From NCBI GenBank assembly GCA_965199495.1, contig CBDASK010000003.1:32001-96000 (forward strand): a DNA stretch of 64,000 nucleotides. The letters are read 5' to 3'. Positions 1-64,000 of the stretch are shown piece by piece. How positions within the stretch are numbered: the first letter of the stretch is position 1; every line of letters starts with the position of its first letter. Both the position numbers and the translations under genes were made by a program. Source of the DNA: Abditibacterium sp. GTDB lineage: Bacteria; Armatimonadota; Abditibacteriia; Abditibacteriales; Abditibacteriaceae. Under the pieces are notes generated by a model that saw nothing but the letters and a program-made list of their open reading frames with translations, had not been told where the DNA came from and made no database searches.

Positions 1-1215
1 CCCGGAAGTCGCGGGCACTTTGCCGTCGAAATATTTGTGCAGCATCACCAAGGCGCGCTGCAAAGTGTTGCCTAAGCCGTTGGCCAAATCGGAATTGTAG
101 CGGTTGATGCAGCCCATTTTCGAGAAATCGCCGTCGGCGCCAAAGGTCACTTCGCTCAGCGAATAATAACGTAATGCATCCACGCCGATCTCGAAATCGG
201 CGCCCGCCGCATCGGCGATGCTCTGGCTAAAAGCAACCGGCTCGACGATGGTTTCTGGATCGCGCTTGCCAATTTTCTTGCCGTCCACCGTCCAAAAACC
301 GTGCGAAAACAGTTCGCGCGGCAACTCCAAATCCAAAGCCATCAACAGCGCGGGCCACAAAGTCGCGTGAAATCTGGTGAAGATGTCTTTGCTCATCAAC
401 TGCAAATCGGGCGGCCACAACGTCTCGAAACGCGCCGCGATTTGCGGCTCTTTGGAGCCATAACCGGGCGCCGTCGCGTAGTTTAAAAGCGCATCGGGAA
501 ACCAGACGTAAACGACGTGGCCTTCGTGTTCGGGCACGCCAGCGGGAATCGGAATACCCCAATCTTGGACGCGCGAAATCGAGGTATCGAACAGTCCGCT
601 TTCGATGAATTTATAAACTTCGTTGCGCCGCGCGACGGGCCGCAGCATTCCGGGATGCGCGTTGTAATAATCCAATAACGGCTTTTCAAAACGCGACAAT
701 TCAAAGAAATGTCCGTTCTCCTCGACCCATTCGAGCGGCGCTTTGCTCTGGTCTTGCGTCGGGTTTTTGATATAGTGCGCGCCGTCGCGTTCTTCGACAT
801 CTTCGCCCCGGAAAAACGTTTCGTCGGGCACCGAATACCAGCCCGAATAAGGCGCTAATTTGAGATAGCCGCCGTCCCACAATTGCTGCACGACTTCCTG
901 CACGCGGTCGCGATGGCGCGGCTCGGTCGTGCGAATGAAATCGTCGTAGGAAATGTTGAGTTTCTTCCAGACTTCGATGAACTGCGCCGCCAATTCGTCG
1001 CAAAACGCGAGCGGGTCTTTGTTCTGCGCCGCAGCCACGCGCGCGACCTTGAGCGCGTTTTCGTCCGTCCCGGTCAGAAAATAGACCTCGCGCCCGCGCA
1101 ACCGCTCGAATCTGGCGCGCGCGTCGGCGGCGATTTGCGTATAGGCGTGGCCGACGTGCGGCGTCGAGTTGATATAATAAATCGGCGTGGTGATGAAAAA
1201 CGGTTTCTCAGTCAT
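1..1215 (-). CDS. metG: Methionine--tRNA ligase (3' end runs off the window)
   Basis: Manual minus-strand translation from ATG at 1215: MTEKPFFITTPIYYINSTPHVGHAY (HIGH-like), FLTGTDEN, YDDFIRTT, YSGWYSV; later HGFWTVDGKKIGK. Absent from the ORF track because it is truncated. Confidence 0.95.
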   Translation of the reverse strand, partial: MTEKPFFITTPIYYINSTPHVGHAYTQIAADARARFERLRGREVYFLTGTDENALKVARVAAAQNKDPLAFCDELAAQFIEVWKKLNISYDDFIRTTEPRHRDRVQEVVQQLWDGGYLKLAPYSGWYSVPDETFFRGEDVEERDGAHYIKNPTQDQSKAPLEWVEENGHFFELSRFEKPLLDYYNAHPGMLRPVARRNEVYKFIESGLFDTSISRVQDWGIPIPAGVPEHEGHVVYVWFPDALLNYATAPGYGSKEPQIAARFETLWPPDLQLMSKDIFTRFHATLWPALLMALDLELPRELFSHGFWTVDGKKIGKRDPETIVEPVAFSQSIADAAGADFEIGVDALRYYSLSEVTFGADGDFSKMGCINRYNSDLANGLGNTLQRALVMLHKYFDGKVPATSG

Positions 1216-1261
1216 AATTTTTCCGTTCGATTCGCGCGAATTGCGCCCAGACAAAGTCAAA

Positions 1262-1292
1262 AACGCGCGGACATTTTCGATGTCCGCGCGTT
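1262..1292 (-). terminator. Intrinsic terminator after tRNA-Arg
   Basis: 12-bp stem AACGCGCGGACA/TGTCCGCGCGTT ending in a T-run on the minus strand. Confidence 0.7.
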
Positions 1293-1299
1293 GGGTTGA

Positions 1300-1373
<74 letters not shown>

Positions 1374-1406
1374 TTTTTAAACGCCTCTCGTCCGGCGCAA
1401 GAAGAA

Positions 1407-1435
1407 ATTATACCGTGACTTCACAGGTTTGACAA
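1407..1435 (-). promoter_or_regulatory. sigma70-type promoter for tRNA-Arg
   Basis: Minus strand TTGTCA-17 nt-TATAAT, ~34 nt upstream of the tRNA. Confidence 0.75.
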
Positions 1436-1515
1436 CCCCTTTTTGGAAAATTTCGGATATGTTACAAAAGAGCAGCTTTAGTTCAACAACAGAACCCTGA
1501 GCAATTCCTAAAATA

Positions 1516-2286
1516 TCATTTCCCAATCCAACCGCGTAGCGCCGCCGCTTCGCGCGCCAATAGCGCCGGATCGTCGTTGGGCACGAACTCCAACAGCAGC
1601 CACCGCGTGCCGCCGATTTGTCGCAACTCTTCGATGTAACGCGGCCAACTCGCGCTTTGCGATAGCGGCAAACGTTGGCGTTTGCCCTCGGCGTCATCGG
1701 CCCATTCGTAGACGTGAACGTTAGTCAAATAAGGCGCAACTGCCAGTAGTGCGGCCACGTTTTCTTCGGTTTGCGCCTCGAAATTCGGGCCGCGCCGTAG
1801 CGGTTGCCACAACGTCGCGAGTTGCGCTGACCCACCCGATTGCATCAAACGTAGCGCGCTGGCGCCGCTCGAAGTTAGGGTGCCGCCGTGAAATTCGGTG
1901 GCGACTTGCACATTCGCCTCGCGTGCCATCGCCGTGGCTGCCCTCAAGCGCTCACTGGTTTGCGTCCAATCGTCGCGCGTGGATTCGCGCGCGTCCACTT
2001 TGCCGGGCCATACGCGAATTAAAGGCGCGCGCATCGCCAGAGCCGCTTCCAAAATTGGCTCGAACGGCGTATCGTCGCAGCGCCAATACGAGCCGTAAGC
2101 GGCGATTTCCAATCCGGCATCGCGCGTCATCTGACCGACTTCGCGCGCGTTTTCCAAATTGTCAGGCGGCGCGTGAATATCGGCGCCCCACTCGATGCCT
2201 TCGAGTTGGGATTGAACACACGCGGAAATAATGTCGCGCGGCGAGAGCGCGCGAAAAGTAATGGAAACCAAACCGGAGTGAAGCAT
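1516..2286 (-). CDS. Sugar phosphate isomerase/epimerase (xylose isomerase-like TIM barrel)
   Basis: MLHSGLVSITFR..GIEWGADIH..IRVWPG..EFHGGTLT..NVHVYEW..LLEFV; start trimmed from the over-extended 542 aa ORF. Confidence 0.85.
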   Translation of the reverse strand: MLHSGLVSITFRALSPRDIISACVQSQLEGIEWGADIHAPPDNLENAREVGQMTRDAGLEIAAYGSYWRCDDTPFEPILEAALAMRAPLIRVWPGKVDARESTRDDWTQTSERLRAATAMAREANVQVATEFHGGTLTSSGASALRLMQSGGSAQLATLWQPLRRGPNFEAQTEENVAALLAVAPYLTNVHVYEWADDAEGKRQRLPLSQSASWPRYIEELRQIGGTRWLLLEFVPNDDPALLAREAAALRGWIGK

Positions 2287-2442
2287 AATTATGGGAACTC
2301 TTAATTTTACCAAGCCCGGCGAATTTTGGGCGTCTCGTTCTGGAGAAATCGAAGGGAAGACGGAAATTCCTAAAAATGTCGGATTTTTCTCTGGACTGAA
2401 CCGGCTCCGCGCGTTATCCTTGGATTTGCTCCAATTTTCAAC

Positions 2443-3435
2443 ATGAAACAACTCAATATCGGATTCATCGGCGTCGGCGGCATCGCGCAACTGCACCTCG
2501 ACCATCTCAAGCAAATGGAAGGCGCTAACATTAGCGCGGTCTGCGACACCTTCGAGGATCGAGCCAAAGAAGTCGGCGAAAAGTTCGACGCCGCTTCTTA
2601 CAGCGACTACAAAAAGATGATCGCCGAGCAGAAACTCGACGCCTGTTACGTCTGCATCATTCCGGGAGTTCACGGCACGACCGAACTCGATCTGGTCAAT
2701 GCGGGCATTCCGTTTTTCTTGGAAAAACCGGTTCATCTCGAACTCGATGCTTGCCAGAAAGTTTTGGACGCGCTGGAAAAGAAGCCGCTCATCAACGCCG
2801 TCGGTTATCACTGGCGCTATGGCGCGGGCGTGCAGGCCGCGCATAATTTCATGAAAGATAAACGGGCGTCTTACATCGAAGGCCATTGGTATGGCGGTTT
2901 CGTGGGCGCGCCGTGGTGGCGTCAAATGGCGCTTTCGGGCGGCCAGTTGGTCGAGCAAACCACGCATATCGTGGACATGGCGCGCTTTGTGGCGGGCGAA
3001 GTCAACACGGTTTACGCCGCCGGTTCGACGGGCGCCATGACCGACAAAGAGAACTACGACATTCACGACGTTTCGATTGCGACGATGAAATTTGAGTCGG
3101 GCGCCGTCGGCAACATCGTGTCGGGCTGCATCGCCGAAAAACACGGCGGCAACGAAACCGGTTTAACCGTGAAGGGCCGCAATTTCCAGATTTTCGCCAA
3201 CGAAAACAGCGCGAAGTGGGAAAGCGAAAACAGCAGCGACGAAATCCGTCAGGCGCCCAAGCACAAACATCTGCACAACTCCGGCGACGACGCTTTCATC
3301 GAAGCGTTGCGGACGGACAATCAAAGCGTCATTTTATCCGATTATCGCAGCGGCGTGCAGACTTTGGCGATTACTTTGGCCGCGAACGAATCAATGGAAA
3401 ACGGTCAGGAAATCGCCGTTCGCCGTTTTGTTTAA
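2443..3435 (+). CDS. Gfo/Idh/MocA family oxidoreductase
   Basis: GFIGVGGIA Rossmann motif, FLEKP, GGQLVEQTTHIVD. Confidence 0.92.
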   Translation: MKQLNIGFIGVGGIAQLHLDHLKQMEGANISAVCDTFEDRAKEVGEKFDAASYSDYKKMIAEQKLDACYVCIIPGVHGTTELDLVNAGIPFFLEKPVHLELDACQKVLDALEKKPLINAVGYHWRYGAGVQAAHNFMKDKRASYIEGHWYGGFVGAPWWRQMALSGGQLVEQTTHIVDMARFVAGEVNTVYAAGSTGAMTDKENYDIHDVSIATMKFESGAVGNIVSGCIAEKHGGNETGLTVKGRNFQIFANENSAKWESENSSDEIRQAPKHKHLHNSGDDAFIEALRTDNQSVILSDYRSGVQTLAITLAANESMENGQEIAVRRFV

Positions 3436-3442
3436 GTTTTGA

Positions 3443-3575
3443 ATTAGCCACAGAGGGCGCAGAGGGGCACAGAGAACGAAGAAATTAAAAAGTAAAAGCG
3501 AAACTATAAAAATTAGTTCTTCACCTTTTAATTTCTTCGTTTTCTCTGTGCCCCTCTGCGCCCTCTGTGGCTAAT
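3443..3575. repeat. Long palindromic REP-like element between convergent genes
   Basis: ATTAGCCACAGAGGGCGCAGAGGGGCACAGAGAA...TTCTCTGTGCCCCTCTGCGCCCTCTGTGGCTAAT, with further imperfect inner pairing. Confidence 0.85.
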
Positions 3576-5664
3576 CAAACATTTTATCCGCATCCGTTGT
3601 CGGCGCCTGACAGGCGAAGTTTTGGCACACGTAAGCCGTCGGTTTGCCGCCAATTTGCTTCATTTCACGCATCCATTCCTGACGGCTGGCGAAAAATTCG
3701 CGGCCCTTTTCGTCCAACAAAATCGTGGTGCGAAACGGCGCAAATCCGGCGCGTGCGGTTTCGATTAAGGCACGCGATTCGTCGAGTTCGCCGACGATGA
3801 CGACGTGTTGCGGCGCCTCGTCGAGTAGCATTTGACCGCGCAACAACAACGGCATCGCCGAGGGAATCGCGCTCAGGCGCGACGCGAAAGCGGCGGACGT
3901 GCGCGCGGCTTTGTCGCGCCAATAGTCGCGGCCTAAAACGTGAAACAGGCGCGCGCCGACTTCGGTCGCCAGTGCGCTGGCCGAAGGTTCGGCGCCATCG
4001 TAATCTTCTTTGAAGCGCACCAAAATATTCGGGTCGGGCGAACTGTTGAAGAACGCGCCGTTTTGTTCGTCCCAAAACAGTTCGCTCATGCGGTCGGCCA
4101 ACTGCTGCGCGCGATGCAGCCACGTCGTCTCGAAAGTCGCGTCGTATAAGTCCAGACAGGCGCGCGACAACGCGGCGTAATCGTCGCAAAACGCGGGAAT
4201 GTCGGCGGCGCCGTCTTTCCAGTGGCGCTTGAGGTTTTCGCCGTCCCACAGTTCAGCCAAAATAAAATCGGCGGCGCCCACAGCGGCTCGCACGTAACGC
4301 TCGTTTTGCAGCGCAATTCCCGCACGCGCGAAAGCCGAAATCATCAGTCCGTTCCACGCCACGATGATTTTATCGTCGCGATGCGGACGCGGACGATTTT
4401 TGCGCGCGTCGAACAAAACCTCGCGCGCGTTTTCCAATTTTTCCAAAACTTGGCGCAAAGTCACGCCGTTCATTTTGGCGATAACCGGCAGTTCGCCGTT
4501 CTCGAATAAAATGTTCTTGCCCTTAAACTCGCCGTGCGGATCACCTTCGCGCGGCGCGTTGCCTTCGGGCGTGACGCCGTAATAATCACAAAAAATCTGC
4601 GCGTCGGGTTGCGGCAATAAATCGTTAATCTCCGATTTGTGCCACACATAAAACGCCCCTTCTTCTTTTATTAAAGCGTTCGGTCGCGGCAATGAATCGG
4701 CGTCTTCAGCGGCATAGAAGCCGCCGTCTATATGCGACATATCGCGCCAGATATAACTCAATACTTTTTCCACGGATTGAGCGTAATAGTCTTCGCCCGA
4801 AATCTGATACATCTCGGCCAGGCTAATCGCCAATTGCGCCTGATCGTAGAGCATCTTCTCGAAGTGCGAGACGACCCAATATTGATCCACGCTATAACGA
4901 TGATAGCCGCCGCCCAGTTGGTCGTTCATACCGCGGTCGGTCATCATGCGCAACGTGTTTTCGCTCATCAGACGCGCGGTTTCGTCGCCACTGCGCGCGT
5001 AAAATGCGTGCAAAAAGTCGTGAACGACCGGGCGCGGAAACTTGGGCGCATTGCCAAAACCCGCCCATTCTTCGTCGTAACTGTCGCGTAATTGCGCGTT
5101 ACAGGCTTGATAAATCGCGTCCCAATCTATTTTGTTGTGGGGCGCGCTTTCTATTTCGGTAAATTGCGCCAGAGCATTTAAAGAGGAGCCAGCCGCTTCG
5201 AGAACTTTGGCGTGGTCTTCGCGCCATGCTTTGCTCAGCGAACGCAGCAAACTGGGAAAGCCGGGGCGTCCATAACCATCTTCGGGCGGATAATAGGTGC
5301 CGCCGTAAAACGGTTTCAAATCGGGCGTCAGAAAAACCGACATCGGCCAGCCGCCCTGCCCGCGATTGGCGAGCATCACGAAGTTCATATAGAGCTTGTC
5401 CACATCGGGCCGCTCTTCGCGGTCAACTTTGATGTTGACGAAATTTTCGTTCATCAACGCGGCGGTTTCCGGGTTCTCGAACGATTCGCGCTCCATGACG
5501 TGACACCAATGGCAAGTCGAATAGCCGACGCTGAGAAAGATCGGTTTATTTTCGGCGCGCGCCTTGGCAAACGCGGCTTCGCCCCAGGCGAACCATTCGA
5601 CGGGATTATGCGCGTGCTGCAACAGATAGGGCGATTTTTCATCGGCCAGAGAATTGGAAAACAT
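3571..5664 (-). CDS. Thioredoxin domain-containing protein, YyaL/SPATA20 family
   Basis: [39 protein letters not shown]. Confidence 0.93.
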
Positions 5665-5767
5665 GAACCAAAGTATGCGGCGAATTTGGGGCCGAACGAA
5701 AATCGCAAAAAGTGAACGCCGAGATTTCCATCTTTATCCTTTCGCCTTCATCCTTTATCCTTTCCTC

Positions 5768-6991
5768 GTGTCTATTTCAATTGAAACGATTCCCAATCGC
5801 GGTCTGACTGCACCCGATGGGTTTGAGGCGGGTGCCGCGCGCGGCGAAATCAAAACCCTCGGCCCCGACGTGGCTGTGTTGCTGGCGGCGCCAGCAGCCA
5901 CGGCGGCGGCGGTTTTTACCACCAATCGCGTCAAAGCAGCGCCGATTCTGGTTTCGGCGCGCCATCTGCAAAGCGGCGCGCCGCGCGCGATTATCGTCAA
6001 TGCGGGCAACGCCAATTGTTGCACCGGAGCGCGCGGGTTAGAAAACGCGAGCAAAATGGCGAGTTTGGCGGCGGATAAATTGGGAGTTCAAACCAGCGAA
6101 GTTCTGGTTTGTTCGACGGGAATTATCGGCCATCAATTGCCGCTCGAAAAAGTCGAAAGTGCCATCGGCCAAATCGAATTGCGACGTGGCGCGGCGACCG
6201 ATGAAGCCACGGCACGCGCGTTTATGACGACCGATTTGGTGCCGAAATTTTGCGCCGCGCGCGCGCAAATCGGCGGAAAAACGGTGACTGTCGGCGGTCA
6301 GGCCAAAGGCGTCGGCATGATTGGCCCGGCGCTGGCGCCTTTAACTTTGCACGCGACGATGTTGGCGTTTTTGACGACCGACGCACAAATCGAGCGCGCG
6401 CGTTTGCAACAGTTGCTGGAACGCGTCGTGGCGCGCTCATTCAATTCGGTCACGGTTGATGGCGACACTTCGACCAACGACACCGCGATTTTGCTGGCGT
6501 CGGGGCAAAGCGGCGTCGCGATTGACGACCAAAACGAAGGCGAGTTTCTGCAACTACTGAGTTCCGTTTGCACGACGTTGGCCAAGAAAATCGCGCGCGA
6601 TGGCGAGGGCGCGGAGCATCTCATCGAAATTCAAGTCGCGGGCGCGGCGACTGAAAACGACGCGCAAAAAATCGCGTTGACCATCGCCAATTCGCCTTTG
6701 GTGAAGACGGCGATTTTTGGCCGCGACCCCAACTGGGGCCGCATCGCGATGGCGGCGGGGCGCGCGGGCGTCGCGTTCGATGCGGCCAAACTTTCGTTTT
6801 CGCTGGGCGGCGTGCCGATGTTCCATAAAGGCGAGCCGCTCGATTTCGACTTGAAAGAGGCTGAAGCTGCTTTAGAAAACGAGAACGTAACTATCGCTTT
6901 AACGTTGGGCGAAGGCGGCGCCAGTTGGACGGCATGGACGTGCGATTTTTCTTACGAATACGTGAAAATCAACGCGGAGTATCATACCTAA
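5768..6991 (+). CDS. argJ: Ornithine acetyltransferase ArgJ
   Basis: [62 protein letters not shown]; probable GTG start at 5768. Confidence 0.95.
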
Positions 6992-7025
6992 ACTTGGCCC
7001 CCGATTGGCAAAATCGGGCGGTCTT

Positions 7026-7529
7026 ATGTTTGGAAAAACTTCGATGGAAAGCCACGCCAAAGTGGCCGGTCACCCGTTGCATCCGATTTTGGTCGCGTTG
7101 CCGTTGGGCCTGTTGATGACTTCGCTGATTTTCGATTTTCGCGCCAAAAAGCGGCTCGATTCGACCGACGGCAAAATCGCGCGTGCGCTGATTGGCGCGG
7201 GCGTTTTGTCGGGCTTGGCGGCGGCGGTTCCCGGCATGGTTGACTGGCTCCATATCTCCGATAACTCGCGCGCCAAAGGCATCGGTTTGGTGCATGGCGG
7301 CGGCAACGTCGTCGCGCTGGCGCTGTTTGCGCTCAGTTGGAAGAAGCGTCGGCCCAACGAAACGCAGCCCGACACGAGCGCCGTGGCTCTCTCGGTGCTG
7401 GGCAGCGCGATTTTGGGTTTGACCGGTTGGCTGGGCGGCGAAATGGTTTATCGTTTGGGCATCGGCGTCGATCCGGGCGCCAATCCCGATGCGCCCAACT
7501 CGCTGATAGCTGGCGCTGATAAAATTTAA
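7026..7529 (+). CDS. DUF2231-type membrane protein
   Basis: GHPLHPILVALPLG, HGGGN, GWLGGEMVYRLGIGV; start uncertain (7005/7026/7044). Confidence 0.8.
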   Translation: MFGKTSMESHAKVAGHPLHPILVALPLGLLMTSLIFDFRAKKRLDSTDGKIARALIGAGVLSGLAAAVPGMVDWLHISDNSRAKGIGLVHGGGNVVALALFALSWKKRRPNETQPDTSAVALSVLGSAILGLTGWLGGEMVYRLGIGVDPGANPDAPNSLIAGADKI

Positions 7530-7533
7530 TCCG

Positions 7534-8268
7534 ATGATTGCACTTCAATTTTATACCGTCCGCGACGCGTTCGCGGCAGACCCCATCGGCACGCTCGAAC
7601 GCGTGGCGCAAATCGGCTATCCCGGCATCGAAATCGGCGCCAAAAACTCGGATGCCGTCGTCGCAAAAATCCAAGAGTTGGGTTTATCTGTTGTCAGCGC
7701 GGGCGTGGGAATCGAGGCGTTGCGCGACGATTTCGCGGGCACCATCGAGGGCGCCAAAGCTCTCGACACTTCGTTTCTGATGCTGGGTTACGTGAGCGAA
7801 GAGTATCGCGGCTCGGCGGAGAAATGGCGCCAAACCGCCGCTATGCTCGAAGGGTTCGGCCAAAAGGCACACGAAGCCGGATTGACGCTGTGCTATCACA
7901 ATCACGACTTTGAATTGAAAGAGAATTTCGACGGCAAAACGGGTCTGGAGATTCTATTCGAGAACGCCGACCCGCAATATCTGCAAGCGGAACTCGACGT
8001 TTACTGGATTCAAAAGGGCGGCGGCTCGCCTGTCGAAATCATTGGCCGCTACGCGAATCGTCTGCCGCTTCTCCATTGCAAAGATATGATGCCCGACGGC
8101 ACTTTTGGCGAAGTCGGCGAAGGCATTTTGGATTGGCCCGCCATCTTCGAGGCCGCGAAAAAGGCGAACGTCCTGCACTATATCGTCGAGCAGGACAGTT
8201 GCCCCGGCGATCCGTTCGATTCCATTGCGACTTCGCTTCGTAATCTGAAACAAATGGGTGTGGCTTAG
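7534..8268 (+). CDS. Sugar phosphate isomerase/epimerase
   Basis: YHNHDFE, ELDVYW, LHCKD, IVEQD. Confidence 0.9.
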   Translation: MIALQFYTVRDAFAADPIGTLERVAQIGYPGIEIGAKNSDAVVAKIQELGLSVVSAGVGIEALRDDFAGTIEGAKALDTSFLMLGYVSEEYRGSAEKWRQTAAMLEGFGQKAHEAGLTLCYHNHDFELKENFDGKTGLEILFENADPQYLQAELDVYWIQKGGGSPVEIIGRYANRLPLLHCKDMMPDGTFGEVGEGILDWPAIFEAAKKANVLHYIVEQDSCPGDPFDSIATSLRNLKQMGVA

Positions 8269-8273
8269 CTTCG

Positions 8274-8346
8274 ATTTCAGCCGCGAAAAAGCACAAAAAG
8301 AACTTCGCAACAAGTCGCTCTTTTTGTACTTTTTCGCGGCTGAAAT
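8274..8346. repeat. Palindrome between convergent genes (REP-like or bidirectional terminator)
   Basis: ATTTCAGCCGCGAAAAAGCACAAAAAGA...TCTTTTTGTACTTTTTCGCGGCTGAAAT. Confidence 0.7.
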
Positions 8347-8347
8347 T

Positions 8348-9277
8348 TCATAACGAAGCCAATTCCTGCCACAATCCACTGTTTTGCGATTCGTCCCATT
8401 CGGTGCGCACACGGCCCAGCAAATACGAAACGCGTTTATCTCCGTAGGCTTTGAACGCTTCGATGGATTCGGGTTCTTTCTTGCCGAAACACTGCGCGCA
8501 GATTTGCGCCAAAACTTCGCGGTCTTGCATTTCGCCCAGCAAGTCTTGCATCGCGACTAATTTGGCGACTTGACTTTTGACATCGCCGCCATAGCAAACC
8601 GCGAACGTTTCGAGTGTATAGCGCACGCGGCGAATCGCCTTGCGCAAATCGTGATGCGCTTCGGCACCGGCGCCCGGCTCCAAAGCACGGGCGTGCTGGC
8701 GCACCTCATCCAAACGGCGCGGCAAAATCAGATGCGCCGCCGTATCGAGCGAGATCGTCGCGCCATCGGCGGCGGGCAAACCCAGCGCCCAGCGCGCGAA
8801 TTGTTCGCGCACTTCGCCCATCCCCTGCGCGCACCTGACGCGCTTGACCATCGGCTTGAACGACCTGGCGCGCTGCAATTGCAAATAGCGAACAAATTTA
8901 TCCAAGCCTTCGACCGATTCGGCATCGGCGTCGAGCTTCTTTTTCGCGTAATCGGCGACATATTCGCTCAAAACATCGAAATCGCGCACGCGGCCCAACG
9001 CGTCGCCGATTTCTGAAACATCCGCGCTGCGTTTACGCAATTCGCGGCGCAAATGCGATGAAAGCACTGGAGCCGTTTTTGGCCCCTCGAAATTATTCAT
9101 TGCCGTGCGCAAGCGCCGCAGGTTCACTCGCATATCGTGCAACGCCTCGACATCGCCCGCCGCCGTGGCGTGGCCGTATTGCCAAGCGCTGTTCCATAAA
9201 TAGCCAAAGAGTTGGGAAGCGCCTTGAAGCGCGCTTTCTTCCGCAATTAAGTTCGCCGCTTTTGATATATCTGACAT
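8348..9277 (-). CDS. CHAD domain protein (polyphosphate-binding family)
   Basis: LHDMRVNLRRLR, LGRVRDFDV, HDLRKAIRRVRY, QDLLGEMQD. Confidence 0.9.
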   Translation of the reverse strand: MSDISKAANLIAEESALQGASQLFGYLWNSAWQYGHATAAGDVEALHDMRVNLRRLRTAMNNFEGPKTAPVLSSHLRRELRKRSADVSEIGDALGRVRDFDVLSEYVADYAKKKLDADAESVEGLDKFVRYLQLQRARSFKPMVKRVRCAQGMGEVREQFARWALGLPAADGATISLDTAAHLILPRRLDEVRQHARALEPGAGAEAHHDLRKAIRRVRYTLETFAVCYGGDVKSQVAKLVAMQDLLGEMQDREVLAQICAQCFGKKEPESIEAFKAYGDKRVSYLLGRVRTEWDESQNSGLWQELASL

Positions 9278-9364
9278 ATTTATATTTTATCAGATGGGTT
9301 ATTTGCAACAAAAAAGCGCGCGATTCCAACCGGAGGCGCGCACTTTTTTAGTTGTTCAAATTGC

Positions 9365-9934
9365 TCAGGGAGTCGAAGGCGGAGCATCGGATGTTACGCT
9401 TTCGGGCGAAGATGCGGAAGTGGCAGATGAATCGGTCGTTTCAATGGGCGCGGGCATCATTTTGTTGAGTTGTTCGGCGAAACCCAAAACTTTCTGGCGT
9501 TGGTCACCCAGATTAACAGCCACGTTGAGGTCGGTGGCACCGATTTCCCCTTGCAATCCCGAAGTGTTAGAGCCTTTGACGCTTGATAATGCGGTCGCGG
9601 CCTCTTTCAAATGAGTGTTGGCGGTGCCGAAGTTGCGCGCGTCCAAGTCAATCGCGGTGCGATACAACGCGGCGCGCGTTTCCATCATCGCGCTGCGGTC
9701 GAGCGCGGCATCGCGCGCGGTTTCGGCGGTTTTAACCTGCGATTGCAAGCCGTTGCGTTCGACGCCGAATTTGGCTTCTTGGGCGGCCAGTTGCGCTTTG
9801 CCCGCCATTAGGCCGACGAAGTAGAGCATAACGCCCAACACAAAAACAACCAGAGCGCCGATGAGATACATCTTGACTTTGTCGCCTTTGGCGGGGACGC
9901 CCGTGGGAGCGCCGGAAGAAGAGGGAGATTTCAT
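9365..9934 (-). CDS. Hypothetical protein, single N-terminal TM helix plus coiled coil
   Basis: GAGG-like RBS region, hydrophobic LIGALVVFVLGVMLYFVGL, typical codon usage. Confidence 0.7.
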   Translation of the reverse strand: MKSPSSSGAPTGVPAKGDKVKMYLIGALVVFVLGVMLYFVGLMAGKAQLAAQEAKFGVERNGLQSQVKTAETARDAALDRSAMMETRAALYRTAIDLDARNFGTANTHLKEAATALSSVKGSNTSGLQGEIGATDLNVAVNLGDQRQKVLGFAEQLNKMMPAPIETTDSSATSASSPESVTSDAPPSTP

Positions 9935-9983
9935 TGAGGTTATCTTACTCGAAACTACAAAATATGGATGGAAATGGTTGGCG

Positions 9984-10577
9984 TTAATTCGCCAGATCGA
10001 AAACGTAAATTGTCTCGCCGTTGGGGCCGGTTTGCAATTGGGCCATGCCGCGACTGACCATTTCGCGGGCCGTCGCGTCAGCGACGCCCATGTTTAAATT
10101 GGCGAGATGCGCCAGTTGCGCCGCCGTCACTTGCCAGTGAGGCCGCGTTGACGCCAACTGGCGAATGCGCGATTCGGGCGTTTCGATGGGCGCAACCGTT
10201 ACCGGTGCTTCATCGGTTGATTTCGCGAAAATAGACGACTGAGCTTCGACATTTCGCGGCGCTAAAACCGGTTGCAACGGTTCGGGCATCGGAGCAGCCA
10301 CCGGTTCGGGGACGACATATTGCACCGTTTCGGGAGCGGGTTCGGGTGCCGTGGCTGCTATGGTCGCATTTTCTTCGTTTTGATTGCCCGCGAATAAGAT
10401 ACTGACGCCCAGATAGAGACAAATCGCTCCGGTGACGAAACTCGCCAGAGAGTAAAGCGGGCCAGTGACGAAACCTAAATCGGGCCACAACGTGAAAAAC
10501 CGCACGGAGAATGCGAGAAAAAGCAGGCCGGGCACGACCGCGCAAATCAGACCTAAAAGACGAGAAAAACAGGACAT
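9984..10577 (-). CDS. Hypothetical membrane protein
   Basis: Two N-terminal TM helices, Pro/Ala linker, C-terminal HTH-like segment (VTAAQLAHLANLNMGVA). Confidence 0.7.
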   Translation of the reverse strand: MSCFSRLLGLICAVVPGLLFLAFSVRFFTLWPDLGFVTGPLYSLASFVTGAICLYLGVSILFAGNQNEENATIAATAPEPAPETVQYVVPEPVAAPMPEPLQPVLAPRNVEAQSSIFAKSTDEAPVTVAPIETPESRIRQLASTRPHWQVTAAQLAHLANLNMGVADATAREMVSRGMAQLQTGPNGETIYVFDLAN

Positions 10578-10803
10578 AACGAAAGTTGCGGCAACGAGTG
10601 TTGGCAAATTTGCCACCGCGACGCCAACTTTATTCTGTTTATCAAAACAACATCACAAAAGTAGACGCCAATCCGACAACGCAACCCGCATTTTTCACCC
10701 GCTTGCAACCCGCGCGCGCGAAAAACATCCAATTGTGGGATTTCCAATTGTTGTCTTTCAAAAATGAACTTTTGGTAAGCCCGGTGCATTCACCTGTTTT
10801 TCT

Positions 10804-11556
10804 ATGAACATCAATTTCGCTTCGGCGCGCGCCAGTTTGATCGGCGCGGCGCTGCTTTCCCTTTCTTTTGGCCTTACTGGTTGCGGCGGCGGGGGCGGCG
10901 GCCCCAGCATTGTGCCAACTGCAACGCCACAATCAACCACCAACGATACCTCTTGCAGCCAGACGTATACGCCGAATTACAGAGTAGATTTGGCTAAGAC
11001 TACTGATAATCCTTTATTGCATTGGACACTTTTTCCGCTACACGTTTATTTCAGCACGAATGGCGCTTACACAGCCGCCCGAAAAACTTTGGCGGTTCAA
11101 GGTTTCAATCGCTGGGTGACAGCCACGGGCAGCAACGGCGTGACTTATCAAGTCGTCAACAGCGCGGATCAGGCCAATGTGGTGGTTAATTTTTATACCT
11201 TCACTGGCGGCGCGGGCGATAGACTCGGCTACACCAACGTCACTTACGATCCAACCACAAATATCATCATCGCGACGAGTAAAGACCCCGTGCAAATTAA
11301 CGTTGGATTTACTGGAAGCGACTACAACGACACGCTCACGGCGGCCCACGAGTTTGGGCACGCGCTGGGCATCAACGGCCACAGCGCCGACACACATGAC
11401 CTAATGTATTTCGAGGGCAACGATAATTATGGCGGCACCATCACCACGCGCGACTTGAATACGATGTTGACGGCTTATTGCGGAAACTTCAACAAAAATC
11501 CCAACGCCCGCACTGCGCCACAAACAGGCCCTCTCAAAACGGTTACCATCGAATAA
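10804..11556 (+). CDS. Matrixin-family zinc metalloprotease lipoprotein
   Basis: Lipobox LTGC; HEFGHALGINGHS; Met-turn DLMY. Confidence 0.88.
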   Translation: MNINFASARASLIGAALLSLSFGLTGCGGGGGGPSIVPTATPQSTTNDTSCSQTYTPNYRVDLAKTTDNPLLHWTLFPLHVYFSTNGAYTAARKTLAVQGFNRWVTATGSNGVTYQVVNSADQANVVVNFYTFTGGAGDRLGYTNVTYDPTTNIIIATSKDPVQINVGFTGSDYNDTLTAAHEFGHALGINGHSADTHDLMYFEGNDNYGGTITTRDLNTMLTAYCGNFNKNPNARTAPQTGPLKTVTIE

Positions 11557-11565
11557 TCGCGAGTT

Positions 11566-11599
11566 TTGCCAGCGAAAATAAGGTTATTTTCGCTGGCAA
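11566..11599 (+). terminator. Hairpin after the protease gene, possible terminator
   Basis: TTGCCAGCGAAAATAA/TTATTTTCGCTGGCAA perfect inverted repeat; no clear U-tract. Confidence 0.5.
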
Positions 11600-11629
11600 T
11601 CGCGCGGTTGAGATAACCTTTAAGAGCGT

Positions 11630-12379
11630 ATGATTTTACCGAACTTAGCTTTCGACGCGTTACTGTTTGGTGCGTTGCTGCTCGCGGCGGCCATTGACAG
11701 CGCGTTTCCCTTTACACACGGCGCGGTCTCGCTGCTTGTGGTGGGCGGCGCGACTTACTGGGCCGCGCAGGAACTTTACGAATGGCTGCTCCGCCGCGTC
11801 GGCTGGTCGCAGGAATCGCTAGCGACTTCACTGGCGCTTTGCACCGCCGGTTTTCTCTATTTTTGGCTGCGCAACCAATCGGATTTGGCGCTATTAGCGC
11901 TTTCCATCGGTCTGATGATGGGTTCGCTGATGCTGGCGATTTCCGTTATCGGCGCCCTGAGCGCGACGTTTCGCGAGGGCAAAGCCACGCCGATTTTCGG
12001 TTGGCTCACGACATTTTTACTTTCGGCCCTGCTCGGCGTGGCCGTTGGTTTCGCGGTTCTGGTGTTGGGACAGAGCGGTCTGGCAACATTGTCGCTCAAA
12101 CTCGGCGGCATCGTCGGCGCGTTCGTGTTGTGGAAACTGCGCGAATCGTTCGCGCCACCTGCCATCAACGCGCATTACGTGCAACCCGGCGCGCAGGAAA
12201 TCGCGCCGCCGCAAGAACAGCGCATGGCGCTGTCGCCTCAACGCGGCACCCTGCTCGACCGTCTGGTGCCGGTTTTGGTTCTGGGCATCGTCGCGTTGTT
12301 CGCCGCACGCGGCAAGTTTTCGCTGAACTTGCCAACAACTCCAGCCATCGCCGCGCCCACGCAAACGGACGCGCGTTAA
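11630..12379 (+). CDS. Hypothetical multi-pass membrane protein
   Basis: About 7 hydrophobic segments; ends 9 nt before dxr. Confidence 0.7.
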   Translation: MILPNLAFDALLFGALLLAAAIDSAFPFTHGAVSLLVVGGATYWAAQELYEWLLRRVGWSQESLATSLALCTAGFLYFWLRNQSDLALLALSIGLMMGSLMLAISVIGALSATFREGKATPIFGWLTTFLLSALLGVAVGFAVLVLGQSGLATLSLKLGGIVGAFVLWKLRESFAPPAINAHYVQPGAQEIAPPQEQRMALSPQRGTLLDRLVPVLVLGIVALFAARGKFSLNLPTTPAIAAPTQTDAR

Positions 12380-12388
12380 TTTGAATTC

Positions 12389-13567
12389 ATGCGCCAAATT
12401 GTCATTTTAGGTTCGACCGGCTCCATCGGCACGCAAGCCCTCGAAGTCGCGACGGCTTTGCCCAACGAAATCAAAGTCGTCGGTTTGGCGGCGGGCGCGA
12501 ATTGGCAGTTATTGGCGCAGCAAATTCGCGAGTGGCAACCCGCCGTAGCTGTAATCTTCGACGAGACGAAATTCGCCGACTTAAAAAACGCTGTCGGCGC
12601 CACGCAAACCAAATTATTGGCGGGCATGAACGGATTATTGGAAGCCGCGACCTGGCCCGGCGCCGACGTAATTTTGGGCGCGATGATGGGCGCGGCGGGC
12701 TTGCAGCCGACTTTAGCCGCCATTGGCGCGCGCAAAGCCATCGCGATTGCCAACAAAGAAACCTTGGTCGCGGCGGGCCAAATCGTGATGAACGCGGCGC
12801 GCGAAAATGACGTGACGCTGTGGCCGGTGGATTCGGAGCATTCGGCGCTGGCGCAATGTCTGTTGGGGGAGAAAACCGCCGATATTACCAAATTGACGAT
12901 TACGGCATCGGGCGGGCCGTTCTGGGCAAGTTCGCGCGACGAAATCGCGGCGGCACCAGCCACGGCGGCGCTCAAGCATCCGACGTGGATGATGGGCCGC
13001 AAAATCACCATTGATTCGGCGACGATGATGAACAAAGGTTTGGAAATGATCGAAGCGCACTGGCTCTTCGATGTTCCGATGGACAAAATTGAGGTGGCCG
13101 TGCATCGTCAGAGCATCGTACATTCGTTCGTCTCGTTTCGCGACGGCAGCGTCAAAGCGCAGTTGGGCGCACCCGATATGAAACTGCCGATTCAGTGGGG
13201 ACTTTTGGGCGGCACGCGCGCACCCGGCGACGCGCCGCATCTGGATTTGCCGACGCTGGGCCAGCTCACTTTTGAACAATCCGACGACGCGCGCTTCCCG
13301 GCGATTGGCTTGGCGCGCGATGCGATTGCGCGCGGCGGCACGGCGCCCGCCGCGATGAATGCGGCGAACGAGATCGCGGTTCAAGCGTTTCTTGACGGCG
13401 AAACCAATTTTTACGGCGTCACTGATTGCGTCGCCCACGTTTTGGGAAATCATCGAGTTTGCGCCTCGCCCACGCTGGAAGATGTATTAAATGTGGATGG
13501 CGAAGCGCGGCGCCAAGCGCGCGAATGGATAAATAACGCGAGCAACTGTTGCACTTTGATTTTCTGA
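12389..13567 (+). CDS. dxr: 1-deoxy-D-xylulose-5-phosphate reductoisomerase
   Basis: LGSTGSIGTQ, IANKETLV, PVDSEHSA, LTITASGGPF, HPTWMMGRKITIDSATMMNKGLE, NAANE. Confidence 0.97.
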   Translation: MRQIVILGSTGSIGTQALEVATALPNEIKVVGLAAGANWQLLAQQIREWQPAVAVIFDETKFADLKNAVGATQTKLLAGMNGLLEAATWPGADVILGAMMGAAGLQPTLAAIGARKAIAIANKETLVAAGQIVMNAARENDVTLWPVDSEHSALAQCLLGEKTADITKLTITASGGPFWASSRDEIAAAPATAALKHPTWMMGRKITIDSATMMNKGLEMIEAHWLFDVPMDKIEVAVHRQSIVHSFVSFRDGSVKAQLGAPDMKLPIQWGLLGGTRAPGDAPHLDLPTLGQLTFEQSDDARFPAIGLARDAIARGGTAPAAMNAANEIAVQAFLDGETNFYGVTDCVAHVLGNHRVCASPTLEDVLNVDGEARRQAREWINNASNCCTLIF

Positions 13568-13706
13568 ACCGCTCATGTAGGGGCGGGGTCTCCCCGCCCG
13601 AAACGTTATGCAATGGCCTCGTTTGTTGTCGCCATTTCGTGTAGGGGCGGGGAGACCCCGCCCCTACATGAGCGGTTCAGAAAATCAAAGTGCAACAGTT
13701 GCTCGC
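13538..13706. repeat. Palindromic element with 62-bp perfect arms and GTAG-type REP core
   Basis: 13538-13599 is the reverse complement of 13645-13706; core GTAGGGGCGGGGTCTCCCCGCCC. Confidence 0.9.
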
Positions 13707-13744
13707 ACTATTACTTGATTTTAGCGTTATCTTCCAAATTTTCT

Positions 13745-15055
13745 ATGTCACAAATCACTCTCGCCCCCGATGAAGCCACGCCCACAAGCAAAGCGCCCGC
13801 GCCCGAAGGCAGCGTCAATCCGCTCACAGTCGGCATTATTGTTTTGGCGGTGGTTGGGCTGGCTTTGTTTAAGCCCGAAATCGCTAAAACCGCGTTGGTT
13901 TTTATCGTCACGCTTTCGATTTTGGTGTTCGTTCACGAGTGGGGCCATTTCCAATTCGCGCGCTGGGCGGGCATGAAAGTCAACCGCTTCGCCATCGGTT
14001 TTCCGCCGTTTATCTACACCAAAAAATATCGGGGCATTGACTATTCGGTCGGCGCCCTGCCGATTGGCGGCATGGTGGACATCGCCGGTCTGGGATCGGA
14101 AGAAGAGATGGTCGCGACCGGCAAAGATCAGATGGAAGGTTTGCTCGAACGCACCAATACTGGCGAACGCAGCGCGAAAGCCGAGCGCGAATGGGCGGCG
14201 CCCGGAAAACTCAAACAGTTTCAGGAAGCCAATTTAGGCTGGCGTTTTTTGGTGTTGTTCGCCGGGCCGTTGATGAACTTTATCTTCGCGATTGTCATCT
14301 TCGTTGGCTTGCTTTCGATTGTCGGCGCGCCCGACATGACCAACGCAAAAATGAACCGCGTCGGCGCCACGTTGAGCGGTTCGCCCGCCGCCAAAGCGGG
14401 CGTGCAAACCGGCGATTTGATCGTGGGCGTTGCCAAAGTCAAAACCGACGATGCCGAAAAAATCTCCGATTTGATTCGCAAAACGCCCGCCGGTAAAACC
14501 GTTGACTTGCAACTCAAGCGCGATGGCAAAAACGTGACGATTCCACTCACGCCCGAACTCAAAACGATTCCAATTAATGGCGTGGACAAAAAAGTCCCGA
14601 CGGTTGGCATTGCGTTTGACGTTGACCCGGCGACCATCACCAAATATACGCGATTGAGCGTGATTGACGCGACCAAACAGGCGTTCGCCAGTTCGATTGG
14701 CATGAGTTCGCAGATTCTCGGTTTGGTCAAACGCGCCTTTACCGGCCATTTAACCGACATGGACAAAGGCGGCGTCGGTGGTCCGGTGGCTATCGCTAAA
14801 GCCAGCAAAAGCGCCAGCGACGCCGGTTATTATTCGCTGCTTTTGTTTGGCGCTTCACTTTCCATTAACTTAGGTTTGTTAAACCTTTTGCCGTTGCCAG
14901 CGTTAGATGGTGGGCGCATCTTGTTTCTGGGCTACGAACTCATCATGCGTCGCCCGCTCGACCCGCGCAAAGAAGGTTTCGTTCACGCGGCGGGCATGGT
15001 TTTGCTGCTGGCGTTCATGCTGTTCATCACGCTGCGTGATGTAATTCAATTGTAA
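13745..15055 (+). CDS. rseP: RIP (site-2) metalloprotease RseP with PDZ domain
   Basis: HEWGH, LPIGG, AGPLMN, NLLPLPALDGG; dxr-rseP-ispG synteny; start set at MSQITL. Confidence 0.92.
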   Translation: MSQITLAPDEATPTSKAPAPEGSVNPLTVGIIVLAVVGLALFKPEIAKTALVFIVTLSILVFVHEWGHFQFARWAGMKVNRFAIGFPPFIYTKKYRGIDYSVGALPIGGMVDIAGLGSEEEMVATGKDQMEGLLERTNTGERSAKAEREWAAPGKLKQFQEANLGWRFLVLFAGPLMNFIFAIVIFVGLLSIVGAPDMTNAKMNRVGATLSGSPAAKAGVQTGDLIVGVAKVKTDDAEKISDLIRKTPAGKTVDLQLKRDGKNVTIPLTPELKTIPINGVDKKVPTVGIAFDVDPATITKYTRLSVIDATKQAFASSIGMSSQILGLVKRAFTGHLTDMDKGGVGGPVAIAKASKSASDAGYYSLLLFGASLSINLGLLNLLPLPALDGGRILFLGYELIMRRPLDPRKEGFVHAAGMVLLLAFMLFITLRDVIQL

Positions 15056-15166
15056 AATAAGACGTTAGGAGTCAGAAGTGAGAAGCGGGGTTTTGCTACT
15101 TTGTGGCGTTCTTCACTTTCTAATTCTCGGATTCTCACTCCTGACTTCCAACTTCTAACTCTTAAC

Positions 15167-16276
15167 ATGAAATTCGACGTTTCTCTCGACATTCCCCGCC
15201 GTAAAACGCGCAAAATCAAAATTGGCAACATCTTCGTCGGCGGCGACGCGCCCATCGCGATTCAAACGATGGCCAAAACCAAAACCGATAACGTTCAAGC
15301 CACGATTGACCAAATCCACGCGATTCAGCAGGCGGGCGCCGACCTGGTGCGCGTGGCTGTGCCCGACGAAGCTTCGGCGCGTTCGCTGCACGACATCAAA
15401 GCCAACATCCAAATTCCGCTCGTCGCCGATATTCACTTCAACGCGAAATTCGCGATGATCGCGCTCGAACAGGGCGTTCACAAACTGCGCCTCAATCCCG
15501 GCAACATCCGCAACGAAGCCAAAATCCGCGACATCGTGCGCGCCGCCAAAGAGCGCAGCGTGCCAATCCGCATCGGCGTCAACGCCGGTTCGCTCGACCC
15601 GGATATTCGCGAACGTTACGGTAACACGCCGCGCGCTCTGGTTGAATCGGCCAAGCGCGAACTGTCGTATTTCGATAAAGAAGGTTTCGGCGATGTCATT
15701 ATCTCGATCAAAGCGTCGGACGTGCGCATGACGGTCGCCGCTTACACTCTGGCCGCCGAAGAATTGGACGATTATCCGTTGCATCTGGGCGTGACCGAAG
15801 CGGGCATTACGCGCATCGGAACGGTGAAAAGTGCGATGGGAATCGGCAATTTGCTGATGGCGGGCATCGGCGATACCCTGCGCGTTTCGTTGACCGGCGA
15901 TCCCGTTGACGAAGTCAAAATCGGCTGGGATATGTTGCAGGGTTTGGAACTGCGCCGTCGCGGGCCGAACGTGATTTCGTGTCCGAGTTGCGGGCGCTGC
16001 GATATTGACGTTGTGCCGCTGGCTATCGCGGTCAACGAAGCGATTGGCAGCATTTCGCAACCGATTTCGATTGCCGTGATGGGCTGCGAAGTCAACGGCC
16101 CCGGCGAAGCCAAAAGCGCCGACTACGGCGTGGCTGGTGGCAACGGCGTGAGTTTGATTTTCAAGAAAGGCCAAGTCGTAGCGCGCGCTTCGACCGAAAA
16201 TCAGTTGACGGCATTGATGGATGTCATCAACGAAGATTTGGCGAGCCAAGAACCTACGCTCGTTGAAGCGGAGTAA
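15167..16276 (+). CDS. ispG: HMBPP synthase IspG
   Basis: PLVADIHF, LRLNPGNI, RIGVNAGSL, PLHLGVTEAG, CPSCGR, VMGCEVNGPGEA. Confidence 0.97.
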   Translation: MKFDVSLDIPRRKTRKIKIGNIFVGGDAPIAIQTMAKTKTDNVQATIDQIHAIQQAGADLVRVAVPDEASARSLHDIKANIQIPLVADIHFNAKFAMIALEQGVHKLRLNPGNIRNEAKIRDIVRAAKERSVPIRIGVNAGSLDPDIRERYGNTPRALVESAKRELSYFDKEGFGDVIISIKASDVRMTVAAYTLAAEELDDYPLHLGVTEAGITRIGTVKSAMGIGNLLMAGIGDTLRVSLTGDPVDEVKIGWDMLQGLELRRRGPNVISCPSCGRCDIDVVPLAIAVNEAIGSISQPISIAVMGCEVNGPGEAKSADYGVAGGNGVSLIFKKGQVVARASTENQLTALMDVINEDLASQEPTLVEAE

Positions 16277-16302
16277 ATTCCGGCGAAACAGGAGGAAATC
16301 TT

Positions 16303-16935
16303 ATGGCAACGATGTTACAAACCGCGCCTCAAACAGAGAGCCGCCTGGCGACCGATGAGTTCGCGCAACGAGAACTCATCGGTGTCGAAATCTCCAATGG
16401 AAAGCCCAGAGAAAACCGAATAACGCCAGATGAGTTCATGCAACTCAAAATCGAAAACGCGGAATTAGTTGATGGCCAAATCATCGAAAAAATGCCCACA
16501 ATGTTCAGCCACGACAAGCTCGTTGGAATCATCTTCGCCTTGATATTCGCTTTTGTGAGAAAGCACAATTTAGGAGAAGTTGCTGCCGGTGGCTCTTTTA
16601 AAACGGGCGAAGATCAGGTTCGTGTGCCCGATGTCTCGTTCATTTCCAACCAAGACTTAGAAGGCGAAGATTTGGATTCTTACATTCAGAAGCCGCCGAC
16701 TTTGGCCGTTGAAATTATCTCGAAAAACGATACTTACGGCGACGTTGACGACAAAGCCGACGAGTTTTTGGCCGCAGGAACTCAAATGGTCTGGATCGTG
16801 AATCCGCGTCGCCGTACCGTGGCCGTTCACACGCCTGACGGCCTTCCGGTGGTTTATAACATCGGCGATACAATTCCCGGTGGCGCGGTTTTTCCCGGTT
16901 TCGAGTTGCCTGTCGCCGAAATCTTTGCAGATTAA
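16303..16935 (+). CDS. Uma2 (DUF820) family endonuclease-fold protein
   Basis: ELVDG, RVPDVSF, PTLAVEIIS, VWIVNP, PGFELPVAEIF. Confidence 0.9.
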   Translation: MATMLQTAPQTESRLATDEFAQRELIGVEISNGKPRENRITPDEFMQLKIENAELVDGQIIEKMPTMFSHDKLVGIIFALIFAFVRKHNLGEVAAGGSFKTGEDQVRVPDVSFISNQDLEGEDLDSYIQKPPTLAVEIISKNDTYGDVDDKADEFLAAGTQMVWIVNPRRRTVAVHTPDGLPVVYNIGDTIPGGAVFPGFELPVAEIFAD

Positions 16936-17021
16936 AAGCAACCCGAACGGTTATACTGCTTCCATTAAAAGGGGCGTCGCTTTGTTGCGGCGTCCGTTTT
17001 GCGTTTGGGAAACGATTAATT

Positions 17022-17672
17022 ATGCAGCTTCGTAAAGCCAAAAATTCGGACGTTCAGCAGATTCGCGCGCTCATCAATGAGATGGCGGCGCGCGTTGACG
17101 AAGATTACAAGCATGGCCACATGTTGCCGCGCTCTTTGACCGAGCTTTACGAACACATCCGCGATTATTCGGTCGTGGTTGATGACGATGATAACGTTGT
17201 CGGCTGTTGCGCGCTTCATTCGTGCTGGGACGGTTTGGCCGAACTCAAAGCTCTGGCGGTTGACGACGCGTTGCAGGGCCAGGGTTGGGGCCGCAAATTA
17301 GTGGATTCGGTGCTGTCCGAATCGGATGAACTGGGCATTGACTGCGTTTTTACGTTGACCAACAAGCACGATTTCTTCGATAAATTGGGTTTCAAAGCCA
17401 TCGAAATGTGGAAATTGCCGCAACGCGTGTGGAGCGAATGCACCAACTGTCCAAAGTTCATGGTCGCCTGTGACGAAGTCGCGATGACTTTTGGTGGCAA
17501 AGAGCCGCGCCAGACGTATATTCCCGCTGTCGGCGTCAATGCCAGCCCCAAAGCGCATGCGGCCTTGGGATTGGCTCCGGCCAGCGGCGCCGTCGGTCCG
17601 ATGAATACCGATGGTTTTCGTCCGCCGTTTGGGCCAGCCACAGCGAATGTTATCGAACTGCAACAGAAGTAG
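17022..17672 (+). CDS. Short GNAT N-acetyltransferase, ArgA (amino-acid acetyltransferase) type
   Basis: MLPRSLTELYE, GCCALH, AELKALAV, QGQGWG, LPQRVWSECTNCPKF..CDEVAM. Confidence 0.82.
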   Translation: MQLRKAKNSDVQQIRALINEMAARVDEDYKHGHMLPRSLTELYEHIRDYSVVVDDDDNVVGCCALHSCWDGLAELKALAVDDALQGQGWGRKLVDSVLSESDELGIDCVFTLTNKHDFFDKLGFKAIEMWKLPQRVWSECTNCPKFMVACDEVAMTFGGKEPRQTYIPAVGVNASPKAHAALGLAPASGAVGPMNTDGFRPPFGPATANVIELQQK

Positions 17673-17728
17673 TTTTGAGTTAGATCTCACCTTACGCTGT
17701 TGGATTATTGCGGCTCTAAATTCATGGA

Positions 17729-17893
17729 ATTTACATCGTTGGCCTGTCATTTCGAGCGAAGCCGAGAAATCTTGCGCCCGCGCGGCAGCGCAGATCCGCT
17801 AATTTTTACGTTCGGGAACACGCATTATTTCCGCTGGCGCGGGGCCGCAAGATTTCTCGGCTTCGCTCGAAATGACAGGCCAACGGTGTAAAT
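17729..17893. repeat. Palindromic REP doublet, TGTCATTTCGAGCGAAGCCGAGAAATCT core
   Basis: Near-perfect inverted arms; interior shares CGCGGCAGCG...CCGCTGGCGCGGGGCCG with the element at 19559. Confidence 0.88.
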
Positions 17894-17955
17894 CCTAAAC
17901 TCACCCCATCCAAAATCACCTCACCGCTAACAGGAGCCACGCCCGACGAATTCAC

Positions 17956-19527
17956 ATGAATAGAACGCCTTTTCTGGTTTGTGCCCTGCTCGTGTCTGGC
18001 TTCATCAGTACAATTGCCGATGCGCAAAATGCGACGATTATCCCAACGGCGCCCGATTTGACGCGACCGCTCACGCTCGAAGAAAGCATTCGCATCGCGC
18101 TCCAAAACAACGGGCAAACTGGCGCCGGAGCCTTGCAGGCGCAGAGCGCGCGCGAAGGCATTACTTCGGCGCGCGCGGCGGGTTTGCCACAAATCACGGG
18201 CAACATCGGCTACAATTATCTCAATCAGCGCACTTCGGTTTTCGTGCCCAATATCGGAACTGGAACCGGCGTTGGAACGGGCGGCGTCGGAACGGTGCCA
18301 ATTATTACGGGCACGAACGGCATTCAGGGCACCACCAACTCTTCGACGACGACGAACATTGCGGTTTCGCAAAACATCTTCGATGGCGGGCGCACGCGTC
18401 AACTGATTCGCAGCGCGCGCGCTTCGAGCCAGAGCGCTGTCGGAGCGTTTGGGCAAGCGCGCGGCGGTTTGGCGTTCACGGTCGCGCAGCGATTTTACGA
18501 ACAATTGCGCCAGCAAAAGTTAGTCGAGCAATTCAATGCGCAGGTGGATTTGGCCAAAGAACAAGTCGAGCAGGTGCGCGCACAAATTGAGGTCGGGACG
18601 GTGGCGCGCGTGGATATTTTGAGCGTGCAAGTCACTTTGCGCCAACGGCAATTCGATTTGGTGACCGCGCGTAATAATTTGGCCCAGGCGCGCGTGAATT
18701 TTCGCAATGCGTTGGCTTTGGAGAGTGGCCCCGCGCTGCAATTGGTCGAAGCGCCAAGCGTGACGCAGGTCGCCGGAGTGCCCGCCAAACCGCAGCCACT
18801 GGACGCCAGCGATTTGCAGCCCGGCATCGCGGTGCCGCCTTTAGCCGAATTGCCGACGACCGATTTGCTCAGCGCCGCGCCGCCCGATGTGCCTCAACTC
18901 GAACCGCTTGAAACCTACCAAGCGCAAGCGCGCGCGTTGCGGCCCGATTTGGTGCAGAGCCGCGCCGCCGTCACGCAGGGCGAAGCGAGTCTGGCGCTGG
19001 CCAACATCGCAAAGCGTCCGCAAGTCGCGGCGAGCGCGGGCTTCAACATTGACCCGCGATCGAGCGACGAACGGCGTTTTCAGTTGGGCGCCGGTTTATC
19101 CCTTCCGATTTTCGATGGCGGCGCCTTGAGCGCCAACAAACGCGCGGCGCAGGATCAACTCGCGGCCAGCAAAATCACGCTCGCCCAACGCGAAAAAGAC
19201 GCCGATGCCGATGTCCAGGCGAGCTATCTCGACATCGCCGGACAAGTCGAGCGTATCGCCAACGCGCGCGTTCTGGTCGAGCAGGCGCAACTCAATTTGC
19301 AGACCGCGACCGAGCGTTATCGTCTGGGACTTGGCATCGTGCTGGACGTGACCAACGCGCAAACGCAACTTTTCAGCGCGCAGGTTAGCGCGACGCAGGC
19401 GGTCTACGATTACGAAATCGCGCGCGCCATGTTGGATCAGGCCGTCGGACGCTTCGCGTGGGCCGATCCGGGTATAGCGCCGCCCGCCGTGGCTCCTGTC
19501 GAGGTGCCGGTTGAGTTGCAGCGGTGA
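17956..19527 (+). CDS. TolC family outer membrane protein
   Basis: Signal peptide, LTLEESIRIALQNN, QNIFDGG, LPIFDGG, RYRLG. Confidence 0.92.
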   Translation: MNRTPFLVCALLVSGFISTIADAQNATIIPTAPDLTRPLTLEESIRIALQNNGQTGAGALQAQSAREGITSARAAGLPQITGNIGYNYLNQRTSVFVPNIGTGTGVGTGGVGTVPIITGTNGIQGTTNSSTTTNIAVSQNIFDGGRTRQLIRSARASSQSAVGAFGQARGGLAFTVAQRFYEQLRQQKLVEQFNAQVDLAKEQVEQVRAQIEVGTVARVDILSVQVTLRQRQFDLVTARNNLAQARVNFRNALALESGPALQLVEAPSVTQVAGVPAKPQPLDASDLQPGIAVPPLAELPTTDLLSAAPPDVPQLEPLETYQAQARALRPDLVQSRAAVTQGEASLALANIAKRPQVAASAGFNIDPRSSDERRFQLGAGLSLPIFDGGALSANKRAAQDQLAASKITLAQREKDADADVQASYLDIAGQVERIANARVLVEQAQLNLQTATERYRLGLGIVLDVTNAQTQLFSAQVSATQAVYDYEIARAMLDQAVGRFAWADPGIAPPAVAPVEVPVELQR

Positions 19528-19558
19528 TAGACAATAAAATTCCGCAATCGCTTATGGC

Positions 19559-19721
19559 GTTTTGTTGTCATTCCGAGAGTAAGGAGCTTGCGACTGGAAC
19601 CGAGGAATCTTACGCCTTCGCGGCAGCGAAAGTGAAAGAGGTTTAGAGTTCCGCTGGCGCGGGGCCGATAGATTCCTCGGTTCCAGTCGCAAGCTCCTTA
19701 CTCTCGGAATGACAACAAAAC
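19559..19721. repeat. Palindromic REP doublet, TGTCATTCCGAG...GAGGAATCT core, 52-bp perfect arms
   Basis: 19559-19610 is the reverse complement of 19670-19721. Confidence 0.88.
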
Positions 19722-19778
19722 TCCGCAACGCGTCTTCAATAAGCGAAAGCAGCCGAATTTGTGTGAATTAAATCATCA

Positions 19779-21950
19779 ATGAAACTTCCTTCACTCCGCC
19801 GCAAAACCGCGAGCGAAACGCCCGTCGCCAAACCGATACGGCGTCAATCCAAAGCGAAACGACGCTGGCTCATCTTCGGCGGACTGTTTTTGGCGCTCAT
19901 CGGCTGGTCGGTTTATCGCGCGCGCACGCGGCCCAAACCGCACGCCACAGTTGAAATCGCGAAAGTGAAAACGACGGCGGTGCGCGAACTGGTTTCGGCG
20001 ACCGGCACGATTCAACCGTTTACAACAGTGGACGTAAAAAGCAAGGCGGGCGGCAAAGTTTTGGAAATGGCGGTCGAAGAAGGCTCGCGCGTGAGGCAAG
20101 GCCAACTGATTTGCGTGATTGACCGGCAGGACACCACGACCGAATTGCGTCAGGCCGAGGCCGATTTGGACGCGGCCAAGTCGGCGTTGCGGCAAGCGCA
20201 AGAGAGCGTGCGATTACAAAAAGCCAGCATCGGGCCGCAAATCGGGCAGTCGGCGGCGGGCGTGAGTTCGGCGCAGGCGCGACTGCAACAGGCGCGCGAA
20301 ACGTTGGCGACCGAAACGCGCGCCAATCCCGCGCAAATCGCCCAAAGCGCGGCGCAGGTCAAGGCCGCGCGCGCCAATTTGGAACAGGCGCGATTGTCGC
20401 TCGAACTGCAAAAGAAAACCTCGGCGGCGGCGATTAACGAAGCCGGGAGCGGCGTCAAAGCGGCGCAGGCGCGCCTCGACCAATCCACAGCCACGGCGAC
20501 CAATCAGCCTCAATTATCGCAGTCGAATATCAACGGCGCACAGGCCGCCGCCGACGCCGCGCGCGAAAGCGTCAACTCGGCGCAGGAAGCGTTGACGCTC
20601 TTGCAAAACGCCACGCAACCGCAGGAAACCGCCGCCACCCAAGCGCAGGTCAACGAAGCGCAATCGGCCCTCGCGACCGCGCAAACCAGCCTATCGCGAC
20701 AAGAAGCTCTGCTCGCCAAAGGCTACGTCGCGCAAAACACGGTGGACGATGCGCGTAACGCCGTCGTGTCGGCGCGCTCGACTTTGCAGACGGCGCAAGC
20801 GCGTTTGGACACGCTGCAAGCCGCGCAAGACGCGGCGCTGGGCGATAATCGCGCGCGTTTGGCACAGGCGAAAAGTTCGCTGGCACAGTCGCAGGCGGCG
20901 CTGCAAAGCGCGCGCTTGAACGCGGTGCAAAACACCATCACGGGCAAAGACGTGGTTTCGTCGCGCGCGGCGCTGGAACAGGCGCAATCGGCGTTGGCGA
21001 CGGCGCGCGCCAACCAACGGCAAATCCAGGTGCGCCAGTCGGAAGTCGTGGCCTCGCAAGCCGCGTTGCAACAAGCGCAATCGGCGCTGACCGCGACAAC
21101 GGCCAATGGGCGCAACGTCAACGTGCGCGCCGCCGATGTCGAAGCCGCGCGCGCCGCTCTGGCACAGGCCGACGCAACGCTGGCCGGTTCGCGCGCGGGC
21201 CAGATTACGACAAGCGTGCGCGAAGAAGATGTCAATCAGGCGCGCGCGCGATTGGTGCGCGCGCAAACCACGGTGAACAACGCGCGCGATAATCTGGCGC
21301 AAACGCGCGTCACGGCGCCACGCGACGGCGTGATTTTGCAGAAATATGTGGATGTCGGCAGCATCATTCAGTCGGGCCAATTGGGCGCGCAGGGCGGCAC
21401 GTCTATCGTGCAATTGGCCAACGTTTCACGTTTGTATGTGGACGTGAAAGTGGACGAAGCCGACATCGCCAAAGTCAGCACGGGCCAGAAAGTCGAGGTC
21501 ACGCTCGACGCCTATCCCGATGCGACGCGGCGGGGCACGGTACGCAAAATTTATCCGCTCGCCGTCACCGAAGCCAACGTGACCTATGTGCGCGTGCAGG
21601 TCGAAATTGACCCGGCGCAGGTGAGCGCCAAATTGCGTCCAAGCATGAACGCGACCTGCGATTTCGTGGTCGCTGACGAGAAAGGAGTGTTGTCCGTACC
21701 GCCCGAAGCCGTGCGCGACAAAGGCGAAGATTCGGTCGTGACCGTGATCAAAGACACCGCCAAACCCGCGTGGGACAAGAGCAATCAAGTCGAGCGCAAG
21801 GTGAAAGTCGGCGTGCGCGGCGACGAGCGCACGCAGATATTATCGGGCCTCAAAGCGGGCGAAACCGTCGTGACGAAAGTAACGGAACCATCGAGCGGTC
21901 GGCCATCGGCGTTTGGTGGCGGCGATGGGGACGGCGCGGATGGAGAGTAG
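19779..21950 (+). CDS. Efflux periplasmic adaptor (MacA-like) with very long coiled-coil hairpin
   Basis: TM anchor, VSATGTIQP..VDVKSKAGG, VTAPRDGVI, VDEADIAKV..GQ, LRPSM, GLKAGETVV. Confidence 0.88.
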   Translation: MKLPSLRRKTASETPVAKPIRRQSKAKRRWLIFGGLFLALIGWSVYRARTRPKPHATVEIAKVKTTAVRELVSATGTIQPFTTVDVKSKAGGKVLEMAVEEGSRVRQGQLICVIDRQDTTTELRQAEADLDAAKSALRQAQESVRLQKASIGPQIGQSAAGVSSAQARLQQARETLATETRANPAQIAQSAAQVKAARANLEQARLSLELQKKTSAAAINEAGSGVKAAQARLDQSTATATNQPQLSQSNINGAQAAADAARESVNSAQEALTLLQNATQPQETAATQAQVNEAQSALATAQTSLSRQEALLAKGYVAQNTVDDARNAVVSARSTLQTAQARLDTLQAAQDAALGDNRARLAQAKSSLAQSQAALQSARLNAVQNTITGKDVVSSRAALEQAQSALATARANQRQIQVRQSEVVASQAALQQAQSALTATTANGRNVNVRAADVEAARAALAQADATLAGSRAGQITTSVREEDVNQARARLVRAQTTVNNARDNLAQTRVTAPRDGVILQKYVDVGSIIQSGQLGAQGGTSIVQLANVSRLYVDVKVDEADIAKVSTGQKVEVTLDAYPDATRRGTVRKIYPLAVTEANVTYVRVQVEIDPAQVSAKLRPSMNATCDFVVADEKGVLSVPPEAVRDKGEDSVVTVIKDTAKPAWDKSNQVERKVKVGVRGDERTQILSGLKAGETVVTKVTEPSSGRPSAFGGGDGDGADGE

Positions 21951-21976
21951 AAGTTTTCCGTTTCCCCTTGTTCCGT

Positions 21977-22138
21977 TCCGTAGGTTTCACCTACGGCAGA
22001 GGGCGATTGAGCCGGACGTGCTTCGCACTTGAGAACTCGGAATATTCTCAAGAAATCAATTTTTACGAAAATATTAGTCCCATTGAGTGCGAAGCACGCC
22101 CAGCGCTACCGCCCTCTGCCGTAGGTGAAACCTACGGA
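21977..22138. repeat. Palindromic REP doublet, CCGTAGGTTTCACCTACGG core
   Basis: 29-bp perfect outer arms plus 13-bp inner arms CGTGCTTCGCACT/AGTGCGAAGCACG. Confidence 0.85.
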
Positions 22139-22146
22139 GAACGCCT

Positions 22147-22938
22147 ATGAAAACTCAAAATCCCATTATCCAAGTCGCCGATTTGCACAAAGAATACGTC
22201 ATGGGCGAACAACGCGTTCACGCGTTGCGCGGCGTGAATTTGAGCATCAATCGCGGCGAGTTCGTCGCGATTATGGGGCCGTCGGGCTGCGGCAAAAGCA
22301 CGTTTATGAATCTCATCGGCTGTCTGGATCGGCCTTCGCTTGGTTCGTATCAAATAGCTGCGCGCGAAGTCGCCAACCTGACCGACGACGAATTGGCGCG
22401 CGTGCGTAATCGCGAAATCGGGTTTGTGTTCCAAAATTTCAACCTGCTGGCGCGCACGAGCGCATTGCATAACGTCGAGTTGCCGCTACTCTATGCCGGA
22501 ACCGACGCGCGTGACCGGCGCCAGCGCGCGACGGCTTCGATGGAAGCGGTCGGTCTGGGCGACCGTCTGGATCATCAGCCCAACGAACTTTCGGGCGGGC
22601 AGCAACAGCGCGTGGCAATCGCGCGCGCTTTGGTCAACGATCCGGCGATTTTGCTGGCCGACGAGCCGACGGGCGCGTTGGCTTCGCGGCAGGGCGAAGA
22701 AATTATGACGATATTTCAGCGCCTCAACGACGAGGGCCGCACCGTCGTGATGGTGACGCACGAACCCGAAATTGCGCGTCACGCGCGCCGCATCGTGCGC
22801 TTTCACGATGGCCGCGTCGTGGGCGATGAAGCCGTCGCCCACCGTTTGGACGCCGCGCAATTATTAGCCGCGATGCCGCCCGAAGACGACTTCAACGAAG
22901 GCGCCGCCGAAGCGGTTTTGGCGGGGGCAAACCCATGA
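22147..22938 (+). CDS. ABC transporter ATP-binding protein (MacB/LolD type)
   Basis: [35 protein letters not shown]. Confidence 0.95.
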
Positions 22939-24146
22939 ACATCACCGAAAACATCTTGGTCGCGTTGCAGGGTTTGACCGCCAACAAACTGCGCTCGGCG
23001 CTAACGATGCTCGGCATCACAATCGGCGTGTTTTCGGTGATTTTGGGCACGGCGATTGGACAGGGCGCGCGCCAGGAACTGCTCAAGCGCGTCGAAACTT
23101 TGGGCAGCAACTCGATCATTATTTTCGCCGATCCCAGTCGCGGCGGAACCGAAAAGAACAGCAACAAATTCGACCCGCTTACGGTTGAAAACGCCGATTA
23201 CATTCTGGCTCACAGCCCTCTCGTCACGCGCATTGCGCCCCAGGTGCAGCGCAACGCGCAGGTCAAATTTCGCAACAAAACCGCGCAAACCAACATCATT
23301 TGCACCACGCCCGATTACGCGCAAATCTCGAATTATCAACTCGAAGCGGGCCAATTTTTCTCGGATCGCGACGTGCGCGGGCGCCGCAAAGTCTGCGTCG
23401 TGGGCAAAACCGTGGCGACCAAACTGTTTGGCGACGGCACGCCAATCGGCAAACCCATGCGCATCGCGCAGGTCAATTGCAAGATCGTCGGCATCCTCCA
23501 ATCCAAAGGTTCCTCGCTGTTTGGCGATCCCGACGATCAAATTTTGATTCCCCTCACGACCGGCATGAATCAAGTTTTCGGCGTGAAGGACATCAGCACG
23601 ATTTCGGCGCAGGCCGCCAATTCGGCGGATTCGCCGCGCGCCGTCGAGCAGATCAAAGCGGCGTTGCGCAAAAGTCGGAAAATCAAGCCAAAAGAGAAGA
23701 ATGATTTCGACGTGCGCTCGCAACAGGAATTGATGAGTTTCGGCGACAAAGCCACGCAAATTCTGACGTTTCTGCTTTCCGGCATCGCCGGCGTGGCTCT
23801 CCTTGTCGGCGGCATCGGCATTATGAACATTATGTTGGTTAGCGTGACCGAACGCACGCGCGAAATCGGCATCCGCAAAGCGATGGGCGCGCGCAATTTC
23901 AATATTCTGTTCCAATTTCTCATCGAAGCCCTCACGCTCAGCGTCACGGGCGGCCTCATCGGAATCGCGGGCGGCTACGTCGTCTCGGCGCTACTCACGA
24001 CTTACACGCCAGTTCCAGCCGTCGTTTCGCCCTTATGGGTTTCAATCGCGTTTTTCGTCTCGGCGAGCATCGGCATCTTCTTCGGAATTTATCCGGCCTA
24101 TAAAGCCGCCCAACTCGACCCAATTGAGGCGCTGCGTTTTCAGTAA
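22935..24146 (+). CDS. ABC transporter permease (MacB/FtsX type)
   Basis: [51 protein letters not shown] overlap with the ATPase gene. Confidence 0.95.
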
Positions 24147-24167
24147 AACTGTTTACAGACGAAATTT

Positions 24168-25007
24168 ATGTTCGATTCTCCCACGCCCCTCCTCTACGAA
24201 AGCCACTGCCACACGCCGCTGTGCGGTCACGCCGTTGGCGAACCCGAAGCCTACGCGCAGGCCGCGCTCGATAGCAATTTCGCGGGCATCAACATGACGT
24301 GTCACGGCCCGACGCCGCGCGAATGGGGGCATTGCATGAAAAGCTACCAATGGCCGGATTATCTCGCGATTTGCGAGCGCGCCCGCGCCCAGTTCGCCGG
24401 GCGCCTGGACGTAAAAACCGGCGTCGAATGCGATTTTTTGCCGTCGCTGACGCAGTATTGGCGCGAGTGGTTGCCGCGCTACGAACTCTCGCACGTTTTA
24501 GGTTCGGTTCATCCGCAGGTTGACGAATATCGGCGCCAATATTGGAACGGCGACGCGTTTGATTATCAGAAAAAGTATTTCGACTTGTTGGCTCAGGCCG
24601 CGCAAACCGGGCTGTTCGATACCCTATCGCATCCCGATCTGGTAAAAAACACCGTCGCCGACGATTGGCAAATCGAGCGAATCATGCCGTATATCGAAAA
24701 GGCGTTGGACAAAATAGCAGCCACTGGCACGGCGATGGAGTTGAATACGTCGGGTTTGAACAAGAAAATCCGGCAGATGAACCCGGCGCCCGAAATCTTG
24801 CGCGCCATGAAAGCGCGCGGCATTCGCGTGGCCATCGGCGCCGATGCCCATGTGCCCGAACGCGTCGGCGCCGATTTCGACGACGCGCTCGATTTGCTCA
24901 GTGAATGCGGCTACGACGAAATCTCGTTTTTCGTGGACAGAAAACGCCGCGACGTTTCGATTGAGGCGGCCAAAGCCAGCCTAAAAAAGCCCCAAAGCGT
25001 AGCGTAA
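24168..25007 (+). CDS. PHP-domain histidinol-phosphatase (HisJ/HisK family)
   Basis: HCHTPLCGHA, LGSVH, HPDL, ELNTSG, GADAH. Confidence 0.85.
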   Translation: MFDSPTPLLYESHCHTPLCGHAVGEPEAYAQAALDSNFAGINMTCHGPTPREWGHCMKSYQWPDYLAICERARAQFAGRLDVKTGVECDFLPSLTQYWREWLPRYELSHVLGSVHPQVDEYRRQYWNGDAFDYQKKYFDLLAQAAQTGLFDTLSHPDLVKNTVADDWQIERIMPYIEKALDKIAATGTAMELNTSGLNKKIRQMNPAPEILRAMKARGIRVAIGADAHVPERVGADFDDALDLLSECGYDEISFFVDRKRRDVSIEAAKASLKKPQSVA

Positions 25008-25119
25008 GTTTTTTATAAATCGAGCGAATTTATTCGCTCGATGCGAAATAATGCTCGCAAAAACAAAGAACCCCGTCGCAATATTGCGACGGGCTTCTTT
25101 GTTTCCATCAAACCAATTT

Positions 25120-25410
25120 TCACAGCAAGCCATTCTCTTTGGCGACGCGCACGATGTCGTCGAGGTAGCGCGTGAACAAATAGACCACGCAACCAAGGAC
25201 GCCGCCGATGGCGCCGACGACAAACCACATCAAAGAACCGCTCTGCCCGGTGATGATGTCGGCGATCCACAGATAAGGCAAGCCGACCAGACAGGCGCCG
25301 CCGCCCGCCACAGTCATCAAGATCACGATATTAGAATCGTTCAATTTCAACATCCGGCCAACCACGTAACCCACAAACATGGAGGCGATGCCCGCGTAAG
25401 TCATTTCCAT
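25120..25410 (-). CDS. Small hypothetical membrane protein
   Basis: Three hydrophobic segments, AAAGG RBS, hairpin just downstream (~25066-25100). Confidence 0.65.
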   Translation of the reverse strand: MEMTYAGIASMFVGYVVGRMLKLNDSNIVILMTVAGGGACLVGLPYLWIADIITGQSGSLMWFVVGAIGGVLGCVVYLFTRYLDDIVRVAKENGLL

Positions 25411-25623
25411 AGCGCCTTTCAGGATAAAACATTTGAACGCGCGCGCAAAGAGGGCGCGCGTAATTTCTGCCCCGCGAAATCGCGATTTTTTGTCAGAGTT
25501 TGCCGCCAGAACAAGTTCATTTCGGCAAATCTAATGCAATGACCTGACGCCAATAATCGCAAAACGCGTTCTTGGGAGAGATCGGTGGACAAATTCACTG
25601 GTTTGCGATGTTTTCTTTAACCG

Positions 25624-26610
25624 ATGCACGTCAAATTCTGGGGAGTTCGCGGCTCCATTCCGCGCCCGGCCAACAGCGAAGAACTCGCGTCGCGGTTGGT
25701 CGAATCGCTTTATCGGCTGGGCCAACAATCCGATTATCTGGATTTGACCGACCGCAACGCGATTCGCGATTGGGTCGCGCAGTTGCCGCCAGCCATTAAC
25801 GCGTTCGCTGGCGGCAATACTCCGTGCGTCGAAGTGCGTTGCGGCGATGAACTTCTCATCCTCGATTTGGGTTCGGGCATCCGCGCGCTGGGCGAATCTT
25901 TGATGCAACGCGAATTCGCGCGGGGCCAAGGCCGCGCGCATCTGTTTTTATCGCATTTTCACCACGATCATATTCAGGGTTGGCCGTTTTTTCGCCCGGC
26001 TTATATCGCCGGTAATCACTTCGATCTTTATACCAGCCACGGCGACGCGCGCGCGATTTTAGACCAACAACAGCAAGCGCCATTTTTTCCACCCGATTCC
26101 ATCGAAGAGATGAAGGCGCGGGTGAACTATCATCAACTCGGCCCACAATCGCAAACGATTGGCAAAGGGGACATAAAAATTTCCACCCTCGCGCTGGATC
26201 ATCCTTCGATTGCGCACGCGTTCCGCATTGAGTTCGGTGGCAAAACGTTGGTTTACGCTTCGGACGGCGCGTTCCCGGCGCCCGACAAAGGGCCTCACGA
26301 TCCGGCTCAGCCCTACATCGAGTTTTTTCAAAACGCCGATCTGGTCATTTTCGATTCGCAATTTTCGCTGTCCGAAAGCCTAACCAAACGTTCGTGGGGC
26401 CACAGTTCGGCGATTATCGGCGTCGAACTGGCCGCGCACGCGGGCGCCCAACGATTGGCTTTGTTTCACCACGATCCCAACGCCGCCGATGGATTTTTGG
26501 AACATCTCATGCGCGTGGGCCGCGAACACGCCGCCAATCCTCCAATTCCCGCCGCATCTGGCCCGGTCGAAGTTTTTCTGGCGCGCGAAGGCGCCGAAAT
26601 CGAATTGTAA
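25624..26610 (+). CDS. MBL-fold metallo-hydrolase
   Basis: FWGVRGSIP, GGNTPC, DLGSG, SHFHHDHIQG, WGHSS, FHHDP. Confidence 0.92.
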   Translation: MHVKFWGVRGSIPRPANSEELASRLVESLYRLGQQSDYLDLTDRNAIRDWVAQLPPAINAFAGGNTPCVEVRCGDELLILDLGSGIRALGESLMQREFARGQGRAHLFLSHFHHDHIQGWPFFRPAYIAGNHFDLYTSHGDARAILDQQQQAPFFPPDSIEEMKARVNYHQLGPQSQTIGKGDIKISTLALDHPSIAHAFRIEFGGKTLVYASDGAFPAPDKGPHDPAQPYIEFFQNADLVIFDSQFSLSESLTKRSWGHSSAIIGVELAAHAGAQRLALFHHDPNAADGFLEHLMRVGREHAANPPIPAASGPVEVFLAREGAEIEL

Positions 26611-26638
26611 AACAACTGAAAGTGGCTCTTACTCGCCG

Positions 26639-27925
26639 TCATGCGCTGACCGACGGCGAAGTTTCTACCGACGTTTGTGGCGACCAATTCAGCTTTTGCT
26701 CGGTATATTCGCGCGGCGACATCAGCGGCAATTGCAAGCACTCGCTGTTCATCGGCAACACATCGCGCCACTGCGAAATCAGCTTTTTGTAGGCTAAACC
26801 GACGGGACGAATATTGCGCTCCAAATCATAAAGTCCCAGCGGATTGATGTGGCCGTTTGGCTCGCGCAGCGCCGTGTCCCAGTCCACCTGATCGGTCAGC
26901 GAATACCACGTAAAACCGAGCATCGGGATGCCGTCGTTGCGCACGAGCAACACGTTGGCCCACTCTTTCCAAAGCCATTGCACGGCCTCGTCGCCGCGCG
27001 CTTCTTGCCAGTGATTGGTTTCGGTGTGCATCACCGGCAGATGATAGCGCCGAAAATACTGCCGCGTGATTTCGCTATAGCCAAAAATCTCGCCCGCCGC
27101 GCGCGTGGCTCCATCGGACGAGACCAAATGTTCGTTGGTCACGTAATAATCGTTGCCCATCACGCACGATTTTTTGACTTTGTTTTCCAGAAAAAAATGA
27201 TACTGCTCGCGCGTCATGCCGTTGTCCAGCAAAAACTCATACATTTCCGAATCCACACGACGCCCGTAGTTCAAGTCGAGCGACAAAAAGCGGCGCGCGT
27301 TGAGAATTTCGGCGGGTTTAATCGCGGCGGGCGAGTCGGCGTGAAAGTATTCCGACGATTCGCTCTGAATAAAAATCGCGTCGGGGCGCACTTCCAAAAT
27401 AGCGCGCATCGCCAAAACGTTGGCTTTGACGATATTATTAAGCGCCGTCACAAAAGCGCGGTCGCTGGCGAGTTGTTCGTTCCACCAACCGTAGGCCGCC
27501 GAAAACGTCGCGCACACGAACATCTCGTTGACCGGCGTGTAAAGTTGCACCCAGGGAAAACGTTTGGCGAAATCGCGCGCGTAAGTCGCGAAGAGTTCGG
27601 GCAAATCGGGGTTTTGAAAATCGCCGACCCAATCGGGAATTCCGAAGTGACACAAATCAACAATCGGCACGATGTCGCGCTTTTTCAAATCGTTAAACGT
27701 TTCGTCAGCGAAATCCCAATTGTAGCCACCATCATGCAGCCACGTCGTGTGGATTGGCGGGCCGTAGCGTAGAAATTGGATTCCCAATTCTTGCACCAAA
27801 TCGAAATCGGTGCGCCAATGCGTATAATGGCCGCATTTTTCCATTTCGTCCACGCGCAATTTGCCATTACGTATCGTCGGATTGGAATTTTCGATGCCGG
27901 TCGCAAACATGAAATTTGAGTTCAT
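26639..27925 (-). CDS. Glycoside hydrolase family 1 (beta-glucosidase-like)
   Basis: FMFATGIENS, DLCHFG, YTPVNE, MHTETN, FTWYSLTDQVDW; start set at MNSNF. Confidence 0.88.
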   Translation of the reverse strand: MNSNFMFATGIENSNPTIRNGKLRVDEMEKCGHYTHWRTDFDLVQELGIQFLRYGPPIHTTWLHDGGYNWDFADETFNDLKKRDIVPIVDLCHFGIPDWVGDFQNPDLPELFATYARDFAKRFPWVQLYTPVNEMFVCATFSAAYGWWNEQLASDRAFVTALNNIVKANVLAMRAILEVRPDAIFIQSESSEYFHADSPAAIKPAEILNARRFLSLDLNYGRRVDSEMYEFLLDNGMTREQYHFFLENKVKKSCVMGNDYYVTNEHLVSSDGATRAAGEIFGYSEITRQYFRRYHLPVMHTETNHWQEARGDEAVQWLWKEWANVLLVRNDGIPMLGFTWYSLTDQVDWDTALREPNGHINPLGLYDLERNIRPVGLAYKKLISQWRDVLPMNSECLQLPLMSPREYTEQKLNWSPQTSVETSPSVSA

Positions 27926-28078
27926 TGGTAATTTGCGTGGAATGCAAGATGCGTGCGAAGTTTGCGCATTTTCTCTCAACCGCCATAAACCTATCCGACA
28001 TCTGAAATCCGCCATCCAATTATCCGACGCTGTTTTCACTCGTTTCAAAAAAAACTTTGAAAATTTGTCTAAAAGGGG

Positions 28079-28107
28079 TTGACACGCCCATAAAACTGCC
28101 ATAAAAT
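28079..28107 (+). promoter_or_regulatory. sigma70-type promoter upstream of the retron-like RNA and PARP
   Basis: TTGACA (28079-28084), 17 nt spacer, TAAAAT (28102-28107); predicted start ~28113-28115 coincides with the 5' end of the terminal inverted repeat. Confidence 0.8.
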
Positions 28108-28114
28108 TTCCGGT

Positions 28115-28405
28115 GAATTGGTGAGTTGCGCGTTTCGGCAATTTCGCTTGGTGCGAAGCTCCGGTGTTCCGCCGGAGACGATTCTTACTTCCCCAACGCT
28201 GCGCTTGCAGCACGGGACGCCGCTGTGTTTTCACCCGGTCGCGGGTGCCCCGGCCCCCTGAGATTTAATTATTCGCACACGAGAGCTTACGTTCCGTGCT
28301 GTGCGACCAATTAAATCTCAGGGGGCCGGGGCACCCGCGACCGGGTTACAGTGACCGGCGCCCGTCAAAAGAGAGTTCATGCGAAAGGCGCAACTCGCCC
28401 AATTC
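28115..28405 (+). ncRNA. Putative retron msr-msd non-coding RNA
   Basis: Terminal imperfect inverted repeat GAATTGGTGAGTTGCGCGTTTCGGCA (28115-28140) / TGCGAAAGGCGCAACTCGCCCAATTC (28380-28405); three short hairpins (28143-28157, 28159-28177, 28198-28211); long hairpin 28212-28365 with a 38-bp perfect core; retron RT downstream on the same strand. Confidence 0.7.
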
Positions 28406-28501
28406 TTCATCTTTCGATGGACATTTACAACTGCATAAACTGACAGCTTTCAACCGCGAGATATTTTTCCTCAACCCACTTTGCCGCGCCTGGAGCCACT
28501 C

Positions 28502-29815
28502 ATGTCAAACATCATCAAAAGTGCCCGACTCATTTTCGTGTCGGTGAGCAACAACAACAACAAGTTTTATTACATCGACCTTTTCGATAACGATCAAGTC
28601 CAAATTCGTTACGGTCGCTACATCGAAGAAAACGGCGAACTCAAAGTTCAATCCGACACCACAACGCCCGGCGGCGAAAGTTTATTCCAGCGCAAACTGC
28701 GCGAAAAAACGGGCAAAGGTTACAAGCCGCAACCCGTTTTAGAAGACAATTCGTCTTCGCCGAGCGCGTCCCAGAAAAACGCCGGATTGGAAGAGATCGC
28801 GTTATCGCAAATTCGCACCAAGTCCGACGAAGTGCGCGCGCTGATTTCCTATCTTTGCAACATCAATATCCACAACATCGTGGAAAACTCGGCGATTAAA
28901 TACAACAAAGACACCGGTTTATTCTCGACGCCCTCCGGTCTCATCACCGTTGACGGCATTCGCGATGGGCGCGAACTGTTGTCGCAAATCAAAACCAAGA
29001 TTGACGCCGGAAAGTGGGACGCCCATTACATCCAGTTGCTCGATCAATATCTGACGATTGTGCCGCGCGACTTCGGGCGCAAACGGCCCGACCCGCAAGA
29101 ACTCTTCCCCGACGACGCCGAAATTCAGAAACAAGCGGGCATTTTGGATTCGCTCGAAGCCAGTCTGACTTCCTACGCCGAGAAGAAAGCCAAAGGCGAA
29201 TACGACATCAAAGAAGACGACGCGCCGCCGCCCCCGCCGCCGCAACTCTTTGATACTGCCGTCGAGTTGTTAACCGACCAAGCCGAATTCAATCGCATCA
29301 AAGAACATTTCGAGAAGTCGGCCAAAACCGAACACCAATCCATTAAGCATCTGACGTTGAAGCGCGTTTACACCGTCGAAATCGCCAAAATGAAGCGCGA
29401 ATACGACGAGCGCGGTGCGAGCAAAGGCAACGTGCATCGTTTGTGGCACGGCACTTCGGCGGCCAATGTTTTGTCAATTTTCAAGAGCGGTTTCATGCTG
29501 ACGCCGCCATCGAGCGCGCATATCGCGGGCAAAGCGTTTGGCAACGGCTTGTATTTCGCGCCCGCCTCGACCAAAAGTTTGCAGTACGCCGGTGGTTTTT
29601 GGGGCGGTAAGCAGGGCAAAAAGACGTATATGTTTTTGAACGACATCGCCGTCGGCAAAGCGTTCGAGCCGAAGACGACGACAAGCCAAAATCCGCCTGC
29701 GGGCTACGATTCGTATTGGGCGCGCGCGGGCAAAGCCGGTTGGCTAATTAACGATGAAGTCATCGTGTTCGATGCGGCTCAGGTCAATCCGGTTTATCTG
29801 CTGGAATTTGAGTAG
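28502..29815 (+). CDS. Poly(ADP-ribose) polymerase-like protein: WGR + regulatory (helical) + catalytic domains
   Basis: WGR-like NNNKFYYIDL..RYGR..KTGKGY; YLTIVPRDFG; PARP signature LWHGT..FGNGLYFA..STKSLQY; NDEVIVF; H316/Y351/E419 triad numbered from ATG 28502. Confidence 0.92.
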   Translation: MSNIIKSARLIFVSVSNNNNKFYYIDLFDNDQVQIRYGRYIEENGELKVQSDTTTPGGESLFQRKLREKTGKGYKPQPVLEDNSSSPSASQKNAGLEEIALSQIRTKSDEVRALISYLCNINIHNIVENSAIKYNKDTGLFSTPSGLITVDGIRDGRELLSQIKTKIDAGKWDAHYIQLLDQYLTIVPRDFGRKRPDPQELFPDDAEIQKQAGILDSLEASLTSYAEKKAKGEYDIKEDDAPPPPPPQLFDTAVELLTDQAEFNRIKEHFEKSAKTEHQSIKHLTLKRVYTVEIAKMKREYDERGASKGNVHRLWHGTSAANVLSIFKSGFMLTPPSSAHIAGKAFGNGLYFAPASTKSLQYAGGFWGGKQGKKTYMFLNDIAVGKAFEPKTTTSQNPPAGYDSYWARAGKAGWLINDEVIVFDAAQVNPVYLLEFE

Positions 29816-29891
29816 TAATTTTGAAATAGGACGCAATGACGAACGTGGGGCTAAAACCGCGCGCGTTTCGGATGGTCAGAAAAAATCACTC

Positions 29892-30446
29892 ATGAAAACC
29901 ACAATTTCCCTTGTCTGCGCCCTCGTTACTTGCATCGGCACCGGCGCTTTTGCGCAAAACACGACCAAACCCGCGCCCGCCGCGCAAATTTTGGCCTCGG
30001 CGCAAAAACGAGCGGCCAAAGAAAAAAAAGCCGTTTTCGTCGTTTTTCATGCTTCGTGGTGCGGTTGGTGTCACCGGCTCGAAGATTCGATGAACAAACC
30101 GCCGTTCAAAAAATTGTTCGCCGATAATTATGTCATCGTTTCGCTCGATGTCAGGGAACACGGCGACAAGAAAGTTTTGGAAAACCCCGGCGCCGACAAA
30201 GTAATGGCCGATTTGGGCGGCACCGATGCTGGCTTGCCGTTTTATGCGTTCACCGACGCGCGCGGCACGCGTCTGGCGAGCAGTCTGGCGCTGCCTGCGT
30301 CGGGTGGAAAAATGGCGAATATCGGCTATCCAACGACGCCCGCAGAAATCGCGGCTTTCGACAGTCTGTTGCGCAAAACCGCGCCGAAAATGAACGCCAA
30401 AGCGCGCCAATCTTATCTCGATTATTTGAAATCCCCCGCAAAGTAG
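29892..30446 (+). CDS. Exported thioredoxin-family protein
   Basis: Signal peptide, FHASWCGWC, GLPF cis-Pro loop. Confidence 0.85.
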   Translation: MKTTISLVCALVTCIGTGAFAQNTTKPAPAAQILASAQKRAAKEKKAVFVVFHASWCGWCHRLEDSMNKPPFKKLFADNYVIVSLDVREHGDKKVLENPGADKVMADLGGTDAGLPFYAFTDARGTRLASSLALPASGGKMANIGYPTTPAEIAAFDSLLRKTAPKMNAKARQSYLDYLKSPAK

Positions 30447-30481
30447 CCCCGCTCGCCCCTATTCGCGTTGGCCGTTTGGAG

Positions 30482-30638
30482 ACTTAGAAGCTATCCCAAC
30501 AGGGAAAGAAACTTGAAAGAGGCGGGGCTGACGCACCTTTCCAATCTGGCGTAAGTCCGAGGAAATTCCGCCGATTGGAAGGGTGCGTCAGCCCCGCCTC
30601 TTTCAAGTTTCTTTCCCTGTTGGGATAAGCACTTAGAA
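30482..30638. mobile_element. MITE-like palindromic element flanked by 8-bp direct repeats
   Basis: 55-bp arms 30492-30546 / 30573-30627 (one mismatch); ACTTAGAA at 30482-30489 and 30631-30638; core GGGGCTGACGC also occurs at 48032-48323. Confidence 0.65.
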
Positions 30639-30866
30639 TGAATTCGATAATTTCTCATCAAGCGTTTCAATCGAGCGCACTTTCTTTGATGCGATCAGAA
30701 AATTGGCGGGAATTTGTCCGCGACAATTAGCCATTGACCGCCGAGTTGTCGCCAGTCCAAACGACGTTGTGCCACGTAACCGGGCGCCCGACTGGTCAGG
30801 GCCAAAGGCCGCGTAGAGTTTGTTGGGCGGCGCAGCGTTAGCGTTCTATTTCTCAATTATACCCAC

Positions 30867-33800
30867 ATGAATCCACAAATTCCCATCGAAGCGCGCCAGA
30901 CCGTTTTAGATTTCATTACGGCAGGCACGTCGTTTACCGCCTACGAAGTCACGCTCGAAGTGCGGCGCCGCCTCGGAACTTCGATTGACGTGCCGCACGG
31001 CGTCGTCAATACCATCGTGCAAAATATGTTTGCGCGCGGCGATCTTATGGGCTACGACCGGCGACCCGACCAGACCGTGCAATCCGCCACGCCGCCGTTT
31101 CGTTATTATCAGCGCGGCGGCGCCGTGGCTGCTCCGTTCGTGACGCCGACTGCTCCCGCGATTTCGCGTTCGGGTTTGCCGCCCGCGCTGCGGTTTTCCG
31201 TGCCATTGAGCGCGATGATGCGCAACTTGGGCGTCGCCGCGCGCGATTTTCAGCGCGCGCACGGCAAGGCCAGCGAACCTTTTGCGGTCTGGTTGCCCAC
31301 GCTCAAAGAGCCGACGTTTCGCTTGCGTTGCTATGGCGCGGGCTGGGACGAAAGCGAGGTCGAACGGCGTTTTGCGCTCAATTTAAATAATCCCGGCGCC
31401 GCAGAGATGATCTGGCTTTCGCCGCTCGCTTATGCCGACGAATTTCGACTTTATTCCAACTTGAGCGGCACGCAAACCCAGTTCTTGATCAAAATGGACG
31501 CGGCGTTGCAAACGACCATAGCCAAAGAAGCCGAGCGGAAAACGGGCGAGCCGGACGGATTGGAAATCGAAGTCGCGATTCGCAATCGCGACCTTGATTC
31601 CGGCGAACGCGCGCAGAAAATTTATCGTTATCTGAGCGTGCCGCCGCGCATCTATCGTAATGGAGTGGCTTTGACGATTGTGCCGTCGAAAGTGATTTCG
31701 CAGGGCGACGGTTGGAAACTGACCGATAACAAAGAACTACTGGCAATCGTTGATGAGGTCGCCTATTCGCTGTTGGGACTGGAAGCGGTTGCGGGATTGG
31801 GGGTCAAGTTATATCTGGAAAACGTGGATGTCGAGCCGTCGCTGGAGAAGTTGGAGCAAACCGACCGCACGCGCGACGAGCGCAAGCGCGTCATCGAAAA
31901 TTTCAAACGCGAAATCGCCGCGCCGATTAATCAACAATTTGCGGGCGCGGCGAATTTGTGGGAAGCCAAAATTTTGTGGCGCGAGATTTTCGGCGCCGCC
32001 AGCCCCAACGCGATGCAGAAAGTGTTGGGCAACGCCGTTTCGTGGCGCGGCATCGCCGTCGAAAGCGCCGATTTCCAATGGCACAACGCGCCCGCAGACG
32101 TAAAAATCCGAGGCTATCGTCCGTCTTCAAAGCCGACAAAAACAGTGGATTCGTGGGTTGCTTATGTGCTTCCGGCCCATTCCGAAACTCTGGTTTTCAT
32201 CAACGATCTGGGCTGGGACAAAAGCGCGACCTCGCGCATTGCCGAACTTCAACGTACGTCGCCGTTCACCACCGCGTTCGTTCTGAATTTCGCGGACGAC
32301 GCCGCGCGCGCCACGTTTTTCCGCGAACAAAATTTCGAGACCGTTCCGACGCGTTTGATTTCCGAACTGCCCAAACCGGCGCGCGCCATCGGCACGCCGC
32401 ACGTCAGCAACCGCACAGCGTTCGATGCGCAATTGCATCAAATCCAGGCGCCATCGGGCGGTGTGGCGGCGTCGTTCGCTGCGGGCGATGACGGTTCGGA
32501 TGCCGACTTTGAGAATCTGAAAATTTGGGCGCGCGCCGCGCCGCTCGACGCGAAAAATTGGCCCGATTTCAAGCGATTGTATAAAGCCATCGAAGCGCGG
32601 TTGTGGCCGCCGATGGGCCGTTTTCGTTGGGACGCAACCGAAGCCGATTTCGCCGCGACGCCGATTCCGAGTGAGCGAGATTTGGAATTGTTGGGCGTTT
32701 TGATGGGCCGCTTGGACGAACACAACGCGCAACGCGGCGCGGGCCAACCCGTCGCGCCGCAACCGACGATTGCGCAATGGGCTTTGAGTGCCGTTAGCAA
32801 TTTAGTCGGTCGCCCCAATGCAGCCACGGCGAGCGGGCCAAGCGCCAACACGCTTGCTTATATGAAGCGGCGCGCGACGAAATTATTGACATTTTTGCGC
32901 GGTAACCAAGATTTGTCCGAGCGACGCCGCCATGCGCTCGCGCCTTTGGTTTGTGGCCTATTGCAACGCGATAAATGTCTGGATATTTCGGAGACTTTGG
33001 TGGGGCGTTTGAAGTTGGGCGAAACCGAGGTTTTGGCCGCTCATCCCGCAGCGATTGCGCGCGTGTGGGCGAATATAACGGTGCCATTGACCATCGCGCG
33101 TTGGTCTTACGATTGGCTGGAAGAACACCAACAAATTATCGAGGTTTCGCCAGTGCAGTTGCGACGCTTTGTCGAGTTGCCCGATGTGAATTGGACGCTG
33201 AAACTCGCGCCCGCCGCGTTGCAAAAAGATCAGATTTGGCCGCGCGATTTTGGTTTGCGAGATTTTTCGCGCGTCTTGCAGGGCAACGCGCAAAATATGA
33301 CGAACGGCGTTTGGGTCAACACGCAATTTTTGCAGCGACGCGACGAAATCGTGAATTTATTCGCGCGTTTCCCGCAACTCGAACTTGACAAACGTTGGTT
33401 GCGCGATTCGATTTCGCAGGTCAGTGACGAAATCACGCTCGATTGGCTGGCGCCGTGGCTGAACGAGTGGGCGCGCGACGGCGAGTTTTCGCTGATCGAA
33501 AAAATGTCGCCCGACCTGCAAAATCGCTTCAACACGGCAATTGTCGCGGTTTTTTCGCAGGGATTATCGCTGGAAAAATGGCGAGAACTCACGAACGCGC
33601 CGGAATTGTTGCCATTGCTGGCGCCCGCGCTCCAACAAATGTCGATTTCGAGTAAAATCGCCGATTATATTTGGTCGTTGCCCGCCGACAAACGCGATCC
33701 GATTTTGAGAGCATTGGAAGAGAATCCGGCGTTGTTACCGATCATCGAAGACCACGCGCGCCGTTTGGATTGGGCGTTCATCGCGCCACTTTCAGCAGTG

Positions 33801-34736
33801 CAATGGGAATGTTTCGCGCGGACAGTGTCCGCGACTTTTCCCGACGGAATTAGCGCCGACGATTGGGCGCAAATCGCCGAATTACCGTTTGAAGCGGGCC
33901 ACAAATTTTTGCCATTGGGCACCGGATTCTGGCAGTTTGTTTTGCCGCTTGAAAGCGAAAATCGCGCGCGGTGGATCGCGCGCGTCGGAGCAGAGCGCGC
34001 GAGTCGCGAGTTCGCCAGCCAAAGCGCGGCGATTTTCGAGGAATTGCTCGATTCGGATGAGACGGGTTTGGACGAATTGGGCGACGCGTGGCTCGATGCA
34101 CAGTTGTCGCAAATCGCGTTTGATAGCGAACTCATCATTAAATTGGCGCAAAGCAACGTTTCGGATTGGCAAGCGCGCGCGTTGTCGCATTTGCGTTCCG
34201 CCGAACTGCGCTTGCCGGTGGCTCTTCGTCTGATGGAAAGCGAACTGCCGATTTTGGAGCGTGTGGCCGCGCCGTTTTTCTCGGACGAAAACAAGAACTG
34301 GAGCGAGCGTGTTCTGGCGCTCGCCGATTCGCCGAAAATAGCGGCGCGCGCCCTCGCATTGCAATTGTTGGAAGAATTTCCCCGGCGTTGGACGCCCGAT
34401 TTGTTGCGCCAGTTGGCGCAGCACGATGACGCGGGCATTCAAGCGTTTGTCGCGGCGCAATTGAAAAATGCGCCCGCTAAAGTCGTCGAATCCAAGGCGA
34501 TTGAAACGTTCGATAGCGCGATAATTAACGCGCGCGGGCGAGGGCGACGGGCCAAAGAAAGCGTGAAAGCGCGCGCGGGTAAGTTTGACCGCGAAACGTT
34601 GCTCGAAGCCGCGCGCAACGGCGCGCCGCGCGACCGCGAATGGGCACTGCGACAATTGGTTCTGGCGTCATTGGCGGGCGAGAACGTCGAAGGATTAGAT
34701 GTCGCGGGCGCGTTTGCGAAGGCGGATTCGCGATAG
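30867..34736 (+). CDS. Large retron-associated protein: small N-terminal domain, degenerate rIIA-like GHKL domain, ARM/HEAT-like helical C-terminal half
   Basis: 1289 aa ORF; PFAVWLPTLKEPTFRLRCYGAG..SPLAYADEF..TGEPDGLEIEV resembles phage rIIA-type HATPase; NTLAYMKRRA and repeated L-x-x-L-x-[DE]-S helical units; upstream of SWIM and RT genes. Domain calls by eye. Confidence 0.72.
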   Translation: MNPQIPIEARQTVLDFITAGTSFTAYEVTLEVRRRLGTSIDVPHGVVNTIVQNMFARGDLMGYDRRPDQTVQSATPPFRYYQRGGAVAAPFVTPTAPAISRSGLPPALRFSVPLSAMMRNLGVAARDFQRAHGKASEPFAVWLPTLKEPTFRLRCYGAGWDESEVERRFALNLNNPGAAEMIWLSPLAYADEFRLYSNLSGTQTQFLIKMDAALQTTIAKEAERKTGEPDGLEIEVAIRNRDLDSGERAQKIYRYLSVPPRIYRNGVALTIVPSKVISQGDGWKLTDNKELLAIVDEVAYSLLGLEAVAGLGVKLYLENVDVEPSLEKLEQTDRTRDERKRVIENFKREIAAPINQQFAGAANLWEAKILWREIFGAASPNAMQKVLGNAVSWRGIAVESADFQWHNAPADVKIRGYRPSSKPTKTVDSWVAYVLPAHSETLVFINDLGWDKSATSRIAELQRTSPFTTAFVLNFADDAARATFFREQNFETVPTRLISELPKPARAIGTPHVSNRTAFDAQLHQIQAPSGGVAASFAAGDDGSDADFENLKIWARAAPLDAKNWPDFKRLYKAIEARLWPPMGRFRWDATEADFAATPIPSERDLELLGVLMGRLDEHNAQRGAGQPVAPQPTIAQWALSAVSNLVGRPNAATASGPSANTLAYMKRRATKLLTFLRGNQDLSERRRHALAPLVCGLLQRDKCLDISETLVGRLKLGETEVLAAHPAAIARVWANITVPLTIARWSYDWLEEHQQIIEVSPVQLRRFVELPDVNWTLKLAPAALQKDQIWPRDFGLRDFSRVLQGNAQNMTNGVWVNTQFLQRRDEIVNLFARFPQLELDKRWLRDSISQVSDEITLDWLAPWLNEWARDGEFSLIEKMSPDLQNRFNTAIVAVFSQGLSLEKWRELTNAPELLPLLAPALQQMSISSKIADYIWSLPADKRDPILRALEENPALLPIIEDHARRLDWAFIAPLSAVQWECFARTVSATFPDGISADDWAQIAELPFEAGHKFLPLGTGFWQFVLPLESENRARWIARVGAERASREFASQSAAIFEELLDSDETGLDELGDAWLDAQLSQIAFDSELIIKLAQSNVSDWQARALSHLRSAELRLPVALRLMESELPILERVAAPFFSDENKNWSERVLALADSPKIAARALALQLLEEFPRRWTPDLLRQLAQHDDAGIQAFVAAQLKNAPAKVVESKAIETFDSAIINARGRGRRAKESVKARAGKFDRETLLEAARNGAPRDREWALRQLVLASLAGENVEGLDVAGAFAKADSR

Positions 34737-34973
34737 GTTTCGGAACTGGCATTGAACCATGAAGCGCCTCTGACTCACACCCCCTCTGACTTCGTCATCT
34801 CCCCCTCCGAGAGGGGAAGAATGCCTCATTAGGGTGAAGAGCTTACCTGGTAAATACGAAGCGGCGAAAGTTAATTCGGCATTCTTCCCCTCTCGGAGGG
34901 GGAGATGACGAAGTCAGAGGGGGTGTGAGTCAGAGGCGCTTCATGGTTCAATGCCAGTTCCGAAACCTATCGC
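34730..34973. repeat. Palindromic element with 96-bp perfect arms
   Basis: 34730-34825 is the reverse complement of 34878-34973; REP-like core CCCCCTCTGACTTCGTCATCTCCCCCTCC. Confidence 0.9.
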
Positions 34974-34987
34974 CAGGAAAATTTATC

Positions 34988-36703
34988 ATGGAAATCACAC
35001 AATCTTACGCCACGCCTTCGACCGCGCAGCCACGCGGCGACGGTCTGGGTTTTTCGCTTTCGACCGAGGCCGCGCGGCCCGGCGTGCATCTCGAAGCTCT
35101 GGTCAAAAAATCGCGTTCCTACGGGCGCGTGATGCTCGCTTTACACCGCGTCGTTGCGGGCGACGCGCGTTTTCAAGAAGCCGATCATTCGGCCTATCAA
35201 GCGTGGGTGCGCGGCCAATATCTGCTCGAATTGGCGCAAGACCAGAAGCAATTGCAACAGAAATTGCCCGCGTTACAGCAGGAATTGGACGAGATTAAAA
35301 CGCAATTGCAACCGCTCGACACGCGCTCAAACGAACTTTATCTGGAACTGCAAAAGTTGGGGCGCGAGGGCAGCAAATCGTTTTACGAGGCTCAGCGCAA
35401 CTACTGGCAATATCTCTATCGCGCCGATAAAGCGTTATGGTGGGTTTTGGATCCGGTGGTTTCGGTTCATCCCGACGCCACGCTTTTCGAGGTGTTTTCG
35501 CGCGACGAATCGAGTTACGGTTGCGTGCGCGTGCCGACCAAAAATCTCGATGTTGTGGGCGACGTGGCTTATGGCACGACGAACGTGGATTATTCGCAAG
35601 CGTTGGCCAACGAAATGGCGCGCGTGCGCGATTACAGACGCGCATGGTTGGGCGTTGGACAAACGGGCATCAGCGTGGCGACGACGGCGGGCGCGCGCGT
35701 TGAAAAGAAGATTGATTTGCCGCCTTCTTGGGTGCGCGGCTTTTTGCAAGTCCAAAGCGCGAGCGCGTTGGCGACGATAAATTTGTCATTGTCGGCCACC
35801 GTCGTCGCCGAAATTTTGCGAGTGTTGAATGCACGCCGCGAAGACAAAGGCCCGCGCTCGCTGAAATTCGATTTAAAACCGGGGCAGTTGCCGACAATCG
35901 AAATCGAACCGTGGGGCGAAATCGTGCGCGAAACGCAGTTTAAATATGCGGGAAAAACCGCGCAAACCGTGCGGATTTGGGGACGGCGGCGCTTATCGGT
36001 TTTGAGCGAAATGTTGCCGCACGCGCGCGAAGTCGAGGTGCGCTTGCTGGGCGACGGCTTGCCGTCGTTCTGGGCGTTGGAACTCGAAGGCCATCGTTTC
36101 GAGCTGGGTTTGTCGGGCTGGACGACCAACGATTGGAGCGCCGCCGCGCGTTTCGATGCGCTCGCTTCGAGCAGCCACGTCGGCGACGAACTGTTGAAGA
36201 CGGCGGCGCGCGAGTTAGAAAAGGCGCTGATTTTGACGCCGGTTCAACTCGCCGAAATCACCGATTCCAATCGCGCACAGGCGACGAGTGCATTGCAAAA
36301 GCTATGCAGTCAGGGCCGCGCGATGTGGGATTCGGTGATTAAATCGTATCGCTGGCGGCAACTGTTGCCGTTCGCGGCGCCCGAAACGCCGCTCGATACC
36401 AAAGCGAAATCGGCGGTGCGTTGGGTTGAAGGCGGCAAAGTGAAAGTCGCTAAAGTTGACGATAAAGAAATCGAAAAAGACGATTTCTTGAAGCGTTACA
36501 ACGCGCCCGATGTTCAGTTTTGGGCGGCGGAAGTGAACTCGGAAGGCGGCCAGTTTAATCCGTTGTGGGCCAGCGACGCCGATGGTCGCGTGAAATTTTG
36601 GCAATGCACCTGCGGCGAGTTTCGCCGCGACAAAGGGCGCGGCGGGCCGTGCGCGCATTTGCTGGCGGGCTTGGGACAGGTCGAAGCGGAGGGAAAACGA
36701 TGA
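34988..36703 (+). CDS. SWIM zinc-finger protein (retron type XIII-associated family)
   Basis: LDPVVSVHPD..FEVFSRDESSYG, LPPSWVRGFLQVQ, WGRRRL, LGLSGWTTNDW, YRWR; C-terminal CTC-x12-CAH; AGGA RBS before ATG 34988. Confidence 0.85.
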   Translation: MEITQSYATPSTAQPRGDGLGFSLSTEAARPGVHLEALVKKSRSYGRVMLALHRVVAGDARFQEADHSAYQAWVRGQYLLELAQDQKQLQQKLPALQQELDEIKTQLQPLDTRSNELYLELQKLGREGSKSFYEAQRNYWQYLYRADKALWWVLDPVVSVHPDATLFEVFSRDESSYGCVRVPTKNLDVVGDVAYGTTNVDYSQALANEMARVRDYRRAWLGVGQTGISVATTAGARVEKKIDLPPSWVRGFLQVQSASALATINLSLSATVVAEILRVLNARREDKGPRSLKFDLKPGQLPTIEIEPWGEIVRETQFKYAGKTAQTVRIWGRRRLSVLSEMLPHAREVEVRLLGDGLPSFWALELEGHRFELGLSGWTTNDWSAAARFDALASSSHVGDELLKTAARELEKALILTPVQLAEITDSNRAQATSALQKLCSQGRAMWDSVIKSYRWRQLLPFAAPETPLDTKAKSAVRWVEGGKVKVAKVDDKEIEKDDFLKRYNAPDVQFWAAEVNSEGGQFNPLWASDADGRVKFWQCTCGEFRRDKGRGGPCAHLLAGLGQVEAEGKR

Positions 36704-38133
36704 GCGATTGGCGCAAACAAATCAAAGAACTGGGCAAACGCGAGTTTCAGCGGCGCGAAATGGAACGGTTGGGTTTCTGGCCGCCGCCCGCGCAGGGTTC
36801 CGACCAAGCGCGCGATGTGCAAAGCCAATTGAGCGCGCTCAACGTCGAAATGCGCGCCGTGGCTGATCGTAGTCGGCCCCTGCGATTGCGCGAAAATCAA
36901 ATCGAAAAAGAATTGTCCGAAGCGGGCAATCTCGAAGCGCAACTCGCCGAAATTCGGCGGCGCCGCATCGAACGCGTTAAAGCCGCGCGATTGGAAAAAC
37001 GCGCGCGCCGCGAACGCGAAACCGTCGAAAAACGCGCGCGCGACCAGCAATGGCGCGCCGAGAATCTGCCGTTTTTAGGACGCGGCGTCTCCAAACGCCT
37101 GAACTTTGCCGAGCCGTCCGACGCCACGAAACTGGGCGAAATCGGATTGCCGGTTTTGAACAATCCCGCCGACGTGGCTGCTCTGTTGGAAATCACGATT
37201 CCGCAGTTGGCGTGGCTCTGCTATCATCGCGAGGCGGCGCCGATTGACCATTATTCGCGCTTCACGATTCCAAAACGCAACGGCGGATTGCGCGCGATTT
37301 CGGCGCCGCGACCGTATTTAAAAGCGGCGCAAACGCGCATTTTGCGCGCGATTTTGGAACTCGTGCCGCTTCACGAGGCGGCGATGGCGTTTCGGCCCGC
37401 GCGCAATATCGGCGATAATGCGATGATTCATTCGCACGCGCAAAGCGGCGGGCCAGCCGTTATTTTGCGCGTGGATTTGAAAGATTTCTTTCCGTCTATC
37501 ACTTTCAAACGCATCGCCGGAGTTTTCGCGCAATTGGGCTATAACGGCGGCGTTGCGACATTGCTCGCGCTGATTTGCACCGAACCGCCGCGCGTCGCGG
37601 CGACGCTCGACGGACAGACCAGCCACGTCGCGTTGGGCGCGCGCTTTGTGCCGCAGGGCGCGCCGACTTCGCCCGCCTTGACCAATATTTTGTGCCGCCG
37701 ATTAGATTCGCGATTGAGCGGTATGGCGCGCGCCTACAATTTTAATTACACGCGCTACGCCGACGATTTGGTGTTTTCTTCGACCAAAGGCGCCGATGCG
37801 ATTCATCTAAAAAATGGCGTGATGCAAATTTTGGAAGACGAAAATCTTGCCGTCAATCCCGATAAAATTGATTTCGCGCGGCGCGGCCAACGCCAGAGCG
37901 TGACAGGTTTAGTCGTCAACGGTGAGCGTGGCCCGCGCCCGTCGCGGCGCGATTTGCGGCGGTTTCGCGCCGTCATGCACGATATTGGGTGCAATGGCGC
38001 CGATGCGGTTTCCGAGAAAATGGGTCAGAGCGCGCTGTGTTGGGCGCGCGGTTATCTGGCGTTCGTGCAGGGGTGCGCGCCCGAAATCGCGAGCGGTTTG
38101 CGCGAAAAATACGCGAGTGTTTTGACGGTATAA
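36700..38133 (+). CDS. Retron-type reverse transcriptase, Mx162/Mx65-like, with basic N-terminal extension
   Basis: IPKRNGGLRAISAP, region X NAMIH (37417-37431), DLKDFFPSI, PQGAPTSPALTN, YTRYADDLVFS (YADD 37756-37767), region Y VTGLVVN (37900); ATGA overlap with SWIM gene; GGAGG RBS. Confidence 0.95.
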   Translation: MSDWRKQIKELGKREFQRREMERLGFWPPPAQGSDQARDVQSQLSALNVEMRAVADRSRPLRLRENQIEKELSEAGNLEAQLAEIRRRRIERVKAARLEKRARRERETVEKRARDQQWRAENLPFLGRGVSKRLNFAEPSDATKLGEIGLPVLNNPADVAALLEITIPQLAWLCYHREAAPIDHYSRFTIPKRNGGLRAISAPRPYLKAAQTRILRAILELVPLHEAAMAFRPARNIGDNAMIHSHAQSGGPAVILRVDLKDFFPSITFKRIAGVFAQLGYNGGVATLLALICTEPPRVAATLDGQTSHVALGARFVPQGAPTSPALTNILCRRLDSRLSGMARAYNFNYTRYADDLVFSSTKGADAIHLKNGVMQILEDENLAVNPDKIDFARRGQRQSVTGLVVNGERGPRPSRRDLRRFRAVMHDIGCNGADAVSEKMGQSALCWARGYLAFVQGCAPEIASGLREKYASVLTV

Positions 38134-38141
38134 TCTTTTCT

Positions 38142-39356
38142 ATGAAATTCACGGTTTTCATCGCCAGCATTTTGGCGTTCGCCGCTCCCATTGCTCACGC
38201 GCAGGATGCGTCTAACGTCAACGGCTATAGCGCGTTAGTTGAGGCCGGAAAACTCATCATGCCCGATGCCAGAGACGAAATGCGCGACCTCGTGCCGCCC
38301 GCCGAAAATCTGGCGCGCCAAAGGGCATCGGTTGAGCGCAATGCAATCGCGTTGGTTTTAGCGCGCGAGGCGTTGGCGCAACCAATTACGATCCCTGCGC
38401 CTGAAAGTCCGCAGAATATCAGCGCAGAAAGTCTCATAGATTTTCAAAAGTTAGCGCGCCAATTTCTCGCGGAATCAGACGTGCGCTTGGCCAATAGTGA
38501 CGCGGCGGGCGCGCTCGATTCGCGTTTGACGATGCTGCAACTCGGTCGTGCCACCGCGCATGATGCGCCTTACACTCACACGCTGGTTGGCCTGAGCATC
38601 GAAGGCATGGCGCGCAAAAACATCGAGTTCGTCGCGGCCCGGTTGGATGCGCCGCAAATTCGCGCGGCGCTGATTCGATTGGATTCGATCAACGCACAAA
38701 GCACAAATTTAGTCGCCGTTCTAAGAGTCGAGAAACCGTCAACGCTACGAGCCGTCGGCGCGGCGTTATCCGCCGTCACGCCGCAAGACTTGAACAAATC
38801 AAAGGCCATACTCGCGACACCCGAAGGCCGCCGTGAAGCCGGGCTTTCGGACGAAGAGGCCAAACTTTCCGTCGAGTTGTTAGAAATGAACGCGGAATTG
38901 GTCAAAGCGAAAATTGGCGAGGCCTTCGATTTTTATATCGCGCGCGCAGACTTACCCTATCAACAATCGCTTTCCAATTTCCCCAACCCCAACCCAGCGA
39001 CTGACGTGTTTTCAGACAAATTTAAAGATCCGCTAATACGCTTTGTTTTTGAGCGCAATCGCGTTAACAATGATTGGCTACGCGCCGCGCTCGAACTGCG
39101 CGCCATCCAACTGGAAACCGGCCAATATCCAGCGAGTTACGACGCCGGAACCGATCCGTTTTCTTTCCCCACTGCGTCCTACATTTACCGGCGTGAAGCC
39201 GACAAATATCTGCTTTATAGCGTCGGGCCTGACGGCAAAGACGAGGGCGGCGCCGAAATTCAGACGCTGCAAACCAACTCGCAAACCGGAGTCAATAGCG
39301 TCAATAGCGTTTTGAACACCAACTCGCTCGGTGACATCGTTGCCCCAATATTTTAG
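38142..39356 (+). CDS. Exported hypothetical protein with C-terminal LYSVGPDGxD motif
   Basis: Signal peptide ending AHA-Q; DPFS..YIYR..LYSVGPDGKDEGG. Confidence 0.75.
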   Translation: MKFTVFIASILAFAAPIAHAQDASNVNGYSALVEAGKLIMPDARDEMRDLVPPAENLARQRASVERNAIALVLAREALAQPITIPAPESPQNISAESLIDFQKLARQFLAESDVRLANSDAAGALDSRLTMLQLGRATAHDAPYTHTLVGLSIEGMARKNIEFVAARLDAPQIRAALIRLDSINAQSTNLVAVLRVEKPSTLRAVGAALSAVTPQDLNKSKAILATPEGRREAGLSDEEAKLSVELLEMNAELVKAKIGEAFDFYIARADLPYQQSLSNFPNPNPATDVFSDKFKDPLIRFVFERNRVNNDWLRAALELRAIQLETGQYPASYDAGTDPFSFPTASYIYRREADKYLLYSVGPDGKDEGGAEIQTLQTNSQTGVNSVNSVLNTNSLGDIVAPIF

Positions 39357-39363
39357 CACGATA

Positions 39364-41421
39364 TTATCCGCCGACGTGAACGCGCGGACGCCGCGCCGGA
39401 TCAGGTTCGGCTTCGCGCAAAACTTCGTGGGTGACGGGCGGCACGTCGCCCTGACCGAAGACGATGTAGTTGAAGATGTAAACCAGCGGATTGCCTTCCG
39501 TCCACGCGAAATAAACGTGGGGAATGACGCCGGTTTCGTCGCGAATGCGCAGCATCAAAGCGGCGATGGCGTTGGGCACCGTCGTGGCGTAAACGCGCAA
39601 AATTTGAAAGCCGTGACGTTCTTCGCCGCGCACGTTGATGGCGCCCGAAAAGTTGGAGGCGTCCACAACCGTCACTTCGAGAAAGATAATCGGGTCGCCT
39701 TCGGGAATGTGATTGTTCTCACGCTTTTCCAATTCTTTCTCGCGATATTCGGCTTCGTCGCGCGCGCCGGGATGGTTGGCGACGATGCGGATGTGGCCAC
39801 GCGCAGCCTGCTCGATAATTTCCTGCGCTTTAGTATCAATGTTGAACTCTTCGGCGCGCAGTTCGGTGGTGCGATAAACGCGCGATAACAGCGACAACGC
39901 TACGATGCCCGCGATGAAAATCAAGGCGATTTTCAGGCCGCCCGGATCGTCGCGGATGGTGACGGCGGTGGTATAAACGAAAATCGCGCACACGATGCCA
40001 AAACCAATCATCATTTTGGTCTGGCCCGCGCGTTTGGCGCTCATCGTCACGGCGACGGTGGCTGATGTCATCAACGCCAAAACGCCCGTCGCGTAGGCTC
40101 CGGCCTGCGCCTCGACATCGGCGTGAAAGGCGATGGTCACCAGAAAACAGATGCCGGTAAATATCAGCGTGAGCGGGCGCGTGGCGCGCATCCATTCGGG
40201 CGCCATGCCATAGCGCGGCAGATAGCGCGGCATGATGTTCAAAAGCCCGGCCATCGCCGAGGCGCCCGCGAACCACAAAATGCAGATCGTCGAGATGTCG
40301 TAGGCGGTACCGAAACCGTCGCCGAAAATATCGTGCGCCATGAACGCGAGCGCGCGCCCATACGCTTTGCCCGCTGGTTGCGCGGGCACGGCTTCCTGCG
40401 ACTGAATTTCGGGAGTGGTTTCGGTGCGCTCTTGAAATTCGATGGCGGGTTGCGCGAGTTGAGGCGCCTCAAACTCGGCGGGCGGCACGTAAAGCGTGGT
40501 GACGATCGCCGACAAAATCAGCATCACCGACATGATGCAGGCCGCCAACGTCAGTAGTTTGCGCGCGTTGCGAATGCGGCCCGTCGGCTTGTTTTCGTTG
40601 TCGTCGGGATCGCCCTGAATCAATGGCATCACCACGACGCCGGTTTCAAAGCCCGAAAGCCCCAACGCCAAACGCGGAAAAACCAAAAGCGAGGCGCCAA
40701 ACATCGCCAGATAGCCGGAATGTTCGGTAAAAAGTCGCGCTTTCCAACTGGAAATCAGCGCCGGATGATGGACGATCTGCAAGAAGCCACCGCCAATCAC
40801 CACCAAGTTCATCAGGATGAAAACGATGACCAAGGCGACCGCAATGCCGATGGCTTCGCCGAAACCTTTCAAGAAAACCGCGCCCAGCAAACTAATAAGA
40901 AACAGCGTAATCAACACGTTTTCGCCGTGCAGAAACGCGGGCGCGAACGGATTCTCGACGACGTGCGCCGCCGCGTCCGCCGCCGACAAAGTGATGGTAA
41001 TAATGAAACCGGTCGCCGCGAAACCGATGAGGGCCAGCACGAACATTTTGCCCTGCCACCATTTCAGCACGGTTTCGAGCATCGAAATCGAGCCGTCGCC
41101 GTGCGGCGATTCGTAGGCCACGCGCCGATACATCGGGAGCGCGCCGAACAGCGTCAAAATCACCAGAATCAGCGTGGCAAACGGCGCGAGAGCGCCCGCC
41201 GCCAGCGCCGCAATGCCCGGCTGATAACCCAATGTAGAAAAATAATCCACGCCCGTCAGGCACATCACTTTCCACCACGCGTGCGTATGTTCGACTTTGG
41301 ATTCGGAAATGCCGGGGCCTTCGTGCGTGCCGTCAACACGATGAGAGCGAGGGCCATCGGGCGAATCGTGTTGCGCGCTGGGCGAATCGGCTTGCAGTAA
41401 CCACTTACTAAATGCGGACAT
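39364..41421 (-). CDS. APC superfamily (amino acid/cation) transporter, paralog 1
   Basis: [35 protein letters not shown]; ~12 TM helices. Confidence 0.88.
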
Positions 41422-41532
41422 GAGCCAAAAGGATAAGGGATAAAGGCCAGAGCATAAAGGATTTTTCTAAGAAATCGCAAATTTATTTCAATTTCTCGAT
41501 AAGATTCCAATGGTCAGACTTTATCCGTTACC

Positions 41533-43566
41533 TTATCCGCTCACATGAATCATCGGGCGGCGTTCGGGAATCGGCTCGGCTTCGCGCAACACTTCGTGGG
41601 TGACGGGCGGCACATCGCCCTGACCCAAAAACAGATATTTGATCAGGAACAACAGCGGGTTGCCCTCGCTCCATGAGAAGTAGGCGTGCGGCATTCCGCC
41701 CGTTACATCGCGAATATGCAGTAGCAACGCCGCGATGGCGTTGGGCACTGTTGTCGCGTAGACACACAGAATTTTAAAGCCGAAACGCTCTTCGCCGCGC
41801 ACTACAATTGCTCCGGCGAAATCGGACGCGTCAACGACGGTGACTTCGAGAAAGACAATCGGATCGTCTTTGGGAATGTGGTTGTTTTGGCGTTTTTGCA
41901 GTTCTTTGCGGCGATACTCTTCCTCAGTACGCGCCCCCGGATGGTGCGCGATCATGCGAATATCACCGCGCGCCGAATCGTTGATAATTTCCTGAGCTTT
42001 GTCGTCGAACTTGAACTCTTCGACGCGCAGTTCAGTCGTGCGATAGATGCGCGAAATCAGCGAAACGACGATGATGGCGCCGATGAAAATCGAGGCGATT
42101 TTAATGCCTTCGGGCCGCTCGATGATGTTGTCTGCCGTCGTATAAAAGAAGACGAGCGCGATCAAGGCGAACAGCGCGGTTTTGAGTTGGTTGCCCTTCT
42201 TCTGGACGGCCAACGTCACGGCAAAGGCCGCGCTCGTCATCAAAACCAACACGCCTGTGGCATAGGCGCCGCCCTGCGCATCAACGTCGGCCTGAAATAT
42301 CCACGTCACGATAAAAGCGATGACCGCGAATATCAAAACCAACGGTCTGGTCGCCCGCGCCCAATTGGGCGCCATGCCATAGCGCGGCAGATAACGCGGC
42401 ACGACGTTGAGCAGTCCGGCCATCGCGGAGGCGCCCGCGAACCACAAAATGCAGACGGTCGAAATGTCGTAAACCGTGCCGAAACCTTCGCCCAGATATT
42501 GATGCGCCATATAAGCCAGCGCGCGCCCGTTGGCTTTGCCCGCCGGAGTTGGCGGCACGGCATCCTGCGCCAAAATTTCGGGTTGCGTGTCGGTGGCTGC
42601 CTGATAAGCGATGGCCGGGCGCCCCGGATCGGCGGCGGCAAATTGCTCGGCGGGAATCAAAAGCGTCGTCACCAAACTGCTCAAAATCAGGTAAACGCTC
42701 ATAATTACCGCGACAGTCGTCAGCAGTTTGTGCGTATTTTTAATGCGCCCGACCGGATTGGATTTGGTATCGGTTGCATCGCCTTTGACGAGGGGCATCA
42801 CCACGACGCCGGTCTCGAAACCCGACATGCCCAGCGCGAGTTTGGGGAACAACAGCAGCGAAACCCCCAGAACTGACAAGATATTGGGATGGGGCGCCGC
42901 AAAAATCGCGCTTTTCCACGCGGGCCAGTGCTGCGGCTCGACCGCGATGTGATACAAACCCACACCGATGACCGTCGCGTTGAGCACCAGAAACACGCTG
43001 ACCAAAACGACGGCGATGCCGATGGCCTCTTTGAAACCTTTGAGAAAAACGCCCGCCAAAATCGCGACCAAAGCCAGCGTGATGCCCACGCTATGTTCGC
43101 GCGCCAGATGCGCGGTAATGGGGTTTTCGACGATGTGCGCCGCCGCGTCCGCCGCCGATAAAGTGATAGTGATGATGAAATCGGTCGCCACGAAGCCCAG
43201 CAAAACCAAAACGAACAGTTTGCCGTTCCACTGCGGCAACAGCCTTTCGAGCATCGCGATGGAGCCTTCGCCGTGCGGACTTTTCTCGGCGACTTTTTTA
43301 TACATCGGCAGCGCGCCGAATAAAGTGAGCAAAACCAGAATCAACGTGGCAAACGGCGACAAAGCGCCCGCCGCGAGGGCGGCGATGCCGGGCTGATAGC
43401 CCAAAGTCGAGAAGTAATCCACGCCCGTCAGACAGCCGACCTGCCACCACGGGTGAGTGTGGTCGTGGGCCTGCTCTTCGGAGATGCCGGGGCCTTCGTG
43501 AATGCCGTCGCGGTTGTGATCAGACGAGGAATCTTGTTCGAGGAGCCAGTGAGAAAGTGCGGACAT
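41533..43566 (-). CDS. APC superfamily transporter, paralog 2
   Basis: [35 protein letters not shown]; colinear with the adjacent gene. Confidence 0.88.
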
Positions 43567-43827
43567 TTTATTTAACTCACCGAGTTAAGAACTTTCCCAT
43601 TGTGCGCGCAATGTAATTTTTTTAATTGAGTGTTGTTTATGAAAATAAGGAACGATGACGCAAATTTTTTGACGCCATTTGTCCGCAAAATTAAGGGGTT
43701 TCAAAGGCAAGAGCGCAAGATTTGCGCGTAGCCCCTCAACCGCGTGAGTTCAGCGATAGTATTCAGAAACGATTTGTTTCGATAAAAATAGAAGACAATG
43801 TTTGAAACCTCACGAAAATGGGTATAA

Positions 43828-43847
43828 TCAAGATAGCGCTATCTTGA
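43828..43847. promoter_or_regulatory. Probable LacI-family operator overlapping the regulator's own promoter
   Basis: Perfect 20-bp palindrome TCAAGATAGCGCTATCTTGA with central CG, abutting TATAAT (43823-43828). Confidence 0.72.
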
Positions 43848-43890
43848 GTTGGAGTCATTCTGGACGCAGAGTAACGATTTCCGATTTCTT

Positions 43891-44988
43891 ATGAGTTTCT
43901 CCACACCTTCTGCCTCTCCTTCGGCAACGCGTCGTTCTTTGGGCGCGGTGACGCTCGGCGATGTGGCGCGCGCGGTGGGAGTGGCGCCGATGACGGTTTC
44001 ACGCGTACTCAATGGGCGCGGCAACGTGGCGCCCGAAACTCAAGTGGCGGTGCGGCAAGCGGTCGAAAAGTTGGGTTACGAGCCGAATCGCAGCGCGCAA
44101 CATTTGGCGGGCGGGCGCGACCAGCGCACCATCGCGATTTTGTTGGGCGGGCTGGATTTTGACGTGACGCTGCACAAAGTCGCTGACATTCAACGCCAGC
44201 TTTCGGCGCGCGGTTATAATGTGCCGTTGCATACCTTGGGCGCCTTGGTTCCCTCGCAAAAGAACGAACAAACGGCATTGGCGCGCGAGATTCGGCGTCA
44301 GAAACCGCGCGCGCTGATTTGTAAGTTCGGCGCGCTCGCGGCGGACGCGCAGGAGGAAGTGCGGCGCTATCACCGCGAAGGCGGTCTGGTGATTTCGTTC
44401 AACGAACCGGCAGATTTAGAGTGCGATCAAGTGCTGTTCGACCGCGAAGATAATACCTATCAGGCTGCGCGTTATCTGTTGGAGTTGGGGCATCGCGATC
44501 TGGGTTTCTGGGCTTCCGATATTTCGGTTTGGACGACGGAACCGCGCATTCAAGGATTTCGGCGGGCGTTGCGCGAGTTCGGCGCCCCTGCACGTCCGCA
44601 GTGGCAGTTCAGTGGCGGCAGCCACCTCGCCAACGAACGGAGCGGCGCCGAGCTGGCCGCGCAAATTCTGGCGCTGCCGAAACGTCCGACGGGACTGTGC
44701 ATCGTCAACGATTCGGCGGCGGTGATTTGCGTGGGCGAACTGATGCGCGCCGGTCTGCGCGTGCCCGACGACATCAGCGTGATTTCGCACGACGATTTGC
44801 CCATCGCCCACTATGGCGCCGTGCCGCTCACGGCGGTCTCACATCCCATCGAAGCCACAGCCCGCGCCATTGTCGAACTGTTGTGCCAGCGCATCGAAGA
44901 CGGTTTCGACGGCCCACCGCGCCAGCTCAATCTGCGCGGCGAACTGCGCGTGCGCCAAAGCACCGCGCCGCCGCCAACGCGGGATTAA
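43891..44988 (+). CDS. LacI family transcriptional regulator
   Basis: [45 protein letters not shown]. Confidence 0.93.
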
Positions 44989-45043
44989 AACCAAATTTTT
45001 CCATCTCGACCAAACGCCGAATTTTCGGCCTTCCAAAATTTCC

Positions 45044-45859
45044 ATGATTCACTCCAATTCCTCTCTTTCCTCAGCAACTCAAAAATCGCGTTCGGCGTTT
45101 ACTTTGATAGAATTGCTCGTCGTTATCGCGATTATCGCCATCCTCGCCGCGATCCTGTTTCCCGTCTTCGCGAGGGCGCGCGAAAACGCGCGCCGCTCGT
45201 CTTGCACATCCAATCTCAAGCAGATCGGTTTGGGCGTTTTACAGTATGTGCAGGATTACGACGAGAGTTATCCCTTGGCCGTCACTGGCAGCACTTCGGC
45301 AACTTCACAGCCACCCGTTGGTTGGGCCGATTCGATTCAGCCCTACCTGAAAAGCACGCAGATTTACCAGTGCCCCAGCGACTCGACCGGGCCAACGACT
45401 AATCCCATAACGGTTCAAACTTCCCCAACGCCAGTGGACGCCAGCTATACCGATTACTGGTATAACGCCAATATGAGTAGCGCCGGTGAGGCGACCGGCC
45501 CTTACAATGTGGCGGTCAACATCTCTGCGTTGGCTAATGCTCCACTTACCATTATGGCTGGCGATGGCGAATCGAGAAACGGCACGGCATCTTATCGCTG
45601 CAACGGGGCTGGCTCGGTTGATGGCACGCAATACAGCGATGTATCGAAGCCAGTTAATAGCACAGCTCAGGGTTTCGTATCCACAACTGCCGTGGTGAAT
45701 CGGCACTTGGATGGCACGGTCTTTTTGCTGGCTGACGGGCACGTCAAATGGACTAAAACTAATGGAACCGCTCCCAGAGGTGTGGTTTATCGCGCGCCCA
45801 CCCCATTTGATGGCACCAACGGTTCCGGCGGCGCGCCCACATTTCGCGTTCGCGGGTAA
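45044..45859 (+). CDS. Prepilin-type N-terminal cleavage / DUF1559 (H-X9-DG) protein
   Basis: [63 protein letters not shown]. Confidence 0.92.
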
Positions 45860-45930
45860 ATCGCCCATCGCCGTTTGTCCGTTTGTTCAGCCTCAAAGCG
45901 GCCCCGTCGCTTTGAGGCGTTATTTTTCCC

Positions 45931-48015
45931 ATGAAGATAAAAATCAATTTTTCTTTCGCGCCGTTGGTGATATTGCTCGCCGGTTGCGCGCAATCAATGC
46001 AATCGGCGCAGGCCGCGCCATTGACGCTGGCACCCGGCGTTTCGATTTACGTCGGCGCCGCGCAGCCCGAACCGATTCAGCGCGCCGCGCGCGATTTGGC
46101 GCGCGATTGCCGCACCGTTTTGGGCGCCGATTCGCCGATCGTTACGACGCGCCCGGCGCAAAACGGCCAGCCGTTTATCGAAATTATCGGGCCAAACGAT
46201 GCGGCCACGCGCGCCGACGCCCGCCCCGAAATCGCCGGGCACGAGGCGCACGGCGTCTTCGCTCAGGGCAGCCACGTCGCCTTACAGGGCGCCGATATGC
46301 GCGGCACTATTTACGCGATTTACACGTTTTCCGAGAAATTTTTGGGCGTCAAACCTTTGTGGTTTTGGGCCTCCCAGCCGCCGTTGCCACAGAAATCTAT
46401 CGCGATTCCCGACGACACCGATATTCGTTTCGGCCCGCCTTATGTGCATTGGCGCGCGTGGTTTCCCAACGATACCGATCTATTTTCGCCGTGGAAGAAT
46501 CGCTCGCAAAGCAATTACGACGCGCTTTACGAGACGATGCTGCGGCTCAAACTCAACTGTCTGGAAGGTAGCGTCGCCGACGACAGCAGTTTCGAGGCGC
46601 CTTATCTTTTGGGCCGCGAAGTCGAGACGGCGCGCGCACGCGGCATCGCGTTTGTGGGCCATCACATTCATCCATTGGGCGCCGATTACAATCAATGGGA
46701 CGAATTCTGGCGCAAAATCGAGCATCGCGAGCCGCCCAAATTGTCGGTCAAAAACGTCGCCGAACTCGAAACCTTCTGGCGCTGGAACGCGCAACTCGCC
46801 CAGAGCAACAAGTTAGAAGAAATCTGGCTCATCGGTTTTCGCGGCAACGGCGACCATCCGTTTTGGCAGGATTTCGCCGATGCGCCCGACGATGACAAAG
46901 CGCGCGCCGACATCATTACCGATATGATGCGCCGTCAAGTCGCCATCGTCAAAGAAGTGACGGGCAATCCAGCGCCCGTGATGCGCACCACGCTTTACAA
47001 CGAACTGTCGGATTTCTACGCGCAGGGACTTTTGCGTCCCCTGCCCGAACCCAATTTGATCTGGACGTTCGTGGCCGCTCGCCGCGACCATTACCCGGCG
47101 CCCGACGCGCAAAACGCCAACGTGCCGCCGGGCCAGCCGGTCGGCTACTATTTTAATTTCCAGTTCAACTCGACCGGCGCGCACATCGCACAGGCCGAGG
47201 GGCCGTGGAAAATGGAGCGCAATTTTCGTTTCATCAACGGCATCGCGCCGCGCCCGTTGGAGTTTTCGGTCGTGAACATGGGCAACATCCGCGAATTCGT
47301 CGGCGAAGGCAGCGCCAACGCCGCGATGATGTGGAATTTCGCCGATTTCAACAGTGACAAATGGCTCAATCAGTTTTGCGCGCAGTATTTCGGCGCCCAA
47401 CACGCCGACGCCGTGGCTGCTTTGTATCGCGACTTCTACAATTCGTATTGGCAACAGCGCCCGACCGAAATGGCCGGTTTCGAGCGCCAGTTTATCTTTC
47501 AGGATTTGCGCCTGAGCCGCGCGATGCGCCAGTTGGTTGACGAACTGAAAAAGCCGCAACCAATGGCGCCCGCCGATTTTTTCAAAGATAACGGCACGTC
47601 GGCCAACGCGCGCTACTACAACATCGATCCGCCTGCCGGACAGACGCGCCTCGACGCTTTCATCGCGGGCACCGACGCTTCGGCGCGCAAACTCACGGCG
47701 ATTGTCGCGCGTGGCGAAACCCTGATGGCGCAACTACCCGCCGCCGACCGCACGTTTTTCAACGATGATTTGCTCACACGCGCGCGCTTTTTGGTGGCGG
47801 CCAACCAGACCGCGCATAATCTGGCATTGGCCACGCGCGATGGCAACGACAAAGCCGACAGAGCCGCGCATTTGAGCGCGGCCCGCGCCGCCGCCGCGCA
47901 AATGCAGAGTGCGCTGGCGCCCGCGCAACACGGCCCGTTCGAGACATGGTATCAGCCCGACCGTATCTTCGGAATCAACGAGCGCGTCAATGATATTAAT
48001 GCGCTGAAGCCGTAA
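45931..48015 (+). CDS. Secreted glycoside hydrolase, GH115-like
   Basis: Lipoprotein-like signal LAGC; GADMRGTIYAIYTFSEKFLGV, RAWFPND, LRLKLN, GFRGNGD, VVNMGNIRE. Confidence 0.75.
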   Translation: MKIKINFSFAPLVILLAGCAQSMQSAQAAPLTLAPGVSIYVGAAQPEPIQRAARDLARDCRTVLGADSPIVTTRPAQNGQPFIEIIGPNDAATRADARPEIAGHEAHGVFAQGSHVALQGADMRGTIYAIYTFSEKFLGVKPLWFWASQPPLPQKSIAIPDDTDIRFGPPYVHWRAWFPNDTDLFSPWKNRSQSNYDALYETMLRLKLNCLEGSVADDSSFEAPYLLGREVETARARGIAFVGHHIHPLGADYNQWDEFWRKIEHREPPKLSVKNVAELETFWRWNAQLAQSNKLEEIWLIGFRGNGDHPFWQDFADAPDDDKARADIITDMMRRQVAIVKEVTGNPAPVMRTTLYNELSDFYAQGLLRPLPEPNLIWTFVAARRDHYPAPDAQNANVPPGQPVGYYFNFQFNSTGAHIAQAEGPWKMERNFRFINGIAPRPLEFSVVNMGNIREFVGEGSANAAMMWNFADFNSDKWLNQFCAQYFGAQHADAVAALYRDFYNSYWQQRPTEMAGFERQFIFQDLRLSRAMRQLVDELKKPQPMAPADFFKDNGTSANARYYNIDPPAGQTRLDAFIAGTDASARKLTAIVARGETLMAQLPAADRTFFNDDLLTRARFLVAANQTAHNLALATRDGNDKADRAAHLSAARAAAAQMQSALAPAQHGPFETWYQPDRIFGINERVNDINALKP

Positions 48016-48031
48016 GGCGTGAGGCACTCTG

Positions 48032-48323
48032 CGGGGCTGACGCCCAGGGCAAACGCACTATAAAACTTACAAGCAAGTTCTTTGTCATTCTGAGCGTAGT
48101 GAGGGACGAACGAAGTCGAAGAATCCACAGGTCGCGCATCAACTTAGCTTAAATCTCGTCCAGAGTTATGGATTCTTCGACTTCGTTCGTCCCTCACTAC
48201 GCTCAGAATGACAAAGAACTTGCTTGTAAGTTTTATAGTGCGTTTGCCCTGGAGCTGACGCCCTCTCTTCCAATCGGTGGAGTGCCTCGAAATCATGCCG
48301 ATTGGGAGAGGGCGTCAGCCCCG
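48032..48323. mobile_element. Nested palindromic elements: 209-bp MITE-like unit inserted into a GGGGCTGACGCC REP doublet
   Basis: 84-bp perfect arms 48044-48127 / 48169-48252 flanked by GGCTGACGC (48035-48043) and AGCTGACGC (48253-48261); removing the insert restores an intact doublet. Confidence 0.8.
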
Positions 48324-48383
48324 GAAAACGTTTCAGCTACTACAAAGTTGAACTGTCGGATGAGATGTTAAGGCGCAAAATTC

Positions 48384-51173
48384 TCAAACATCGCTCCATG
48401 CGCCCAACGCAATCAATCGCGACTCGCCACTTTGCGCGGGCGGCGCGTCGTGGCAGGTCACAAAAATAATCTGCAAACTGGCGCCCGCCTCGGCCAAAAC
48501 TTCGCCCAATCCGACGCGGCGCGAACTGTCGCTTTGCGTGAACGGATCGTCCAAAATCACCGGCAAGCGGCCCGACGGCAGATTGCCCGCGATGCGCTGC
48601 GCCAAAATTAAGCGCAATGCAAAAGCGACTTGCTCTTTCATGCCTTCGGAGTGTTCGGCAAACGGCAAATCAATCGTCGAATTATCGGTCGTTGTGCGCA
48701 CGCTTTCGATGCGCGTGCCGCTACCGTCGAACTGCAATTGCGTGGTTTTGCCGCGTAGCCGTGACAGCCACGGCGACAATTTTAAATTAATCGGCCCCGC
48801 CAAATCGTGACTCAAACGCGCGCGCTCGGCTTCGATGGCGGCATATAACAACGCCAATCCGCGCAGGCGCGCTTCGTGAGCGGCGACTTCGGGCGCCCAT
48901 TGTTGAATCTGCGCTTCGAGTTCGGCCAATTTGGTTTCGGGGTCTTGCTCGCACGCGTGACGCAAATCGGCGCGCAGATTCACCAGCGCCTTTTCGATAT
49001 CGCCGCGTTCTCCGGCCAATTCGAGCGCCTGACGCCGCGCTTCTTCGACGCGCCACTGCGAAACGCCGTCGCCCAGTTGTTGGCGCGCCGCCTCGCACTT
49101 TTGGCGTTCGCGCTCGGCGCTCAAAAACGCCGCGCTCAATTCGCCTAAACGTGCTTCGTCATTTTTATCTTCGTCTTCAGCGCGCAAACCTTCGATTTGC
49201 GTGGCGCGTTGTTCCATCGCCGCGCGCAATATATCGGGCCGGTGGCGAATCGCGTCCAGTTCATTTTGCGCGAGTCGCACCTCGTTATCGGCGCCCGCGA
49301 TTTCGTTGCGCGCGCGTTGCGCGAGGGTGCCCGCCGCGCGCTCGGCGCGATGCGCCTCTTCCATGTTCGCCTTGACTTCGCCGCGTTTTAATCCGCGAAA
49401 CGCGATCAAGCCCTCGAACGGTTTGGCGATTTCTTTGAGTTGCGCGAATTCGGCGCGCTCATTCTCGGCGCGTTCGAGCGCTTTTTTCAACACGCCCGAC
49501 CGTTCTTCCTCGCGCCGCAAAGCAGCCACGGCGTCCTCGCGCGCACGGTGCGCCTCGTCATAGGCGCGCCGTTTGGTTTCCCAAACCTCAATCGCATCGG
49601 GCAATTCATGGGTTTCGGTTTTCCACGGGCGCAGCAATTTCTCTAAATTCAACCGCGCGTTTTCTAACTCGACTTTCACTTCTTCCACGCCGCGCGCGCC
49701 AGTCACAAACTTAAAAACTGCGACGCGCGCGATGTCCAGAACGCCGCGCCCAATCGCCAGCAGATTTTGTTTTTCTCCCGCTTGTAAATCCAAATTTTCA
49801 ATCGCGCCGCTATCGGCCTTCCAACGCGCACTATGGTTTTCGTGCGGCGCGATTTCGATTTGCAAGCCTTGCACAGCCTCGCTTTCCAAGCGTTTCAATT
49901 CGTCGAACGCGCCGCGCCATTCGCGCAGCTCGTCCAAGGACGGCGCCTTTTCGAGCGTGCGAAACGCGGCTTCGGTTTCCTGCACGCGCGCGCCCAAACG
50001 TTCCAATTCCTGCAACGCGGCCTCGCCCGCTCTGATGCGCGCCTGCGACTCGAACACGTCGAAAACCGCGCGCCACGCTTGCGCAACTTCCTGCGACATT
50101 TGCCAATCGCTCTCGGCCTGCTGCGCGCTCGCGCGTGCCGCGTCGCCGTGGCTGCTTGCGGCGGCCAGACTTTCTTCCAAAACGCGCACCTTTGATGCGC
50201 CCTGCTCCAATTCGCGCTGCGCCGCCGCCTGTTCACGCTCTAAACGCGCGATTTCCCCGGCGCGCTTTTGCAGATTTTTCTGCGCCAAACCCGCGTCGCG
50301 CGAGGCGATTTGCGCGTCTTTCAAAGCCGCGTCGGCGCGCGATTGCTGCGTCATCAAATCGCCCAATTCGCCGATGCGTTTCTGCGCGCGGGCTTCGCGC
50401 GGCGCGATGATTTCCCAATCCCCTTTCAACTTTTCGATGTCGTCGCGAATCGCCTCGATTTCTCCGGCCAGAGCTTCGTAGTGCGTCTTCTCGGATTGTG
50501 CGCGTTTCAGTTCATCGCGCGCGCGCGCCGCGTCGGTATTGGCGCGCGCGCCGTCAATCGCGCGCGGAGCCAAATCCAACGTCAACTCGCGACGGCGCAT
50601 TTTCTCAATCTCTTCGCGCACGCCGTCCAAACGCCGCGTCAAAGCCAGTTCGCCGTCGCTCCCGACGCCCAGCGTTGAGCGAATCGCGGTTCCACCGTCG
50701 GTCAAAAAATCCACGCCTTCGCCCTGATGCGCGACCAAAAGCGCGCCTTCGGCCAACCCGCGTTCGTCGCCCATGCCGTCGGCGGCGAGCATCATTTTCA
50801 GGCGCGTTTGCGCTTCGCCGCGCTCCAAAACCGTATCGGAATATTGCGGGCGTTTGAGCGTCAAAACGCAACTGCGTTTGGTGGCATCTTCGCTCAAAGT
50901 TTTGGAGAGAATCGCGCGACAATCGGGAAATTCCAACTCGATCTCGACGTGCGGAACCGCAGCCACGTCGTCGGCGGGCACGATGGAGCGAATGGTCTCG
51001 GCCTTGACGCGCGCGCCAGAAACATCGCGGTAGAGCGCCCAATCGAGCGCCTCGACCAAAGACGATTTGCCCGCTTCGTTGCGGCCCTGAATGATGTTGA
51101 GTTGCGGGCCGAACTCGATTTCCAAAAGCCGGTGCGCGCGCCAGTTTTCCAATCTCACTCGATGTAATATCAC
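48384..51173 (-). CDS. SbcC/Rad50-like coiled-coil ATPase (YhaN-like)
   Basis: Walker A GRNEAGKSS, long coiled coil, HSEGMKEQ signature, VILDDPF Walker B, VTCH; probable GTG start at 51173. Confidence 0.88.
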   Translation of the reverse strand: MILHRVRLENWRAHRLLEIEFGPQLNIIQGRNEAGKSSLVEALDWALYRDVSGARVKAETIRSIVPADDVAAVPHVEIELEFPDCRAILSKTLSEDATKRSCVLTLKRPQYSDTVLERGEAQTRLKMMLAADGMGDERGLAEGALLVAHQGEGVDFLTDGGTAIRSTLGVGSDGELALTRRLDGVREEIEKMRRRELTLDLAPRAIDGARANTDAARARDELKRAQSEKTHYEALAGEIEAIRDDIEKLKGDWEIIAPREARAQKRIGELGDLMTQQSRADAALKDAQIASRDAGLAQKNLQKRAGEIARLEREQAAAQRELEQGASKVRVLEESLAAASSHGDAARASAQQAESDWQMSQEVAQAWRAVFDVFESQARIRAGEAALQELERLGARVQETEAAFRTLEKAPSLDELREWRGAFDELKRLESEAVQGLQIEIAPHENHSARWKADSGAIENLDLQAGEKQNLLAIGRGVLDIARVAVFKFVTGARGVEEVKVELENARLNLEKLLRPWKTETHELPDAIEVWETKRRAYDEAHRAREDAVAALRREEERSGVLKKALERAENERAEFAQLKEIAKPFEGLIAFRGLKRGEVKANMEEAHRAERAAGTLAQRARNEIAGADNEVRLAQNELDAIRHRPDILRAAMEQRATQIEGLRAEDEDKNDEARLGELSAAFLSAERERQKCEAARQQLGDGVSQWRVEEARRQALELAGERGDIEKALVNLRADLRHACEQDPETKLAELEAQIQQWAPEVAAHEARLRGLALLYAAIEAERARLSHDLAGPINLKLSPWLSRLRGKTTQLQFDGSGTRIESVRTTTDNSTIDLPFAEHSEGMKEQVAFALRLILAQRIAGNLPSGRLPVILDDPFTQSDSSRRVGLGEVLAEAGASLQIIFVTCHDAPPAQSGESRLIALGAWSDV

Positions 51174-51199
51174 TGCTTCTAAGGATACAAACGTTCTTG

Positions 51200-51353
51200 G
51201 CCACGGTTCTGTCAATCGCATTTTCTTTCGTAGAGACACCGACTTGTCGTGTCTAAAACGTCTGAGGTGCCTTTTTGTTGAAGCAAGTTCTATATTTTAG
51301 ACACGACAAGTCGGTGTCTCTACGAAAGAAAATGCGATTGACAGAACCGTGGC
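51200..51353. repeat. Palindromic element with 59-bp perfect arms and GTAG-type REP core
   Basis: 51200-51258 is the reverse complement of 51295-51353; core GTAGAGACACCGACTTGTCGTGTCT. Confidence 0.9.
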
Positions 51354-51358
51354 TTTTT

Positions 51359-52531
51359 TCATCCCGCCAACAATCGATAATACAACGCCAACGCTTCGCG
51401 GCGCGCGTCGGGGTCGTCGCTCCAATTGCGGATTTGTTCGATGCCGCGCAAATCGGCCAAATGCTCGGTTTCCAATTTTTGCCCCAACTGCTCCAATACG
51501 CTCTCTTCCAAACGCTCCAATTTCAATTCGGCGAAATCTTCGATGGACGGACGCTCGTGCAATTGCTCGAACCCAATATCAACGCCCAATAAATTTTTGC
51601 GTTGTTTGGCCAGCCACGTTTGAATTACGCCGTATAAAACAGGCGAAACTTCGCCATTTAACCGCGCGCGCACGATGGTTTGCGCGGGATTGTCGTAATT
51701 GGCGACCTGAGCCGTCAGCGATTCCCAATCGTTTTTACTCGTGATTTCCAATGCGCCCAGATCGTGCAATTCGATGGCGCCCACGCGATGCGGCGTGACA
51801 ATCGGCATCGCGCCGGGATGCTCGATTTCCACTACGAACGCGTTTCCAGTCCGCGAATCGTCGCGCGCGCCGATTTCGGGCGCACCCGCATAATAAGACC
51901 GCGCGCGCGAGGCCGAGTTGTCGGGCGCCGTGGCTGCATGATGGCCGCCCAGCGCCAGATAATCTAAACCGGCGCGCATCGAACAATCGCCCGCAATGAC
52001 GCCCAGCGTGCGTGTTTCGCTGGGCGCATAATCGCGCAGATAACCGTGCGCCAATCCGATACGAAATCGCTCGCCCCGGTCAGCTTTAGGCAGCCACGCC
52101 GTCACGTCGGCGGTGCCGCGTTTGCGCATGACAGGACACGGAAACAGCACCACATTTTCGCCGATTTCGAGCGGTTCGGGCGTGACAAGCGGATGAATGT
52201 GATTTAAACCGGTCAGGCCGCTCCGCCAACTGGCGCTGAACCACACGCTGCCCTCGGCGCACGGGTCGGCGGCGCCGGGAATCAGGTAAACCGGGCACGG
52301 CGCATCACGCAGCAACTCAATTGTTTGTTCGCGCACAGCGTCGGGCGGCGTTTCGGTATCGAAAATGTCGCCCGCGACTATAATAAATTCGGCATGATTG
52401 TCGTTCGCCAACTGCCAGATGCGGCTCACGGCTTCAAAGCGCCACGCGCGCGAACGCGTGGTAGCGGCGCCTAATCCCCAGTAGGTTTGGCCCAGATGCC
52501 AATCGGCGGTGTGAATAAATTTCAACGGCAC
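51359..52531 (-). CDS. SbcD/Mre11-like metallophosphoesterase (motif III altered)
   Basis: HTADWHLG, VAGDIFD, IPGAADP in place of GNHD, LAHG, DYLALGGHH; start uncertain (52525/52531/52555). Confidence 0.85.
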   Translation of the reverse strand: MPLKFIHTADWHLGQTYWGLGAATTRSRAWRFEAVSRIWQLANDNHAEFIIVAGDIFDTETPPDAVREQTIELLRDAPCPVYLIPGAADPCAEGSVWFSASWRSGLTGLNHIHPLVTPEPLEIGENVVLFPCPVMRKRGTADVTAWLPKADRGERFRIGLAHGYLRDYAPSETRTLGVIAGDCSMRAGLDYLALGGHHAATAPDNSASRARSYYAGAPEIGARDDSRTGNAFVVEIEHPGAMPIVTPHRVGAIELHDLGALEITSKNDWESLTAQVANYDNPAQTIVRARLNGEVSPVLYGVIQTWLAKQRKNLLGVDIGFEQLHERPSIEDFAELKLERLEESVLEQLGQKLETEHLADLRGIEQIRNWSDDPDARREALALYYRLLAG

Positions 52532-52584
52532 AAAATCGAGTTTAACGCGGGCCAAGCGACAATTTCACTGATAGACTTGAAACC

Positions 52585-54483
52585 ATGAATCGCATCCAGC
52601 AATTGCCGCCCGAAGTCGCCAACAAAATCGCGGCGGGCGAGGTGATCGAGCGCCCAACTAACGCGGTCAAAGAGTTGGTCGAAAACTCTTTGGATTGTGG
52701 CGCGCGGCGCATCCAAATCGAAATCGAGGAAGGCGGCAAACGCTTAATCCGCGTGCGCGACGATGGGTCGGGCATGAGCGAATCGGATGTCGTGTTGGCG
52801 TTGCAGCGTCATGCGACCAGCAAAATCAGCGAGGCCGACGATTTGTGGCGCATCTCGACTTTGGGTTTTCGGGGCGAAGCGTTGCCCAGTTTAGCGGCGG
52901 TTTCGCGTTTGGAAATTACCACGCGCGAACACGACAGCGATGTCGGCACGCGTTTGATTGCCGAGGGCGGCGAAATCGTCGAAGTCGAAAACGTCGGCTG
53001 CGCGCCCGGAACCGAAATCATCGTGCGCGGCTTGTTTTATAACACGCCCGCGCGCTTCAAATTTCTCAAGTCCGATAGCGCCGAAGCCGCGCGCATTTCC
53101 GAAATGGTCGGTCATCTGGCGCTGGCTTATCCCGCCGTGGCTTTCACGCTGCACCATAACGGCAAAGAAAGTCTGCGCGTCGAGGCGGGCGGCGACGGGT
53201 TGAACGCCTTAGTTTCGGTTTTGGGGCGCGAAACCGCGCGCCAGATGTTGCCTATTTCGAGCGGAGAAGAATTCCCCAATATGCGCGTGACCGGCTTCAC
53301 GGCGCGCCCGCAATTGACGCGCGCCAATCGCAAAGGCCAACTTTTGTTCGTCAACGGGCGCCTGATTCAATCGCGCGCGTTGCAGCACGCCTTTGGCGCG
53401 GCCTACGAAGGTTTGATTCACGGGCGCGACCGTTTTCCCGTCGGCGTGGTTTTCCTGCAAGTCGCGCCCGGTGCGGTTGATGTCAACGTGCATCCAACGA
53501 AATCCGAAGTGCGATTCGCCCGCGAAGGCGAAGCGCATCACGCCTTGCGCGTGGCAGTGCGCGATACCTTAATCGGCGCGCAGTTGGCGCCGTCGTGGGG
53601 TTTGGACGGCGCCAACGACGGTCAAATCGGCGGGCCGTTTGGCGGCAAGCCGGTTGAATCGAGTGGAAGTCAACGCGCCAGTTGGACGCCGAATTATAGC
53701 GCGCCGCAGTATCAGGTGCCGGATTTCAGCGATACCGATAATTATTCTACGCCCGGCGCCTTAGCAGCCACGCCGCCTTCGTTCGATGCACCAGCCGACG
53801 AACGCGCGCGTTTTGAAGCGCATTTGCAGGCGATTCGCAATGGAGCCGCGCACGAACCGCATCTGTTTCAGCAAGAGCCGGAGCCGCCGAAACTGAAACT
53901 TCGTCCGCTCGCGCAAATCACCAACAACGCCTATATTCTGTGCGAGGGCGACGACGGTTTGTATATCGTCAACCAACATCGCGCGCACGAGACGATTTTG
54001 GCCGACCGCGCGATAAAAGCCGCGCAGGGCAAAGCCGTCGAATCGCAGCGTTTAGTGATTCCGTTCACGACCGAATGCGGCCCGCGCGCTTTGGCGGCGG
54101 TCGAAGAAAGCGCGCGTTTGGTGCGCGATTTGGGGTTTGAAGTCGAAGGGTTCGGCGGCAATTCGCTGCTCGTGCGCGCGGTTCCATATCTGGTCGCCAA
54201 AGGCGATTACGAGCGCGCGTTCGGCGATTTGCTGGACGAACTCATCGCCGGAACCGGCGGGCGCGATCTGGAAGAACGGCGCAACGCGTTGCTGACGATG
54301 CTTTCTTGCAAAAACGCGATTAAAGCGGGCGACCCATTGGCCCAAGGCGCGATGCAGGGTTTAATTGATGATTTGGTTGAACTGCCCAACCCGGCGATTT
54401 GCCCGCACGGACAACCGATTCTGATCAAGATTTCGACTTATGAACTGCACAAGAAATTCGAGCGCGAATATGCGATGCGATAG
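52585..54483 (+). CDS. mutL: DNA mismatch repair endonuclease MutL
   Basis: IAAGEVIERP, KELVENSLD, RHATSKI, GFRGEAL, DVNVHPTK, NQHRAHE, SCK, CPHGQP. Confidence 0.97.
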   Translation: MNRIQQLPPEVANKIAAGEVIERPTNAVKELVENSLDCGARRIQIEIEEGGKRLIRVRDDGSGMSESDVVLALQRHATSKISEADDLWRISTLGFRGEALPSLAAVSRLEITTREHDSDVGTRLIAEGGEIVEVENVGCAPGTEIIVRGLFYNTPARFKFLKSDSAEAARISEMVGHLALAYPAVAFTLHHNGKESLRVEAGGDGLNALVSVLGRETARQMLPISSGEEFPNMRVTGFTARPQLTRANRKGQLLFVNGRLIQSRALQHAFGAAYEGLIHGRDRFPVGVVFLQVAPGAVDVNVHPTKSEVRFAREGEAHHALRVAVRDTLIGAQLAPSWGLDGANDGQIGGPFGGKPVESSGSQRASWTPNYSAPQYQVPDFSDTDNYSTPGALAATPPSFDAPADERARFEAHLQAIRNGAAHEPHLFQQEPEPPKLKLRPLAQITNNAYILCEGDDGLYIVNQHRAHETILADRAIKAAQGKAVESQRLVIPFTTECGPRALAAVEESARLVRDLGFEVEGFGGNSLLVRAVPYLVAKGDYERAFGDLLDELIAGTGGRDLEERRNALLTMLSCKNAIKAGDPLAQGAMQGLIDDLVELPNPAICPHGQPILIKISTYELHKKFEREYAMR

Positions 54484-54755
54484 GCAACAGAATTTCTCGT
54501 TATTTTGCGGGCTAAAGCTCCCAGTCGGGTGGAACAAGCCACTCGCCAGCAATCCTCATCCGATAATCGTTCCCAAAACTCTCTTTTACAGGCAATGGCG
54601 GCGAGAGTTTCCCGTTCAAAACATCGAATTATTGTTGATTGCCGCTCATTACTTAATCGCTTTTGGAGTGCGTTTGCCCTCGGACATGGCTTATGGACGA
54701 GATAGTCTCTTGTTCTGCTGCTTGTTGTCTGAGCATACACGCTAAAATTGACAGC

Positions 54756-55250
54756 TTAGAATGTTACAATCCAGCTTGAGCGAGGAAGTGTCTGTTTAGA
54801 ACGCAAATGCAAGTCGCTGGGCAGAAAGGGACTTGGGCTGAAGTACAAAACCCCACCACTTCTCTTCATCTTTATAGTTGTGTGCCCGTCGCGCGACTGC
54901 AACAGCGCGTTGCTGGCAGTTTTTATATTCAGAGAGTGAAGGTTGGGAATAGCATAAGACAAACCAACCGTCTCCTTGCTACTGCTGTCCCGGCACATAT
55001 ACAGGGTTTGTTTCTGCCCCGTTCTATCTGCTATGACTTCGCTACGGATTACAGCCCAACTTGCACCACCTGCTTTCGACCATTTCTTCAACTTATAGAT
55101 TCCATCTTCACGTTTTATAAGGGTAGTACTCGCGTGATGTTGCCCCTCAGCTATATTAATCCGTATGGTGTCGCTGTTCTGGGGAGACGCTGCTATGCTC
55201 AGCGCGCACATAAAGAAATAGGAAATGATGTCCCAACCAAACTCATTCAT
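54756..55250 (-). CDS. Hypothetical protein in a compositionally atypical segment
   Basis: 164 aa ORF, GGAGTGAGG RBS-like sequence upstream, possible signal peptide; lower GC than flanks. Confidence 0.5.
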   Translation of the reverse strand: MNEFGWDIISYFFMCALSIAASPQNSDTIRINIAEGQHHASTTLIKREDGIYKLKKWSKAGGASWAVIRSEVIADRTGQKQTLYMCRDSSSKETVGLSYAIPNLHSLNIKTASNALLQSRDGHTTIKMKRSGGVLYFSPSPFLPSDLHLRSKQTLPRSSWIVTF

Positions 55251-55439
55251 TGCATTGACCTCACTCCATACAGTTTATAATTTCTACAACGCCGCGCGCA
55301 AGCAGCAGAACAATGTTATTAAGCTGACGCTCGGTCAGTCTAATAACAGCCATTACGTTTAGAATAGCACATAAAACCGCTCTTTGCAACCGATTTTCTT
55401 GCGTCGGCATAACACGCCTAAATTGAGTAAAATACCGCT

Positions 55440-55625
55440 ATGGATTCCAATTCAGCCAACCGCTCACAACGCGGCGATGGCGCATCTTTGAGCGAATTTT
55501 TGCGACAGGTAAGCGAGAGTTATTTGCAACGCGTCAATCTGACCGATGGAAAAGCAGTAGACGTTGTGGCGCGCTTCAACACCGACCGGCTGCAAGGCTT
55601 CGACTGGCACGAAACACAACAATAA
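55440..55625 (+). CDS. Small hypothetical protein
   Basis: 61 aa ATG ORF filling an intergenic gap; no recognisable motif. Confidence 0.35.
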   Translation: MDSNSANRSQRGDGASLSEFLRQVSESYLQRVNLTDGKAVDVVARFNTDRLQGFDWHETQQ

Positions 55626-55677
55626 ACGTTTCGGGCCGCAAAGCTGCGCTAAAATAGAATCACAAGGAGCAAAACCA

Positions 55678-56268
55678 ATGATAGCCGAACCTCAATCAAT
55701 TCCCAGAGCGTGGACGTATGACGAAGTGCGCGACATCAATGACGATGTGCGGCGCGAACTGCACGATGGCGAAATCTACGTTATGCCTTCCCCCAACCTC
55801 AAACATCAAAGCATTATTCTGTATTTGGCCGTTTTGCTGACGCAATGGGCGCGCGCTCACGGCGGAAAGGTTTATCTCTCGCCCGTTGATCTTTACGTTT
55901 CGCCGACCGAATATTACATTCCCGATCTGGTATTTTACTCCGCCGCGCAAATGCGTAACGGCGAAGTCGAACGCGATCCCAATCGCTTGAAAATCGCGCC
56001 CGCGATTGTCGTTGAGGTTCTCTCGCGCTCGACCGCGCGCAACGACCGCACGCTGAAAACGCGCGCTTACGCCAATTTCGGCATCGAGCATTACTGGATC
56101 ATTGATCCGGTCGCGCAAACTCTGGAAGCGTTCGAGTTAATTCAAGGCCGCTATTCGTTGGCGGGCGCGATGGGCGCGGATGAATCTTATGCGCCGCCCG
56201 CTTTTGCTGGCCTCGAAATAGTAGGGGCAGAGCTTTTCCCCGATGATTCGGTTTCATCGCAAGATTAA
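55678..56268 (+). CDS. Uma2 (DUF820) family endonuclease-fold protein
   Basis: ELHDGE..PSP..HQ, IPDLVF, VVEVLS, HYWIIDP; AGGAG RBS. Confidence 0.9.
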   Translation: MIAEPQSIPRAWTYDEVRDINDDVRRELHDGEIYVMPSPNLKHQSIILYLAVLLTQWARAHGGKVYLSPVDLYVSPTEYYIPDLVFYSAAQMRNGEVERDPNRLKIAPAIVVEVLSRSTARNDRTLKTRAYANFGIEHYWIIDPVAQTLEAFELIQGRYSLAGAMGADESYAPPAFAGLEIVGAELFPDDSVSSQD

Positions 56269-56270
56269 TT

Positions 56271-56840
56271 ATGTCCCAACTTCCCACTCAACAAACGCTT
56301 CACCCCGAACCCGGCCATAAATCGGCTTCGACCGAAGAACATCGCGCCCAAGCGCCCGCCGTGGCTGCTTGCTTCGTGCTGACGGTTTCCGATACGCGCA
56401 CGCTACAAACCGACAAAGGCGGCGCTTTGATCGAAGAATTATTGACTCAAGCGGGCCACATCGTCACCGAACGGCAAATCGTGCGCGATGAAATTTCGGT
56501 CATCGAGCGCGCCGTGCGCGACGCGATGAACGGGGTGAGCGAACCCGATGCGATTATTGTAACGGGCGGATCGGGCATTTCCAGCCGCGATGTTTCGCCC
56601 GAAGCGTTGCGGCCACTGCTCACCAAAGAAATGCCCGGATTTGGCGAAGTTTTCCGCCTGCTTTCATGGGAAGAAGTCGGCCCGGCGACGATGCTTTCGC
56701 GCGCCTTTGCTGGCGTCATCGGCGGCACATTATTGTTCGTTTTACCCGGCTCAACTAACGCGGTGCGCTTGGCGATGGAAAAGTTGATCGTGCCCGAACT
56801 GGGGCATTTGGTGCGCGAGGCGAAAGGGCAAGAAAAATAA
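56271..56840 (+). CDS. moaB: Molybdenum cofactor biosynthesis protein MoaB/Mog family
   Basis: LTVSDTRT, TGGSGISSRDVSPEA, MPGFGEVFR, MLSRA, LPGSTNAV. Confidence 0.88.
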   Translation: MSQLPTQQTLHPEPGHKSASTEEHRAQAPAVAACFVLTVSDTRTLQTDKGGALIEELLTQAGHIVTERQIVRDEISVIERAVRDAMNGVSEPDAIIVTGGSGISSRDVSPEALRPLLTKEMPGFGEVFRLLSWEEVGPATMLSRAFAGVIGGTLLFVLPGSTNAVRLAMEKLIVPELGHLVREAKGQEK

Positions 56841-56939
56841 TATCTTTTCGATTGACACAATAATTGCGAATTGAGTTATAATAAGAATTGCTCCGCGTTT
56901 AGTTATTGATTACAGCGGGCTTTTACTTTCTTCAACTCT

Positions 56940-59900
56940 ATGTTTTCTCTGCGATTTCTGGCGCCCGCCGCGTTTGCGGCTTTAGCGCTGTGTGGCACAA
57001 CGGCTCGTGCGGCGACTTTTAACCTCACCATTAACGGCCAATCTCCTCAGGCTTTGATTGACGTCATCAATACGGCCAACTCCAACGGTGAGGCCGATAC
57101 CATCAACCTGTCGGGCTATGTGAATTTCACTCAGGCCGATAACACGACTTATGGGGCGACCGGTTTTCCGGTCATCAAAAACGATGGCGGACTTACCATC
57201 AACGCCACGCCTTCGACGTTTATTGGTCGCATCGCCAACTCCAACAATCCCAAGGTTCGTATTTTCGCGATTGGGCCGGGCGCCAAAGTCGTTATCAACG
57301 GTTTGCGTTTTGCCAACGGTAGCGCCGGAGCGGGGAGCGGCGAGTCGGGCGACGTGGCTGCTAATCGGGGCGGCGGCATTTACAATGGCAACGGCGGCGA
57401 TTTGACGCTCAATGGTTGCGACTTCGATTACAACACGGCAGTCGCTGGCGCCGCCGTATTTAATGGAGCGGGTGCCTCGTTAAAAGTCACGGGCGGTGAA
57501 ATCAGACAAAACACTGCCGATGCCGACGGCGGCGCCATCTTCAACGAAGCGGGCACGGTTTCGGTCGAGGGCGCTCAATTCAATGGCAACAGTGCCAACG
57601 GCGTTGACGCTGTCATCGGTGGCAACGGCGGTGTGTTGTGCAATCGCAGCAACGCCGCCAATGGCACCTCGCTTGGAGCGGGCATTTTGACGGTGCGTGC
57701 TTGCAACTTTGGCGTGGTCAACGGCAACGTGGCGCGACGCGGAGCCGCCATCGCGACGGAAACCGGCAGTCAGACCAACGTTCAAAGCAGCTATTTTAAT
57801 ACGAATAGCGCGCGCTTCGGCGGCGCTATTTTCACGCAATCGGCCCTGACCATCGCCAACAGCACTTTCGACGCCAGCAATGCCAGCGTCGAAGGCGGCG
57901 GAATTTATAGCGAAACCGCCGCCGCCAGAGCGCAAATCAGCAACAGCACTTTCGCCAATAACCGGGCGGACGGGTTGGGCGGCGCCGTGCGCATCGCGGG
58001 CGGCGAGGTGGCCTTTGAAAGCTGCACCGTCAACCGCAATAGCTCGTTCAACAACACGACTGGCGGACTCTCTACCGCAGCGGGCACCATCGCCAGCGTG
58101 CGCAACACGATTATCGCGGGCAATTCTGGCGGCGATGTCGCTACCTCTGCGACATCGGGAGAGACTATCGAGAGCGGTGGCTATAACCTGATCGGAATCG
58201 GCAATGCCATATCGGGCTTCGGCGGGCCGAGCGATCAGACGGGCGTGACCGATCCAAAAGTTAATACTTTGCGCCGCAACGAAGGAGCCACGCCGACCAG
58301 CGCTTTGCAATTCGGCAGCCCGGCGATTGACCAAGGCAAAAGCGCATTGAGCACTGACCAGTTGGGCGTGCAGCGTCCCAACGACATCGCTTCGATTCCC
58401 AACGCACCGGGCGGCGATGGCAGCGACATCGGCGCCGTCGAATTCGATCAGGCGCAGAACACGGGAGCGCACAGCATCCTGCTCGTCAACACCACGACCG
58501 ATATTGACGATGGCGTGTGCGGCCTGAAAAACTGCACGTTACGCGAGGCCATCGCAACCGCCAACGCCAACCCAAACGTAATCGCCATCGTGTTCGGCGC
58601 GAAGGTCTTTGGCGATTCGCGCCAGACCATCACGCTCAATGGCACCAGTTTGACGCCCATTTCCAGCGGCATCGGCCTGATGATCGTGGCGCCCGAAGTC
58701 GGCGTGGTTATTGACGGAGCGGGCACAAGCGGCATTTTTGTGATCGCGCAGGGCGGGCGCGCGACATTGCGCAATCTGACCATTCGCAACGGCAACGACC
58801 GGACGGGGGCGGGCATCAACAACAAGGGCACACTCAACGTCGTCAACTGCACCTTGAGCGATAACATCGTGCTGTTTGATGGCGGCGCCATCTACAACGA
58901 CTACGGCACGCTCGATGTGTTCCAATCCACCCTGACGGACAACAGCGCCAGAGACGGCAGCGCGGTCTATAACTTTCGCGGCACGGCCACCATTCGCAAT
59001 TGCACGATGGTTTCCGACCGCACGCTCTACTCCACGCAGAACTTCCCTTCCAACTCCAATCAGGCGGTGATGACGGTTTCCAACTCCATCGTCGCGGGCG
59101 ACGAGGCGGTTACTTCCATCAGTCCGGGATCGAGCGGCGCGACCAGCAGTTTTCAGTCGGGCGGCTACAATATCGTGAGCGGCGGCGCGTCCATCAACTC
59201 CTTCAAAAAGCCCGGCGATCAAATCAACATCGCGGCGCCCGATATTCTTCTGGGGGCATTGGCCGAAAACGGTGGCCCGACGCCGACCGTCAAGTTATTG
59301 GCGGGCAGTCCGGCCATTAATCACGGCGATCCGGCATTCACTGGCGATTTCGACCAACGCGGCACGGGCTACCAACGCATCATCGCCGGACGACTCGACG
59401 TTGGCGCTCTCGAAGCGCAGACCGCTCTTCCCAGCGTGACGGTGACGCTGTCGCCCGCCGCACCCAAAACCAATGACACTTTAACTGCGACGGCAGTCGG
59501 CAATTCGCCCACTAATGGCTCGCTGACCTACAGCTACCAATGGTTTCGCAACGGCACGCCAATACCGAACGAAACCGAATCAACGCTGCAACTTTCCAAG
59601 CCGGGCAACGGCGACAAAGGCGACGTGATTGCGGTGACGGTGCGCGCTTCGGACAGCCAAGGCACATCTGATCCCGCCAGCGCGCAGGTGACGGTCGTCA
59701 ACAGCGCGCCGGTCGCCATCAGCAGTCAGGGCACGGTGCCCGCCGATACCGAAAAAGCCTTCGTGTTGCGCGCCTTCGATGCCGACGGCGACGCGCTGAC
59801 GTTTCAACGCGTGGGCGGCCCGAAAAACGGCGTAATCGCCGATATTCGCGTTGATCCCGCCGACGGCCAGCTCAAACTGTTCTACAAAAGTCGTCCTTTT

Positions 59901-60644
59901 TATGGCGGCGTAGACGTAATTCGCTTTGTGGCGCGCGATAACGACGGCAAACTTTCCAACGAATCCACGCTGGGTATTACCGTCCAATACACGCCGCCGC
60001 CTCCGGTCAACCGCGCGCCGGTGGCTGGTGACACCAACATTGATACCTACGTCGGCGATGCGGTCGTCAAAGGTCTGCTCGGTTCCGACCCCGATGGCGA
60101 CGCGATCACGTTTCGCATCGTCAACAACGCCAAGTATGGCAGCAGCGAAATCAAGCGCGACACCGACGGGCAGTTCAAGCTGTTCTACACCAGTTTGAAT
60201 CGTTTCTACGGCAACGACCGCGTGACTTATATCGCCATTGACAGTCGCGGCAAAGAATCGAACCTCGCGACGATCAACATCCACTTTATCAACCGCGCGC
60301 CCTCGGCCCAGAACAATAATCTCAGCGTGGCTTCGGGCGAGTTGGTTTCGCAGTATCTGTTTGGCACCGACGCCGATAACGATGCGTTGACTTTCCGGTT
60401 GGTCAACAATCCGCAATACGGCACCGGCGCGATTAAGCGCGATGAGCAGGGCAACTGGCGCGTGTATTATCAATCGGTGCCGGGCTATGTCGGCGCCGAC
60501 CGCATCACGTTTATCGCGATTGATCCATTCGGCAAAGAATCGCAGGTGGCGACCGCCAATATTAACGTCGTGCGCGTCGGGCCAGCGCCTTCGGCACCGG
60601 GCGCAATTCACGTTGCGCCAGCGCCGTCGAGCGGCAAGTCGTAA
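56940..60644 (+). CDS. Large secreted beta-helix (GGAI repeat) / CSLREA / choice-of-anchor Q protein with C-terminal Ig-like repeats
   Basis: Signal peptide; GGGIYN/GGAIFN repeats; GSPAID..DQLG..DIGAVE; CTLREAI; NRAPVA..DPDGDAITF repeats. Confidence 0.88.
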   Translation: MFSLRFLAPAAFAALALCGTTARAATFNLTINGQSPQALIDVINTANSNGEADTINLSGYVNFTQADNTTYGATGFPVIKNDGGLTINATPSTFIGRIANSNNPKVRIFAIGPGAKVVINGLRFANGSAGAGSGESGDVAANRGGGIYNGNGGDLTLNGCDFDYNTAVAGAAVFNGAGASLKVTGGEIRQNTADADGGAIFNEAGTVSVEGAQFNGNSANGVDAVIGGNGGVLCNRSNAANGTSLGAGILTVRACNFGVVNGNVARRGAAIATETGSQTNVQSSYFNTNSARFGGAIFTQSALTIANSTFDASNASVEGGGIYSETAAARAQISNSTFANNRADGLGGAVRIAGGEVAFESCTVNRNSSFNNTTGGLSTAAGTIASVRNTIIAGNSGGDVATSATSGETIESGGYNLIGIGNAISGFGGPSDQTGVTDPKVNTLRRNEGATPTSALQFGSPAIDQGKSALSTDQLGVQRPNDIASIPNAPGGDGSDIGAVEFDQAQNTGAHSILLVNTTTDIDDGVCGLKNCTLREAIATANANPNVIAIVFGAKVFGDSRQTITLNGTSLTPISSGIGLMIVAPEVGVVIDGAGTSGIFVIAQGGRATLRNLTIRNGNDRTGAGINNKGTLNVVNCTLSDNIVLFDGGAIYNDYGTLDVFQSTLTDNSARDGSAVYNFRGTATIRNCTMVSDRTLYSTQNFPSNSNQAVMTVSNSIVAGDEAVTSISPGSSGATSSFQSGGYNIVSGGASINSFKKPGDQINIAAPDILLGALAENGGPTPTVKLLAGSPAINHGDPAFTGDFDQRGTGYQRIIAGRLDVGALEAQTALPSVTVTLSPAAPKTNDTLTATAVGNSPTNGSLTYSYQWFRNGTPIPNETESTLQLSKPGNGDKGDVIAVTVRASDSQGTSDPASAQVTVVNSAPVAISSQGTVPADTEKAFVLRAFDADGDALTFQRVGGPKNGVIADIRVDPADGQLKLFYKSRPFYGGVDVIRFVARDNDGKLSNESTLGITVQYTPPPPVNRAPVAGDTNIDTYVGDAVVKGLLGSDPDGDAITFRIVNNAKYGSSEIKRDTDGQFKLFYTSLNRFYGNDRVTYIAIDSRGKESNLATINIHFINRAPSAQNNNLSVASGELVSQYLFGTDADNDALTFRLVNNPQYGTGAIKRDEQGNWRVYYQSVPGYVGADRITFIAIDPFGKESQVATANINVVRVGPAPSAPGAIHVAPAPSSGKS

Positions 60645-60658
60645 AAATTCGGAGTAAC

Positions 60659-60698
60659 AAAAAAGGGCGGCGACTTTTTCCAGTCGCCGCCCTTTTTT
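60659..60698 (+). terminator. Intrinsic terminator
   Basis: AAAAAAGGGCGGCGACT..AGTCGCCGCCCTTTTTT. Confidence 0.88.
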
Positions 60699-60786
60699 AG
60701 TTATCTGGCGAAAGTGGTGTTGGCAAGGCGCGGTTTGTTTTATAATGGAATTCGCTGCTTTTTTGTGGCGTTTTTATTTAACAAAT

Positions 60787-63700
60787 ATGTTTCCCCTGCG
60801 ACGGGCGCTTTTCGCGCTTGCCATTTCGATGGCCGTCCCTGCCTGTGCGGCACAAGCCGCCACTATAACTGTTGATCGAACCGATGACGCCGATGTTTCA
60901 GCGTGTTCGACGGCTGCCAACGATTGCACATTACGCGGTGCGATTAACAAAGCCAACAATACGGCGTCCAATCCCGGTGCGGATACAATTGTTTTCGCCA
61001 GCAATGTGCGCGGTGCGATTGTGCTTTCTAACGGCCAACTGCCTTTCGTTAGTGAGATATTGAATATCACTGGCCCCGTCGTAGGCGCGTTAGCTTTGGA
61101 TGGGAACTCGAAAAACCGAATTTTTCAGGTTCTTCCCGGCGCAAGTTTCACGATTAGTAATTTGACTTTGCGTAAGGGCGCTGCTGGTAGTAGCGACGAT
61201 GGCGGCGCCATTTATAGCCAGGGCAATCTGGACGTTAGCAACTGCGTTTTCGACGGCAACTCCGCGTCCTCTGGGGGAGCGATTATAAGTGGCACGCTTA
61301 CTCTGACGGCGAGCCGCTTCATCAACAATAGGGCGATTGGCGCAGGCGGCGCCATTTATGGATCGGGTGCCGTTGTGACGGACTGCGTTTTCGCAGATAA
61401 CATAGCTAACACCAGTGGCGGCGCCTTTTCAGGTGGTTCGCTTCAGATGAACAACTGTTCTTTTACTAGTAATCTCAGCTTGGTTTCGGGTGGAGGCATG
61501 GATGTTTATGGGCCAGCGACCATTTCCAATAGCACTTTCGTTAATAATCAGGCGCGCAACGGTGGCGGACTTTCGCTTTTCGGCAATTCTTCGACCGTTC
61601 AGAATTGCACTATCACTGGCAATAGCGCGACGGTTAAAGGTGGTGGCGTTTACACTTATGGCGAACATTTGCTGGACAGCGTGACCATCACCGACAATGT
61701 GGCGCCTCCCAATCAGGGCGGCGGAGTTGCGGCGACGGGCGGCACCAATCAACGCGTTGAAATTAAAAACTCGATTGTCACCGCCAGTCGCTCCGGTGGC
61801 GATGTGGATTACGTGTTCGATTTGCCCCGCGAAAATACCAATGAGGTCGTCAGCCTCGGACACAACCTGATTGGCAGCGGCAACGCGACAGTTTCATTCA
61901 ACCAAAGCGGCGATCAAACCGGCGTCACCGATGCCAAACTCGGCCCACTCGCCGGTAACGGCGGCGCGACGCAAACCATCGCGCTTTTGGCGGGCAGTCC
62001 GGCGATTGACGCGGGGCAAACCACTCTCGCCACCGATCAACGCGGCGTGGCTCGTCCGCAGGGCGGCGCCGCCGACATCGGCGCTTACGAATTATCAGCC
62101 ACGCCGCCGACAACCGAAATACCGAGTTTGATCGTGACGACGCTCGACGACGTGGATGCCAACGATGGCCAAAATTCGTTGCGCGAGGCCATTAACTATG
62201 CGAATTCAAAAGAGGGCGCGGATGTCATTACCTTCGCCAATAATTTGACAGGCACGGTCAGGTTGAATGCGCAGTTGCCCACGATTTACGATGCGCTTAC
62301 GATTCAAGGCGCGGGCGCCAGTGTATTGGCTATTGATGGCAGCGGCGCCCGTCTGTTGCGCATCGCCAGTAACGCCAGCGCCACTATCAACGACTTGACG
62401 CTTTCTGGCGGCAAATTTTCGCCCGACGACGGGCGCGGCGGCGCCATTCTCAACGAAGGCAATCTCAGCATGAATCAGGTCGCGGTCTCCAACAATCGCG
62501 GCATCGAAGGCGGCGGCATCGCCAACCTCAACGGCGTCTTGACGATGACCGGCTGTCTGTTAAATAACAACGTGGCTCTCAACAGTGGCGGCGGCATTCT
62601 CAATAATAACGGGCAAGTCACGCTCATCAATAGCACGGTTAGCGGCAACAGCGCGATTGGTAACACCGCCGACGCTGCTGGCGGCGGTGGCATTGATTCG
62701 TTCGGTAGCGCCGCGACGGTGCGCCTCGAATGCGTGACTTTAGCGAACAACAGCGCGTCCAATGTGGCGGGCGGCAACCGCGCGGGCGTGTGGATCGAAG
62801 AGGGCGCGCTCACGATTCACAATTCGGTTTTGTATGGCAACGGCACGAGCGACGTGCAAAACGAGGCGGGCACGCTCAGCAGTTCTGGTTACAACATATT
62901 CGGCGTTGTGAACAATAACGCCGGTTTGGTGGCCAGTGACCGCGTGGGAGTCAATCCGCAAATCGGTGGCTTGGCCGACAACGGCGGGCCGACGTTTACG
63001 CACGCGTTGCTGGCGGGCAGCCCGGCGATTAATACCGGCGACCCGAATATCAAAGACGGCTTCGATCAGCGCGGCGGCGGTTTCCCGCGCGTGCGCGGCG
63101 GCATCATTGATGTCGGCGCCTTTGAAGTGCAAAGCGATGCCGCCACGCCAATTGTCAGCCTCAGCCCACAAAACCCGACGACCGATCAGAAGCTCACAGC
63201 CACGCCGAGCGGCTTCGATGCGGGCGCGGTTTACAGTTACCTCTGGAAGAAGAATGGCGTCCTGATTCCCAACGAAACTTCGGGCACGCTCGACCTGAGC
63301 AAACCCGGCAACGGCGATGTCGGCGATATTATCACTGTCGAAGTCACTTCTGGCTCAGTTGTGCGCACGGCGGGCGTGAAAGTGATCAACCTCAATCGCG
63401 CGCCTGTCGCTTTCAGCCGCAACGTGAGCGCGACCGCCGATGTGGAGGCGTCGTTTGAACTGCGCGGCTCCGATCCCGATGGCAACGCGATTACTTTCGA
63501 GATTACCAAAGCGCCCACCAACGGTCAGGCCGAAATCAAGGTTGACCCGCTCGATGGCAAAATCAAACTGTTTTACAAAAGTCGCCCGCGCTTCAACGGC
63601 GTGGATGTGATTCGCTTTGTCGCCGTTGACACTGCGGGCGCCAAGTCCAACGAAGCGACCTTGGGCATCGCGGTGAAATACAACGCGCCGCCGGTCAACC

Positions 63701-64000
63701 GCGCGCCGGTGGCTGGTGACACCAACATTGATACTTATGTCGGCGATTCGGTTGTCAAAGGTCTGCTCGGCTCTGACCCCGATGGCGACGCGATCACGTT
63801 TCGCATCGTCAATAACGCCAAGTATGGCAGCAGCGAAATCAAGCGCGATACCGATGGTTTCTTCAAACTGTTCTACACCAGTTTGAATCGTTTCTACGGC
63901 AACGACCGCGTGACTTATATCGCCATTGACAGTCGCGGCAAAGAATCGAACCTCGCGACGATCAACATCCACTTTATCAACCGCGCGCCTTCGGCCCAGA
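60787..64000 (+). CDS. Second CSLREA / choice-of-anchor Q surface protein paralog (3' end runs off the window)
   Basis: Manual translation MFPLRRALFALAISMAVPACAAQAATITVDRTDD..CTLRGAI; GGAI repeats; SLREAI; Ig-like repeats nearly identical to the upstream gene. Confidence 0.88.
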   Translation, partial: MFPLRRALFALAISMAVPACAAQAATITVDRTDDADVSACSTAANDCTLRGAINKANNTASNPGADTIVFASNVRGAIVLSNGQLPFVSEILNITGPVVGALALDGNSKNRIFQVLPGASFTISNLTLRKGAAGSSDDGGAIYSQGNLDVSNCVFDGNSASSGGAIISGTLTLTASRFINNRAIGAGGAIYGSGAVVTDCVFADNIANTSGGAFSGGSLQMNNCSFTSNLSLVSGGGMDVYGPATISNSTFVNNQARNGGGLSLFGNSSTVQNCTITGNSATVKGGGVYTYGEHLLDSVTITDNVAPPNQGGGVAATGGTNQRVEIKNSIVTASRSGGDVDYVFDLPRENTNEVVSLGHNLIGSGNATVSFNQSGDQTGVTDAKLGPLAGNGGATQTIALLAGSPAIDAGQTTLATDQRGVARPQGGAADIGAYELSATPPTTEIPSLIVTTLDDVDANDGQNSLREAINYANSKEGADVITFANNLTGTVRLNAQLPTIYDALTIQGAGASVLAIDGSGARLLRIASNASATINDLTLSGGKFSPDDGRGGAILNEGNLSMNQVAVSNNRGIEGGGIANLNGVLTMTGCLLNNNVALNSGGGILNNNGQVTLINSTVSGNSAIGNTADAAGGGGIDSFGSAATVRLECVTLANNSASNVAGGNRAGVWIEEGALTIHNSVLYGNGTSDVQNEAGTLSSSGYNIFGVVNNNAGLVASDRVGVNPQIGGLADNGGPTFTHALLAGSPAINTGDPNIKDGFDQRGGGFPRVRGGIIDVGAFEVQSDAATPIVSLSPQNPTTDQKLTATPSGFDAGAVYSYLWKKNGVLIPNETSGTLDLSKPGNGDVGDIITVEVTSGSVVRTAGVKVINLNRAPVAFSRNVSATADVEASFELRGSDPDGNAITFEITKAPTNGQAEIKVDPLDGKIKLFYKSRPRFNGVDVIRFVAVDTAGAKSNEATLGIAVKYNAPPVNRAPVAGDTNIDTYVGDSVVKGLLGSDPDGDAITFRIVNNAKYGSSEIKRDTDGFFKLFYTSLNRFYGNDRVTYIAIDSRGKESNLATINIHFINRAPSAQ

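Follow-up and report, generated by a model that had tools for sequence, protein, structure and literature searches.

A gene for a DNA-break-sensing PARP lies inside a retron operon of Abditibacterium sp., and its position raises the question of whether the enzyme works with the retron or only shares its operon. The arrangement suggests that the small DNA of a retron may control an NAD-consuming, ADP-ribosylating enzyme. The operon is located in the window, the whole stretch of 64,000 nucleotides that was analysed, and its elements follow the order ncRNA-PARP-scaffold-SWIM-RT, all on the same strand. The original prediction described positions 28079-38133 as a candidate retron-PARP system, and every feature that it listed was found in place. 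The features are as follows.

28034-28059, + strand: conserved element shortly upstream of the -35 box, TTTCA-N5-TTTCA and then an A-run
28079-38133, + strand: retron operon with a PARP enzyme, whole cassette
28079-28107, + strand: sigma-70-type promoter, TTGACA-17-TAAAAT
about 28113-28406, + strand: retron ncRNA (msr-msd), recognized by fold, covariation and flank motifs
28159-28177 and 28198-28211, + strand: msr hairpins in the ncRNA
28212-28365, + strand: msd stem-loop, template of a predicted msDNA of roughly 170 nt
28502-29815, + strand: PARP, a WGR-HD(PARP_reg)-catalytic protein of 437 aa
29754-30446, + strand: ORF of a thioredoxin-like gene, probable start 29893
30488-30628, no strand: long palindrome, copy of a dispersed REP/MITE-like repeat
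30867-34736, + strand: scaffold protein of 1289 aa, with winged helix, rIIA-like GHKL module and HEAT/ARM body
34737-34975, no strand: second long palindrome, a dispersed repeat between the scaffold and SWIM genes
34988-36703, + strand: SWIM zinc-finger protein of 571 aa
36700-38133, + strand: retron reverse transcriptase (RT) of 477 aa

The locus is identified as an undescribed form of type XIII retron, a type classified in 2020; this identity is drawn from the RT and SWIM profiles, the homology of the scaffold C-terminus and the ncRNA flank motifs common with canonical loci. The proposed membership of the Mx162 family is borne out by PADLOC, in which the RT matches RT_XIII at 2e-139 (second-best model 2e-87) and the SWIM protein matches SWIM_XIII at 2.2e-157. 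The RT also matches Pfam RVT_1 (1.9e-25), and the motifs NAxxH, YADD and VTG attributed to it are read in its translation as NAMIH, YADD and VTG. The expected SWIM finger is recognized by Pfam (3e-4). The most likely starts are ATG 34988 for the SWIM gene and ATG 36700 for the RT gene, the latter overlapping the SWIM stop (ATGA), and this overlap is kept in the conserved cassettes.

The scaffold protein is composed of a winged helix (residues 1-86), a GHKL ATPase fold with transducer (~97-405), a linker and a HEAT/ARM body (~550/603-1289), and falls into just 17 clusters among 5.8 billion proteins. Residues 1-620 were modelled by AF2 with a pLDDT of 83; Foldseek relates the model to TRAP1/Hsp90 (E 2e-13), and the VIA Z values are 15.6 for GRP94, 15.1 for TopoVI-B, 14.1 for MORC3 and 13.9 for MutL. 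The description of this protein as rIIA/ARM holds for both of its halves: residues 185-463 match PHROG 612, RIIA lysis inhibitor (E 5.8e-18), and the C-terminal part is that of a type XIII scaffold, residues 603-1265 aligning with canonical scaffolds in hhalign at probability 100 and E 2.4e-47. At the position of what we take to be the DxGxG box of the GHKL module, the scaffold reads RCYGAG by eye. Because the Asp of this box is not evident, ATP binding by the scaffold is uncertain.

Five genes had been placed behind one promoter. The promoter, the RNA and the PARP, scaffold, SWIM and RT genes of that description stand, and the fifth gene turns out to be a thioredoxin-like insertion private to this genome. 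The promoter matches 11/12 consensus positions and is the top-scoring of 9 promoter-like sites within 27500-39500, a total not above chance (5.5 +/- 2.1). Its boxes, TTG(A/C) and (A/T)AAAT-like, are found by eye at the same spacing in 6 PARP-type loci, and the upstream element, likewise by eye, is near-identical in all 6 and may be an UP element or a regulator site. This one conserved promoter is predicted to drive the msr-msd RNA.

The ncRNA sequence is single-copy in the genome and folds with an MFE of -191.7 kcal/mol (z = -12.94; 0/100 shuffles as stable), arm a1 (~28113-28137) pairing with a2 (~28382-28406). The invariant GGCA at 28137-28140 offers a candidate priming G at 28137 or 28138, placed by position only. 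Across six genomes 95.2% of the cells pair, compared with 72.6% in shuffled controls (0/500 reach 95.2%) and 37-43% in slid controls, and compensatory changes are observed in 58/100 pairs of the whole structure and in 12/19 of the a1/a2 helix. The lower stem of the msd is conserved and the upper stem (28229-28350) is hypervariable; in msd helix 5, changes on both sides are present in 40/46 pairs and 96.7% of cells pair. Its flanking motifs also occur in canonical ncRNAs of type XIII from this phylum.

The PARP comprises WGR (Pfam 9e-10), PARP_reg (2.3e-7) and PARP catalytic (6.1e-24) domains and aligns with the WGR-HD-CAT chains of PARP2 and PARP1 (E 1e-19). As had been proposed, the WGR domain sits on the PARP, with none on the scaffold according to Pfam and PADLOC profiles; its motif reads YGR instead of WGR, and a short insertion lies within the domain. 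The catalytic triad, previously described as intact, consists of H316, Y351 and E419, which are invariant in 8/8 aligned PARPs. The dN/dS of 0.04-0.11 indicates strong purifying selection; in the two pairs that are least saturated, the PARP value is lower than those of the other three genes. From the invariant triad and this dN/dS, the PARP is judged to be functional. It is the sole PARP in this genome, and every genome with a whole cassette has one. We also note that another type XIII locus, L150, is adjacent to a WGR-DNA ligase, and its SWIM protein carries an inserted WGR.

The same cassette recurs in 7/13 Abditibacterium genomes, whole in G000, G125, G161, G197, G084 and G072 and as far as the contig end in G179, and in all 7 genomes with a whole PARP the RT_XIII lies 5.6-7 kb away on the same strand. 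An eighth genome, G134, retains a relic made of part of the msr and PARP residues 53-133, with no other gene, and neither PARP nor PARP-type RT was found in the other 5 of the 13. The linkage of PARP to the RT module that was expected in other genomes is thus present within the genus (7 genomes) and absent beyond it: 71 PARP loci were scanned in all, and retron genes were found near the PARP at 0/66 loci outside Abditibacterium. The PARPs there have 25-44% identity, stand alone and differ in what surrounds them; they come from other Armatimonadota, Blastocatellia, Gemmataceae, Variovorax and a Pseudomonas plasmid. Phage homologs of equal length have 33-36% identity. Because the linkage is found in a single genus, much of the cassette's conservation can be put down to shared descent, and the seven genomes perhaps amount to two or three independent observations.

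Three insertions further distinguish this operon. The thioredoxin-like gene (Pfam Thioredoxin_7, 6.6e-13), whose product has a signal-peptide-like N-terminus, was rejected as a system component, as it has no counterpart in any of the 6 related loci, where the PARP-to-scaffold gap is 60-259 nt. The palindrome at 30488-30628 was rejected as a second msd (77 genome matches, both strands counted), and that at 34737-34975 as a retron part (34 genome matches, private to this genome); four related loci have 24-27 nt between the scaffold and SWIM genes. It follows from these insertions that tight co-transcription is not essential or that the system is beginning to decay.

The PARP itself could likewise be a passenger. 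In the ancestor of the genus, a solitary DNA-damage PARP of Armatimonadota would have inserted between the RNA and scaffold genes and been kept by shared descent, using the strong promoter and functionally unconnected to the retron. The stand-alone PARPs among unrelated neighbours, the one-genus linkage, the presence of PARG independently of PARP and the thioredoxin-like insertion, a demonstration that the operon can take in unrelated genes, all speak for it. This is in contrast to the behaviour of the cassette. No searched genome has the PARP-type RT without PARP or a whole PARP without the PARP-type RT; in the single decayed locus, that of G134, the PARP decayed too; and the cassette is intact across two chromosomal contexts, with flanks common to G072, G084, G161 and G197 and not to G000 and G125. 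The WGR part of PADLOC WGR_XIII is matched, weakly (14-24 bits), by 6/6 retron-linked PARPs and 0/10 unlinked ones. Moreover, a long RT stem, a new scaffold N-terminus and a longer msd of fixed length go together with the insertion of the PARP. The 7 PARP-linked RTs form one clade (100/100 support, stem 0.58), separate from that of the canonical RT paralogs in the same genomes; the motif-to-motif msd length is the same in 6/6 PARP-type loci, and their hairpin exceeds that of 11/11 canonical copies of the same family by exactly 28 nt; SWIM orthologs have 571 aa, and canonical relatives 646-687 aa. These data argue for a single origin of the PARP-type cassette and for co-remodelling with the PARP, in which the scaffold N-terminus was swapped, the SWIM protein shortened by ~90 aa and the msd lengthened by 28 nt; genome comparison shows a cassette conserved whole and gained or lost as a unit. 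We consider a functionally unconnected PARP unlikely.

The neighbourhood of the locus is housekeeping in character, not a defence island, with isoprenoid genes, MacAB-type efflux, SbcCD-like genes and MutL. Such neighbours would suit a PARP that is integrated and is not a killing effector, but a sensor or regulator whose targets of ADP-ribosylation would be the RT, the scaffold, the SWIM protein or the ends of the msDNA; or else the system as a whole, with the PARP in it, would serve DNA-damage or genome-maintenance signalling instead of phage defence. The output would be the SWIM/DEDE protein. According to the available text of Mestre 2020 (PMC7736814), type XIII retrons show a correlation with host 16S and may have been domesticated and passed on vertically, and their SWIM protein is predicted to be nuclease- or transposase-derived. 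Both points agree with a regulatory or repair role, as does our RT tree, in which grouping follows taxonomic family. PARG and macro-domain genes, both in the genome, would permit reversible signalling; the bacterial-type PARG is distant from the locus and also occurs in genomes in which no PARP was found. L150, with its WGR-DNA ligase and WGR-bearing SWIM protein, ties the family to DNA-end biology. However, the patchy distribution across the genus (whole in 7 genomes, a relic in 1, not found in 5) and the fast evolution of the scaffold (dN/dS up to 0.35, 37-60% identity) resemble a conflict system more than a housekeeping one. We consider a regulatory or repair role likewise unlikely.

We favour a genus-specific derivative of the type XIII retron in which the WGR-PARP is a working component, with a probability of about 0.55. 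The one-genus linkage, the solitary PARPs elsewhere, the distant PARG and the housekeeping neighbourhood count against it, as do the operon insertions, the weak WGR_XIII matches and the canonical systems, since no WGR is detectable in those of Armatimonadota. What we purely infer is an effector role for the PARP, its gating by msDNA and the depletion of NAD+. From the msd stem-loop the RT would make a hairpin msDNA, linked to RNA and seated on a complex of scaffold, SWIM protein and RT, and the PARP would use its WGR domain to read this msDNA or DNA ends derived from it. As long as the 2',5' branch caps the msDNA at its 5' end, the HD would keep the PARP shut. Infection or damage might then cut, debranch or displace the msDNA, or bring foreign DNA ends, upon which WGR binding would open the HD and the PARP would consume NAD+ and ADP-ribosylate itself or its targets. 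The outcome would be an aborted infection or a signal to the SWIM/DEDE protein.

The original prediction knew of no PARP described as a retron effector, and our literature searches likewise found no report of a PARP paired with a retron. In the available text of Mestre 2020 (PMC7736814), retron type XIII is RT clade 10, with Retron-Mxa1/Mx162, Mxa2/Mx65, Sau1/Sa163 and Nex2/Ne144. The locus shares with this type its RT_XIII, the SWIM zinc-finger partner, the HEAT/ARM scaffold body, the a1/a2 arms and one long msd hairpin. The order RNA-scaffold-SWIM-RT is observed in 24/26 canonical Armatimonadota loci, the remaining two being cut by contig ends, whereas here the PARP gene stands between the RNA and scaffold genes, the SWIM protein and msd differ in length as described, and the RT has a long branch of its own. 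At its N-terminus the scaffold has a winged helix with rIIA-like GHKL here, an LVIVD propeller in local canonical relatives and a WGR-like domain in cluster 216_1.

The PARP resembles the bacterial PARPs of Herpetosiphon aurantiacus (HaPARP) and Clostridioides difficile (CdPARP) in its WGR, regulatory helical and catalytic parts and its H-Y-E triad. HaPARP requires DNA for activity, and WGR serves DNA-dependent activation, as described in the available text of PMC8120803; the terms retron and reverse transcriptase have 0 occurrences in PMC8120803 and PMC5966428. HaPARP and CdPARP are stand-alone genes, in contrast to the Abditibacterium PARP, which is embedded in a retron operon and scores on WGR_XIII. 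Like the DNA dependence of HaPARP, the RcaT effectors (Retron-Sen2, Retron-Eco1) offer a precedent for the favoured reading: they use NAD+ and ADP-ribosylate themselves under the control of RT-msDNA, according to the accessible part of bioRxiv 10.64898/2026.10.13.758329. The proposed likeness is that of an NAD+-using, ADP-ribosylating effector restrained by RT-msDNA and freed on msDNA change; the differences are the PARP/diphtheria-toxin-like fold, the retron type (XIII), the other partners and an msDNA control that we infer for the PARP here. Finally, the scaffold resembles T4 rIIA-like GHKL proteins in its PHROG 612 match and predicted GHKL ATPase and transducer fold, and differs from them in that its GHKL module is fused to the HEAT/ARM body of a retron.

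The cassette at 28079-38133 reads on the forward strand and comprises a promoter, a retron RNA gene (msr-msd) and genes for a WGR-HD-PARP, a 1289-aa scaffold protein, a SWIM protein and a reverse transcriptase (RT). Its features, with the pieces inserted among them, are as follows.

Features of the cassette (position, strand, description)
From 28079, + strand: sigma-70-type promoter near consensus, TTGACA-17-TAAAAT, 11/12 positions
a1 at ~28113-28137 and a2 at ~28382-28406, + strand: retron RNA gene of ~295 nt, a1 pairing with a2
First protein after the RNA gene, + strand: PARP, 437 aa; Pfam WGR 9e-10, PARP_reg 2.3e-7, PARP 6.1e-24
29893-30446, + strand: thioredoxin-like gene that probably starts at 29893 and encodes a hydrophobic, signal-like N-terminus
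30488-30628, no strand: palindrome of 141 nt, REP/MITE-like dispersed family, inserted behind the thioredoxin-like gene
34737-34975, no strand: palindrome of 239 nt, REP/MITE-like dispersed family, inserted between the scaffold and SWIM genes
From 34988 (most likely start ATG), + strand: SWIM protein, 571 aa; PADLOC SWIM_XIII 2.2e-157
From 36700 (most likely start ATG), + strand: RT, 477 aa; PADLOC RT_XIII 2e-139

Retron RTs carry the motifs NAxxH, YADD and VTG, and the translation of the RT contains NAMIH, YADD and SVTG. The original prediction had proposed a PADLOC run and the placement of the RT in a tree, and both support type XIII: PADLOC returned RT_XIII (463.7 bits; the runner-up, RT_other, reached 2.1e-87) and SWIM_XIII, and the RT groups with 26 other RT_XIII matches of the phylum. 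The SWIM_XIII match spans profile positions 1-498 of 509, and Pfam SWIM is matched at residues 555-581 (3.1e-4). The SWIM protein has 571 aa as against 646-687 aa in the canonical relatives, that is, type XIII loci ordered ncRNA-scaffold-SWIM-RT with no PARP. The start of the RT overlaps the SWIM stop codon as ATGA, downstream of GGAGGG. Also present are a HEAT/ARM-repeat protein before the SWIM gene and, next to the protein genes, an msr-msd RNA that has a1/a2 arms and one long hairpin in its msd. Mestre 2020 (PMC7736814) defines type XIII by a clade-10 RT, a SWIM-finger protein that mostly follows a HEAT/ARM protein, and a distinctive ncRNA. Few retron types are as common as type XIII: a 2026 retron survey assigned it 143 of its 1,286 candidates, and RT_XIII occurs in 63/401 genomes of the phylum; the literature search returned no measured function, effector or defence experiment for it.

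In retrons, reverse transcription starts at the 2'-OH of a G beside the a1/a2 stem, and the msd serves as template for a single-stranded DNA hairpin that stays linked to RNA. In the cassette, an invariant GGCA (28137-28140) directly follows the final a1/a2 pair, and the priming G was assigned, by position only, to 28137 or 28138. Two small msr hairpins come after the 5' arm, and the msd position is filled by a single very long stem-loop (28212-28365); the segment 28110-28410 folds at -191.7 kcal/mol (z = -12.94 versus 100 shuffles). The ncRNA has a single copy in the genome. It recurs upstream of the PARP gene in five further genomes, and 95.2% of the cells in the six-sequence alignment are paired, compared with 72.6 +/- 1.4% after shuffling (0/500 shuffles reach the observed value) and 37-43% with slid partners. 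Both sides have changed in 58/100 pairs of the six sequences, the upper variable msd stem contributing 40/46 and the a1/a2 helix 12/19. Rfam matched no retron family to the ncRNA and gave six miRNA-precursor matches, all below cut-off, because such models respond to any long hairpin; the paralogous locus behaves likewise. The promoter is conserved and ranks best among the 9 promoter-like sites of the region, a count that does not exceed chance (5.5 +/- 2.1 in shuffled sequence). We also note a TTTCA-N5-TTTCA element with an A-run before the -35 box (28034-28059) and, in the stretch that separates the ncRNA from the PARP start (28450-28500), CAACCGCGAGA together with GCCGCGCCTGGAGC, each kept in 6/6 loci that carry the PARP (PARP-type loci). 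At the msd apex (28262-28312), the motif …CACGA.AGCTTAC…CGTGCTGT… is kept by eye in 4/6 genomes, the rest of the stem being hypervariable; the apex of G084, another Abditibacterium genome, shows the motif core in reverse orientation by eye (GTAAGCT).

Comparison with canonical loci of the phylum reveals the ancestral layout. The order scaffold-SWIM-RT is found in 24/26 of them, the remaining two being cut by contig ends, and in 17/21 loci with upstream sequence the scaffold gene is immediately preceded by an msd hairpin between conserved flanks (…TTTC(A/G)C… hairpin …TACAGTG…). The ancestral order is thus ncRNA-scaffold-SWIM-RT, from which the window differs in having the PARP gene between the genes for the ncRNA and the scaffold. 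The flank motifs of the ncRNA agree with canonical loci of the phylum (17/21 examined), and those of the window copy are near-identical to canonical loci of the same taxonomic family. The msd stem sequences are almost wholly turned over. The distance between the flank motifs is identical in 6/6 PARP-type loci: 130 nt by one measure (five loci) and 132 nt by a second (G000, the genome of the window, and G125), versus 103-104 nt by the second measure in 11/11 canonical copies, which represent 8 loci of the family. The fixed length of the msd stem, longer by exactly 14 bp, speaks for an msDNA that is measured by the proteins partnering it and for a change in that set of partners.

The genome of the window also carries a second, canonical type XIII retron ~1.55 Mb from the window copy (L004, G000:C3:1610000-1629999; 8096-16170, minus strand), which encodes a 1181-aa LVIVD scaffold, a SWIM protein of 662 aa and an RT and lacks a PARP. 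These genes are preceded by a tandem pair of ncRNAs (~16170-15950 and ~15850-15670) with common flanks and different msd stems; tandem pairs were also seen at three other inspected loci, L050, L125 and L150. The last, on a metagenome contig (2670-12078), is of canonical type, with an 896-aa SWIM protein bearing inserted Malectin and WGR domains, and a co-oriented gene for a WGR plus ATP-dependent DNA ligase stands directly upstream of its two tandem ncRNAs, behind a recombinase-like gene; L150 is thus a further case of a WGR enzyme beside a type XIII retron.

A PARP homolog (E <= 1e-10) was found in 35/401 genomes of the phylum, and RT_XIII was called at E <= 1e-60 in the same sample. Within the 13 Abditibacterium genomes, that of the window included, PARP sequence is present in 8/13, and in seven (G000, G125, G161, G197, G084, G072 and G179) the PARP lies 5.6-7 kb from a same-strand RT_XIII. 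Gene-by-gene comparison of the related loci shows the same order, ncRNA-PARP-scaffold-SWIM-RT, with gaps of 60-259 nt from PARP to scaffold and 24-27 nt from scaffold to SWIM. The seven PARP-linked RTs group as a single clade in an IQ-TREE phylogeny of 33 RTs (100/100, stem 0.58 substitutions per site); the clade falls within the RTs of its family and apart from the canonical paralogs of the same genomes. The five other genomes yielded neither PARP nor a PARP-type RT, several of them being only 79-89% complete, and two of the five carry the canonical retron only. Presence is therefore patchy among close relatives: seven whole cassettes, one relic and five not found among the 13. The relic (L152, G134:C7:11000-30999) occupies 9832-10199 and consists of ~75 nt of msr and, after a gap of ~50 nt, PARP residues 53-133; in this single case the locus showed no msd hairpin, scaffold, SWIM or RT. 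Four loci have both flanks in common, unlike G000 and G125; the intact cassette thus occupies at least two chromosomal contexts. Identity to the proteins of the window is 72-92% for the PARP, 67-84% for SWIM, 63-80% for the RT and 37-60% for the scaffold. The corresponding dN/dS values are 0.04-0.11, 0.05-0.20, 0.06-0.21 and 0.12-0.35, many pairs being near synonymous saturation and the pairs G000-G125 and G084-G197 the most reliable. These comparisons show that the cassette is inherited and lost as a unit and that the intact PARP is under selection. A named isolate with a complete genome (AP024152.1) carries the cassette as well. The positive cases all belong to a single genus, whose members are kin and not independent.

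A scan with the PARP alignment over one genome per species (185,579 species) gave 71 loci. Only 4 of them, all of Abditibacterium type, have RT, SWIM and scaffold genes in flanks of up to 10 kb; one more Abditibacterium locus stops within the PARP. The other 66 have no RT, SWIM or scaffold in their flanks save for SWIM-finger matches of ~70 aa in two, L109 (Archangium sp., ~16438-16644) and L121 (Archaeoglobales, ~2412-2621). These fingers lie near distant PARP homologs, are 41-47% identical to the canonical SWIM C-terminus and have no RT nearby. In 16 genomes outside the genus that hold both PARP and RT_XIII, the two are on different contigs or >0.6 Mb apart, and 35 neighbouring proteins scanned at nine such PARP loci revealed no recurrent partner. 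A metagenome scan with a single protein found no relative; a scan with the alignment found 6 distant PARP/WGR loci and 0 PARP-type cassettes. RT_XIII occurs in 23/35 PARP genomes of the phylum versus 40/366 others, which we set aside as evidence because both genes concentrate in the same few families. The predicted linkage of the PARP to the RT/SWIM/scaffold module thus holds in seven Abditibacterium genomes and fails at the loci outside the genus (0/66). A PARP that is a mere passenger of the retron would fit this confinement to a single genus; given the joint inheritance and loss of the cassette, we consider it improbable.

The operon of the window has been invaded by three foreign pieces. 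The thioredoxin-like gene has no counterpart in the six related loci and is inserted between PARP and scaffold in G000 only, and the five-gene operon first proposed, which counted it as a member, has to be revised in this respect. The two palindromes are the other pieces. The long hairpin at 30488-30628, immediately before the scaffold gene, was considered as a rival or second msd and rejected, being a dispersed palindromic repeat with 77 genome matches; the same applies to 34737-34975, with 34. A copy of the latter family stands just beside the paralogous RT (C3:1617876-1618055). A + strand ORF at 37989-39356 overlapping the RT end has no family match and no counterpart elsewhere. The neighbours of the cassette are housekeeping genes; no defence island was found at the locus, and the flanking genes tested had no PADLOC match. 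Farther out in the window, genes for putative Uma2-family endonucleases occur at 16303-16935 (E 1e-30) and 55564-56268 (7e-35), and SbcC/SbcD-like genes (48384-52555, minus strand) adjoin mutL (52585-54483). A PARP that belongs to the retron and serves a regulatory or non-defence role would sit comfortably in such surroundings; we regard this as unlikely.

The three Pfam domains of the PARP all exceed their cut-offs, and residues 13-389 align to the PARP2 chain 6usj_U. H316, Y351 and E419, which we take to be the H-Y-E triad from the motifs LWHGT, GxGxYFA and NDE, are invariant in 8/8 sequences of one alignment and 6/6 of a second. The WGR domains of 6/6 linked PARPs match the N-terminal WGR part of the PADLOC profile WGR_XIII (E 3e-6 to 3e-3, 14-24 bits), and 0/10 unlinked PARPs do so at E <= 1, including five from Armatimonadota with 37-44% identity; judged by this profile, the split between linked and unlinked PARPs is clean though the scores are weak. 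A complex prediction for the PARP with scaffold residues 1-560 scored 0.00 and was counted neither for nor against binding. Full-length WGR-HD-PARP homologs of 33-36% identity are encoded by Klebsiella phages (137-147 kb) and by Xanthomonas and Stenotrophomonas phages (309-385 kb), and PHROG 23333 matches the PARP of the window (3e-46). A bacterial-type PARG (PF10021, 2.6e-46) lies beside a macro-domain gene ~4 Mb from the PARP (G000:C3:4086611-4088556). PARG does not track the cassette: it is present in 10/13 genomes of the genus, including G096 and G213, where the PARP was not found.

The scaffold differs from its canonical relatives in its N-terminal part. Residues ~603-1265 align to canonical scaffolds (hhalign, 6 orthologs versus 12: probability 100, E 2.4e-47), and the scaffold matches the C-terminal part of the PADLOC profile WGR_XIII (3.5e-8). 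The canonical N-termini carry LVIVD propeller repeats, in place of which the PARP-type scaffold has ~550 new residues. The model of residues 1-620 (17-row alignment, mean pLDDT 83) predicts a winged helix at 1-86 (Z 6-8) and a GHKL ATPase-plus-transducer fold at ~97-405. Foldseek matched the model to TRAP1/Hsp90 (E 2e-13), and VIA gave Z 13-15.6 for ~97-405 against Hsp90, TopoVI-B, MORC, MutL and GyrB-type chains (15.6 for GRP94, 15.1 for TopoVI-B, 14.1 for MORC3 and 13.9 for MutL). It is this fold search that settles the GHKL fold: the Pfam HATPase models had no match in the scaffold, a PDB sequence-profile search with it gave 0 matches, and the ESM Atlas offered only unnamed clusters and weak HATPase_c_3 leads (0.89-0.91). 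By eye, the ATP boxes read RN..AARD and RCYGAG, the DxGxG aspartate not being evident. PHROG 612, 'RIIA lysis inhibitor', matches residues 185-463 (5.8e-18), which confirms the label rIIA given earlier to this large protein. The family comprises 17 clusters among 5.8 billion proteins, 16 of 1197-1318 aa and one of 795 aa.

Pfam and PADLOC gave no WGR match in the 1289-aa scaffold; the N-terminal WGR of the cluster 216_1 type is absent, and a WGR is instead found on the PARP. This does not exclude the scaffold from type XIII, because Mestre 2020 (PMC7736814) lists scaffold clusters without a WGR. The canonical scaffolds of the phylum likewise have no N-terminal WGR match, nor was any WGR detectable in the canonical systems there, so a simple move of the WGR from scaffold to PARP is unsupported for this lineage.

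The reading we favour, at a probability of roughly 0.55, is that the PARP is an integrated effector gated by msDNA. The msDNA, its 5' end masked by the branch, would be a silent or inhibitory ligand for the PARP of the operon; infection would cut, debranch or displace the msDNA, or foreign DNA ends would appear, upon which the PARP would open, consume NAD+ and carry out ADP-ribosylation. Some restraint would be needed, since a PARP placed first behind a strong promoter should be abundant. In PARP1-3, autoinhibition by the helical domain is lifted when the WGR domain binds a DNA break. A review (PMC8120803) ascribes DNA-dependent activation to the WGR and states that the bacterial enzyme HaPARP needs DNA. 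A more specific proposal, which we hold only tentatively, is that the msDNA is a caged PARP ligand, a hairpin of constant length that the 2',5' RNA branch shields at its 5' end and that the WGR of the PARP monitors. In a wider form of the proposal, the WGRs of scaffold, SWIM protein or PARP would be the msDNA readers of type XIII. Once uncapped, cut or displaced in infection, such a ligand would elicit poly-ADP-ribosylation and NAD+ consumption. If true, the caged ligand would make the type XIII family a DNA-end signalling machine and provide the first physiological role for bacterial PARPs.

The type XIII retron itself is known (Mestre 2020), and no literature report of the PARP-bearing variant was found. 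The full-text search, which covered literature outside subscription journals and supplements, gave no paper that ties a PARP to a retron. Retron papers retrieved with ADP-ribosyl and msDNA name no PARP in titles or abstracts, and those retrieved with rIIA held nothing relevant by title or abstract among the matches listed. PARP, WGR and ADP-ribos are all absent from the text of the 2026 retron survey, and neither retron nor reverse transcriptase appears in two bacterial-PARP papers (PMC8120803, PMC5966428). With a PARP of the DNA-activated kind placed immediately after the template of a predicted small DNA, the operon offers a concrete, testable ligand-enzyme pair, and the layout suggests what the recurrent WGR domains of type XIII retrons do. 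Experiments are feasible because the cassette is small (~8.5 kb without the insertions) and present in AP024152.1. A known parallel is RcaT of other retrons, which, according to a preprint (bioRxiv 10.64898/2026.10.13.758329), uses NAD+, auto-ADP-ribosylates, is held by RT-msDNA and is released on msDNA change. If msDNA gates the PARP, the cassette would represent a naturally occurring ADP-ribosylation switch programmed by DNA, with an evolutionary parallel in eukaryotic PARP-based DNA sensing.

What the first reader, a model, noticed from the sequence alone, without database searches (positions are those of the whole stretch)
28115..28405. Retron-like ncRNA lies ~8.3 kb upstream of its RT, in front of the PARP
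Seen: the RT start overlaps the SWIM stop codon, leaving no room for an adjacent msr-msd. This intergenic region instead has the full layout: a ~25-nt imperfect terminal inverted repeat (a1/a2-like) beginning at the predicted transcription start, three small 5' hairpins (msr-like), and a ~150-nt hairpin at 28212-28365 (msd-like, 38-bp perfect core with imperfect pairing inside and outside it). An unpaired G at 28137/28138 near the inner end of the terminal stem is a candidate 2'-OH branching G (inference). Pipelines that look only next to the RT would miss this RNA.
Basis: partly seen in the sequence, partly recalled or inferred. Interest (0 to 1): 0.85.

Follow-up and report, generated by a model that had tools for sequence, protein, structure and literature searches.

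The report
Retron RNA gene far from its enzyme
This is a genuine retron template RNA gene that sits at the front of a five-gene operon, 8.3 kb from the reverse transcriptase that should copy it, in a retron that also carries a PARP-like enzyme.

Summary
Window 28115-28405 folds into terminal a1/a2 arms, small 5' hairpins and a ~150-nt hairpin (z = -16), just downstream of an 11/12 sigma-70 promoter match.

PADLOC calls the locus a type XIII retron (SWIM_XIII 2e-157, RT_XIII 2e-139). The SWIM stop and RT start overlap as ATGA.

The element is unique in its genome. The two other long hairpins in the operon belong to genome-wide palindromic repeat families.

Eighteen homologous elements share the fold, with 41 of 54 pairs showing compensatory changes. 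The long stem has 465 Watson-Crick pairs and no G-U; the RNA-only helices have 37 G-U.

A covariance model built only from operon-head copies finds the SWIM-RT-gap elements of 14 other type XIII loci, some myxobacterial.

The operon-head position marks a whole RT subclade. A second such retron lies in the same genome.

Verdict: real msr-msd of a known retron type in an unusual layout. WGR-PARP genes recur in type XIII operons of three phyla. msDNA itself is not shown.

The parts
28079..28107 (+). Sigma-70-type promoter (-35 TTGACA 28079-28084, 17-nt spacer, -10 TAAAAT 28102-28107)
   Evidence: 11 of 12 consensus matches. Both hexamers are kept in position in relatives L004-L007.
28115..28405 (+). 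Retron type XIII msr-msd ncRNA gene
   Evidence: MFE z = -16. Conserved with covariation in 18 sequences. The covariance model links it to RT-adjacent type XIII ncRNAs. It is the only hit in window 26000-42000 (67.2 bits, next best 12.5).
28115..28137 (+). a1 arm of the terminal stem
   Evidence: Pairs with 28382-28405. All 9 modelled a1/a2 pairs show compensatory changes.
28138..28138 (+). Predicted branching (priming) G
   Evidence: Invariant G of a GCA motif in 18 of 18 sequences. It is the first unpaired base after the a1/a2 stem. Its function is inferred.
28159..28177 (+). Conserved msr stem-loop
   Evidence: 100% of cells paired in 18 sequences, and 3 of 7 pairs show compensatory change. 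The motif is shared with myxobacterial SWIM-RT-gap elements.
28212..28365 (+). msd stem-loop: conserved base helix plus hypervariable long stem 28233-28346
   Evidence: Long stem: 25 of 27 pairs show compensatory change; 465 Watson-Crick, 0 G-U and 17 unpaired cells. The complement folds as DNA at -82.7 kcal/mol, z = -13.9.
28382..28405 (+). a2 arm of the terminal stem
28502..29815 (+). WGR - PARP regulatory - PARP catalytic protein (437 aa)
   Evidence: Pfam WGR 8.7e-10, PARP_reg 2.3e-07, PARP 5.7e-24. Matches PARP1/PARP2 chains at about 1e-19. H316, Y351 and E419 are invariant in 5 retron-linked homologues.
29754..30446 (+). Thioredoxin-like ORF (230 aa; start uncertain)
   Evidence: Pfam Thioredoxin_7 6.6e-13. 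No tblastn match in L003-L006.
30492..30627 (.). Palindromic repeat element (REP/MITE-like), not part of the retron
   Evidence: 55-nt arms, 98% complementary. Over 100 BLAST pieces across the chromosome.
30867..34736 (+). Large accessory protein (1289 aa), divergent type XIII HEAT/ARM-class protein
   Evidence: PADLOC WGR_XIII 3.5e-08 over profile positions 716-910. Syntenic with the large gene in L003-L007, L010 and L011.
34730..34973 (.). Second palindromic repeat element (REP/MITE-like), not part of the retron
   Evidence: About 244-nt palindrome. Dozens of copies elsewhere in the genome.
34925..36703 (+). SWIM_XIII protein (true start probably the ATG near 34985, after the repeat)
   Evidence: PADLOC SWIM_XIII 2.2e-157, Pfam SWIM 3.1e-04. 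The sequence around the start was printed.
36700..38133 (+). Retron reverse transcriptase, type XIII (477 aa)
   Evidence: PADLOC RT_XIII 2e-139, Pfam RVT_1 1.9e-25. NAxxH, YADD and VTG motifs are present. The start overlaps the SWIM stop.

Best explanation
Window 28115-28405 is the msr-msd gene of a type XIII retron. It is transcribed from its own sigma-70 promoter as the 5' leader of the operon WGR-PARP / thioredoxin-like / large HEAT-ARM-class protein / SWIM protein / RT.

Inferred mechanism:
- The RNA folds so that a1 (28115-28137) pairs with a2 (28382-28405).
- The RT is made from the far end of the operon and acts in trans. It recognises the conserved msr hairpin (28159-28177).
- It primes from the 2'-OH of G28138 and copies the msd region leftwards from about 28381 to about 28190-28200.
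- The product would be a branched single-stranded DNA of about 180-190 nt whose main feature is a long DNA hairpin.

Shown: the structure, its conservation and covariation, its uniqueness in the genome, its homology to RT-adjacent type XIII ncRNAs, and an intact RT with retron motifs.

Inferred: transcription start, priming G, msDNA ends, and msDNA production itself.
For: 1. Fold far beyond chance (z = -16.06, 0 of 100 shuffles), starting right after an 11/12 promoter match.

2. Type XIII retron proteins lie on the same strand (SWIM_XIII 2.2e-157, RT_XIII 2e-139). The RT carries NAxxH, YADD and VTG. SWIM and RT overlap, so there is no adjacent site.

3. The 86-position model R1 finds one hit in window 26000-42000 with filters off (67.2 bits; next best 12.5).

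4. The element is conserved at the operon head.
- It is found in L004-L007, L010 and L011.
- Its DNA matches 16 of 26 other genomes of the window's family. nhmmer confirmed the better matches.

5. Covariation on 18 sequences.
- 54 pairs, 41 with changes on both sides.
- 95.3% of cells paired against 67.0% in shuffles (0 of 500 reach it) and 34-45% when partners are slid.

6. G-U pairs: 37 in the RNA-only helices 1-3, 4 in the msd base helix, and 0 among 482 cells of the long msd stem. This is expected if that stem must also pair as DNA. The complement folds as DNA with z = -13.9.

7. R1 was built only from operon-head copies. At E < 0.01 it hits 15 loci outside its training set, all on the RT strand. 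Fourteen lie in the SWIM-RT gap, including Archangium, Hyalangium and Myxococcaceae loci; one (L018) is at an operon head. Type XIII is the family of Mx162, Mx65, Sa163 and Ne144 (Table 1 passage read, PMC7736814).

8. The hairpin is not a repeat family: only self matches in the genome.

9. In genome G134 the operon is gone. What remains is the ncRNA without its long stem, fused to a PARP fragment. RNA gene and operon have decayed together.
Against: There is no direct evidence of msDNA or of transcription; no RNA run was on hand.

The ncRNA is not contiguous with the RT, which the classical definition requires.

Two palindromic repeat elements sit between operon genes (30492-30627, 34730-34973). 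They could interrupt transcription, so RT expression from the ncRNA promoter is not assured.

The genome has a second type XIII RT, 47% identical, so which RT uses this RNA is not proven.

The homology model covers only the 5' module. It gave no hit at E <= 1 in 47 of 87 related loci.

The covariation alignment mixes two paralogous systems, and its consensus structure was derived from the same alignment. Related sequences can beat shuffles without structure.

The absence of G-U in the long stem would also arise if the palindrome were renewed by DNA-level processes.
Confidence: 0.85

Rival explanations
1. A structured 5' leader that regulates the PARP operon (attenuator, stability element or protein-binding site) and is never reverse transcribed.
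For: It lies between the promoter and the first gene, with no terminator match between them. Nothing shows reverse transcription.
Against: It is homologous to elements that sit between SWIM and RT in 14 other type XIII loci, where they cannot be PARP leaders. In other genera the same RNA precedes a HEAT/ARM gene, not a PARP. It has the full a1/a2 + msr + msd layout with an invariant G. The long stem has no G-U pairs. No other ncRNA candidate exists for an intact retron RT.
Confidence: 0.06
2. A genuine msr-msd of a retron that no longer works here. The operon is interrupted by two repeat insertions and a foreign thioredoxin-like gene, so the RNA is a relic.
For: Two genome-wide palindromic elements lie inside the operon. 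The thioredoxin-like ORF is absent from L003-L006. A related genome, G134, shows that this locus can decay.
Against: All four conserved ORFs are full length against relatives. RT motifs and the PARP H/Y/E positions are intact. The a1/a2 stem, the invariant G and a 38-bp perfect stem are preserved.
Confidence: 0.06
3. A mobile or repetitive palindrome (REP/MITE, IS end) or a transcription terminator that landed upstream of the PARP gene by chance.
For: The genome is rich in long palindromic repeats, two of them in this very operon. Rfam gives only weak miRNA-precursor-like hits typical of any long hairpin.
Against: Only self matches in the 4.8-Mb genome. The position is conserved while the stem sequence changes by paired substitutions. 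No T-run follows the hairpin.
Confidence: 0.02

Closest known systems
Type XIII retrons (RT clade 10: Mx162/Retron-Mxa1, Mx65, Sa163, Ne144; Mestre et al. 2020, PMC7736814)
   Same: RT_XIII and SWIM_XIII proteins. A large HEAT/ARM-class accessory gene upstream of SWIM. An ncRNA with a1/a2, a short msr hairpin with the same loop motif, a G-C-A motif after a1, and a long msd hairpin of about the Mx162 size class.
   Different: In the 14 loci with confident model hits outside the window's clade, the ncRNA lies in a 300-1300-bp SWIM-RT gap. Here SWIM and RT overlap, and the ncRNA heads the operon 8.3 kb away. A separate WGR-PARP gene comes first. Table 1 of that paper, as read, lists only SWIM and HEAT/ARM clusters for type XIII.
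Operon-head type XIII loci found here: Armatimonadota L010/L011, Thermoflavimicrobium L018, SAR86 L088, and the window genome's second retron L119
   Same: Order ncRNA - large accessory gene - SWIM - RT, with the RNA 4.6-5.8 kb from the RT. All but L018 fall in one RT clade with the window (support 100).
   Different: They lack the PARP gene. L119 and four genomes of the window's family (G046, G245, G003, G237) carry two tandem ncRNA copies. A published 'TypeXIIIA_firmi' covariance model (Table 1 passage read, PMC13712802) may already rest on such Bacillota copies; I could not check.
Retrons whose ncRNA precedes the effector gene rather than the RT (for example Retron-Sen2/St85; recalled, not checked here)
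   Same: The ncRNA sits at the 5' end of the operon, and the RT works on it although another gene lies between.
   Different: There the RNA and RT are separated by one gene of about 1 kb. Here four genes and two repeat insertions (8.3 kb) separate them.
Bacterial PARP1-like proteins (WGR + regulatory + catalytic; Perina et al. 2014, PMC4245714, passage read)
   Same: Same domain order. H, Y and E positions are kept. The paper reports that the Herpetosiphon enzyme needs DNA for activation.
   Different: That paper, in the passages read, gives no genomic context. Here the gene is the first gene of a retron operon.

Membership tests
Retron msr-msd ncRNA | Terminal inverted repeats a1/a2 that pair | tested here: met
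   28115-28137 pairs with 28382-28405. All 9 modelled pairs show compensatory change in 18 sequences.
Retron msr-msd ncRNA | Conserved unpaired G at the inner end of a1 that primes through its 2'-OH | tested here: inconclusive
   G28138 is invariant in 18 of 18 sequences and unpaired. Branching cannot be tested by computation.
Retron msr-msd ncRNA | One to three short msr stem-loops followed by a long, variable msd stem-loop | tested here: met
   The feature definition was read in PMC7736814.
Retron msr-msd ncRNA | Contiguous with the RT gene (classical definition) | tested here: not met
   8295 bp and four ORFs lie between them. The same strand and probably the same operon.
Retron msr-msd ncRNA | Production of branched multicopy single-stranded DNA | not testable with these tools
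   Only a prediction: about 185 nt, and the DNA fold has z = -13.9.
Type XIII retron system | RT of clade 10 with the retron motifs NAxxH and VTG and catalytic YADD | tested here: met
   RT_XIII 2e-139. Motifs seen.
Type XIII retron system | SWIM zinc-finger protein encoded next to the RT | tested here: met
   SWIM_XIII 2.2e-157. Found upstream of the RT in 78 of the 87 related loci; the other 9 have too little sequence upstream of the RT.
Type XIII retron system | WGR-like/HEAT-ARM accessory protein | tested here: inconclusive
   The WGR_XIII profile is split. Positions 3-107 hit the PARP protein (7.6e-05) and positions 716-910 hit the 1289-aa protein (3.5e-08). Pfam finds nothing in the 1289-aa protein.
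Type XIII retron system | ncRNA homologous to type XIII ncRNAs | tested here: met
   Model R1, built from operon-head copies, hits SWIM-RT-gap elements in 14 loci at E < 0.01. The published type XIII models were not available.
REP/MITE palindromic repeats | Many copies dispersed in the genome | tested here: not met
   Only self hits for 28100-28420. The feature is met for 30492-30627 and 34730-34973.
Intrinsic terminator | GC-rich hairpin followed by a T-run | tested here: not met
   No terminator-like site at or after the hairpin.
Rfam families | Score at or above the gathering threshold | tested here: not met
   Best hit is a plant miRNA precursor family, 56.9 bits against a gathering score of 128. 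A myxobacterial SWIM-RT-gap locus gives the same kind of weak hits.

The most novel reading that the evidence does not exclude
The WGR-PARP is a retron effector or sensor. Its WGR domain reads the msDNA hairpin or its ends, as PARP1-3 read DNA breaks. Loss or alteration of msDNA during phage infection would switch on ADP-ribosylation or NAD+ consumption. The macrodomain proteins encoded beside the PARP in other type XIII operons would act as the eraser. This would give bacterial PARP1-like enzymes a function and a natural DNA ligand. It would also link DNA-dependent PARP activation to a retron defence system.
Probability: 0.35. Interest if true: 0.85.

Novelty: new variant of a known kind. Interest (0 to 1): 0.55.

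Why it matters
Retrons are usually defined, and often searched for, as an ncRNA next to its RT. Here a whole subclade of type XIII retrons keeps the RNA gene at the head of the operon, 4.6-8.6 kb from the RT. It spans Armatimonadota including Abditibacteriaceae and a SAR86 genome, with a Bacillota case just outside the clade. For such loci, annotation or retron engineering that looks only at the RT's upstream flank would pair the RT with nothing.

The locus also gives a concrete, testable msDNA prediction: the priming G, the template span, and a length of about 185 nt.

PARP1-like genes, sometimes with a macrodomain gene, recur inside type XIII operons in three phyla. This suggests a function for bacterial PARPs that I did not find in print.

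Tried and rejected
I used an 86-position model of the 5' module instead.

Rfam at E <= 1: only sub-threshold miRNA-precursor hits on the hairpin, both in the window and in a myxobacterial SWIM-RT-gap locus. Rfam therefore neither supports nor rejects the reading.

Public sequencing runs: no RNA holder listed. Only contigs were on offer.

Supplementary files of PMC7736814 could not be read and figures are not held. I could not see where that paper draws the type XIII ncRNA, or whether its Firmicutes model comes from operon-head copies.

Earlier notes of this scan: nothing for this place.

Readings considered and rejected:
- REP/MITE.
- Terminator.
- Alternative template sites 30640-30866 (z = -0.43), 30492-30627 and 34730-34973 (repeat families).
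- A second ncRNA near the RT.

One mistaken estimate: the SWIM-RT gaps computed from tblastn ends were too large for L007 and L010. ORF maps show overlap or abutment there.

Full report
**The observation**

Window 28115-28405 has the described layout.
- The terminal arms are 28120-28137 / 28382-28399 (18 nt, 89% complementary). In the minimum-energy fold they extend to 28115-28140 / 28380-28405.
- Three small hairpins follow: 28142-28158, 28159-28177 and 28198-28211.
- The long hairpin spans 28212-28365. Its arms are 28233-28279 / 28300-28346 (47 nt, 96% complementary), with 38 consecutive pairs.
- The 321-nt stretch folds at -193.9 kcal/mol against -113.4 +/- 5.0 for shuffles (z = -16.06, 0 of 100 as good).
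- An 11-of-12 sigma-70 match (TTGACA-17-TAAAAT, 28079-28107) puts the likely transcription start where a1 begins. Both hexamers keep their position in relatives.

**The locus**

The genes downstream, all on the + strand, are listed below.
- A WGR / PARP-regulatory / PARP-catalytic protein at 28502-29815.
- A thioredoxin-like ORF at 29754-30446.
- A 1289-aa protein at 30867-34736, whose C-terminus matches PADLOC WGR_XIII.
- A SWIM_XIII protein at 34925-36703 (E = 2.2e-157).
- An RT_XIII at 36700-38133 (E = 2e-139).

The SWIM stop and RT start overlap as ATGA, so no ncRNA fits next to the RT. The RT carries NAxxH, YADD and VTG.

Type XIII is the family of Mx162, Mx65, Sa163 and Ne144 (Table 1 passage of PMC7736814).

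**Not a repeat**

The hairpin and the whole element match only themselves in the 4.8-Mb genome.

The two other long palindromes in the operon behave differently. These are 30492-30627 (55-nt arms) and 34730-34973. Both belong to families with dozens of copies across the chromosome, so they are REP/MITE-like insertions.

The remaining alternative site, 30640-30866, folds no better than chance (z = -0.43).

**Conservation and covariation**

Seven close RT relatives were found. Four of the seven (L004-L007) carry the element at the head of the operon, 5.9-7.5 kb before the RT. L003 ends inside the PARP gene. The other two (L008, L009) have identical RT rows and show no element in the sequence held.

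The element's DNA matches 16 of 26 other genomes of the window's family, and 23 of 401 genomes of the phylum sample including the window's own. nhmmer and individual folds confirmed the better matches. Weak matches outside the family were not checked.

I aligned 18 copies.
- RNAalifold gives 54 pairs, 41 of them with changes on both sides.
- 95.3% of cells are paired, against 67.0% after shuffling (0 of 500 shuffles reach it) and 34-45% when partners are slid. The covariation score is 0.770 against 0.203.
- Caveats: the sequences are related, two paralogous systems are mixed, and the structure was derived from this same alignment.

G-U pairs are distributed unevenly.

| Helices | Watson-Crick | G-U | Unpaired |
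|---|---|---|---|
| 1-3 (a1/a2 and msr hairpin) | 230 | 37 | 18 |
| 4 (msd base helix) | 184 | 4 | 10 |
| 5 (long msd stem) | 465 | 0 | 17 |

This is what one expects if the long stem must also pair as DNA. The complement of 28195-28381 folds as DNA at -82.7 kcal/mol (z = -13.9).

The stem sequence turns over fast. Against the closest relative (PARP 91.5% identical), the ncRNA flanks are 171/206 identical but the core only 60/106.

G28138 is invariant in all 18 sequences. It is the first unpaired base after the a1/a2 stem; G28137 pairs with C28382. It is the predicted priming G.

**Homology to RT-adjacent type XIII ncRNAs**

I built an 86-position model of the 5' module from 20 operon-head copies only. 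I then searched the window plus 87 related loci, 1.42 Mb in all.

- All 47 hits at E <= 1 lie on the RT strand.
- At E < 0.01, 15 loci outside the training set are hit.
- Fourteen of those hits lie in the SWIM-RT gap: L061, L046, L022, L025, L033, L059, L039, L057, L040, L027 (three copies), L085, L060, L089 and L034. They include Archangium, Hyalangium and Myxococcaceae.
- One hit, Thermoflavimicrobium L018, lies 4.65 kb upstream of the RT, before the accessory gene. It folds as a complete a1/a2 + msr + msd element (z = -8.1).
- 47 of the 87 loci gave no hit at E <= 1, so the model is not sensitive across the family.
- Folds of SWIM-RT gaps in myxobacterial loci show the same msr loop motif and a G-C-A motif after a1.
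- With filters off, the window has one hit (67.2 bits); the next best scores 12.5.

**The operon-head layout is a clade feature**

I built a FastTree of 89 RTs. It has local support values only and is rooted at the midpoint.

A clade of 14 rows has support 100. It holds the window's RT, the genome's second RT, L003-L012, L020 and L088.
- In 9 of those 14 the operon head is visible, and in all 9 the ncRNA sits there. These are the window, L119, L004-L007, L010, L011 and L088.
- The contigs of the other 5 (L003, L008/L009, L012, L020) end too early.
- L018 branches next to this split.

The second retron in the same genome is C3:1618092-1619510 on the - strand, with an RT 47% identical. Its order is two tandem ncRNA copies - 1181-aa protein - SWIM - RT, without a PARP.

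**What the literature says**

- PMC7736814 defines retrons as contiguous msr-msd-RT cassettes, in the passages read.
- A 2026 survey scans +/-10 kb with published models, including 'TypeXIIIA_firmi' (passages).
- Operon-head copies in Bacillota may therefore already underlie a published model. I could not see the figures or supplements.

**PARP**

The PARP protein aligns with PARP1/PARP2 over WGR, regulatory and catalytic parts (about 1e-19).

WGR-PARP genes lie upstream of the RT in 7 of the 87 related loci, and also in the window itself. The seven are L003-L006, L037, L070 and L077. In L037 (Tepidisphaerales) and L077 (Sandaracinaceae) a macrodomain gene follows the PARP, and the ncRNA candidate lies in the SWIM-RT gap (weak model hits, E = 0.33 and 0.038).

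H316, Y351 and E419 are invariant in the five PARPs aligned. Their reading as the H-Y-E triad rests for H and Y, and on recall for E.

Three full-text searches found no paper that links retrons with PARP. Perina et al. report that a bacterial PARP needs DNA for activity (passage).

**A natural deletion**

In genome G134 the flanking genes (the 307-aa ORF on one side, the 185-aa and 685-aa ORFs on the other) are kept. Between them remain only the ncRNA, lacking its long stem, and PARP residues 53-133. This sets the island's limits at about 27.8-39.3 kb in the window. It also shows RNA gene and operon being lost together.

**Verdict**

The element is a real type XIII msr-msd in an operon-head layout (confidence 0.85). 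It is a new variant of a known kind. msDNA production, the priming G and the role of the PARP remain to be tested.

Noticed in passing
window 30492-30627 and 34730-34973: Two long palindromes inside the retron operon (55-nt arms; about 244 nt overall). Each belongs to a family with dozens of copies across the chromosome, so they look like REP/MITE-type elements. The second overlaps the longest SWIM ORF's start, so the true start is probably the ATG near 34985.
   Followed up: partly
G000:C3:1618092-1626150 (locus L119 8096-16150, - strand): A second type XIII retron in the same genome: two tandem ncRNA copies (52.9 and 52.8 bits), a 1181-aa accessory gene, SWIM and RT. The RT is 47% identical to the window's, and there is no PARP. 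A copy of the 34730-34973 repeat family lies just downstream of this RT.
   Followed up: partly
L037 59-2268; L077 1578-3880; L070 2802-4259; window 28502-29815: WGR-PARP_reg-PARP genes head type XIII retron operons in three phyla. In L037 and L077 a macrodomain gene follows directly, giving a writer/eraser pair. Three literature searches found no report of this.
   Followed up: partly
L092 (G134:C7:19623-22746): A decayed allele of this locus. The ncRNA lacks its long msd stem and is fused to a PARP fragment (residues 53-133). The rest of the operon is gone, while both flanking genes are kept.
   Followed up: partly
L104, L111, L106, L103 (two copies each); L027 2260-3017 (three copies); L060 and L034 (two copies each): Tandem duplicated msr-msd genes recur in type XIII retrons, both at operon heads and in SWIM-RT gaps. 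Copies share the conserved modules but differ in their a1/a2 arms and long stems.
   Followed up: partly
L075 7758-7905: A possible third layout: a weak model hit (E = 0.039) plus a 26-pair hairpin between the accessory gene and SWIM, that is accessory - ncRNA - SWIM - RT.
   Followed up: no
window 29754-30446: A thioredoxin-like ORF lies between the PARP and the large accessory gene. It has no counterpart in the four closest PARP-linked loci (L003-L006), so it looks like a recent insertion into the operon.
   Followed up: no
window 28233-28346 against L091 (G125): The long msd stem is replaced almost entirely between very close relatives. The core is 60/106 identical while the flanks are 171/206 and the PARP protein is 91.5% identical. 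Perfect pairing is kept throughout, so the stem turns over fast and in a paired way.
   Followed up: partly
window 37989-39356: A 455-aa ORF overlaps the RT's 3' end and has no Pfam or PADLOC match. It is absent from L004-L006 and from the decayed G134 allele. It lies inside the island limits, and its function is unknown.
   Followed up: no
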